Shown piece by piece: positions 1 through 64,000 of a DNA stretch of 64,000 nucleotides. The notes beneath the pieces are model-generated. The model worked only from the letters and a program-made list of their open reading frames with translations, ran no database searches and was not told where the DNA came from. The stretch is from Styela clava (lineage: Eukaryota), in contig NC_135252.1 of assembly GCF_964204865.1 (NCBI RefSeq), positions 22,568,001-22,632,000 of the forward strand. The letters run 5' to 3'. A program made the position numbers and the translations under genes. Position 1 is the stretch's first letter. The number at the start of each line of letters is the position of its first letter.

Positions 1-498
1 TGATGTAGCAATATTAACACTACTGTTAGTGATTCCATAGTCTTGTCGCACACTAACACGAATATATAATTTATACAATTTTTTTGCTCATATAAAGATA
101 TTCCAACTAAAATATGCTTGTCAGAGGATGTTTGGCTTTGTTCTGACGATACTTATATAGCAATATTGCTGAATCACAAAGTTCAATTAAAAATATGACT
201 AATCTTTTATCCACATTACTTTAGTTTCAGATCAAATTAACTATATTTTTCAAGCAGTAATATGAAACACATTACTGTATAGCTTGCGCAACAGAACTTT
301 GTTTGCTGACAAACAATATTCAGGGTTGTCTGCGTCTAATTCTTCTTCCTGACAAACAAAGTAACTGCGGCAAATATATTTAAAGCGCTCTACTGTTTGC
401 ATAAATGTCACCTCACATTGTAACACACATCCCGTGCTCATTTATTTGTGCAACGTGATTTGCAGCGATGATTTGTAAGGCGATGGTAAGGCAACTCG

Positions 499-499
<1 letters not shown>

Positions 500-535
<36 letters not shown>
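500..535. repeat. (TA)n microsatellite
   Basis: Uninterrupted TA dinucleotide run. Confidence 0.95.
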
Positions 536-538
<3 letters not shown>

Positions 539-669
539 GTTTAAAGTAAACAGTCGTCAAACGATGACGCCTATTGATTCAATTTGCTCTCGAAAACAAC
601 TGCCACTCTAGTGCCTATAAAATATATAGCGATGAGTAAATTTGAAATCCCACTTTCATGTCCAATACC

Positions 670-1781
670 AGATCAGCAATCAATATACAATTTTTTTATT
701 TCTATTAGTTGGTAAAGGATGCTCATAATATTTTCAAACGCACGATGAGTAAATTCTTAGTATGTCAATAGGCTTCAAATACAAACACAGAATTTAAAAA
801 ATGTTGAAATTCCAAAAAAGTAGTGACGTTGCGGTTTTTCAATGTGCTTGTAATTGTAAGTAACATTTCTGACAATTATATATTATATTTTAAATCCTTA
901 AAGTATTTTATTTTAAAAAATTTAAACATTGTAGCAATCCAAATAAAATGATGCATTATCACTGATAAACTATAGACTATTTATGGACTGATTAGTCATG
1001 ACTTGTAAAATCAAAAGCCCTAATTTAGACTTCTAGGCATAAAAGTAAATATTACTATAACACAATAAAATTGGACACAGCTTATTAACAGAAATTTATA
1101 ATAAGTTTTAAAATACTCAAGATTACGAATACATTTATAATAGATTGTATTTAATACTCATCAAGAATTAGGAGATCAGGGTATAGATATTTATTTCTAC
1201 CAAGAGCCGATGGAATATCCCAATATTTGTAAACGCATGATGAGTTAATTCTCAGTATGTTACTAGGCTACAAATACAAACACAAAATTAAAAAATGTTC
1301 AAATTTCAAAAACGCAGTGACGTTGCGGTTCCTCAATGTGCTCATAAATTTTTTTGTAATGAATTGTATAATTTGTAAAACGAGAATATCGGTCAAAGAC
1401 CGAAGACTTATCGATCGAATGTTAGGGGATCCCCCTGAACAGCGCTCTTACTTCAAAGTGACACCATGTGCCCCATCACTAATTAATTGATAACTCGCTA
1501 ATTATACGACATAATTCGCCCAAAATCAATAGGATTCTGGTACGAGATATGATGAATGCACATATCTCGCTTATGTGAGATATCGCGTGCATCTAACAGA
1601 CAGACTAACACACAGACAGACAAATACCTATCAACATACTTACCGATTAAAATCGATAAGTAATAACAATTCTGACAATGTAATATAACTTTACTTTATG
1701 AATTCTTAATGAACTCTGGACTTTTTATCAACTGATTTGCCATGACTTATAAAATCAAAGGCCCTAAATTGTGACCTCTAG
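670..1781. repeat. Old tandem duplication of the 3' UTR/terminator region of gene A (copies ~670-1037 and ~1173-1781)
   Basis: Shared AAACGCA.GATGAGT.AATTCT.AGTATGT...GTGACGTTGCGGTT...CATGACTT.TAAAATCAAA.GCCCTAA. Minus-strand AATAAA at 695-700 and 1190-1195 in homologous positions. The second copy is interrupted by a HINE. Confidence 0.8.
1379..1663 (-). mobile_element. Helentron-associated (HINE/DINE-1-like) non-autonomous element, copy 1
   Basis: Subterminal inverted ACTTATCGAT/ATCGATAAGT, (CAGA)n microsatellite, TCGGT..ACCGA hairpin, CTCGTT end. Homologous to 58808-59190 and 60519-60791. Confidence 0.7.
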
Positions 1782-1872
1782 TTCTCGGGGATTAATTTGA
1801 TATGTACATTATTTAAACCGGCATTTACATCTACTCCAACTCTTTGGGCCGTAAAAATAACTGAGGAAATAT

Positions 1873-8016
<6,144 letters not shown>

Positions 8017-10136
8017 TGTTATATGTAATTTTACTTTACAAATCTAGAATATCAATAGTCGTTAACATTGGTTGGTAATAGGTTTCTATATTTATATATC
8101 TATAATACCTATTAAAGCAGTTTTAAATCAATCCAAACTGGGGTGCCTATCATGCCTATTTACAAAAGTAAAAGTTTGCCTGGGTTATTTTGTTTCTTCC
8201 CGATATAACTGGAACAAATCGCACTTCATAAATATACATAAATTTATTTTATCTTATCTGTTTTTCTGTCATGACAAATTGGTGCTACTTTGGTATGCAA
8301 TTGAAACCACATTGAGCAAGTGAGATAGCCTACCAAACAGGCACCAATGTCTCTACAGCTGAGTTTAAAACTTGACTATAGCTGCATCGTCACAGCCTGG
8401 GCACTGAAAAATCGAACATTGTAAAGTTCTCAACAACAACAACTTACAATACCCTTTATCTCTATAATAAAAGGGTTATAACTGTGAATATAATCTTTGC
8501 ATATTCTGATTTTTTTCTCCACACAGCTAAATCTAAAACGCCCAGCAAGCACTTCCTCTTTCTTACGCAAGTGAATAACGACTCAAGAGCGACATCGCAT
8601 GTGAATTCTTGTATAATAAAGAGCGACGGTATAAAGTGTGTATAATAAGTTGTATAGAATGTATTACATTAAAAAGGCATGAAATAATATGTTCTAATAT
8701 TAGTACGCGTCCCTTACTAGAATAAACCTATATGCTCGCATGAAATTTTCTCTGATATTACAATTACACATCAAATGAAGATTACGTCATTATCTATATT
8801 TCTGATTCTAGCTGTCTGGGACTTTATAACTATACCTTGCGGACATAGAGATTCGCTATCACGCTATACCTTTATTCCATTGGGAACAACTCATGTGTTA
8901 CGACGAAGACCTATTCTTTAGTCATGGGTATCTATGTTTACGCAGCAGTCTCATACGAACTACAAACAAATAAATTTCCGATAAATTTAGACGATCCGTA
9001 TAGGCTGAATTCGGCCACGCTTGATCCAGCATATTCAGACCGGGTATAATGATGGCCACCCTCAAAATGCTATACAAGTCAAATACTGTTCTACTAAATT
9101 AGATGAATTTAAGCATTTGTTTTATCCAAAAGTTATCCTTGTTTAAAAGTAGAATTGCTAGTAAATATACTTTTTAAGCATGATCCTATCATTTTCGTGA
9201 AATATCAAGCAATCAGAAAAATCTAAACATGCTTGATACTCATTTTTTAATTGTCACATACCAGCGGAGTTATAGTTTAATATTACCATAAGGTAAATAG
9301 CAGTATGGTTTGTAGTGAAAGGCATAAAATAGATAGGTATGAAATATACTGCTATCGCATCGATTGTTTGCAAGACAAACACTCATAAGGATTTGTATTC
9401 AACAAAATGCCACAGTGTGATTGATGACGCACTTAAGGATGCACATAAGTTATTCTCGTTTTACCACTGAAATAGGTATTGCACCACTAACGTTGACTTG
9501 ATTGGGTAAATCATAACCGAGATATTTCCGTACATTTGTATAATGAATACGACATATAGTTAAAAAATACGAATTACTGAACCAGTATTTCTCCTTAACT
9601 TTTATTTTGTAAAGTGTGTTATGCTAAAGCTGGAAATTAATCGAATTGAAACATTCAAACACTATTATGCTATAAAAAGATGATTGTAACATATGACCTC
9701 AATTTTAATTACGCCAAAGATACATGTTTATTAAATTGCAAAGTTTGAAATTTGCATTTTCAAATTAAAAGTTGTGCTGAAGGGAGTATTTTTAGTCCTA
9801 TTGAAATTAAGCAAATACTAAACATAACCATCGACATTTACCTGAAATCTTGCCCCTTATCCTTTTAACTTATTGGAAACAACACATGCGTGGCATTTGG
9901 CATATAATGTTTATTCATTGTCTATTCACAGGGTATCTTGACACGCAATGCGCATTTGAGGAAATATGTGATGCAATACAGTTTAAAGAAGACAGTTACC
10001 AAATGTACCAATCTGGCTCAATCTAACATATTACGTCAGTTAACAACTCTGGCCCACTCTATATTATATTTCTCAACAAAAAAAATTCAACACCTTCATT
10101 CGAGTATAGACACGTAAAACCAAAAATACTCTAAGG

Positions 10137-10977
10137 CAGTGGTTCTTAACCTTTGTGAGCCTGCCGAACCCCTGCGCTATTCTGCAAGCTCCCGCCGAAC
10201 CCCATCGTACTGAACGGTTGAAATTAGAAGCCAAACCGTAACGTTATAAAGCGGAAGCTAATTCTTGCAAGGTTATAGAATATGAACATGGTGATGAGAC
10301 CTTAGATATCAATAACCATGTGGGAATAACCATTGTTTTGTCACAATGGCGTTGGCGGCAGAAAGAGCAGATGGTTTTTGTTGTATAAGTTTTGCTAGTG
10401 AACCGGCGAAAACTGATAAAAAATAACTTTGAAAATCCGAAAGATGATAATATACTCCATAAACGTTGGTAGTTCAAGCAATTTGTTCTCAAACTTTAAA
10501 CTGCGCTGAAATGCGAATAAAATCGTTTGCCACTTGTTTTATTTTACAGAAATAGAGATAGGATTAATTCGGCGCCATATCGAGGTTGTCCTGAATGGAT
10601 CATAATAATTTCGGATAAAGCTCTGCGATAAACTATTCCTTGTCGCAAATTTATCACCTAGTGAAATTCAAACACGCTCTGATTTTGCATTCATTCATGT
10701 ACAATTACTGCCTATCTTCGATTTATCCGTAAAATTGAGTTAAATTTTATTAGTACGGTAGAATATGAATAAGGGTAACACCAATTAATTGTTTCATTCA
10801 GTTGTTCAAGTCGTTAGTGATTAGTCATCATGAACTATAGTTATTTTTGCATAATTAGTATGCAGGGTGATAAAAAAGTCTCATAATATGCAACTGTTTC
10901 AGAGCACCTTCGTCGCACCTCTGGAACAGCTCCACCGAACCCCAGGGGTTCGATCGAACCCAGTTTAAGAACCACTG
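10137..10977. mobile_element. hAT (Charlie-like) MITE, 841 bp
   Basis: TIR CAGTGGTTCTTAAC / TTTAAGAACCACTG; perfect 8-bp TSD CTCTAAGG at 10129-10136 and 10978-10985; subterminal CCGAACCCC repeats. Confidence 0.9.
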
Positions 10978-11520
10978 CTCTAAGGGATATAGATACGCAT
11001 GGCAGTTCGTGCATAAGTCAGACTTGTCTCTGTGATATCAAGCATGAAGTAGAACACAAACTGACGTCATACAAATTGTCTTGAAAAATGTTCCATAACA
11101 ACGAAATATAGTTCATTTATCGCTACTAGGTAAATAAAATTATACATCCGTAAGGTCTTTAAATTCCATACTTATCGAGGTATATCGAATGCCGTCGCAT
11201 CGTTCGTTTGCAGAACAAACAGCAATCAAATTTATATTCTGTGTCAACCCCCAGTGAGGTCAGTGAAGCGTTTTCTAGAAAATAAAATACAAGTGAAGAC
11301 ATTGAGAGCGTTAAATAGACGTTCAACATTTTCTTTGTTCTGAATAGTCATATCAAGTTCAGTCAAATTTTTTACATGAATACAATGAATGCAAAATAAA
11401 ACTTCAACTTCGAATTACAGTACCAATACCAATATTCATGGCATTTCTAAATCTTGTGATATTTTTAAATTTTACGTGCATATTATATTTGAATAGCATC
11501 AACACGAATTTACTTACTTA

Positions 11521-11697
11521 CTAGGGCATAATTTTGTTCCGATTTTCTTTATTTTTAATTCTATTACAAATTCGGCGACCTTTCTCTGTTGGGCATGTGA
11601 ACATACCTCTTCCCATAGGATTCCGTCCCTTATACAACTTTATGTAAAATGGGCGAACAAAATTAGTTAACTCCATATTGGTTCACATACTTCTGGA
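11521..11697 (-). mobile_element. Truncated copy of the GG..CC MITE family
   Basis: Reverse complement of ~13990-14166 (GGCGAACAAAATTAGTTAACTCCATATTGGTTCACATACTTCTGGA). Confidence 0.65.
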
Positions 11698-12283
11698 CCA
11701 CAAATATATACCAGTGTCAGTGTAGTGTACGTCTCAAATATATCTCATCCACAATAACTCCAACTGCGAGTGTTGAACAAGTACAATTGTAATATTTCAA
11801 ATTGTTTCAAATTTACGTCGTCCTAGATTATATTGGCATAGATTTACCAAAATTTTTAAATCAACTCCTAATCAACCAAATAATCTATAGTATAAATATG
11901 TGTTATCAATCTTTTTAAAATAATTCGTCGTTTATGCTTAGAATCCTTCTTTTTTTCACTCGACCGATAAATACCCCAGGTTCAGCAACCAATGTGCATT
12001 CGTGCATTTTTATACAAGCATGACGACGATCCTACCCACGTTTTACAGTCAATTACAAAAAGACTGGTGAGATTGAATACTTATGGACAATGAGTATTGA
12101 TCGCCCGTACAAAAGTGAGATTACTCCACTCATTACGAATGCTGCGTTTTTGGAAAGTTAAATTAATTTCAAATTCAAAAAATTTTTTATGCCAGTATTT
12201 AAGCTTTGCCAATAAAACACTTACTGGGTATTACATTAAATAGTATCCAATAATATGGTTGGTAAGGTATGGTGGCGCATATT

Positions 12284-13710
12284 TGTCACGCGTAAAATTA
12301 AAAAAAAAGAAATAAAAAATAAAATAAAAAAAACTCAAAATAAAAGTAAAATAAAAAAATAGTTGAGAAAAAACATAAAAAAAAAAAAAAAAATGAAAAA
12401 AAAAAAAAATAAATGAAAAAAAAAATTAAAAATAAAAACGAAAATAAAATAAAAACAGAACAAAAAAAAGAAAGAAAAAAATTGAAAAAAAAACGTGAAT
12501 AAAAAGAAAATTTGCTTCGGCTTGGGTCCAACTTTGTCATGCATAATCCTACGCGCACAAACGGTGTTCCCTGGGTTTTTAACTCACTCTTGATTTTCAT
12601 GAGCAATATTCAATTAATTTAATATGCAAATGTTTTATAAATTCTCCATGATACAAGTACAACTAGAAGTAATATATATATTTAAAATATTGATAAGATA
12701 ATATAGAATTGAATACGAAAATTCGAAATATTTGTTTTTACGTGTAGACTGTAGAAGGTAATTGAATTGGAGAATGCTGCTTAAATGCTCAGCTGTCCGG
12801 ACACTCGTGCGATACCGATACCGTCTGATCGTACCCAGTACCCAGCATACAGTCACTCATGAAACGAGTGGAAGATACAGATAGTCTATCTAGTAGAATA
12901 TGGTGAATCGAGGGATGGATTGAAATAAAAAGTTGAGCCCGCGCTATTTATCATTCGTCTGGATCGGTATGCCGTACGGTATGCCATACCGTATGCACCT
13001 GCCGAAATGCACGTTCCATTGAAATCAGGTCTAACTATATTCGCCTTCCAGCCTCGTGGTTGTACGATCAGACAGTAGAGGCTAGAGCCGACGGACGAGT
13101 CTAACTAGGCTACTTTATGCACACAGTCCTTTTTTATTAATTCAAGTCTGTGCTATGTAAATTATTCACATTTTATTCACTGTATGTTACCGTTACCGTA
13201 CCTCCATGACAATTACAATAACCGGTACCATGCTTGTAAATAATATTACGTACAACCTGCAACTGACTGCGCTCAATTCATCACTCGATTCACTATATTC
13301 TACTAGCTAGACTATCCGTATCTCCCATTTGTTTCATGAGTGATTGCATGGGTACAGGTACGGCCAGGCGGTACCGGTATCGCAAAAGTGTCCGGACAAC
13401 TGAGCGGTTGAGCAGCATTCTCCAATTCAATTACCTTCCACACGTAAAAACAAATTTCCCGAATTTTCGTACTCAATTCTATATTCTCTTATAATAATTA
13501 TAAATATATTACTCCTAGTTGAACTTGTAGCAAAGGGAATTTATGGAACCATTTCGTTGTGAATTTATTAAATATTGCTCAAGAAAATCAGTAGTGAGTT
13601 AGAAACTCAGGGAACACCGTTTGTGCGTGTAGGATTATGCATTGCAACGTTGGTCCCAAGCAGAAGCAAATTTTTCAAAATAAAAATATTTCTCAATTTT
13701 ACGCGTGACA
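12284..13710. mobile_element. Foldback-type element with ~440-bp terminal inverted repeats (12284-12923 and 13273-13710)
   Basis: TGTCACGCGTAAAATT ... AATTTTACGCGTGACA; arms are colinear, e.g. GCACAAACGGTGTTCCCTG / CAGGGAACACCGTTTGTGC and GTAATTGAATTGGAGAATGCTGCT / AGCAGCATTCTCCAATTCAATTAC. No clear TSD; superfamily not determined. Confidence 0.8.
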
Positions 13711-13983
13711 CCATAGTAAGGGTCGTAAAATCACAAAAAATCGGTGAAATGTTTTCAACATTCATCAATGATAGTCCGTAAAAACCACTCTTTTCAAATT
13801 TACATACATGACATATTGGTGTACTTTTAACGCGATGCATGTATGACTAATTACAAAACTTTATTCAAATAATATTACAGAATTTTTTCACCGTTTTCTC
13901 GCTTTATAAGATTTGCTTTACGTTATCTATAAATTTTCTGAATCTATTTATAAATAAAATGTTATAACTTCATATGAATTATT

Positions 13984-14193
13984 CGCGCTCCAGAAGTGTG
14001 TGTACCAATATGGAGGTAACTATTTTTGTTCGCCTACTTTACATCAAGTTGTGTAAAGGGACTGGAGCCTATGGGCAGGGGGTATATTCACATTGGCTAA
14101 CACAAACCCGAACTCGTTATAGTACTAAAATATAGAAAATCGGAATAAAATTATGGCCTTACCCTAGCCTGGTACATACACTACGGGAGTACC
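13984..14193 (+). mobile_element. GG..CC-ended MITE family (Merlin- or MULE-like); other copies 11521-11697, 46322-46528, 56886-57089
   Basis: TIR GCGCTCCAGAAGTGTGTGTACCA / TGGTACATACACTACGGGAGTACC; internal sequence shared by four ~200-bp copies. Confidence 0.7.
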
Positions 14194-16374
14194 AAAATAC
14201 TTACAAAGATTATTATTACTAAATAGGTCTAACTGATTCTACCCTGAAAATTTAAAATTAAAACTAGTTTTGTACTGATTCAATATATTGCATATATAAA
14301 TAAAATAATGATTCATGGGTAAACTCAATAACGATGCATATGAAAACCTCTATCACGATTTATGAAAAGACTCATAATCATATATCTTTTCATACTAACC
14401 AATGATGTTTAATATACAATGATTTGTTAAAAAAATTTCAAAGATCAAGTTTCAAAAACGTGTAGGTAAAAATAACTCATTCCAATGTTTAATACCAAAA
14501 TAGCATTTGCAAATTTGTTACGCAATTAGAAATCAGTAGTTTTTGCATTATACTGAAAAGGCACTTTGTACAAAAAGAATATAGAAATAGCATTAAAATT
14601 GCATTTACAGGTGAATGGAAAATCATTACTGGTTATGAGACCGCAATGAAGTATGACAATAAGAAAAGCAAAAAGTTGAACATAAGATATTAAAGAGATA
14701 TACTTCAACGTGTCTGATCCGATAATCCAATAAAGGACACCCACTCGGTACAGAGAAGTAAGGTAACCATGGAACAGAAGGGCCCTTACAGCACTAAATG
14801 CAGTCAGCACAGAAGAGCAATACAATAACATCTCTTTGTTTTGTTTCAAAGGACAGGGCTTTCCAACATAGACAATACAACTTTGTTGAATAATAAGTAT
14901 ACGACTGAACTGTTATCAATAAGCTTAAGTAAATTTTCGAAAATACATCACTATATGTATCTGATACATAAATTCAGATTATGCATTTCACTTCATCAAC
15001 AATGATGTAAACTTTGTTTCAATGTTTAGAATAAAAAAATCTGCATTTTTAAATATCTTCTTTAGAGTAATGACAAATATAATCACTTAAATAGAAAAAT
15101 TGCGTCTTAATAAACAGTTACTTATTAGTAAATTACTTAAACATTGCTGTGCAATTGAAAATACTCTTATTTGTATAAAACTCTTTAAATCAGTCAAAAA
15201 TCAAATTTTATTGTTATTAGAGGGAAAATATTCTAAAACATAAAAATATGGTTATGCGCATATTGTAATTCAACATCTGAACTTAATACACAAAGTCGGA
15301 TTTATCAATAGGCAAGGTAGGCGGGAAGTCTGAAGTTCCAAATCCATACGCGTTTCAATTTTGAACTAAAATTATTCGTTAATTCGGTTTTAAATGTTAA
15401 ATTCATGGGCCAGAACTTTCATTTTTTAGTCAGGTTGAATAATTTCGATCCCAAGAATCAAAAATTTATATTAATTTCTCATAATGACATCTAATTCATA
15501 TTGTATATAAATTCACTTTTTCATCATATTTTTACCGTAAACCTTTCAAACATAATTCCTTGAGCTTTATGGATTGTTCTTAAATTAAACTTATTATCCA
15601 ATATACTTGCATTATTGACGTATGTATCTTGCCCTCAATATATTTTTTTATTTTATGTAAATTTTTAACAAATCATTTGTAGATCACATAGTACAGATAT
15701 GAATATGATGGCGTCATAATGCCGGTTCATAAGAATAGCCTTATGACGTCACATTTGGAAAGGATCTCGCACACGGAATAATCTAATGCTTCTGGTCGAA
15801 ATCCGCCTTTGGCCATACGATGAATTATAAAAAATATTAAATAAAATTAAAATTGTAAATAAACTACATTTTTCCAACAAAATTGTCCCTCAGATTCAGG
15901 AACAGCCAAAGGAGTATTTCAAATTTCACAACTCTGTCTCAAAGACGCTGGTCATCTAAAAAAAAATGGGTTGATATTATACATAGATACATAATTTACA
16001 AAGATTATTGAGTCTAAAATACTCTTTAACTTATATGATCGTATAAACACGCGTCTAAATTGACAATATTTTCAGGCACATTTAAGAGGTAACAGTCAAA
16101 TGAAAGTATCATTACTTTGATAATTTGAACTTTTAATGACTGTTTTACGATTATGGGCTAAATTTGTAAATTAAATATACATGCAAGTATAAATGAGCAA
16201 ATTTTTAAAGAACCATTTAGCATTCCCGCATAGCAAGTCTAAAATTTACAATAAAAATACGGACATCGGAAATATATAAAAGACGGGCGCGAAATTGTTC
16301 GTTTTTTATACCAATATGATTGCGCCGTTGTCCACTACTTCTTTTCATTGAGATTTAGATACCCTTTAGCATAT

Positions 16375-19300
16375 TCATATATTTCGTACTTGTTTTTGTT
16401 GCTCTAGTCTTGTACATGATGTTTTGTAGATATGCTCAAGTTGTTCTTTCATTTTTTTGTACTTGTCCGTCGAAGCATTCTAAAGAAGATATAAGATATT
16501 ATATTATCAAACAATCAAACATATTAATTTAGGAACTTTTACGAACGCTACGCATTTTCATAAGATATATATATATATAAATGTACCTTGTCAAGTTTCA
16601 GAAATTCTTGTATACTTCTGCATTTTTGAAAAATGGCATCTTTTTCTTTCTTTTCAAATTTTGCTCCAGTTCCGGACATGATTTTGATGATATCATCTAC
16701 ATATTTTGCAAGAGAATTTGCAGTTGTTTTTTTTGGAACCTTTTACAATAAGTATAGTCGTATTTTAACTTTTGAAGATATAGAAAAAGATGTACACTAT
16801 GTCAAACTCTAGATTCCTGCATTTCTAAGTTTTGATAACTGGTTTTTATATTCAAATATAAATAACACTTTCAAATATATTGTGAACTTATATTAGGATG
16901 TCTAACAAAAAAGCATATTATTTAAATTTTGAGAATTAGAATTTTTATTATTGACTCCTGGTTCTGATCGTCACAGTATCAGTATCAGTAGTTTATTTTT
17001 ACACATGCCGAAAATACACATTATACGAATAGGATCAAGTAAAAAAAGAAAAAAAATGCATTTTAGTGTGAAGGAAGACGCGATAAACCAGTAATGGCTA
17101 TCGAGCAGCGTCACCTACAAGGAAGTCTAACATCAAATTTTATAAAGAAATAAAAAGACTAACATCAAATACTAAGAGAATACGGAAATAGAATATATTC
17201 AGGCGACCCGAATATCCGAGTCTCGTTCATAACGAAGGAAGCAAGCGACCTCAGTCACAACAGGCGGGGTAACCATGTCAACCGCGTTTTATTAGATATC
17301 AAAGTGATAAACCATAGCATTATGAGGTAACTATGGATAAACGAACTAAGAAACCTCGCTTGTCAGCTGCAGTGAGGGCCATTGTTTTGGGGGTAGTACC
17401 TCATTCGGAAGACATTAATAACAAACAATATTATTGGAATCAGGTTCCGAAAGGGGTTTTTAAATCTATACGGTACCGTACTCATGGAATTCTACAGTGG
17501 CCTGATGACTGGGTGCTGGTGGCAAATTCATACATGAACAGAAAAAGAGATCAACTTAAAAAGGTAAACAAAATTCTGGTGAATACTAGATTATCGTTGA
17601 ACCAAGCATAAGTTAGATCTAGCAGAAATCCACAAACAGACTGCACAGATATTATTAAAATAGGCTACTGAAGGCAATTACAATGCAATTACAATGTCAC
17701 AGGGCGACTAAATAATTAATTAGACGTGTCACATGCGTTTGAACACGTCGATAAATGTCAGATTTTTTTATGGAAATACTTGTCTTCATACAACACATAA
17801 AGAGAAAGTTCACATTTGAGTTTAGTATATCATAATGGAAGAATAAATTTTAATAATAATAAAGAGTTCGTTATCTAAACCCAATATCTAATTTTAATAT
17901 GAATAAAGGAGAAAAGAGAAAAGTTAGAAGGAAAAATACATAATTACATTTTAACTAAAATATAAATTACTCGGACAAAGTGTATAGAGCATCAGTGTTT
18001 GCGAACTGCTCAATAATTCCTTCGCTGATCATTGGAATATGTTAAATTATAACCAAGTCCACCACATTAACAATTCACGTTCGTAGCCTGGTTAAATATT
18101 AGTTCAGGTCTTTCAAAAAATATGAAACTAGATTGATGGAAAGCTACATAATAGCGCAATACGAAAATATAATGAATTTCAGTGTGAAACATAGTTAGAG
18201 AACATATATAAAGTTCATAAGTTTTTAGTGATTTCCTACATATTTAGGAAATAAACAATTCAAACATTTTATTACGTCAACAGTAACAACTTAAACAACA
18301 ATGATCTAACGACTTGTTTCAGTAACACATTGTCAGAAACAAAACAACAACAAACGGAATACTAATTAATCCTTATCTAATAGTAACTTTTGAAACATGT
18401 AATCGGACTGTTCGTCTAGTTTACCGTATCATATTTTAAATTTGCTCTTACGATTTTTTTTTACCTCCAGTCTTTTTTTGATGGATGGCTTGAACACAGT
18501 CTCATAGTAGGTTTTTAATTCATTCCTTTCTTCTTTCAAAGTTTCTTGTTTGGCTTCCTATAATAAGTTACAAAGTAGTAATTTTCATCTAAAGGAAGCT
18601 CATTTGAAGGTAAACTTTAAGTAACTTAAAATCCGTTTTACTAAATCACGAGGTGAAAAAAATTATTGTCAACTTTGGTAATAATGGTAATCAACAATTT
18701 GAGAAGCATTCATTGTATAGAAATATATATTTATAAAAAATAATTGTGTGTTTTTTTAAATTTTATCTAATCACAGTACAATATAGTTATTATCAACAAA
18801 TTTAATTGAACTACCCCCATTAAGAAAATCGTCTGATAATTCACACATTAAAGATAGACTAATATTTGACAATCTATTCAGATCTATGGGATATATATTT
18901 GAAAATACGTTCAGCATCAATATTCAAACTTATTAAATAGGGTCTACACACGTTTAAACTTTTCATCGCAACAAACCAATTTCTTTTTGAGGCAGTTTTA
19001 AAAAAGATGTTATTTGCTGAATGTTTAAAGATTTAAAGTATTCATATCAGATAATTTTTTTTTACCATTACTTAGCGCAAAATAAATAACGGAGCCATCG
19101 GGTACCGTAATGTAATCGAACTTATTGTAAATCAATTATCGATGCATTTTGCAAGTTTTTTTTTTTATTTCAGCATTTTTATATATTCAAGATAAAATTA
19201 GGATCAGTAAACTGGATGTTCTATAATAAACCATAATTGACATTCAGCAAATCTTGCATTGTGGTGTCCCTAATATTATCAATTTAGATCTCTTGACTCA

Positions 19301-20834
19301 CTGGGTTTTGTTTAATCCATGTTTCTGTCCTGTCACATTTGCCCATGATCAATTTTTTGTCTGCAGGCTCCAATTTTAATTCAGGATTTTCAATATCAAT
19401 TTTTACGTACTTAACGTATTCAGAAAGCAGGTTTTTGTCTCCTCCAATCTTTGTATTATCTGCATTATGTTTTATGCTTAAATTCTGAAACATAAATACA
19501 TTTTTTCTAAATAGACAGATGGAATGAATGCAAACAATGTAAAAGTTCTTTTTTTAAAATGAATCAAAAAAGAATTAAGAATGCCCACCACCTCATCCGG
19601 GGCAATACCGAGCCGAAAACAACATAAAACAGCATCCTACATACCAGCGGCTTTGTGTACATGGGTTTTTTTGCGGGAAAATGCATTTACTTACTTGGTA
19701 TGTAACGTACAGTCTATTGAAACATTAAACAAAGTCTTTCTCAAACTATGCATACCTTGTTTTTCCCCCATAATTGTTTTAATACTTCAGAATATACATT
19801 CCAAATACTTTCAAATGTTGACTGCAGCTTTACGTGTGAGGAATCCTTCGAATTAAAATAAATGTAATTTATTTTTTCAGTTAGAAATTTGGTTACTGAG
19901 TCCAAATTTGGATATATTTTTATTTTGTTTATATATATTTTTAATGCCATATTAAGCAGTCTCAATCAAAAGATTTATAAAACTAAAATACCTGAAATTT
20001 CATTCAATTTGGGACAGTCTGCTCAAATTCTTAATGTTGCAACTGGCATTAAATAAATTGCATATAATCTCACAAGGTTTCTTAAAACTTCCTCTCCGTT
20101 TGTGCACAAGTCAATCAGCATTGTTGAATCGTCCGAGTTGAAATCATATTTTTTTGTCTTGACTGCATTTCTGACATGCTCTATGTACTTTTTCAGCTTG
20201 TCTCTTGCTTTCTTTTCTTCTTCACATTCCTGGACATAACATATGTATGATTTTGTATAGATGAAATGCCTATTTAAAAAAAAATGTAAAAATACATATG
20301 CTAATTAGCTCACCTTTATTAGTCGGAAGATTTCATTTTTTTTGTTTGTATATACCTCCTCTTCTTCATCCTTAAAAATAAAAATATAGCCCAGGATAAG
20401 TAATATAAGTAGTAAAAAAACGTTAACATAATTGCACTGAAGTGATATTTTTACGTATAATAGTCAAACCTTTGGAATGGTAGAACGTTTATGTATTATG
20501 AAAGTTAAAATACAATTTCGATTATGAAATATTCAATATATTGTTGTCTGAACCACAACAATTTCCCGGATGAATTCAAATTTTGCAATTACTTTTGAAC
20601 AACAATTTATCTTAATGTTCACAATTTTAGTATTACTATACTTACTCGATGGTTTTCAATCCACTCCAACATGTCATTGCACTTTTCTGATATTTTATTT
20701 TTGTGTGTTTTCGATAACTCCAAGCATGGAATATTTTGTATTTGGCCATATATCAACGTTTCCAAATTATTTCTTACTTCATCTTGCAGCTGCATTTTTA
20801 TATCATTTTCGTCAAATTTCTTGTTTTCATCAAT
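16375..20834 (-). repeat. Coding tandem array of four lid modules in gene B
   Basis: [22 protein letters not shown]; [22 protein letters not shown]; [23 protein letters not shown]; [23 protein letters not shown]. Each is followed by a short helical phase-0 exon (e.g. [22 protein letters not shown]). Confidence 0.82.
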
Positions 20835-23800
20835 CTAAATTATAAATAATTATTGATACTCGACTAGGTTACACAAAAACAGGTAATTATAAATAATTTA
20901 GGTTTTTAATATTTTATTGGTTTCATATAGAATGAAAGATGATGTAAAATTTTTTTGCCCAATTAAAAGTTAATATGCAATGCTATTACCAAAAAGAACT
21001 TACCAATGGCTTAATATTAAGTTCGTTCCAATCAGAATTATATATTACACCACTCGGTGTGATGTCCAGAATACCATTTTCGTCCATCCGGAGCGTCACC
21101 TTTAGTTTTTGAGTTGATCCTTCTAATTTTGTTTGAGATATTAGCAAGGGCTCAACGCTGTAATCCAGTTTCTCATATACCTTAAAAATGAACAATTTTA
21201 TAAATGCAAACTGAGTTTACATATGGATTGTTTTGATGAATTGTTATTAATGTGCATTCGTTAGAAAAGAACCGTGTGTCTCCTAAAATGATGACCCCTA
21301 TATCAAATTTTTAGATAGGAGTCGTCGGAAGACGTGGAATTTATTCTGAACTTTACGCTCGATATTTCACCCCCGAAGTTGCATTTTCATTCAAATTTAT
21401 AAAAACATATTTTTGTGTAAGGTAACACTTTTATCATTAACGTTTTTTGTTCGATAGGGATAAAAATCGTTCTTAATAATTTAAGTGAACCCCAAAATGT
21501 TTAACATGAAATGTCATGTTCCAATAGAAATCAGGGTAAAATTGACAAATATTGAAGTAATAGCCTTTTATCAAATTCTCAAATACCGGAAGAAACGACG
21601 CTCGCAGTGTCTCAAAGAAAACAAACACACCGTCAACTGCAAAAGTACAAACAATTACAATTTGTAATAATTATTAGTCTCCCAAAGTGTCCAATAAGCA
21701 TATAATATAAAGAATTAAAAATTTGGTTTTGTATAGTTCGGGACAGTGCCACGCTAAATGTGCTTAGTAATCATATAGCCATAAGAGGTCACCGATAATA
21801 GTGGCTCAGCAGTATTTGTCCAAGACAAATACTGGAAAAATTGCACAACAGGTTGCAAGATCTGGCGAACAGGCAAAACCTAAATAACGCACATGACCTA
21901 TTTATGGTTTACAGAACTAAGCAGAAATAAAATAAAATTTCTTCTCTCGCACGCAGTGAAGACGAAAAACACCCGGCTGCTACAGCCGTGTCTTTTTCGG
22001 AACAATAATTATAACATTAAGCCAAATCGCGAATTATTTTTTTATATGATCTTAAAATCAATCCCTTATTCAATTTACAGCTTCCACGCGCATGACTTCA
22101 ACAGGGATCAAATTTTCGCTTTTATCGCCCATTGAATAGTTCACGAAAGCGATTGTTTTAGATAACTAATCACCTTCAAATCATTTGGTGTCTCAGGAAA
22201 CTCGTGAATTTTCTCATTGGGAATTTTTTTGTTCTTTGCCAAGATTTCTTTTCCAGAAACAGATACACTGTGTGGATAAACTTCACTTACTTCGAATTTC
22301 TCCATCTTAAAAGAGACGAAAATACATGAAAATAAAAATGTAAAAACATTTTTATTAGATATTCGATATTGATATGAACATTAAATATCAGCACAGCCTG
22401 GTAAGTACAATCGCTTCAATATGAAATTCATACTAATGATATAGTTTTGCATGGTACTTTATATATATTATCTCCTAATTCAGAAGTGTGTAATCTGCAG
22501 CCCGCGGGCCAAACTCGGCCCACAAAGAAAAATTGGGAGAAGCGAAGCGAATCGAACAACGCATGGTATACAACTAATAACCAAAAAATGTGCCTATAGG
22601 CATTAGAAACCCCGTGTTAAATAAAGATGTGGACCGCGGTTTCACCCATTTAATCGTATCTGGCCCTCCGGCATTATGGGTTACCAACTGCTGGCGTAAT
22701 ATATAAACAATAAAAATTACTTCTTTAGTTTCGAACACAATTCCCGCCTGAATAGCGGCGCCACATGCCATTGCCTCATCTGGATTAATTGACTTGTAAA
22801 ATTTCGATCGGCTGAAAAACTGTTTAAGAAATGCTCGAATTTTGGGAATACGTGAACTGCCGCCAACAAGAATGACGTCATCGATCTTAAAACAAATTGT
22901 TTTATTCATTAAATATTATATAATTTGATATTATGTGGCGCTTTTTGTAATAATTTTTAGGAAATTATAGATTTAATTATTCCAGAAAATGTATTCTAGT
23001 AGTCGAAGCAAAAAGATTTCATATTTCATATATAGGTTTTAATCAATGTGCACTACCAGTCACTATTGATCAAAATTTGACAAGTCGTTATACCTCCTCT
23101 TTTCTTAACTTGTTAGACTCGCAAGCTTCTTTTATAATTTCTTCGACTTTTTCGAACAAGTTTTTATTAATTTTTTCAAACTCATCTCGATTTAGTGACA
23201 ATTTGACTGACTTATTTTCAGATACGATATCCACTTCCGAACTGCAATAACAAAAAGTTATCGATAAATTTATGCAAAATTAAATAAGCTAATTGAAAAA
23301 AAACGTGGCAACCCCGGTAATGTTACTGTAATAATAAATTTAAATAGATACATGCGTTGCGTTTTTATGCAGGAGACAAGGGAGTAAGTGTGATAATGCT
23401 TGTAACACCAACATTTTGTCTTGGAAAATTGATGATGTTTCTCTGCTATTTTCGGATTCGAGTGTAAGCAACATATATTCGCACAAAGACTACTTGAAGG
23501 GGTATAAAATTGCAAATTAATTTCCCTCCTAAATTTGCATACGAACAAAATATAATTTTAAATTGTGGTTGAGGTTTTTGACTTTAAAAACGACAAATAT
23601 GTCAAATGAGTCTTTTTGTTTTTGGATGAAAATGTTGCAAATAACATCTTTAAAATAATCATATTTCCAATCAAATATTCGTTCCTAGTTAGCATATAGT
23701 TTACGAATTACGACAATAAATCATTATCGACAATAAATAAGTCATATTAAATTATCATTCGGTAAATTCGTTTCATTGTTAAAATATCCACTAATTTCTC

Positions 23801-26800
23801 AAAGTATGAATTTGCTTGCTTATAACGTGCATAAGTTATTTTCATAATCTTGCAGTTGTGGGTTTTTTTGATATTATAACTAGTGATATAGCTGCATAAG
23901 AATACAATATTAACATTCGTTTTGTGCAATAGAGCTTCTTTTAGGCCATTGTCGAGTTGAACTATAATACTTAGATCTATTCAACAAAACAAAACAATAA
24001 ACACAATACACTTACTGAGCCTGAAATGCCACAGATAAATTACGTTTTAGCTTTTCACATGAGTTTTTTAGACGAATTAAATTCCTTTTTTCTTCGGTTT
24101 TGATATTGAACTCTTTACCAAAATGTTGAATCAGTTCATAATCTATACTCTCGCCTAGAAAAAAGATGAAAAATTTAATAATAATAATTTACAATTTAAA
24201 CAAATTGTAAATTAATTATAAAAATCTGAGCAAAATGCCCGACTGTCTAAATCAGGGTTTCACAAAATTTTTGGGCCGCTGAACCCTGTATATAAACAAG
24301 AAAACAATCTCGATTTTCAAAATCGGTTTTGTTTTATATAATATATCACGAACACATTCTTATCTGACAATATTTATCAAATATATTTTTGTTTTCACAC
24401 TAAACCGCGTGTGTTTAATTGTTACAAATACCTCCTAGACTGCAGTCTCCATATGACCAAACTATTTGTATAAGTGGGCCATGTATTGTGGCCAAGCTTA
24501 TATCCAATGACCCTCCTCCAAAGTCCAAAATAAATATTTTTTTCTCCTGATTTGCCTGCAATATTGAAAACAAGAATATTAAAATTTAAAGATTAATTAT
24601 CATACCTAGCAAAGCTAAATTTGTTTTAGTTAAATTTCACCATTTTTTCTTCCCTGTTTTAGCAAATTGAAGCAGAAATGCTGCCAATATTACTAAATAA
24701 TGTAAAAAGATGTTAGTGGTATTACCCTATTCATATCGATAACACGCAATTTATATTTTATATGATAACATGGCTATGATAACAAGGCCTATACAATTGA
24801 AATATTATCATATTTTAAAAATAAATTTAAATTTCGTAATTCTTTATCATGACTAAATAGGACTATTAATTGCGGATTCCTTCAGCTAACAATTTGTGAG
24901 ATGTATATGTTCTGTCTACAAAGTTTTACATTTTGTGTAAGAGCAAAATTAAAAACATTCAATAAAGTTTGAATGTTAATGCCTGGTAAATTCAACTAGG
25001 ATAATGAAATTTAAAAAATCCAAAAGAGATATCTTTCAAATAATTTAATGAACGGTTTAGATGTTTAATTTAATCTTTGTAGTATTCATTCGCTAAAATG
25101 TAAACGGGAATAAGCTCATATTCATTTCATGATATTAATAAAGTTGGAAACAATCAAAAAATGTTAAGTAAGGTTAACTATAAAAACATATCAAACCTGC
25201 CCGTCAAATGCATAAGCAAGTGCAGCAGCCGCCGAATCAGAGATCAATTTAATGTCTTCAAAACCTGCAATTTCCCCAGCATTTAAGGTAGCTTGACGTT
25301 GTGCATTGCTAAAACTTGAAGGAACGGAAATAACTGCTCTTTTCACTGATGCATTTAGATGCGATTCTGATAACTTCCTCATCCTTTCTATAATCATGGC
25401 GATAACTTGTTCGGGATGTAACGTCTGTGTTTCAGTTTTTTTTTCATAAGATAACTGTAACAAATTTATTTGTCATTTTTTCATTATAATATGTTTGGTT
25501 ATTCAATCCAAAATATTTATAGAACAATGTTTATCCGTTTTCAGATGGAGGAATTGTCGTAATTTAATCTTATACCACCATGAAATATAATGATTACAAT
25601 TTTGTGATTTTAACTGTATAATAAGAAAGGTTTTGCATATTACTTAGAAATGGTTGAACATCTTTTTATCAAATTATGTGTATAAACTTTTGACTCAATT
25701 TATCTGCTGTATAATTGTAGAAAGTCAAATTTAAGAAACAAATAAAAATTTCAAAAATGATTTGAACAAAAATCATATATGAGTCATTGTCCAAATATTG
25801 GTTTACAATCGATTGACGTAAAATCCTCATCGTTATGACAACCAAACTAAAAATAAAATGATTATATTTGGATGATAAGCCCACCGGAATCTTAATTTGA
25901 TGGGCTTCATTTCCAGTTATCGGGTAGCCGACCATTATTTGAATATTATTCACAACTGGATCATCTGTCAATCTTCCAGCAAGCTGCTTTACATCTGCAA
26001 GAATATTTAAATAAATAAAGACGCGAGAATAGAAATATTAAATTATATTTTCAATGGCCTGCAAACGTAAAAGGAAAACAAAATTGAAGCTAAAAAATAT
26101 CTTTTTTTTTTGGAATGAAATTCACGAGAGAAGTTTGAATAAACGATCTCAATATTGTATTTAAATTGCATAGCTAAGCAAAGTATGATACAGCTGTTTT
26201 AACTGTTTAAAACTAATCGGCCATGACAAAAATATTATTTACAGATAAAAAATTGATAGCAATTGAAACAAATTAAAAATAGATCGACTGTTAAAAATGA
26301 AAGACAAATATGTCGTGTTATCTAATCTTAAGAAACGTTCTAAAAATAACACTTCGTATTACATACGTTTTTAGCATTGTTACACAAGCATGTATAAAAA
26401 AACATCGAAAAACGTCGGAACCCTTTCTTACTATCTCAATACAATCTTTTACAAAGACAGCCTGTGAGAATTGGATTGCTGAGATTTTAGAGTGTATTAG
26501 ATATATTGTACCCATTCAAGCGAAACATTAGATTCATTTCAAATCTAATAAAAAGTATTTATAGTTATCTTTTAAATTGTCCAAGCTGCCCAAGTTTGGC
26601 ATTAAGTGTGTAAGATCAGCTCGAATTAGACAAAAACATTACATATCTACAAATATGAATACAATAAATTTTCACACATAAAATGGGTTGTCGAGGAGCT
26701 AATTAGTAAGTTTTAAAAATATATCTTACTGTAAAAGGTGTTGTCTGGATTAATTGGTGCTTGATGCTTTGCAGATTCTCCAAACAGACGCTCATCATCG

Positions 26801-27218
26801 GTAAAAGCAACGTACGCTGGTGTTAGTCGATTTTCGTGCTCATTTGGGATGATCTCAACCTAGGAAAATGGAATCTATATAAAACTATACAATGTATATA
26901 CTTATCGCAAAATATCAAAATGCCATATAAAGCCTTATAAAAAACATAAACATAATATATAGCATGAAAATAAAATATTAAATAAAAAAATACTACAAAA
27001 ATTGCTTATCAAAATAAAAATAAAATGAAACTACAAATGATGATAAACGTTACAATTTAAATATATTGACAAAAGATATATTAATTTGGCAATGTTTCTG
27101 GAGCCGGTTTAAACGTAAAGTAAATATCTAAGAAATCTTATACCTTTCCATTTATTAATGCACCGACACATACAAAATTCGTCCCAAAGTCGATTCCTAT
27201 GGCTATATCTTTACTCAT
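16375..27218 (-). CDS. Non-canonical Hsp70-family protein B (~830 aa): divergent ATPase domain, eroded SBD-beta, four tandem lid (SBD-alpha) repeats
   Basis: Exons: 27218-27144, 26859-26730, 25994-25885, 25454-25197, 24555-24432, 24154-24016, 23241-23094, 22885-22721, 22305-22174, 21180-21004, then lid pairs 20834-20646/20370-20314, 20229-20074/19845-19756, 19484-19302/18557-18465, 16739-16587/16479-16375. The last exon may instead splice at 16390 to a terminal exon 15955-15926. Motifs [48 protein letters not shown]. No stops or frameshifts in the model. Confidence 0.85.
16974..17700 (-). mobile_element. LINE (CR1/L2-group) 3' end fragment in intron of gene B
   Basis: Minus strand ends AAAATAAACTACTGATACTGATACTG (polyA signal plus short tandem tail), preceded by a stem-loop-like CTCGATAGCCATTACTGGTTTATCGCG. 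5' boundary approximate. Confidence 0.55.
22481..22693. mobile_element. Degenerate hAT MITE
   Basis: CAG...GCAGCCCGCGGGCCAAACTCGGCCC ... TGGCCCTCCGG...ACTGCTG, typical hAT subterminal GGCCC motifs; TSD degraded. Confidence 0.5.
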
Positions 27219-29443
27219 GATGTTCTGGTTTCTCAGCAGTCAAAACATATATGTAGTAATATAATATATGGCATAAATAATTTAACAAGTTCTTTCTGAA
27301 AAAAAATGACATCATGTTGGTTAAATGAAAAAGAATTTTTGCTATACACAAAAGTTTGTATTTTTGTAATGTTAAGTTTGATAAATCAGTTCGAATCGTG
27401 CAAGTGTATAACACCTATATAAGAAGACTTACACGATTTTATGCATGCAAATAGTTTTAGTGTAGAAAGAGACACTAGTATTAGTCCGCAGATTCAATGC
27501 ATTATATACCTAAATTCACAATAATTTTAAACAGAATACAATAAATACTAATATTGTGCAAAGAAGGTTTCACAATTGAAAAAACCAAAAATGTTTTGAC
27601 TTATCCACGCAATTCAATATTAATTACTGCAAAAAATAAAACGCCAGGGTCAAATGGTGCTAGAAATAGGAACATATTTTATTATACTTCCCCGTTTTAT
27701 AGCTGTGAGATTAATCAAGCGTCTAATTTCATATATCAGATAACAAATTTATACCAAATCAACCTACAAAGCTATCCGAAATCCTATACAATAGATAATT
27801 CTCAAATAGATAACAATTAGATTATAGATAACAATTTTTAGATAACAATCATAAAAATTTTCATTTTTCTGTCGTTATTAAAGTTTGTTACATAGAAAAA
27901 AAATTCAAAGTTGTAAGCAGATACATTGAATAAATGCCCAATAAATCACGAGTGATACAAGAGACAAAAACACATTTCCTAGGGTGATCAACTGAACGTG
28001 GAGAGAATTAAAGCAAACAAAATATGTCTAGTACAATAGTGCAGCCATTTAACAAGCAGTGAACAGCTTTAAAGGGATCAGGTAGATTAAATTCAGTTTG
28101 TAAATTCAATTTCTATCATTTGTACAGAATTGAAATTTAAAGGATACTTTTATAATAACCTCCATATTTCCCCTCCGTGTATGTAACATAAAATGTAAAA
28201 GTTCCAAGTATAGTTATTGAAAATTAAAGTTTATTTATAAAAATCTGTCGTTAACCGCAAGCGGTAAAGCATTAGTTAAACATCGAGCCTAAAATATTTG
28301 TAGCAGACAATTGTATAAAATAACGTATAAACTAATGTTATGAAGCCGAAAAATATTTGGGTAAATATCAGGTTCGGTCTGATTTGAAAAAAAGAGTTAA
28401 CGAAAAAAGTATTTACCTTCCTGACTACTTTTTCAAACTACGGTAAAATGAACCCATTACCAAAAATACCAGCAACAAGAGTCAATTCAACAGAAACAGC
28501 AATAAAGAAAAATGATCAATATGATGTTTTCAATAAAATAGAGAAATACAGTGGATATATATATTTTTATGTAATGAAAAATTTGCAACATATATCCGTC
28601 TATCTGGGGGAACCGTACTGGCAGATTACCAGCATTGGGATAGTAAGATCGGCTATCAAATTGAGAGATGTTTTGAATATTCCCATTGTTTCTAATGTGC
28701 TATTTTAAACGCATTTAAGTCATTTTAATCTCGTGGATACTTGTACATGTTAATATAAAATTATTTAATACTTTTAAAAGTCTGTCAAAATTAACCTTGA
28801 TCACATTAAATACAGATCGGGTTGTTTCAATGTGGTGAGCTAACTAGACTCAGTAATTATATATCATTTTGACTCTATGATGCATTTCGTTATTTTATCA
28901 ACGCTCATTAATTATCAGGAAAATAATGTACACACATATAGTTGCATATTACGTAATAATTCAGCATGAATATGAATAAATCGACTATTTAAAGTAAGAA
29001 GTTTAAACGAAATACTATATAAAAATTCTATTCGTATTTGTTATCATTAATTAAGGGGGTGTTTGCGGTATCTGAAATAAGTATCAGTAAAATTATTTTG
29101 GTATTCAAGTAATTTTTGATTATCAATGAGATGATTGTAACAAAATCGATTAAGTAAGAAGAAACTTAATCTCCAGTGGAATTCGATAAATTATAGAAAC
29201 AAAATTGGCAATAGCATTTTGTCATATTAATTGCCAAGAACACCATTCGAAAACGTTATACTATGATGAAAAGGTTAATGAAAAGTTTCATGAATCGTCT
29301 TTTGTGTCTGTTTCTTTCTGTTAAAAATAAAAACAATTTTTAATGAAAACGATTTTCAAAAACTTCAATTTTTCATCTAATACATTTTTTTTCTTCAATA
29401 GAAAAAAAAAAAAATTTTTCAATCGAAAACATTTAAGGGGTCT

Positions 29444-30109
29444 CAGGGGGTCTCCAACACGCGGCCCGCTAGGCATTTTTTTCCGCCCCGCGTCATGGTT
29501 GGGATTTTTAAACAAAAAACTAAAATAGTACGATGTCAACTACTAGTAAGTTTTATCGTGTCATTTATCATCAAGAGTCAGGTCTAACAAACTGTAAAAA
29601 GTGGAGCAAATATTTTTCCCTTTTATCCAGGTTCATGTTTTATTCTATTGTTATAATTCAATTATAAATGCAATAATTTCATTTCGCAAGTTCATTATTA
29701 CAAAATAAACTAGTTTCGGTCAGTCCATTGTGCCCGAAGAAATATTTGCAAAGCTAATTGCACATTTACGTCGCATACCTGCGATGCTTGGCAGTTCTCA
29801 TATTCGCGACCAGTTTTTTTTTCAACTACGAAAGTTAGCAAGTCAGCCCTCCGCACACGACTAACGGACGAGCATTTGCATGTTGTCTTAAGACTAGCAA
29901 ACCAACGCAATATAAAGCCAAACATCGAGACTAAATATCCAGCACAAGTAATCGAATATGTTTCATGTCTCGTTTGCTCTAAGATTCAAGTGTAATTTCA
30001 ACACAATTCTTCAGATACCCATTTTTGTATCTAGTTTCTTGGTTTGGTTTCTTGGTTTTCCGCGTGGTCAATAAATTTTCCGCGACATGTTTTGAATTGA
30101 AGACCCCTG
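29444..30109. mobile_element. hAT MITE between genes B and C
   Basis: CAGGGGGTCTCCAACACGCGGCCCGC ... TTGAAGACCCCTG; flanks ATTTAAGG (29431-29438) and ATTTAAAG (30110-30117), with 5 extra bases at the left end. Confidence 0.7.
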
Positions 30110-30628
30110 ATTTAAAGCGTTATTCTGCAGCAATACTTAGTATCATTGTCTTGATAACACCAGTAGTGATCATAAAGTCACTTCTGTTCGGTTAATAATG
30201 CTATCAATTGCGCTACACAAAAGGCAAACACTTTACAAAGTACGTAGTTTATTCAAGTTCATATTAAATGGAATACATTTATAAATCATGGCAACAATGC
30301 ACGCCTTTTATAATATATTTTGTATGAATATCAGAGACAAGCTTTAAATTTTGATTGCAAAACTAAACCATACCTGAATGTAACTATGTCGAAGTTCACG
30401 ACTGAGGAACACGATTGTTCCAACATCTCATATTATTATTTTCAATTTATATAGAAAATTGGTAATACTTTAATTTAACAGTATTTTACTATATTACTAC
30501 CATACATCTAAATATTCTATCTTAAACTCATATGTTAAAACATGAACTTCAATATTCAGGGCTTAACTCGTTTAAAGTTTTCTTATGACGAATTGCAGAA
30601 TGCGTATTTATGATAATACCAGTTGTAT

Positions 30629-43779
<13,151 letters not shown>

Positions 43780-44093
43780 CTTTTTAGTGAATCCAAAAGT
43801 ACTGAATCATACCCTGCGTTGCATAGCCTGAAATTACAGTCACGAGTTACTTCCCTTTTTACAATACAATGTACCCAGACGAAAACTATTTCGTGCTCGG
43901 AAACAGCGAATCGCGTCGTTGTTTGCTTGAGTTGTTGAGACTAACGCCCCACCAACAAACCGCGATGGAGTCGAAATAAGGAGACCGGATTGAACCGGAT
44001 TGCTCATTTGAAAACAGAAAACGTGATTTACGTAGTTTCTGAGGCAAGAAATAAAACGGGAAATGATCCTAAATAGTAAAGTGTTTTGGTAGA

Positions 44094-44113
44094 AAATATT
44101 CCAGAAATTTTTC
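44094..44113. promoter_or_regulatory. Degenerate heat-shock element candidate upstream of gene C
   Basis: AAA-ta-TTC-ca-GAA-at-TTT: two perfect inverted nGAAn units plus two single-mismatch units in register, ~320 bp upstream of the ATG. Confidence 0.3.
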
Positions 44114-46321
44114 ATTTTTTGTATATAGTTGTTAAAATCAGAATTTTATGTTGTGTCAAGCCTCGCTGATTTTATGGAATTATATTCATCTTGAATGAAA
44201 TGGATCTGGTGTATTCATGTTGATTTCGTTTAAGTTTGGTCTTTGCTTATCCCAAAATAATACAATTAACTAATGTCGATCTTTATGTAGCCATCCATAC
44301 ATGAAACAATCTGTAATGGTATATGAGGTATCGCATTTCTTCATATTGTCTTTCCTTTGACAATGAATAGTCACCTTTGTAAGTTGTGACCTGTTCATCC
44401 AATTGTAATATTATATACAAGTCGAGGTGTTGATTTTCTCATGCGTGAAATGACCTTATATGAATTAATATTTAAAATGCCTGAACGCGACAAACGGTGC
44501 ATCTAACCAATACCACAGCGCTCCACAGCGGCACCAAGTATAGCTTATCCATTTTGGGTATTAAGAGAAGCCACCGATCAATAATACATTGTGTTTGCTT
44601 GTAATAATTGAAGATTTAGAATAAGACTTTAGATTTAAAATTAGACAAAGCTGGATGTATTTTATTGGTATTCGTCACATAACGACAGTCTCTATCTCTG
44701 TGTTATCGTCACTTGACAAACAGAACAATAAATTCCGCAAACAACAATAAGATCATAAGTTTTAATGTAAACAGGCGTCAGAATTATATAAGAAATCAAA
44801 TATCTTAACTCTGTGTTAAAATTAACCCATTACATATTGAATACTAAAATTATATCCGTTTATGAATTGTACTACTTTTCTTATTTTCCTTAAATTATTT
44901 TAATTTAATCGAAAATCTCAAGAATCGATGCGCTCAAATATCATGTAATTATACAAGGGGCCAAACAGCGTCATTAAGTTAAATTTTAATTTATTACCAA
45001 GAATTTAAAGCTTATTTAGCTATGAATATAATGAGTGTTTTTTTGCAAAACATACGTGAATCGAATATACCTATAATAAAATTTCCAGTAGACCCAACTC
45101 CTACAACGATTCTTGCGTGTCAGCAAGGTTTGCCGCTATATCTAAGCGGCGCTTGGTAAACAGATTCAGTATTTACAAAGGTCGTATAAAGTATCGTATG
45201 ACGGACGGGTAGCATCCTTTATTATCAGCGCAAACAAAGCACGAATACCCATTTGCCAGTTAAACATTTCAAAGAGGATTTAAAAGGAAAATAAAAGTGA
45301 TTTTCAGTGATATTGAGGACAATGCAACTTTAACCATCCTTATGCATTTAACAGCTTCCGATTCTGTAAATGTCCTCTATACTGCAAAATGAAATATCCA
45401 TGACAAAATCAAAATGGGCATATTGATATAGGATTGGAACGTTTAAACAACGTGTTCATATGCAACGAAATTAGTACAGGCCACCTATTTAACTGTTGTG
45501 AGGGATAAAGGTCAATGAAATGAGAAAACCGTAATAATGTTATCTGGTATTGATTATATAATACTTCATTCTTGACAAAAGTAAATTATAAATTTAAATC
45601 ATAAAATACCATCATTTGAAATTCAATAAATTCTAGTGTGTCCCATGGACTCGATAGATAGCGCCAGAGATTTACAAATAGCGCTGCAAATAATCGATCC
45701 ACTTCAATAGACAGAGACGCCTGTGGTAACTGAACTCGTCGACTGAATTGGAATGTTTGTGAATCGTTCCGCATTCACGATTTGAATCATAGGCAGGTAA
45801 TGTTGTATGTAATATAGAGATATATGTAAATCATGTATCATGTAGAGAAGACGTGAAGCCAATTTATATGAAGAAAAGTTTGGTGAGAAATTTATGTGGT
45901 ATTTAAAATATATATATATATATATTCGTTATCAGTAATCTAAAAACTTTTTACGCCTGGAATAGCCAATGTTACTATGCTAAGCAGATAATGTATGCTC
46001 TCTAGTTACAGAGAGCACAATTGCTTGGTTACAATGAGCGAACCATATGTTCTATCATAGTAATATTCTATTTTTATAAGTGCAAATTTGATCAATAGTG
46101 CAGAATTTGTATTTTATCTTGAATATTTTTCTGAATTTGATACATATAATTGTATAATATTATCGTAGTATTGTCGATAGTTGTTGCTGATAGGAAAATC
46201 TTAAGATCTGATATGAAAGCCCGTAGAGTACGATTGGATATAGGTTAATAACTAGGACGCTACAAAAATTCGGTTTTTGTAGAGCTAGGGCTCTAATTCT
46301 GTGTGGTTTGGTACATATAAC

Positions 46322-46528
46322 ATCGCTCCAGAAGTATTTATACCAATATAGAGGTAACTAATTTTTTTCGCCTACTGTACATCAAGTTATCAAGTTGTGT
46401 AAAGGGATGGAAGCCTATGAGGGGGACAAAAACAGATAGTTCTCGGACTTGTAATAAATTTAAAATAGGGAAAATCGAAATAAAATGATGGTCTAACTCT
46501 AACCCGGTACATATATTACGGGAGTACC
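46322..46528 (+). mobile_element. Copy of the GG..CC MITE family in the C/D intergenic or 5' UTR intron region
   Basis: CGCTCCAGAAGTATTTATACCAATATAGAGGTAAC ... GGTACATATATTACGGGAGTACC. Confidence 0.7.
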
Positions 46529-47091
46529 TATATAATTATGTATGATAAAATCATGAAAGAGTGGTCACATTAAATATGCCGAACATCCAACCTCCAAATT
46601 TTGTTTATGGAAAGTTTAATGTTTTTTTTTTTTTTTAATTTTTCAAACTACACATAATAATACTTTGCGTGTATGATCATCAGGCATTTTAATTATATAT
46701 ATGGCATAATTATGTGTTTTGTGTGCACTCTGACAAATTTATTTTGAAATATAAGGTATTGAGTAGTTGTTGTTTGGGATATACTTTTAGGGTGGTTTAT
46801 GACTTAGTTGTCGCCACCAAAATGACAATTGTATCAATAAGCATTTTACTATTTATTTTTAATTATCTCCATTTGTGGACTTTTGTAGCTATAATTTTAT
46901 ATAATGTTTTAAAAAAGGAGTATGTTCTCAGATAAGATTTCCAAAGTGTGTATATGATATATCTCATCATGAGTTAACCAACATATTTTAGCAACTTCTC
47001 CTTGCAGGCATTCGATATCTCCACTAGACTAAGCCTTTGATGTAATTTTATTCAGACTCATCCAGTCAAGTAGAAATTGCTCATAAGAAAA

Positions 47092-50000
47092 ATGGCGGCA
47101 ATTGGAATTGACCTCGGTACAACATTTTCTTGCGTTGCTATTTGCAAGAATGGAATAGTGAGTATAAGATTATTTTTTCGGCGCGTACTTCAAAAAGTCA
47201 AAATCTTGTCTTCAGATTTTCATCACTAGGAGTTCTACAATAAAACTCAGCGTACTTCTTTTCTTTCTTATATATGATTGCTCTACTTCAAACATTTTAT
47301 TTTAGTATACCTCTTCGATATCTTCTATACCTCACTATTTTGGTCAGCCTTTTACATACACCAATATACTTTTAATTCTTCGTACAAAAAAGGTGGTGCA
47401 ACGAAGGAGGTTACTCTAACATCTTTCAGAATTTAAATTCGGAGCACTTTTTATCACGTATGGGGTTATTTATTTTGTCACGTCCGCACTAGCTATCTGC
47501 TCAGCTGAGACCTCAGCAGTGGCCATGATGGTCATTTGTATCAATAAATTTTAACATCCATCTTATGTTTCGTTTTTATTTCTTAATTTTTCCCTTCTAT
47601 TGACATTTTATTTACTGCCTATATACCAATTCCAGGTGCAAATTATACCCAATGAACACGAAAAACGGTTGACACCAGCATATGTGGCTTTTACCGAAGA
47701 GGAAAGATTATTCGGAGACTCCGCAAAACATCAAGCTCCGTTGAACCTAGCAAATACTGTATATAGTAAGTGCAACATTGAAAATAAAACAAACAATGAA
47801 TTATGTTTGAATTATTACCTAATGACGGATTTTATTTTGAACTTTTTTTTCTGAAAATCAAAAAAAGAAATAATATAACAGCACTGATCTTTTCAATAAC
47901 TACAAAAGGATTATACTCGAGTGCAGAAAATATGGTTTAAATGTGTACGTAATTTCTTACTATATCGATATTTCAATTGCGTCTTCGTTTGATCAACGTC
48001 GTATACAGGGTGTCTCAAAAGTAAGTATACACTTTTAATTTTGATTTGCTTTTCAGGTACTCAGCATAGAGCGTTCATTTTTTTCAGGGAACATAGTATA
48101 GATAACCAGTAAAATTTAGATATTGTTTGTATTTTTCAACAACCCACAAAATGACAAGGAGACTAAGCCCAAAAATGAAAAGCAAATTGGTGATTGGCAA
48201 GAAGCATGTAAATCAGTAAGGCAAACTTAGCTCCTCTTTAACAGAGAATTTGAAACTGATTCAGCTTCCTCAAAGCATCCGCTGCATGGTTTTCTTGATC
48301 TTACAGATCAAGTTTCCATGAATTGCGTAATTCTTTGTCGTGAAGTGCTGATTGCCTCAATGTTTTATATGCTTCTTGCCGAACGGCAATTTTCACCCCA
48401 TTTCTTGGGTCAATCTTCTTGTCATTCTGTGGGTTGTTGAAAAATGCAAACAATACCTAAATTTTACTACTTATCCACTATGTTTCCTGAAAAAATGAAC
48501 GCTCTAGGATGAGTACCTGGGAAGCTAATCAAAATTAAAAGTGTATACTTGTTTTTGAGACACCTTGTATAGAGAGCCTAAACAATAAATAATTGGGTCG
48601 ATTCGGAAAACAAACATTTGTAACGATTAAATTCCGTTAGTGTGAAGGAATCCAATGAGTACACCAATTGAAAGTAAGAGTACACTCAAAATAATAATAA
48701 AAATCCTAAGAAGGTCTTATTGCACGCAGTCTCAATTCGTTGTGTAAACGGTAAAGCTTTCAAATACCATTTAAATTAATAAAGATGAATTTTGCGGTGA
48801 TAATCGTTACCAATGCGCGATGAACTAAACTAGTATTTCAGGTCCACCGGTAGCACAGTCCATTTTATGTCTCCAGCAGAGATTTTGTTATTTGTTGATG
48901 TACCCAACATTTTTAGTGACTACATTTTATTTTGCCACGTTGTTTCACCTAAATAAAAATACTTTGGAATTATCTTTTGATTACTCACCATCACCAACCA
49001 CAGTGGCGTGACTGTTATGTAATTTATTTTCATCTTAAATCTGAAAGCGGATGATAGATTTTCACGCTATCGAAGATATTACGTTCTGATGAATTTCCTT
49101 TGGATCATCTCTGCAAATTATATTATTCATAAAAACACGTTTCTATTTTGTTACCAGTTAATACATGTTTACTGTTTTTGCTCCACTGTGTAAATAGACT
49201 TTTTTAAGTCTATTTAAAACATTTACGAAATTAACGAAAATGAGATGTACCTACTTATGCTGCAAATATGGCTTAGTCAGGGATAACTTCCACTTTTGAA
49301 ATCATTAGCTAAGTTTTTTATTTTTAAAGCTGATATTTTAAACCAATTCTTTTTATACTTCTACAGACATCAAACATATAATCGGAAGGTTATATAACGA
49401 TCAAAAATTGAAACAAGACAAAAAATATTTGGGATATACTATCGAACCTGACAGAAATGGATATTGCCAAATACCAGTAAGAAATTTTGCGATTCTCTGA
49501 TATCAATTTTTTGTAATATCGAATAGAATCTGCTTGAAATAAATGTAGATTATATTGTCATTGTAAAATACATATTCTATTGTCGTTTTAAAAAGCCTCC
49601 ATTTTGGCATCACTGAGAAATTAGGAAAAGATGAAAACCTTTCCGTATTTATTAGTTACCATAATGCTTGACGATGCATTAATTTAATGATTTTTGAGGT
49701 TATATTACCTAGTTGTCCTTTAGCGCAAAAAGTTTTCTCTCTCAATACCTGGCTTTGTCATTGCGCTCAATTTCAGGTATAAGTTCAATTTTTTATTCTA
49801 GAATTCGGGAATTTTTATTTGAAGAAGCATAACAAATGTAAAGTTTTTGTTTGCATATTGGACAAACGAGCCAAATTTTTCTACCTACCAAATTTTCAGG
49901 CTTTTAGATTCCCATATCTACTTGAATTTTTAGATTTGATTCAAAATTAAGTAAATATTGCTACAATTCTCTGGACATAGCATCAAATTTATTACTTTAG

Positions 50001-53000
50001 GATCTATCATTTATATTGACCTAAAAATCACTTTCAATATTAAAAGTGAAAAACTCGCATACTGGTATTTCAAAATTTCACTTTTCCAGATATCTAGCTA
50101 CGGAAAGCAAGTAGAATTATATCCAGAACAAATTACGGCAATGACAATTGTTAAAATGAAAGACATAGCAAAAGCACACGTTGAGGAAACAGTATCTAGA
50201 GCTGTTATTTCCGTCCCCGGATTTTTTAACGAGGCACAGCGCCAGGCTACAATAAACGCTGGTAGGATGGCTGGCCTTGAAGACGTCAAGCTCATAACCG
50301 AACCAATGGCATCAGCGCTGGCATATGGGCATGATAAACAGGTTAAACAAAATGATAAACAAACAATTTTATAAAAAATTATATCAAAAAGGCAAAATAT
50401 TGTTATGTTATTAATTAATATCACACAATTTTCATTCTCGCCTAAAAATTGTAATAGCGTGTTTACTGATGATGAAATGGAAATTTTTGATTGGATTTGG
50501 TAAACAGAAATTTTCAAAATTATAAATTTTATTTTTTATATTAAATATATGTCATTTCTTCAAAACTTCAAAGGCAATGATAATTTATAGTGAAATAAAC
50601 CATAATGTATAATACAAAATTTGGAAACGCTTTTAAGGATATCAATTGCAATTTTTTATTGACACACATTTTTTCTCTTTCAGCTAAAAACAATTGAAAA
50701 CATTTTAATTTTTGATTGTGGTGGAGGGACAACCGAAATAAGTCTTGCAAAAATAACAAGCAAAGATGTTAAAATTATATCTACGTTTGGAGAAAATTTC
50801 GGGGGTCAGTTTATTTTCAAGTTGTTTGATTTTTCTTTCAATATTTTTCATTAATTTGAGCTTATTTTATGAGTATGCGAAAAAAGGCTCATAATCAAAT
50901 ATTAATAAGTTGCAAGGAGAGCGGATTAATTTAGGGTTTTCAAAAAGGATGAAGATCGCAAAAAAATACCAATGCTTTAAAATATTATTCGTCAATGAAA
51001 TTATGTTTTCCTTCTTGTTATTCGGCCATAATTTAATCGTATCCAATATATCCAATATATTTTGTTTTGTTGAATCACGATTCAGATTCAGATTCAGATT
51101 TTTATTTTCGTCGTGCATGAAATATTGTACAAACAAAATTGATCAAAATATATAACAAAACATCAATTAAAATATACTGGAATACAATATTTGCGCAATT
51201 GACGAGGAACCGCGAGAGACTACTAAAGTCATCGTGTCAGCGACACCGTGTTTGCTAAGATAAGCAGAAGACGTCAATAACATGAAATAATTAATTTTTG
51301 AAAATAGAGTGAATACAATTTGGGAAATACAAATCAAAACGACGATGGATCACAATAACCATTGTCTTGTACTAGTTACGATATTCATCAGCAAACAAAT
51401 ATGGATTATTAGAGGATAGGGTAACTTTTTTCTGTGAAAATATTTGAAAGTGATAAAGAGTTTATAAAAAAAATGCCTACATTAAAAAATAGGTTTATCG
51501 CGAAAGAATGGATTCGTTTATAATTTTTGTATTCGAAAGCTTGCGAATTATGGATCTTTTACGCAAAGCCCACGCCGCTAATGTGGAATTTGACAAAAGA
51601 AAAAGAAAAACTGTCGTGTATTTATTTTGCAGTTGCGCACAAAGTATCTCACAAAGAGTCTCTTCCTTTATTAATTTAATTGTGCGTCGACAAAAGAACA
51701 TTACTACGAAATGTTACGACCATAAAAAGTGTTTAAACTTTTGGATATCTAGTTTTGATTCGTATTTTTGCGATGTTAATAATTATACAAATTTGATATG
51801 TTCTTGCAACACCGGCTTTGCTTTATCACAATGCCACCACCAAATTTTATTTTCAAGATATCAACGTTAGAGAAATCCCTAGATCTGCTAGAGAATATCA
51901 AAACAATAATAATTGATTGTACAGTGATACCTCGATAGTCAACCAGTTCATTCGAGTCAAAAATGCTGCGGTATTCCAACTGAAATTAGGATCTCAAATA
52001 CCCGAACCGAGCGGAGCTCGCGGCCGAGAGAAATGACGCCAACCGAAAATGAGCTCGATCGATCCTGGCATGCCGTTGGAAGCTTCCGAATCGTCAATTC
52101 GTCCTAATATTAAGCGTTTAGTGAAGCAAAAATGTTTCCAAATATCACTAGGAAAAACATGTATCAAATGTTCTATTTTTATTTTATGCTGCAATATAAC
52201 ATCAAATTACCTTCAGCTGTATTGATGCAGTTGTTTATTTTTGTTGATGAAAATCAATAGATATCATGCGTGCGGGCCACTTACTCATCGGTACTCGACT
52301 GATAAAATGGCCGGCGATAGCAAATGGGTTCGCCCCACCTTGTTTTAAATGAATAATCAACATATGTGTGATAAAAAAGATATTTTAAATTTTGTATGTA
52401 TCTAGGCCAGTGGTTCCCAAACTTTTTCGAGTTGGGACCCACTATTTATTACCACAGCTTATGGCGACCCATTTAAAGTTTTATGACATAACACAGAACA
52501 CAGCAATGGCTAATCATCGCTAAACTATCGTGTTTCCTCGAAAATAAGACCTGGACTGAAAATAAGACATAATTTGAATTTTGAAAATGATTTTAATTAA
52601 ACCCTACCTTTGAAATTTAAAATGTGTGGGAGAGGAAGGGTTCAATGACCTGAGTGAGATAAGGTGAAGATTGCACCACTATTCAAGATTACCACAATTA
52701 TGATATTTGACACTTGATTTTTGTATAGAAAATACAAATAGAAACAATGGATGTCGAATTTTATATAATGTTTATTGAAAAATCTCGTGATCTTCTACAA
52801 TGTAAGGTCATTTTTGATAAATGAACACAAAAGACCTCTTCCAAAGAAACATAATGTTATTCTTCAAAAGAAAATAAATCTAAATCCTATTTAAATTTAG
52901 GGTGAAACACAGTAAGAAGTGCTGTCCAGTGTACAAAACTGCTGTGCGTAAAAAAGCCACATGGTCATTCTTTGTGTAGCAAATTTTTGTTCCTTTGAGA

Positions 53001-56000
53001 AGATCGTAAAAAGTACAGATTAGAATTTCACAGACAGAACTTTCACATATAAGAATTTAAATTCAATTTAATTTAATTGGTTTTTTTGAAGATTTGCGTA
53101 TTCGAGTCGCCACCGATCCTAAAAACCAGTGTAATTAATCAAAGCTTTCCACATCTTTTCACGACCCATTAAGATTCCTTTTGCGACCCACCAGTGGGTT
53201 GCGACCCATAGTTTGGGAACCGCTGATCTAGGCTATGTGTATTATTTCTTTAGACTATGTGCATAGACACAACTGATAAAAAGAACATTGGCTCATTTAT
53301 CTTAGTCTTTTCAAACAGGTGATGATTTTGACAACCGATTGGTTCTGAAGTACGGTAAAGACTTGGGAATTGAAATTCACGATAAAAAAGCAATAACTAG
53401 ACTGAGAAACGCTTGCGAAAAAGCAAAACAAAGTCTGTCAGCAGCTTCTCGCGCTCGGTAAGCTCATTTATTGCTAATAATTGCTAACAAAAAATGAATT
53501 TTATGATTGGTGCTTGTCCAAATACTTGAAGCATGTAATGATTTTAAGATCTCATTCATAAAGTCTGATAAATATTGGTCCCAATAGTAGGTAACAAACG
53601 AAATGCAAATTCAATTAGGTATTCTCAATGTTTTGCAAGAAATATTTCTGTTCTAGTTTATGTCTGATATATGTCAAACAATTTAAATGCGATTTTGTTA
53701 TTAGGAAACATCATTGATATTTTAAAATCCTTCAGACATAATAAAGCTGAATTGTAATTTATTTTAATTTTATTTTTCAATTAATTCAACTTTTTTATGT
53801 GCAGGATAAAAGTTGACAATTTATACAATAATGAGCCGTTTGAAAGCACTATAACACGAGAAGATTTTGACAAAATAAACGAGGAATTGTTTGAAAAAGT
53901 TACTTCCATTGTTCAAAAAATGTCGAAGTTTTTGACAAAGAATCGTCATAAGGTTTCCTTTAGTGTTCGTCATTCTTTATTTAAAAGAATGTTTATAATT
54001 TTAATCGAAATAAATAATTAATTTTAGAATTTTCATTGCTATATAATTCTATCGCTGTTAAACGCTAATATTAGAGAAAGTTGCCTCCGACGTTTGTAAT
54101 CATACTTCTAAGAATAGCTTACCAGATCTATATTTTTTATTATAAATATATTAGGTTGATGAAATAATTCTCATCGGAGGATCAACGCGTATCCCCAATA
54201 TACGGAACATTCTTCAGAATTCATTTAACGTCAAACACTTGAACAGAACAATTAACCCAGATGAAGCTGTTGCATACGGTGCAGCAGTACATGCGGCTAA
54301 TGAATTTACTAACTGCAAGGTATTTTATTGGTTAATAGTTTTGTTGCGAAAATAAGCAGAGTATACAGACTTGTCCACGGAACGTATTTTTCCGTCTCAT
54401 TCCGTCTAATACTGTGGCAATTTTTACCCGTTCCACTCATCCCCATCAATGAAACGTTTCGTATAGAATTCCTATTTCCAACTCTGGAAAATCACCTAAA
54501 TAAGGAATCTATGTATAGGTGTCCCAACACAAAATAAAAATAAACAATAGATGTAAACAGCTCTTGGGAAATAAAAAAACAACTGAATTTGACGTTTAAA
54601 TTGCCATGAGAAGTAAAATGTCTGCTGTCCCATTCCATCTCATGAAAGACGACAATCCATGGCCATGTTTGAGAATACATATATATATAGTATTACGCTA
54701 AACATATAGTTAACAAATGTTGTATAGTGGAATGCCGTTTTGAAATAATTCCAGAAATAAAATATCGTATTTGTGAAAATTGTTTTAAAATTTGTTTGCA
54801 AATATTGATTTTTAAATTATTCTTCTGTAACTCTTACTTAGTCTTTTGTACTTTAGAAAATAGTCCAGGTTCGAGAGATGACTGCTTTGAATAATAGTAA
54901 TACAGTACCTGAAAATAAAAAACGTAAAATAGAAGAGACGAGTCAAGCAAAATTGACGGAAATGGTATGTAAATGGGCTACTCAAGTATAAAGATAGTTA
55001 CGACGAGTAAATAATGTTTATGTTAAGTTCTGAAATATTTTACATGTTGTAATGTTTTGGTGGTGCTCCCGAAGTATGTGCACCAAGATGGCTCACAACT
55101 TGAACATACTATGTGTACCAGGTTTGGGTTCAGGTTGTGCGCCATCTTGGTGCACATGTTTTCGAAGCGCCGTTTTGGTTAGTATTAGCCATTAATATTT
55201 CTGAAATTTGAAAAATATTTTTTTTCTTAAAACTACATTTTCACAATTTTGAAAAGACAGACGGATATGTTTTATTTATTTTGCCGAATCAGAATATTAG
55301 CAAACTATATAGTTCTCCTGGTATACCGTGTACTAAACCGAAACATTAATAGCGAAGGGGTTAGTCTGATAGGTTAACGCAATGAAAACCGCTTTTATCT
55401 ATGACAATTTTTCTTTACCTCAAATATTTGCCCTTGTTTCAGTTGCAAACCTATTCCTTGCTTGTTGAATAATTCATCTTTTTGTTTTTCTCCAGACTCA
55501 AAAAGTGCTGGAGTTTGATAAACATGACGAAATGCTCAGGGAAGAAAGTAATGCACGGAATAATCTCGAGAAATACGCTTACAGTACCAAGAAAAAGGTT
55601 CACACAGATAAATACAAAGACAAGTTATCTGCTGAAGACAAAAAAGGAATTTTCCATGAATGTGATCTAGCGATAACATGGCTTGAAACGAATAAAGTAA
55701 GTATTCAAATGATTCACAACATGCTTACTAATGCTTTCAATATACGCCGAAAGTTTTTATTTATAAAATTATGCCGCAGAGAATTTCTTGTATTTTACTT
55801 TACGTTGGCTTGAAGCAGAGTTCATTAATCTATTGTCGTCAGAAGCATGGAATTTGTACAAATCGCGGTGTTTGGTAACATGGTTTAGAGGTATAAAATG
55901 TTTTTTTTTTTATTTTGAAGCGGAAAAAAGTAGTAGAAAAAAAACTTGAAGAACTGAAGCAATATTGCGAAGCGATATTCGATGGAAAGTCAGCAACAAA

Positions 56001-59000
56001 GGTCGAAATTAGATTATTTTTAGTGCTTGATTCCCTACATTACTATTATAACATACGTTTTTTCATAGTGGTAAAATGTGTAAAAATTGATTCTACGTTG
56101 TTGATTTAAGTTGGCACCATTAAAAAATCGAAAACTAAAAATTATTTAATCGACAATATTCCTATTGGCAGGATAAGAATTACATAATTGGTTACGACCA
56201 CCTAACTGTTTCTGAGTGATTAGGTAATCGGAGAATTACAGAATCCTCGACTGCGAATTAATTTAATCGTGTCATTTTTAAATATATTGATCTTCACAAA
56301 ACATGAACTTATTTTAAATCCATGATATATATGTTGATTACATTTGAATTTGATGGTAGATGTTACTCTTTCAGACGCTTATTACAGTTTTTATTTTTTC
56401 AGTTTTAGCAACATCGAAGCAAATTTAGTTTTTTATATAAATAATTTTTAAATAATTTTTCTAATTCAGCAAGTGGTAATGAGGTCACCATATGTGAGAT
56501 CGGAGAAAAGTCCAAAAGGTATCGTTACAGGAAAAATGCAGGTGAGATTACAACGTGCAAACAATATTTGTCGTCTTAGATCACTGGTTCTCAACCAGTG
56601 GCCATGGCCCACCGCTGGGCTATAGATACATTTTCATGTGGGACACAAGCATTTTACAAAAATGTTTATTGAAAAGTTTAGTTTCATTTGTGTTAATATA
56701 GTCAAATTTTAATTGTAGTTGCAATGAATGATGCTGCTGCTTTTCATTATAATTATGAAAGTTAAAGTATTTATTTTTGCGAAAATAGTCTTGATTTTCT
56801 TGTAGTTTTTCCCTTGCATGAGAAAGCTAGTGGGCCACAGAATGTTTATGCAACAAAAGTGGGCCACGAAAGAAAAAAGGTTGAAACACTCCCGTAGTGT
56901 TTGTTCCAGTTAGGTCATTATTTCATTCCGATATTTCTTAATAGTTCTATTACGAGTTCGGGGATGGTCTGTGTTAGCAAAGTACATATACCCCTTTCTA
57001 TAAGTTTCAGTCTCTTTACAAAACTTGATGTGAGGCAGGTGACCAAAGTAGTTATACCTCCATATTGGTACACGCACTTCTGGAGCGCCCTTCATATAAT
57101 TTTGGGAAAAGCAGAACTTTATATTTGACCCTTTATAAATCTTTACCAAACAGTCAACTCGTGCAAATAAATCTACTGAACAAGAACTGGTGAAATTTAA
57201 CGCAATCAATGATCTTCATAAATATGTTCAAAGTGTTCAATCCCATTCAATATTCGGAAAACTTACGGAATTTATGACGTCGGACATCAAAAAGAAAATA
57301 GATATCAAATGTCGTGAAATAGAGCAGTTTTTTAACGCAAGCCAGGTATGTTTTCCTCGCTATATCACCACTACCCTTCTAATGTATTTATTTTACATGG
57401 GATAATGGCGTTTATTCGCTGCAAATATGATTGTTGACTCTTATAAATAATTTAAAAAGTAATATAATTATGGAAAAATATATATTCCTATTTATTGTTT
57501 TGTGTTAAATGTTTAGGATATGGAAGTCAAAAAGATAAATGGCAAAAAAATGGAATTAGAAATAATTGTAGAAAGTATACTGCACAGATTGCAGCATAAC
57601 CAGGTGAATAGCATTTTAAATAGTTTATTTTTAACCTTGTCGCTCTCTTCATATGTGCTCAAGCAGTTTCCTGTTATTAACAAAGATATAAAACACCTTA
57701 TAAATATATGAGAAACGTTTATAGAATTCAACAAAGAAAGTTTCCACCTATTTTTATTATCAAAATTTTTCCATAAATATTTATCTCAATATTATGTGTT
57801 CCAAATCATAAATGAAATTATTTCTGAAATGTAGCAAATGTACGTTAGTTTATTTAATTTCGTCCGAATGGTTTTGATTTATAGATTATTCTTTACCGAT
57901 CTTTAAAACAAATACATCTGAGAAACAATTGAAGCATAGAAAATCTTTAAAATACCGTATTTTCCGGCCAATAAGTCTACCCAGTGAATAAGACGAGGCC
58001 CGTTTTTGAGCCTGAAAAATGGATTTTCGCATATATTCTGCCGATAAGACGGTTAGTAAAATCGCATCAACATCGTAATCTCAAATTACCATGCAGAGGC
58101 TTTTGGGCGGTCGCCGCCTTTGCGCATTGGTTAAAATAGCCTATAATAACTTTTTCTTGTAGCGTAATATTCAATCCATAACAATTACGAGAATTCGAAC
58201 TGTCTTTCAATTTAATTGTGTTCAACCCAACTCGCGTTTGCGTCCACCATATAAGAACATTACCTATCTAAAATAACACGGCGATGATAAAAACGTGGGG
58301 ATGCTATCGCCAAAGGTATTTGGTATTTTATGAATTGAATAATAAGGCGACACCAAAAAAATTATCATACTCGCCTAATAAGACAACCCCCAAAATCAGG
58401 CCAAAAATTTGGGTTATTCGCCGGGAAATACGGTATAGTTCCGAAAATAAATTTTATATATGTTTATATAATCTTATCACAGGAAGTCGACAAAAAGAAG
58501 AACGACGAGTACGTAAAACTTCTCAAATATATTTCTTATCTCAGGAAGCCAGAGGAAGGACAAAAACCAGGCAATTTTACATTTCAGTACATGGATGACA
58601 TTAAATCCGCGTGCGATGAAACAGAACAATGGCTTAAAAGTAATTATGTACGTTTCATTCAAGTCCGATAGTACTAGAAGACCGTTGTAATAATTTTGAA
58701 TAGGTTACCATTATGCCCAAATTTATCTAATGACAATTCGCATTTTTTGGGGCGAGAGGTGCCCTAGAGTGAAATCTGTTTATTGTTATTTCAAATAATA
58801 GTAGTCATTAGTTATCGATTTTAATCGGTAAGTATGTTGATAGGTATTTGTCTGTATGTCTGTCTGTTTGTCTGTTAGATGCACGCGATATCTCACGAAA
58901 GCTAGATTGAATCTGCTCCAGATTTTGCATGTGCATTCATCTTATCTCGGACCAGAAGCCTATTGATTTTGGGCGAATTATGTCGTATAATTAGCGAGTT

Positions 59001-62000
59001 ATCAATCAATTATTGATATAGTGATCTAGATTTTTGTAAAGCGAGAGAATTTTGAGACCCGCCGAGTGTGTGTGTGCGATGCGCAGTGCGCAAGTTACAA
59101 GAGCGGATGAATCGAAACTGCAGTTTCTGTTTTGGGGGATCCCCCAACTATCGATCGATAAGTCTTCGGTTTCCAACCAATATTCTCGTTCACTATTCAG
59201 TTTTTATCTGTACATGTTGTATGAAATCGTAAATGCCACCGTACAAAAATATTTGTATCTCATGACTAGTTTTAAATCTAAAATTACATGCAGTTATGAT
59301 GAGACATTGCCATAAGCAATGCAAAAAAAATCGATGTTAGGTACTTCAATTGTTCAAGCTTTAAATTATTGTTTTAGAATTCGGTATCAGTGGAAATAAT
59401 CAAGTCCAGATACACGGAATTTCAATACTGTGTTGATAAAATCAAACGGAGATATGAAGAATTCGAAATGGTTAGAGTTATGATGATGAATATCTTGAAA
59501 AATAGCTCATACAAGACGAATTGAAACAAATACATTATTGGGTCATCACTTCAACGATTTCCGTAATTTTTTCTGAAGTGACAAGAGGTTGAATATTTGA
59601 TGTTCATTTTTTGTTATGATACTCAATCCATAACAACAGCCTAAAATTTCGATCTAAATTTTTTGCAATGGAGGCGCGCCTTGTATTTCTTTTCTTTAGT
59701 TCATGTTCATTCGCGCCCCATCATATGAAAATATTTATATTGTTTAAATGTTTTGGTTTTGAATCAAATGAGTCTTTTATTACAGAAAGAAAGGGACAAA
59801 GAAGTGAAACGTGCCGAAGTTTACAGTAGTTTCAAAAAGTTCACCCGTAAAGTCATAAAATATACTAATTCCGAAAAAGGTAAAAACGATATAGATGATG
59901 AATATCTAAGAAATATGGAACATCAATGTGTAGAAACAACAAATTGGATTGAAAAGAATTACGTAAGTAATAATTTCACTAGGAAAAATAATTTGTATTC
60001 CAAAATTAATTTTATTTTATATTAAACTTTATTCACGATAACTAATTATTTTATTCAACATCAAAAATTTTAAACAAAAATAAGTAATAGGATATGTTTG
60101 TGTATTTTTTGTGATATTAAAGTATGTTTATAATTATTTTCAGCATGTAATATCACCAAGAAAAATGAATTCTGAAGAACTTAAACTACGAACAAAGATA
60201 ACTGAAATCTTGAGAGGATTGAAAGCTAGCCAAGAGGTAAGAACCAAAATTTTTTAATACCGCAACGTGAACGATAATACCCAATAATAAATTTATTTAG
60301 TATTGATAAATTTCCTACAGTCTGCTCACCATATTTCTAAGTATACCTTTACAGTATATAGACCTATAATAATTGGATGAAATAACAGCAAAAAAACATA
60401 TATTTTTTACACGAAGTGGTAAATACTGAGAGAATTGCAATTTTTTATTATTCAACTATAAAATAATTGTTATTTTTTTTATGAATTTAAAAGATCAAAT
60501 GTTTGTAAAGAAACCTATAACGAGATTATCGGTCGGAGACCGAAGACGTATCGATCGACCGCGAAAAAAAATAAAAAAAAATAATTAATTAATTAATTAA
60601 TAACTCTCTAATTATACGATATAATTGATCCAAAATCAATAGGCTCCTGGTCCGAGATATGATGAATGCACATGCAAAATTTAGAGCAGACCTTGCTTTC
60701 GTGAGATATAGCGTGCATCTAACAGACAATCAAACAGACAAAGAGACAAATAACTATCAACATACTTACCGATCTTAAAAATGATAAGTAATAATATTAG
60801 TCGTACTATAAACTAGTCGTCTACTATGAGGAAAATTCAAAATTTATTCCTTTCTTTTGGGACGGTTTGATGAATGCACATGCAAAATTTAGAGCAGATT
60901 CAACCTCGTTTTCGTGAGATATCGCGTGCATCTAACAGACAATCAAACAGACAAATACCTATCCACATACCTACCGATCTAAAAAATGATAAGTAATAAT
61001 ATTAGTCGTACTATAAACTAGTCGTCTACTTTGTGGAAAATTCAAAATTTATTCCTTTCTTTTGGGACGGTTTGATCACGGTTGTTTGCAAGATATGAAT
61101 GTGGCAGTAGTCCGTGACAGTATAGATTTCAGATGGAAAGATAAATTTCGAAAAAAGATATCATGACCTGAAAATATCTTTCTAAGAATTTTCAGAGTTA
61201 TTAAAACTGATATCGTATCTGTTTTTCATTTGCCTTCAATAGAATTATTTTCTAAAAAAGAGATTTTTGTATTCCATGAAAACTTCAGATGTTCACGGCA
61301 GAAATGCAACTTCGTAATCAAGAATACAAGAAATTAATGGATTACATCGAAAATATTTTGGACTTCGTTGCTACTAAAAAGGGGAATGACAACATAACTA
61401 ATGAGTATCTTCTAAAAATAAATCAACGATGCACTGTAACGCGAGAATTGTTGGAGAAATATGGCGTACGAACAATTTATAAATCTTGTTTAAGTCTGAT
61501 TCTAGATTTTGTTACTTTGATTTAAAAAAATTATGATTATTGTTTTTTGTTTCAAAACAAAACGGAATCGATAAACATAAACCACATTCCTGTAACTTTT
61601 TGCGAGAAAAAATTATTAATAATTTCCTTTATCCTTTATAATGGTGTATATGTAAATATGTAAATAAAATTGTTTATAATATGAAAAGTTACGCATATTT
61701 GGTGAAATATGTTTCAGGATAAACTTACCAGAAACGAAATTACTGTAAAAGCAGATCAACTTGAATTAAAAATTAATGAAATCTGGACAAAAATGCAGGA
61801 AAGAAAACAGGTAAAATACTAATGCAGCAATGCACTAAAGTTGATTTAAAACACAGTTGTTTTCAAACAAACACAAATTTTATTAAATTTTGCTAGAATT
61901 AAGTTATCACAGCAATATTTCCGAATAAATGATTGGAGAAAGGAGTTTTGGTAATTGAATTGCATAATTTACAGCAATTGCTGCATCTGCAAACTTGTAG

Positions 62001-64000
62001 GGTTAGGTTGAGTGACTTGCTTTTTTTTCACAAAGTTAAGAATAAATAGTATTATTATCATTCGTAGATAGCAACTGATGAAGAAAAACGGTGTCGTGAG
62101 GCATATGATAAATTAACAACCTATATTAATGGCATGATCAAATATATTGATTCCGAACGAGAGAACGACTGTATATCTGTACAATATTCTGAAAAAGTAA
62201 AGCGTCAGAATTTGGAGTGGAAAAAGTGGCTTGATACTAATTACGTAAATATTACTTATTTTTCTTATATTATTTCTTTTAAAAAAATAGGGTTATCACA
62301 ACTTTCCGACTATGAAACTTGTCTTTTATTATTATATTATTATGACGTTCTATTTAAAAATATTATAATTTTTATTATTTCCCAGTGATAACGATTGGCA
62401 TACAAATCACCATTATTTTTCGACGTTTTTTTTTTTAGAATTATCTCACTTCGGACGAAATATTTTCAGAAAAATCCAGATTAGAATCGGAAAATAGTAA
62501 AGTTCTAATTGACATAAAAGCAAGAAAAAAGGTAATTTTTAAATCTTCTTAAGGTGTGAAATAAAAGTTTAATACAGATCAAAATTGTTTAAATTTAATT
62601 TGTCTCACGCTTATCAAATATTTATTCAATAAATGAGACACATATATACAATATTAACACAATAATTAAACTTGCAAAACTGGCATCCATTTTCGTTTCC
62701 ATTTTCAATAGCAAATTGTTTTTTTTGGTATTTCTAAAACTTCCACTATTTGGATTATAAAGCAACCAAGAAAATTTTATAAAGAAATTTATATTATTCA
62801 AATATAATGTAATATATGATATTTTTGTACTTATAAATATTAAATATGAACAAAGATAACATAAGATATTTTATACAAAATTATATTTAATGCAAACAAT
62901 GTGGTTATTACAATTATATAAACTGTATATTCTTATGATTTGTGAAGGCTGAGATGGCTGAAAAATTAGCCAAAATCAAAAACAAAACGGCTATAAACAA
63001 TTTTATGAAGTGTATATCTGACGTGGAATCCTGTAGATATTTTTATCCGTACGAATTGAATGCGTCTGATAAAAAAGAAATTGAAGAAAAATGCAAATAT
63101 TGGAAACAGTGGCTTTCTGAATCTTCCGTAAGTTTGAGTTTTAAATTGTATAAGAATTTGTTAATATTCAAATTCAACCTAAATATACTAATTTTTCAAT
63201 TGCTAACAGAGCCCTTGTATTTTCTTTGCAAAGATATTGTGAATTTTTCAAATTATATTAAGGATTGTAACAGCCTATTATTTAATATGTTCTTTAATCT
63301 CTTGATATGTTCTTTGACTTTCGTAAATGCAATTTTATTGAACGGTTATCTTGAAATATCAAATTAAATTGATTAATTTTCAATGTCGCTTATGAAAACT
63401 CCATTAACCGTAGTTCAACCTGAAACATAATAACGTGTATTAAAAAAATACCAAAGACAATGATTGTCATCAATTATACAGAAATATTTCTCTTCGGATC
63501 ACATAGAAGCATCTCAAATTGAACTGGAAGACTTTGCTCAGATAATTTTTAACAGATTAGGTGAACGACAACAGGTAATATTCTAAATGTGTAGTACACA
63601 AATGAAAATATAAATACATCATGTCATAAATATATATTTATTTTTTATATAATTTTTCTTTTACATACATTTATATAAATAAAAAATGAGGATAAGTTTT
63701 CGTTTTCATGACTTGTAAATGTGTGGCTTATTAAAAATTAGGTTTTAAATCATGAATTTCAATATATTTTTATAATATTTTTTTGTCCATGCAATAAAAG
63801 CAATAAAATTAGATTAAAATCTGAGCTGCTAATTTTCAGCACCCGCTAACCAAAAATACTATGAGTTGAACTGTTTCTCCGAAACCAAACCAAATGAAAT
63901 ATTCCATGTTTTATTAGCTTGAAGTAAGAAAGCAACGACAAAAACAATTGAAAGAAGCAGCAAAAAATCTTGAAACTTATATTGAAGATGTTAAACAATT
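47092..64000 (+). CDS. Non-canonical Hsp70-family protein D (>1090 aa, 3'-partial): ATPase domain, SBD-beta deleted, NLS-like linker, at least 8 tandem lid repeats
   Basis: Exons: 47092-47157, 47636-47765, 49367-49476, 50090-50341, 50684-50804, 53319-53457, 53805-53952, 54155-54319, 54857-54964, 55496-55696, 55921-56001, 56470-56541, 57154-57345, 57517-57603, 58483-58647, 59378-59470, 59786-59962, 60144-60236, 61289-61465, 61718-61810, 62068-62244, 62439-62531, 62948-63127, 63482-63574, 63918->end. All GT-AG; frame open throughout. Motifs [49 protein letters not shown]. Confidence 0.88.
48006..48567. mobile_element. Tc1/mariner-family deletion derivative with ~170-bp TIRs (intron 2 of D)
   Basis: TA|CAGGGTGTCTCAAAAGTAAGTATACAC ... 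GTGTATACTTGTTTTTGAGACACCTTG|TA; relic transposase N-terminus from ~48151 ([32 protein letters not shown], frameshifted). Confidence 0.85.
51079..51300 (-). mobile_element. LINE (CR1/L2-group) 3' end fragment in intron 5 of gene D
   Basis: Minus strand AATAAAAATCTGAATCTGAATCTGAATC tail, with upstream stem-loop ACGATGACTTTAGTAGTCTCTCG. 5' boundary approximate. Confidence 0.55.
52408..53225. mobile_element. hAT (Charlie-like) MITE containing a nested pogo/Tc2-type MITE (52528-52912)
   Basis: CAGTGGTTCCCAAAC ... GTTTGGGAACCGCTG with perfect 8-bp TSD ATCTAGGC; inner TA|TCGTGTTTCCTCGAAAATAAGAC ... GGGTGAAACACAG|TA. Confidence 0.85.
55062..55171. mobile_element. Short palindromic member of the GG..CC MITE family with 8-bp TSD
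   Basis: GGTGCTCCCGAAGTATGTGCACCAAGATGG ... CCATCTTGGTGCACATGTTTTCGAAGCGCC flanked by GTTTTGGT (55054-55061, 55172-55179). Confidence 0.8.
56582..56886. mobile_element. hAT MITE, right end interrupted by GG..CC MITE
   Basis: CACTGGTTCTCAACCAGTGGCCATGGCCCAC ... AAGTGGGCCACGAAAGAAAAAAGGTTGAAA. Confidence 0.6.
56886..57089 (-). mobile_element. Copy of the GG..CC MITE family (intron of D)
   Basis: ACTCCCGTAGTGTTTGTTCCA ... TTGGTACACGCACTTCTGGAGCGCC. Confidence 0.7.
57955..58433. mobile_element. pogo/Tc2-type MITE
   Basis: TA|CCGTATTTTCCGGCCAATAAG ... TTATTCGCCGGGAAATACGG|TA; internal AATAAGAC motifs. Confidence 0.85.
58808..59190 (+). mobile_element. HINE/DINE-1-like element, copy 2 (intron of gene D)
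   Basis: TTAGTTATCGATTTTAATCGGTAAGTATG...(GTCT)n...ATCGATCGATAAGTCTTCGGTTTCCAACCAATATTCTCGTT; reverse complement of copy 1 with a longer middle. Confidence 0.72.
60519..60996 (-). mobile_element. HINE/DINE-1-like element, copy 3 (60519-60791) plus partial duplicate (60868-60996)
   Basis: Same subterminal repeats and CAGA tract as copy 1; the partial copy is part of a 208-bp tandem duplication. Confidence 0.7.

Follow-up and report, generated by a model that had tools for sequence, protein, structure and literature searches.

Few architectures in biology are as conserved as that of Hsp70. Gene D of Styela clava raises the question of what an Hsp70 is for when its nucleotide-binding domain (NBD) is followed by a row of lid domains and by no peptide-binding domain. 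The gene lies on the forward strand of the DNA analysed here, a window of 64,000 nt, and runs beyond its end; positions refer to this window unless stated otherwise. Gene D almost certainly encodes one cytosolic protein, in which an Hsp70 NBD and the remnant of a linker are followed by about 11 lid bundles connected through continuous helices, the peptide-binding sandwich being absent. In its origin, a two-exon lid module in phase 0 was almost certainly duplicated in tandem and the sandwich (SBD-beta) then lost. Gene D belongs to a multi-lid subfamily, and its rod is highly variable between assemblies.

Overall organization of gene D

In its full extent, including the part beyond the window, gene D has 36 exons and 1561 codons, in the order Hsp70 NBD, 36-aa linker remnant, ten two-exon lid units, Ser-rich stretch and degenerate eleventh lid. 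The 25 exons that an earlier note had described as intact in the window were recovered with GT-AG ends, an ATG at 47092 and 1098 codons without a stop. Every exon from 8 to 36 starts in phase 0. The chance that a random intron stretch is stop-free is 0.018 for 177 nt and 0.135 for 93 nt; the open exon chain is therefore far beyond chance.

The NBD (aa 1-377, 47092..54319), assigned from Pfam and PDB matches and spliced contigs, is encoded by exons 1-4 (47092-47157, 47636-47765, 49367-49476, 50090-50341) and 5-8 (50684-50804, 53319-53457, 53805-53952, 54155-54319). Exon 9 (54857..54964, 36 aa) holds what is left of the interdomain linker and of the first SBD-beta strands, and directly after it the beginning of lid helix A. 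Lid 1 (55496..56001; exons 10-11, 55496-55696 and 55921-56001) is canonical-like and carries N435-x-x-E438, the predicted contact with a partner Hsp70. Exon 12 (56470..56541), a 24-aa spacer found in the models P0020 and P0152, separates the head, which is conserved, from the rod, which is variable.

The rod continues with lid 2 (57154..57603; exons 13-14, 57154-57345 and 57517-57603), lid 3 (58483..59470; exons 15-16, 58483-58647 and 59378-59470), lid 4 (59786..60236; exons 17-18, 59786-59962 and 60144-60236), lid 5 (61289..61810; exons 19-20, 61289-61465 and 61718-61810), lid 6 (62068..62531; exons 21-22, 62068-62244 and 62439-62531) and lid 7 (62948..63574; exons 23-24, 62948-63127 and 63482-63574). 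Lid 8 starts in exon 25 (63918..64000), which continues to 100 nt past the window. Eleven further exons follow on the same strand, up to the stop at G000:C3:22,638,070: lids 8-10 occupy exons 25-30, a disordered Ser/Lys-rich stretch exons 31-34, and the degenerate lid 11 with the C-terminal RRWYY exons 35-36. The eight lid cores quoted earlier were located in exons 10, 13, 15, 17, 19, 21, 23 and 25, and the count of at least eight tandem lids grew to ten full units plus the degenerate eleventh.

The NBD and the lost peptide-binding domain

Pfam HSP70 matches aa 3-370 with an E value of 7.6e-120, and the best PDB match of the NBD is HSPA1A (7kw7, E 2.8e-110). The best 60 of the 125 PDB matches are all Hsp70, Hsc70 or BiP, which points away from Hsp110. 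A signal peptide before the NBD is absent. In the sequence alignment with HSPA1A, residues D7, T10, K68, E173, D197 and T202 correspond to D10, T13, K71, E175, D199 and T204 and are kept; these we take to be the catalytic residues of Hsp70. R171 is changed to K and D206 to E. Across the gene D clade the nucleotide-binding motifs are retained, while several members have lost hydrolysis residues: K replaces the T204 equivalent in X3, X8 and P0037, and the E175 equivalent is altered in P0167, P0037, P0018 and P0029. According to one report, Sse1 that is ATPase-dead but binds ATP is functional (PMC4753570).

Of the interdomain linker, exon 9 begins with a remnant that is degenerate. Exon 8 matches positions 327-373 of the 599 in Pfam HSP70 and exon 10 matches positions 515-570, with only 36 aa between them; this means that the beta sandwich is missing. 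No SBD-beta exon was found by tblastn at gene D. A spliced contig (record 13 of run X7), which carries exons 4, 6, 7, 8 and 13, has a gap of 477 nt between exons 8 and 13, compared with 462 nt in the gene model, so that there is no room for SBD-beta. The Pfam gap, the tblastn result and this spacing uphold the earlier claim that the peptide-binding domain is missing. Gene D lacks SBD-beta, has about 11 lids and does not end in EEVD; a peptide-binding cycle is impossible for it.

One gene or two

RefSeq draws the locus on the window assembly as two genes: P0020 comprises aa 1-531 plus a different last exon, and P0001 comprises aa 572-1561. It might be considered that two products are made in practice, a short NBD and lid 1 protein and a separate rod protein, the fusion being minor. 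Five lid arrays (X2, X4-X7) at C3 20.30-20.53 Mb, in front of which a scan found no NBD exon, are in line with this idea. It is nevertheless very unlikely. The last exon of P0020 (56945..56977, forward strand; 10 codons, then a stop), which would terminate the protein after lid 1, sits in a dispersed repeat in intron 12, where the RNA contigs have high depth and loose ends, and P0001 starts in the middle of lid 2. The donor of exon 12 and the acceptor of exon 13 are canonical and in phase. The X7 contig bridges the split, joining NBD exons to lid 2, and P0152, from another assembly, reads through as a single fused protein of NBD and 10 lids. P0169, from the same assembly as P0152, is likewise fused (NBD, 24-aa linker and 22 lids). 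Notwithstanding the RefSeq split, the downstream exons thus do not appear to form a separate gene.

No near-identical second copy of exons 6-14 was found in G000 (one full match, the 43 others being intron repeats), and the X7 contig is therefore best read as gene D. Among the RNA contigs listed, none spans from lid 2 to the 3' end. It should be mentioned that runs X1, X2, X7 and X9 were guessed to be RNA and were counted as such only where contigs skip introns; bins 59348-59931 and 61100-61683, with zero cover in all four runs, were kept out of the evidence. A gene-prediction artefact was ruled out by the intact exons, the spliced RNA contig and the comparison with P0152.

Identity and fold of the lid repeats

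Lid 1 matches the HSPA1A lid with an E value of 9e-9. When single exons were searched against Pfam, lid 1 matched HSP70 (E 2e-4), compared with 0/10 of the other lid exons, and P0001 alone gave a best Hsp70 lid match of only E 0.35 against PDB sequences. A PDB profile search with eight later repeats, leaving out the two most canonical, placed Hsp70 lids as the top 9 of 31 matches (best E 3.5e-6), and a profile from 44 exons placed them as the top 16 of 21. Two matches of the profile search, P0015 and P0031, contain 0 lid domains and were discarded. Lid bundles of the Hsp70 family are four of the top eight fold matches (Z 11.2, 10.1, 9.2 and 9.1; rmsd 4.5, 3.3, 1.9 and 1.9; 92, 92, 74 and 77 residues), the best being that of the lid 7 model with the Sse1 helical bundle. 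Since Z values below 13 are common for bundles, it is the profile result that carries weight. The profile and the fold matches together support the similarity of the repeats to Hsp70 SBD-alpha.

The P0001 model (mean pLDDT 74) has helices at 28-74, 113-167, 208-258, 293-351, 383-436, 474-529 and 565-619, with a break in the chain at 672-687. The spectrin-like chain of three-helix bundles foreseen in the earlier note is reproduced by this predicted model, in which a continuous helix runs between units; a pTM of 0.33 makes the shape of the rod unsure. The Foldseek probability is 0.96-0.99 for Hsp70 lids and 0.41 for beta-spectrin, and the whole 990-aa model gave nothing at E up to 0.001. No Pfam spectrin family scored above cut-off on the repeat exons (Spectrin_5, E 0.043, on 1 of 13 exons), and no Pfam family was found on P0003, P0004 and P0005. 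The best ESM Atlas score, 0.83 (HYOU1_C clusters), is a lead only, and alignment-free folding (pLDDT 43) was set aside.

Variability of the rod and selection

Gene D belongs to a multi-lid clade, with a sister model of 22 lids, and this clade is part of a cluster that comprises about 50 Hsp70 genes. In trees without an Hsp110 row, the hypothesis that gene D, P0169 and P0053 share one origin failed the AU test (p 5.6e-86), this group having been picked after the first tree was viewed. The identity between gene D and P0152 is 96-100% in exons 1-11, 76-84% in exons 13-14 and 32-71% in exons 15-26: from one assembly to the other the head (NBD and lid 1) hardly changes, while identity falls to 32-71% in lids 3-8 and the set of rod repeats differs (P0152, P0002). 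Elsewhere, between-assembly identity is 94.9% for the lids of the neighbouring gene B and mostly 86-100% per exon for P0037.

The low identity of the rod beside these values might be explained if gene D were a cytosolic sensor or decoy, polymorphic because of conflict between host and microbes; its lids would mimic the lid of the host Hsp70 or capture foreign proteins that vary, and its NBD would act as a switch. The tandem cluster, in which array size ranges from 4 lids to 25 or more, and the preferential retention of lid core positions (66/87 vs 223/368, p 0.009) are consistent with such a role, which would be compatible with the docking function described below. We consider it unlikely, however. 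In lid exons of paralogs, not of gene D itself, dN/dS is 0.40-0.52 and nothing exceeds 1; among the RNA differences listed, the non-synonymous excess of exon 13 (6/8 vs 4/12 in exons 1-9) has a p value of 0.17; the protein has no immune domain; and P0152 and P0002, instead of being old alleles, could have arisen by recombination among paralogs. A comparison of P0011 with viral contigs gave 14 pattern matches, 0 confirmed.

The rod might also be a by-product of symmetric exons that are easily duplicated, tolerated and contribute nothing. Its two-exon phase-0 unit, the recent segmental duplications and its much lower conservation than that of the head fit this explanation. It is highly improbable, because dN/dS is below 1 in 7/7 informative paralog pairs (upper bounds 0.55-0.89; the pair X4-X6, with 0 synonymous differences, gave no estimate), repeats only 12-34% identical to lid 1 remain open with their hydrophobic core kept, and the C-terminal motif is common to distant paralogs. 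The paralog values are away from 1, a value that would have counted against the purifying selection proposed earlier; such selection applies more to the head and to the cores of the bundles than to the rod in its entirety, which is highly variable between assemblies.

Predicted docking on canonical Hsp70

The complex model of the gene D head with a canonical Hsp70 NBD (L048) scored 0.77, the best of three controls scoring 0.00; its runs share at least 93% of contacts, and the partner pLDDT is at least 83. The pass mark was reached by 51/78 solved and 2/108 mismatched microbial pairs, and by 71/105 solved and 2/126 unrelated eukaryotic pairs. The surest modelled contacts are made by N435, E438 and their neighbours with partner residues 274-301, the flank of subdomain IIB. 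N435 and E438 presumably occupy the sites of N572 and E575 of Sse1. Sse1 attaches to Hsp70 at the flank of IIB (PMC4753570).

Among the rows counted, N-x-x-E is found in 8/8 first lids and 0/92 later lids; P0012, which has it in a later lid, was excluded from both counts. The canonical Hsp70 lid (C17 row) likewise has this motif, so that its role could instead be in homodimers or in letting lid 1 fold onto the NBD of the same molecule. Within the gene D clade, conservation is higher at the predicted interface than elsewhere in the head (34/45 vs 239/440, p 0.007; 31/45 vs 202/443, p 0.004; 27/45 vs 188/447, p 0.027), these three comparisons sharing ancestry and not being independent. Enrichment is absent between gene D and canonical Hsp70 (17/45 vs 192/444), and the second multi-lid clade shows little or none (21/45 vs 191/442, 19/45 vs 182/445, 19/45 vs 195/445). 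Solved complexes resemble the model (Sse1-Hsp70 3d2e, BiP-ATP2 6asy), and close cousins of true partners passed 10 of 12 times in the predictor's own test; the score of 0.77 may therefore reflect solved complexes that the predictor has memorized.

The NBD is kept, the peptide-gripping part is lost and the lids are repeated, which suggests an Hsp70-docking regulator and not a folding machine. Tentatively, and with some doubt, we favour the model in which gene D is such a regulator on a variable rod, its head being a minimal Hsp110-like module. In the ATP state, the head might dock face to face on the NBD of a canonical Hsp70, the lid 1 helix 428-442 gripping subdomain IIB of the partner, and act as a nucleotide exchange factor (NEF), brake or recruiter for ordinary Hsp70s. 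Lids 2-11 would form a spacer and display rod, about 40-45 nm if straight as estimated from helix lengths, which may position the recruited Hsp70 at a site chosen by the variable surfaces of the rod and the conserved C-terminal motif. Among the roles that the earlier note had left open (scaffold, ruler, multivalent holdase or NEF/sensor), NEF-like docking is now the best supported.

Comparison with known systems

Gene D resembles canonical Hsp70 and Hsc70 (HSPA1A, HSPA8) in its NBD and lid 1, and its intron positions match those of the neighbouring gene E; it differs in having about 11 lids instead of one and RRWYY instead of EEVD at its end, besides the absent SBD-beta. The predicted docking of NBD and lid helix on partner IIB, together with the top fold match, recalls Hsp110/Grp170 (Sse1). 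Hsp110 keeps the beta sandwich and one bundle (PMC4753570), whereas gene D has no sandwich. By its PDB matches the NBD of gene D is of the canonical Hsp70 kind, so that a NEF role, if it exists, would have evolved by convergence. HSPA13/STCH also has an NBD without a peptide-binding domain (PMC12692333); there the whole substrate-binding domain is absent, lid included, whereas in gene D the lid is present and repeated. With spectrin rods, gene D shares three-helix bundles joined by a long helix, but its unit is about 90 aa and of Hsp70-lid ancestry. A published NBD with tandem lids was not found in a literature search of mainly open-access papers.

Hypothetical proteins of Naegleria and Acrasis, an unrelated lineage, have a tandem Hsp70-lid-like rod (17 stretches in P0008), with armadillo repeats and a villin headpiece in place of the NBD; the rod runs from armadillo to headpiece in Naegleria and lies before the headpiece in Acrasis. 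These rods, the spectrin-like chain of the model and the kept catalytic equivalents might suggest a stand-alone ATP-gated scaffold or holdase, in which the rod is a spacer or a multi-lid binder of unfolded proteins and no Hsp70 partner is needed. The reported cold induction of clustered S. clava Hsp70 genes (PMC7540406), which may or may not include gene D, might also fit. This is, in our judgement, distinctly unlikely: gene D has no actin-binding or membrane domain, a fixed ruler is ill-suited to 10 to 25 repeats, and it would remain unexplained why the face predicted to bind Hsp70 is conserved specifically within the clade.

Implications

The Hsp70 lid is separable from the peptide-binding sandwich and reusable as a repeat module. 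This use of the lid arose several times independently, in the sea squirt, a MetaClust organism and Naegleria/Acrasis. The published Hsp70 expansion of S. clava has to be reread, since several of those genes cannot be foldases. The head of gene D is a natural minimal construct of NBD and lid, which poses the question of whether an Hsp110-type exchange factor needs more than both parts. An extension of the docking model, rather improbable as it stands, is that the family consists of polymorphic cytosolic receptors or adaptors, in which a convergent Hsp110-like docking head is borne on a hypervariable rod of 10-25 lids for variable, possibly microbial, targets; the HbYX-like tail RRWYY could pass these to the proteasome or to PUB-domain proteins. 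If the variation of the rod is adaptive, gene D and its relatives would constitute a new family of polymorphic genes in a chordate.

Gene structure and domain layout

The window covers G000:C3:22,568,001-22,632,000, and the source genome is 377 Mb in size. In the window, gene D comprises 25 exons at 47092-64000 with GT-AG ends and 1098 codons free of stops, in agreement with the open exons and intact splice sites claimed earlier. The chance of a random intron stretch being open is 0.018 for 177 nt and 0.135 for 93 nt. Extension past the window, which had been proposed as a check, added 11 further exons and reached the end of the gene at C3:22,638,070, to give a total of 36 exons and 1561 residues. 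Every one of exons 8-36 starts in phase 0.

The nucleotide-binding domain (NBD, residues 1-377) is followed by the 36 residues of exon 9, lid 1 (414-507), a 24-residue spacer, lids 2-10 (532-1342), a Ser/Lys-rich stretch (1343-1473, 27% Ser), a degenerate lid 11 and, at the C-terminus, the residues RRWYY. The Ser/Lys-rich stretch is disordered and is encoded by exons 31-34 (L002:3149-5374, in the sequence following the window). Exons 32-34 are mutually similar, with lengths of 84-96 nt and similar donor sites, and form a second exon repeat.

No exon for the peptide-binding sandwich (SBD-β) was found in gene D by tblastn, whereas the same search finds it in the neighboring Hsp70 genes A, C, and E. 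The Pfam HSP70 match across exon 9 skips from position 373 to 515. One end of this exon aligns with the linker and the first strands, and the other end with helix A; judged from this alignment, the sandwich looks to have been deleted from inside.

Identity and fold of the repeats

With a profile of eight repeats (lids 1 and 8 left out), Hsp70 C-terminal domains were the top 9 of 31 PDB matches, the best E value being 3.5e-6; with a profile of 44 lid exons, they were the top 16 of 21. An AlphaFold2 model was built for P0001, the RefSeq protein covering most of the rod, from an 84-row alignment with a depth of 10-20 rows over most repeats (mean pLDDT 74, pTM 0.33). Each unit in the model consists of one short helix and one helix of 45-59 residues, which continues into the next bundle. 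Residues 782-904 are disordered. When the model was compared with 48,161 chains, the best fold matches included the Sse1 bundle (Z 11.2, rmsd 4.5, 92 aligned), the Ssa1 SBD-α (Z 10.1, rmsd 3.3, 92 aligned), the human HSP70 lid (Z 9.2, rmsd 1.9, 74 aligned), and BiP (Z 9.1, rmsd 1.9, 77 aligned), with unrelated bundles of Z 9-10 interspersed among them. Foldseek gave no match at E ≤0.001; its local matches with a probability of 0.96-0.99 were Hsp70 lids. The profile and fold matches thus bear out the reading of the repeats as Hsp70 lids, and the proposed chain of three-helix bundles is reproduced in the P0001 model, long helices bridging the bundles. In the canonical neighbor E, the lid is encoded by the same pair of phase-0 exons, which explains the in-frame duplication of the unit.

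Continuity of the gene

RefSeq draws the D locus as two genes, P0020 and P0001. P0020 consists of residues 1-531 of gene D, followed by 10 codons out of a repeat at window 56945-56977. P0001 is identical in sequence to residues 572-1561; this means that every junction from exon 13 onward agrees. The repeat in intron 12 is a dispersed one that supplies an acceptor and a stop, and the RefSeq model ends there, after lid 1. A head-only isoform, comprising the NBD and lid 1, is possible by way of this repeat.

In record 13 of sequencing run X7, exons 4, 6, 7, 8, and 13 lie together on a single spliced contig. The distance from exon 8 to exon 13 is 477 nt on this contig versus 462 nt in the gene model (window 54319-57154), with 15 extra bases. 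The contig shows 32 differences from gene D over 186 bases of exon 13. P0152, a model from another assembly, is a single chain from the NBD through lid 10, and the start of P0001 falls within lid 2. These three observations disfavor the RefSeq split. In runs X1 and X2, a 654-nt contig begins in exon 10 and, going by equal depth values, seems to extend to exon 13; among the RNA contigs listed, none joins lid 2 to the 3' end. A short isoform may exist besides the fused form, and the current annotation casts some doubt on which of the D isoforms is the main one.

The multi-lid subfamily

About 50 intron-rich NBD loci are found on contig C3, almost all at 19.2-22.75 Mb; this number is a lower bound, 73 of 483 candidates having been scored. 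An expansion of S. clava Hsp70 to 42 genes, 32 of them on one chromosome, has been published, with the clustered genes cold-induced; the available portion of that text contains nothing on domain layout (PMC7540406). Genes A (window about 1933-8016, minus strand), C (31596-43779, minus strand), and E (L003:1028-9341, plus strand) are intron-rich Hsp70s with SBD-β, one lid, and a common exon layout. Gene B (P0167; window 16390-26860, minus strand) has four lids, a degenerate SBD-β, and changed equivalents of E175 and T204, and is an intermediate stage towards gene D.

Some SBD-β is retained in the multi-lid members P0037, P0014, P0018, and P0012, and none in genes X3 and X8. Gene X8 (G000:C3:20,585,718-20,536,919, L012-L017, minus strand) has an NBD with Lys at the T204 position, a 24-residue linker exon, a duplicated lid 1, and at least 25 lid exons in an exon-level count. 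P0169, from the other assembly, consists of an NBD, a linker, and 22 lids. Five lid arrays, X2 and X4-X7 (loci, not the runs of like name), of 12-21 units each lie at G000:C3:20.30-20.53 Mb (L009-L012, L029-L044); no NBD exon was found upstream of them. RefSeq calls some of these arrays genes (P0003, P0004, P0151), and D-type proteins bear the database names uncharacterized, myosin-like, or centrosomal-like.

In the NBD trees, D groups with the X3/X8 pair (support 94/94), and this group is nested in one clade together with B and P0037 (100/99). A further split (98/96) sets the canonical rows apart from P0029 and every multi-lid S. clava row. With the canonical genes as root, we infer that lid multiplication came earlier and loss of SBD-β later. 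P0029 has no close counterpart in the assembly (exons 23-65%) and comes either from a different species or from a divergent haplotype.

Conserved head and variable rod

Selection was estimated by the Nei-Gojobori method on reciprocal-best lid exons of paralogs (eight pairs). The dN/dS ratio was 0.40-0.52 in seven of the eight, with bootstrap upper bounds of 0.55-0.89; the eighth pair was without synonymous change. For the NBDs of X8 and X3 the ratio was 0.26 (0.13-0.59). It should be mentioned that C3:20,350,733-20,425,748 and 20,431,778-20,507,003 form a tandem duplication with an offset of 81 kb and an identity of 99.7-99.9%. This could be very recent or an assembly artefact, and the X3-X5 pair is therefore weak.

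Between assemblies (gene D versus P0152), the identity is 96-100% in exons 1-11, 75% in exon 12, 76-84% in lid 2, and just 32-71% in exons 15-26, so that the boundary between conserved and variable parts lies directly after lid 1. The purifying selection proposed in the earlier note accordingly applies better to the head and the cores of the bundles than to the rod overall; in the paralogous lids, the ratios are not near 1. Core columns of the rod are conserved more often than other columns (66/87 vs 223/368, p 0.009). Among the RNA differences listed, 6 of 8 in exon 13 and 4 of 12 in exons 1-9 were non-synonymous, which is not significant (p 0.17). The lids of gene B are 94.9% identical between assemblies.

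Strong differences between assemblies also occur in other cluster genes. P0018 and its counterpart (L053-L054, C3 22.746-22.761 Mb) are 41-89% identical per exon. P0012 maps in part to C3 19.33 Mb (L056, 93-96%) and in part to 22.39 Mb (L050, 38-69%), a pattern that looks as if recombination had occurred between loci.

The head as a putative docking platform

The NBD of gene D keeps the Hsp70 catalytic residues. Several relatives lack the equivalent of T204 or of E175 but retain the loops that bind the nucleotide, a combination that would be better suited to a platform for docking in the ATP-bound state than to a foldase that cycles. The motif N435-x-x-E438 is present in 8/8 first lids and 0/92 later lids, in a count that omits P0012, P0007, P0008, P0011, P0053, and the canonical S. 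clava Hsp70 (C17); in P0012, one of the later lids carries it. Presumably, N435 and E438 are at the positions of Sse1 N572 and E575.

In an ESMFold2 model, residues 1-507 docked on the C17 NBD with a score of 0.77, versus 0.00 for the best of three controls (contact agreement ≥93%, partner pLDDT ≥83). The docking mark is reached by 51/78 solved versus 2/108 mismatched microbial pairs, and by 71/105 solved versus 2/126 unrelated eukaryotic pairs. The surest contacts are those of N435, E438, and their neighbors with partner residues 274-301, on the flank of subdomain IIB. Sse1 attaches to Hsp70 at this flank, according to the accessible part of PMC4753570; that of PMC7463752 adds nothing further on the interface.

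Solved structures exist for the Sse1-Hsp70 complex and the ATP-state Hsp70 dimer, and the docking result may therefore be a memory of these complexes. Within D's clade, conservation is higher at the 45 predicted interface positions than elsewhere in the head (76 vs 54%, 69 vs 46%, and 60 vs 42%, in comparisons with common ancestry). The same positions are not enriched against canonical Hsp70 (38 vs 43%), and show no clear enrichment against the other multi-lid clade. Conservation within D's clade would be the part of the evidence that is independent of the docking model. The analysis establishes the architecture, the fold, the clade, and the contrast of a conserved head with a variable rod. 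The head might dock on ordinary Hsp70 and promote nucleotide exchange in the manner of Hsp110; the length of the rod is likewise a predicted one, and any ligand of it would be putative.

The C-terminal RRWYY (L002:7053-7070 and L012:2162-2320) is common to D, array X7, and P0005, despite low rod identity, and X8 ends in RRWY. This tail fits the HbYX pattern, as given in the available part of PMC10641518, and is a lead only.

Occurrence and novelty

Among 1.84 billion proteins searched, 248 matched at E ≤0.001. The best multi-stretch matches looked up (30 among the 150 listed) were S. clava models, headpiece proteins of Naegleria and Acrasis, and unnamed records. P0053 (MetaClust) has an NBD and three lids without SBD-β. 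It groups with canonical cytosolic Hsp70 in the tree (100/99) and, although only a gene prediction, is a case independent of the S. clava family. P0007 (MetaClust) has SBD-β and six lids, which are 65% alike to those of P0053. P0011, from ENA/Logan contigs that reach 101 kb, has 2948 residues, 12-15 lid-like units, and 17 cluster members; it matched no Pfam family and nothing in viral contigs. In P0008, P0013, P0019, and P0025 (Naegleria lovaniensis, Acrasis kona, and unnamed records), lid-like repeats precede a terminal villin headpiece.

By defining features, gene D is none of canonical Hsp70, Hsp110, and HSPA13, although it may work in a manner like Hsp110. No description of an NBD with tandem lids was found in the titles and opening parts of abstracts searched. 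The terms "lid", "tandem", "repeat", and "ascidian" have 0 occurrences in the accessible text of a survey, published in 2025, of the non-canonical Hsp70s of metazoans (PMC12692333), and HSP70 domains are merely listed in that of a paper on oyster immune proteins (PMC8195603). The literature searched agrees with the earlier note, whose author knew of no described protein with this layout. The architecture is not unique to D, being found in P0152, P0169, X3, and X8 and, independently, in P0053. The narrow range seen and a function that is only predicted temper the weight of the finding. The architecture of gene D is real, is undescribed as far as searched, and represents a family rather than an oddity.

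Follow-up and report, generated by a model that had tools for sequence, protein, structure and literature searches.

The stretch of DNA that we analyzed, hereafter the window, comprises 64,000 nucleotides of the 377-Mb genome of Styela clava (C3 (NC_135252.1):22568001-22632000; positions without the prefix C3 are those of the window). It belongs to a region of C3 (19.2-22.75 Mb) with at least dozens of Hsp70-like matches that contain introns, 73 of 478 candidates having been scored. Genes A, B and C of the window are on the minus strand, and gene D, which starts at 47092, is on the plus strand. In gene B (16551-27203, minus strand), the two SBD-beta exons have shrunk to 44 and 59 aa and precede four lid units (21004-22305); the gene also carries the changes E175 to D and T204 to S. 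In gene C, a 5.9-kb intron, whose longest ORF has 147 aa, separates exons 7 and 8 (34805-40686). Copies of a high-copy interspersed repeat are located at 1350-1660, 58800-59150 and 60590-61100. Exons 1-8 of gene D (47092-54319) encode an NBD of 377 aa, and RNA-type contigs cover exons 2, 4, 6, 7 and 8, the last of which spans 54155-54319. These are followed by an intron (54320-54856), a 108-nt exon (54857-54964), a second intron (54965-55495) with an interspersed repeat at about 55020-55170, and a first lid (SBD-alpha; 55496-56001) composed of the exons 55496-55696 and 55921-56001. The RNA nature of runs X1 and X3 is our guess, none of the listed runs being recorded as RNA.

The initial annotation had read 54857-54964 as a phase-0 exon of 36 aa that stands in place of the SBD-beta exons 9 and 10, and our results bear this out. 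The translation agrees, and the exon is flanked by an AG acceptor and a GT donor, with phase 0 at either end. The exon span of 131 aa in the canonical gene is reduced to 36 aa in D, in agreement with an RNA-type contig. This contig, number 14 of run X3 (2,048 nt, depth 22), is spliced across introns, with six pieces listed; window positions 54153-54317 are found at 1123-1287 of the record and 55495-55631 at 1397-1533. Thus, counting the shared AG/G joint letters, exactly 108 nt lie between exon 8 and the lid exon, which leaves no room for SBD-beta. That these letters include the 108-nt exon itself is indicated by a difference at 54904, 49 letters from the piece end (54855). Run X1, which comes from another study, covers 54904 as well, and run X4 has no piece listed at the junction. 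The one RNA-type difference listed within the exon is synonymous. Moreover, the 36 aa are identical (36/36) in RefSeq P0002 (XP_077966897.1, 541 aa) and in P0123 (XP_039268066.1), a single protein of 1,351 aa from a second annotation of the species whose NBD differs from that of D at 6 of 377 residues. The exon is present as a single copy in the genome.

Neither flanking intron contains a remnant of SBD-beta, as had been noted by eye: profiles of exons 9 and 10 score there at the level of shuffled sequence (59-86 of 100 shuffles score equally). As a control, the same profiles detect the shrunken SBD-beta exons of gene B, for which 1 of 100 and 0 of 100 shuffles score as well. SBD-beta is absent from both the genome sequence of D and the transcript contig, and the deletion is real. 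The peptide cleft of Hsp70 sits in SBD-beta. The earlier claim that D cannot bind clients in the canonical manner therefore holds.

The proposal that the exon is a fusion of the 5' end of exon 9 to the 3' end of exon 10 stands as the simplest reading. Using profiles built from 38 exon-9 matches and from the exon-10 matches of the cluster, with p values from shuffles, we find that both ends match weakly: the first 11 aa (54857-54889) resemble the interdomain linker (p 0.024), and 54941-54964, which includes the positions equivalent to I512 and M515, resembles helix A (p 0.027). The middle 16 aa match neither profile (p 0.19 and 0.45). Two candidate placements of the KKRK stretch within this part, as a remnant of the beta-3 motif of exon 9 (p 0.19) or, following MAFFT, on beta-8 (p 0.45), are not significant and were rejected. 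Judged by the same profiles, the fusion is more evident in the short exons of paralogs than in that of D itself. A second 108-nt exon matches at its start (p 0.006) and end (p 0.0002), as does a 78-nt exon (p 0.0006 and 0.003); 36-nt exons correspond to helix A alone (p 0.023 and 0.0006), and the 72-nt exon of the sister genes of D matches at its start (p 0.003) and not at its end (p 0.11). Helix A thus persists even in exons of 12 aa, with a 3' match in six of the seven short exons tested (p 0.0002-0.027). At the DNA level, the exon of D shows no significant similarity to five other short exons (p 0.16-0.84). Most simply, the 108-nt exon would be a fusion of the 5' part of exon 9 and the 3' part of exon 10 that arose through a deletion across intron 9.

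Loss of SBD-beta extends to other genes of the cluster. The 1.26 Mb searched around Hsp70 matches, to which the counts of lid arrays refer as well, contain 49 cluster genes with exon 8. Both SBD-beta exons are present in 34 of them, four, including B, have degenerate pairs, and 11, including D, have lost SBD-beta and retain one short exon or none, so that SBD-beta is lost or eroded in 15 of 49 genes. Apart from the exon of D (RNA-type) and the 78-nt type (RefSeq P0283), the short exons are splice-site predictions. In NBD trees the degenerate and single-exon genes form one clade (UFBoot 100; 96/95 under a mixture model), and D is the sister of a pair of genes with 72-nt exons (97/97). Gene B represents an intermediate state of the same SBD-beta decay. 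Gene 22489159, in which a linker exon was not found, groups with the full genes (98/95; AU p 5e-67), which implies that SBD-beta was lost at least twice independently. The mixture model rejects a single origin of the six single-exon lineages tested (p 0.002), and LG+G4 does not (p 0.089); the group in this test was named after the tree had been seen, and gene conversion could mislead it. Gene 19381385, of whose NBD exon 8 alone was found, was excluded from the trees, and gene 19355076 has a disrupted lid. In many cluster genes, full-length ones included, the linker-docking residue R171 in exon 4 is replaced by G, Q, S, E, A, C or K.

Downstream of the first lid, gene D continues with a 24-aa spacer exon (56470-56541) and with lid repeats 2-8 (57154-64000), each encoded by a phase-0 exon pair: repeat 2 at 57154-57345/57517-57603, repeat 3 at 58483-58647/59378-59470, repeat 4 at 59786-59962/60144-60236, repeat 5 at 61289-61465/61718-61810, repeat 6 at 62068-62244/62439-62531, repeat 7 at 62948-63127/63482-63574 and repeat 8 from 63918 onward. 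A further 6 kb or so beyond the window (C3:22632001-22638070) contain repeats 9 and 10, Ser-rich exons and an 11th lid unit at the end of the protein. Thus, D is predicted to be not a shortened Hsp70 but a protein of 1,561 aa with about 11 lid bundles in tandem. From exon 8 on, each of the 24 exons checked is open, in phase 0 and bounded by AG/GT ends. Ten lid-type exons were scored with a profile built without D, of which nine exceed 200 of 200 shuffles and one exceeds 193 of 200. When the PDB is searched with the repeat profile, in which 3 of 32 rows are first lids, Hsp70 lids rank first. A phmmer search of RefSeq P0128 (XP_077967110.1, 990 aa) against the PDB gave no significant match, and Pfam finds no signalling domain in D. 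With the repeats as query, the best ESM Atlas match scores 0.84, in HYOU1_C/HSP70 clusters, which we regard as a lead only. Three related Ser/Lys-rich exons lie upstream of the last lid unit (C3:22635591-22636374).

RefSeq divides D into P0002, which ends shortly after the spacer exon with its last exon inside an interspersed repeat near 56945, and P0128, which contains the same repeat exons as our model. The contigs of X1 and X3 continue from the first lid into repeat 2. RNA-type support reaches this repeat, and the later ones rest on open exons and annotation; no RNA-type cover was seen beyond 61175 in three runs, which we do not count as a sign of silence. Between the first-lid exon and repeat 2 (55697-57153), the X3 contig has 168 nt, compared to 153 nt in the two modelled exons, and a different junction is longer by 5 residues in P0123. 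The extra 15 nt in the contig could be a microexon of that length or an insertion in one allele.

The number of lids varies from 1 to 28 among paralogs. The sister genes of D have 26 and 28 lid matches, gene 22389049 has nine (RefSeq P0086, five isoforms), gene B has four, and most full genes have one. The near-identical sister genes are at C3:20328054-20367059 and 20538656-20584268; the first lid is duplicated in one of them and was not detected in the other. P0131 (XP_039268132.1, from another annotation) is a full gene with SBD-beta that carries eight additional lids; in the genome stretches fetched, nothing closely matches its repeat part, and P0131 may be a haplotype-specific gene or a fused model. 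The divergence between P0123 and D is unevenly distributed: 371 of 377 residues are identical in the NBD, identity drops to 54 of 64, 39 of 55 and about half in later repeats, and P0123 has three extra units that are related to repeat 3. Similarly, the X3 contig differs from the genome at 10 of 700 letters in the NBD and at 32 of 186 letters in repeat 2. As far as these sequences go, the lid array varies between haplotypes, and the NBD and the 36-aa exon do not. The depth of DNA run X10 among the contigs listed, about 9-12 over the repeats (55419-64000) compared to about 17 over the NBD, is what two haplotypes with divergent arrays would produce. Between the 72-nt sister copies, dN/dS is 0.18 for the NBD and 0.43 for the repeats (Fisher p 0.01). 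These ratios, which apply to the sister pair and not to D itself, point to purifying selection on the NBD in this pair; positive selection on the lid repeats was not seen, 0.43 being below 1.

The NBD of D matches PF00012 with an E value of 7.6e-120 over residues 3-370 (Pfam). Thirteen of the 15 ATP-site and hydrolysis positions are identical, including the equivalents of K71, E175, D199, T204, E268, K271, S275, G339, R342 and D366, and the other two changes, R171 to K and E231 to D, are conservative. D is therefore likely to bind ATP. An alignment-based AlphaFold model of D has a pLDDT of 87 and a pTM of 0.84; a single-sequence prediction of P0002 (pLDDT 36) was unusable. In the model, helix A is continuous with helix B in a single helix (407-447), and residues 378-381, in the part that weakly matches the start of exon 9, form a strand at modest pLDDT. 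Over about 490 residues, its NBD and lid superimpose at 2.4-3.1 A on ATP-state Hsp70s and on Sse1 (fold Z about 50), for example on 5e84_A, an ATP-state Hsp70 (Z 49.2, 496 residues, 2.5 A), and on 2qxl_B, Sse1 (Z 48.4, 492 residues, 2.4 A). The ATP-state pose of the monomer is partly circular, since the alignment consists mostly of canonical Hsp70s. The survival of helix A fits the finding that its residues L507 and M515 pack on the NBD in ATP-state DnaK (PMC5240922).

The first lid of D has N435, E438 and Y442. The N-x-x-E pattern is present in the first-lid match of 13 of the 15 genes with lost or degenerate SBD-beta and in none of the 44 later repeats scored; the two without it are 22489159 and 20334949, the first match of which is a later repeat. 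Other lid positions differ little between first lids and later repeats (0.28-0.31 versus 0.23 identity). Mutations of N572 and E575 in Sse1 impair nucleotide exchange (PMC4664246), and N435/E438 of D may be their counterparts, judged from the motif rather than from a residue alignment. Two Hsp110-like matches carry N-x-x-E as well. The canonical lids of 24 of the 34 full genes also have it, and it may thus have been inherited for docking of helix B or for the dimers that Hsp70 forms in the ATP state. The matching acceptor A-R/K in subdomain IIB, on which such a lid would rest, is found in 22 of 28 full genes and in none of nine clade genes, a count that leaves out five clade genes and six full genes. 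Binding of clade members to canonical Hsp70 would accordingly be one-way. The loss of the acceptor is a single event in a single clade, and the later repeats do not count as independent cases.

In a predicted complex of D(1-503) with the canonical NBD encoded in the genome, which scores 0.77 compared to 0.55 for the best of three controls, the two NBDs are placed face to face, and lid residues 431-442 contact 274-276 and 295-301 of IIB, so that N435, E438 and Y442 are positioned on this subdomain. Contacts agree between runs in at least 90% of cases, and the pLDDT of the partner is at least 89. Of the solved pairs, 51 of 78 microbial and 71 of 105 eukaryotic ones attain the score mark, as do 2 of 108 and 2 of 126 mismatched pairs, respectively. 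The geometry, with NBDs facing and the bundle on IIB, is that described for Sse1:Hsp70 (PMC4753570). Like complexes have been solved (3D2E, 3C7N) and close relatives pass this comparison, and the score may therefore reflect structures already known to the prediction method and indicates likeness rather than binding.

Our preferred reading, put forward tentatively and with somewhat less than even confidence, is that D, an expressed offshoot of Hsp70, is a non-chaperone, Hsp110-like regulator of Hsp70 carried on a variable helical rod. D lacks the client pocket, which an exon fusion by deletion across intron 9 would have removed; it probably binds ATP, and its first lid (helix A/B) would dock on its own NBD in the ATP state. 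D would then grip subdomain IIB of a canonical Hsp70 in the manner of Hsp110 and act as a nucleotide-exchange factor or regulator of ordinary Hsp70s, and some ten additional lid repeats, variable and predicted to form the rod, could serve as a scaffold or in targeting. This reading leaves the later repeats and their variability unexplained. Alternatively, D may be an ATP-switched scaffold or sensor that is independent of other Hsp70s, whose lid rod binds diverse ligands (for instance microbial molecules, self/non-self molecules or a cell structure) and is swung or released by the NBD. Repeat number differs among paralogs and haplotypes, the divergence of P0123 and X3 is concentrated in the repeats rather than the NBD, and a lid can be a binding module, as in Ssb (PMC5123055). 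However, the repeat dN/dS exceeds that of the NBD yet stays below 1, a signalling domain is missing among the Pfam matches, and the N-x-x-E pattern of the first lid is not accounted for; we consider such a scaffold unlikely.

A nuclear function of D had been suggested on the basis of the putative NLS octapeptide at 54908-54931, whose KKRK (54917-54928) does fit the monopartite pattern K-(K/R)-x-(K/R), one of the published ones (K(K/R)X(K/R) and K(K/R)RK; PMC11269297). In that case KKRK would function as an importin-alpha signal, for which the exon was retained, and D would be a nuclear derivative of Hsp70. KKRK lies at the end of a loop (384-400) predicted to be disordered and exposed, of pLDDT below 50 with few alignment rows, it is unchanged between the D haplotypes, and D lacks the basic stretch that is present in IIB of the canonical copy. 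However, the pattern also occurs in 11% of 36-mer shuffles, and 1.8% of them contain four basic residues in a row; the complete identity of the exon in P0123 is expected at the rate of the NBD (p 0.56); and eight of the nine other family proteins checked have four-basic runs elsewhere, within lysine-rich repeats. Most cluster genes lack the IIB basic pattern and have gained no new one (4 of 50 match), and KKRK is found in none of nine other short exons, those of the 72-nt sister genes included. KKRK cannot explain the SBD-beta-less family. That it drives nuclear import as a feature of D only seems doubtful, and that D as a whole is to be understood as a nuclear Hsp70 derivative seems decidedly unlikely. 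A literature search found nothing on the position of the NLS in Hsc70, and an ortholog of D in another species was not found. Even less probable is that D is a decaying duplicate, in which deletions and unequal crossing-over produced the fused exon and the repeats without selection for either. The tandem cluster does contain recent copies, the truncated-looking gene 19381385 and the disrupted lid of 19355076, and RNA-type cover, whose absence we do not read as silence, was not seen past 61175. However, the reading frame is intact in all 24 exons and spliced contigs come from two studies, the ATP-site residues are preserved, the sister pair shows purifying selection, and helix A and N-x-x-E have been retained repeatedly. 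Finally, we regard it as barely conceivable that the missing SBD-beta is an artefact of assembly or annotation. The split of D in RefSeq does show that annotation is imperfect here, and X10 could derive from the very sample that was assembled; against this, the spacing in the X3 contig, the same junction in a second annotation and comparable losses in ten other genes, one of them in RefSeq protein P0283, all argue for a real deletion.

Compared to known systems, D shares with canonical cytosolic Hsp70 (HSPA8/HSPA1 type; PF00012), from which the cluster descends, the NBD with its ATP-site residues, helix A, the first lid and, by a weak match, the linker start; it differs by the absence of SBD-beta and of the EEVD end, by about 11 lids instead of one and by a changed IIB acceptor motif. 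With Hsp110/Grp170 (Sse1), D shares N-x-x-E and, in the models, a compact ATP-state NBD with a helical bundle, a face-to-face NBD contact and a bundle that would rest on IIB of Hsp70. Hsp110 keeps a beta-sandwich with long insertions, which is absent in D. The nearest matches of D are canonical Hsp70s, with an identity of about 42-47%, and identity to Sse1 is 27-28% in structural alignment; this argues against D being of the Hsp110 lineage, the trees containing no Hsp110 row. In Ssz1 and HSPA13 it is the lid side that is lost; in D, by contrast, the beta-sandwich is gone and the lid is present in many copies. Like D, Ssz1/HSPA14, HSPA13 and HSPA12 have an Hsp70 NBD without a normal substrate-binding domain, but they are old, separate subfamilies; regulatory roles are described for them (PMC3879978), and HSPA12 has expanded in tandem in bivalves (PMC10939072). 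D is a real variant within the known Hsp70 family and neither a canonical chaperone nor an established Hsp110; if it functions at all, it does so in the manner of an atypical Hsp70.

Few proteins are as conserved as Hsp70, and where the family has expanded in marine invertebrates this is usually taken to mean more chaperone. In this cluster, 15 genes have lost or eroded SBD-beta, and several carry long lid arrays that are uncharacterised or split in RefSeq. As natural deletions of SBD-beta they test what NBD and lid do alone, and they could show how exchange factors like Hsp110 arise from canonical Hsp70. In the S. clava genome, 42 Hsp70 genes have been reported, 32 of them on one chromosome, with clustered ones upregulated at 12 and 2 C (PMC7540406); the text portions and one supplement file of that study describe neither domain loss nor lid repeats. 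We found no literature on tunicate Hsp70s that lack SBD-beta or have lid repeats, in a search whose coverage leaves subscription journals largely outside. Taken further, the ascidian Hsp70 clade might have re-invented Hsp110 by dropping the sandwich several times, with a retained surface for opening canonical Hsp70 in one direction only and with lids, up to 28 of them, that form a polymorphic rod and target exchange to variable partners, similar arrays having arisen separately in other eukaryotes; we consider this extension improbable. When 1.84 billion representatives were searched for multi-repeat proteins, most of the top matches looked up were from S. clava. The repeat profile also matched Naegleria proteins and ARM/villin-headpiece proteins, which we discounted as generic helical repeats. 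Two predicted proteins combine Hsp70 parts with lid arrays: MetaClust P0169, placed outside the clade (AU p 0.02, on a long branch), has an NBD and three lids without SBD-beta, and ENA P0089 has a full SBD and five lids. If the gene models hold, both are possible cases of convergence.
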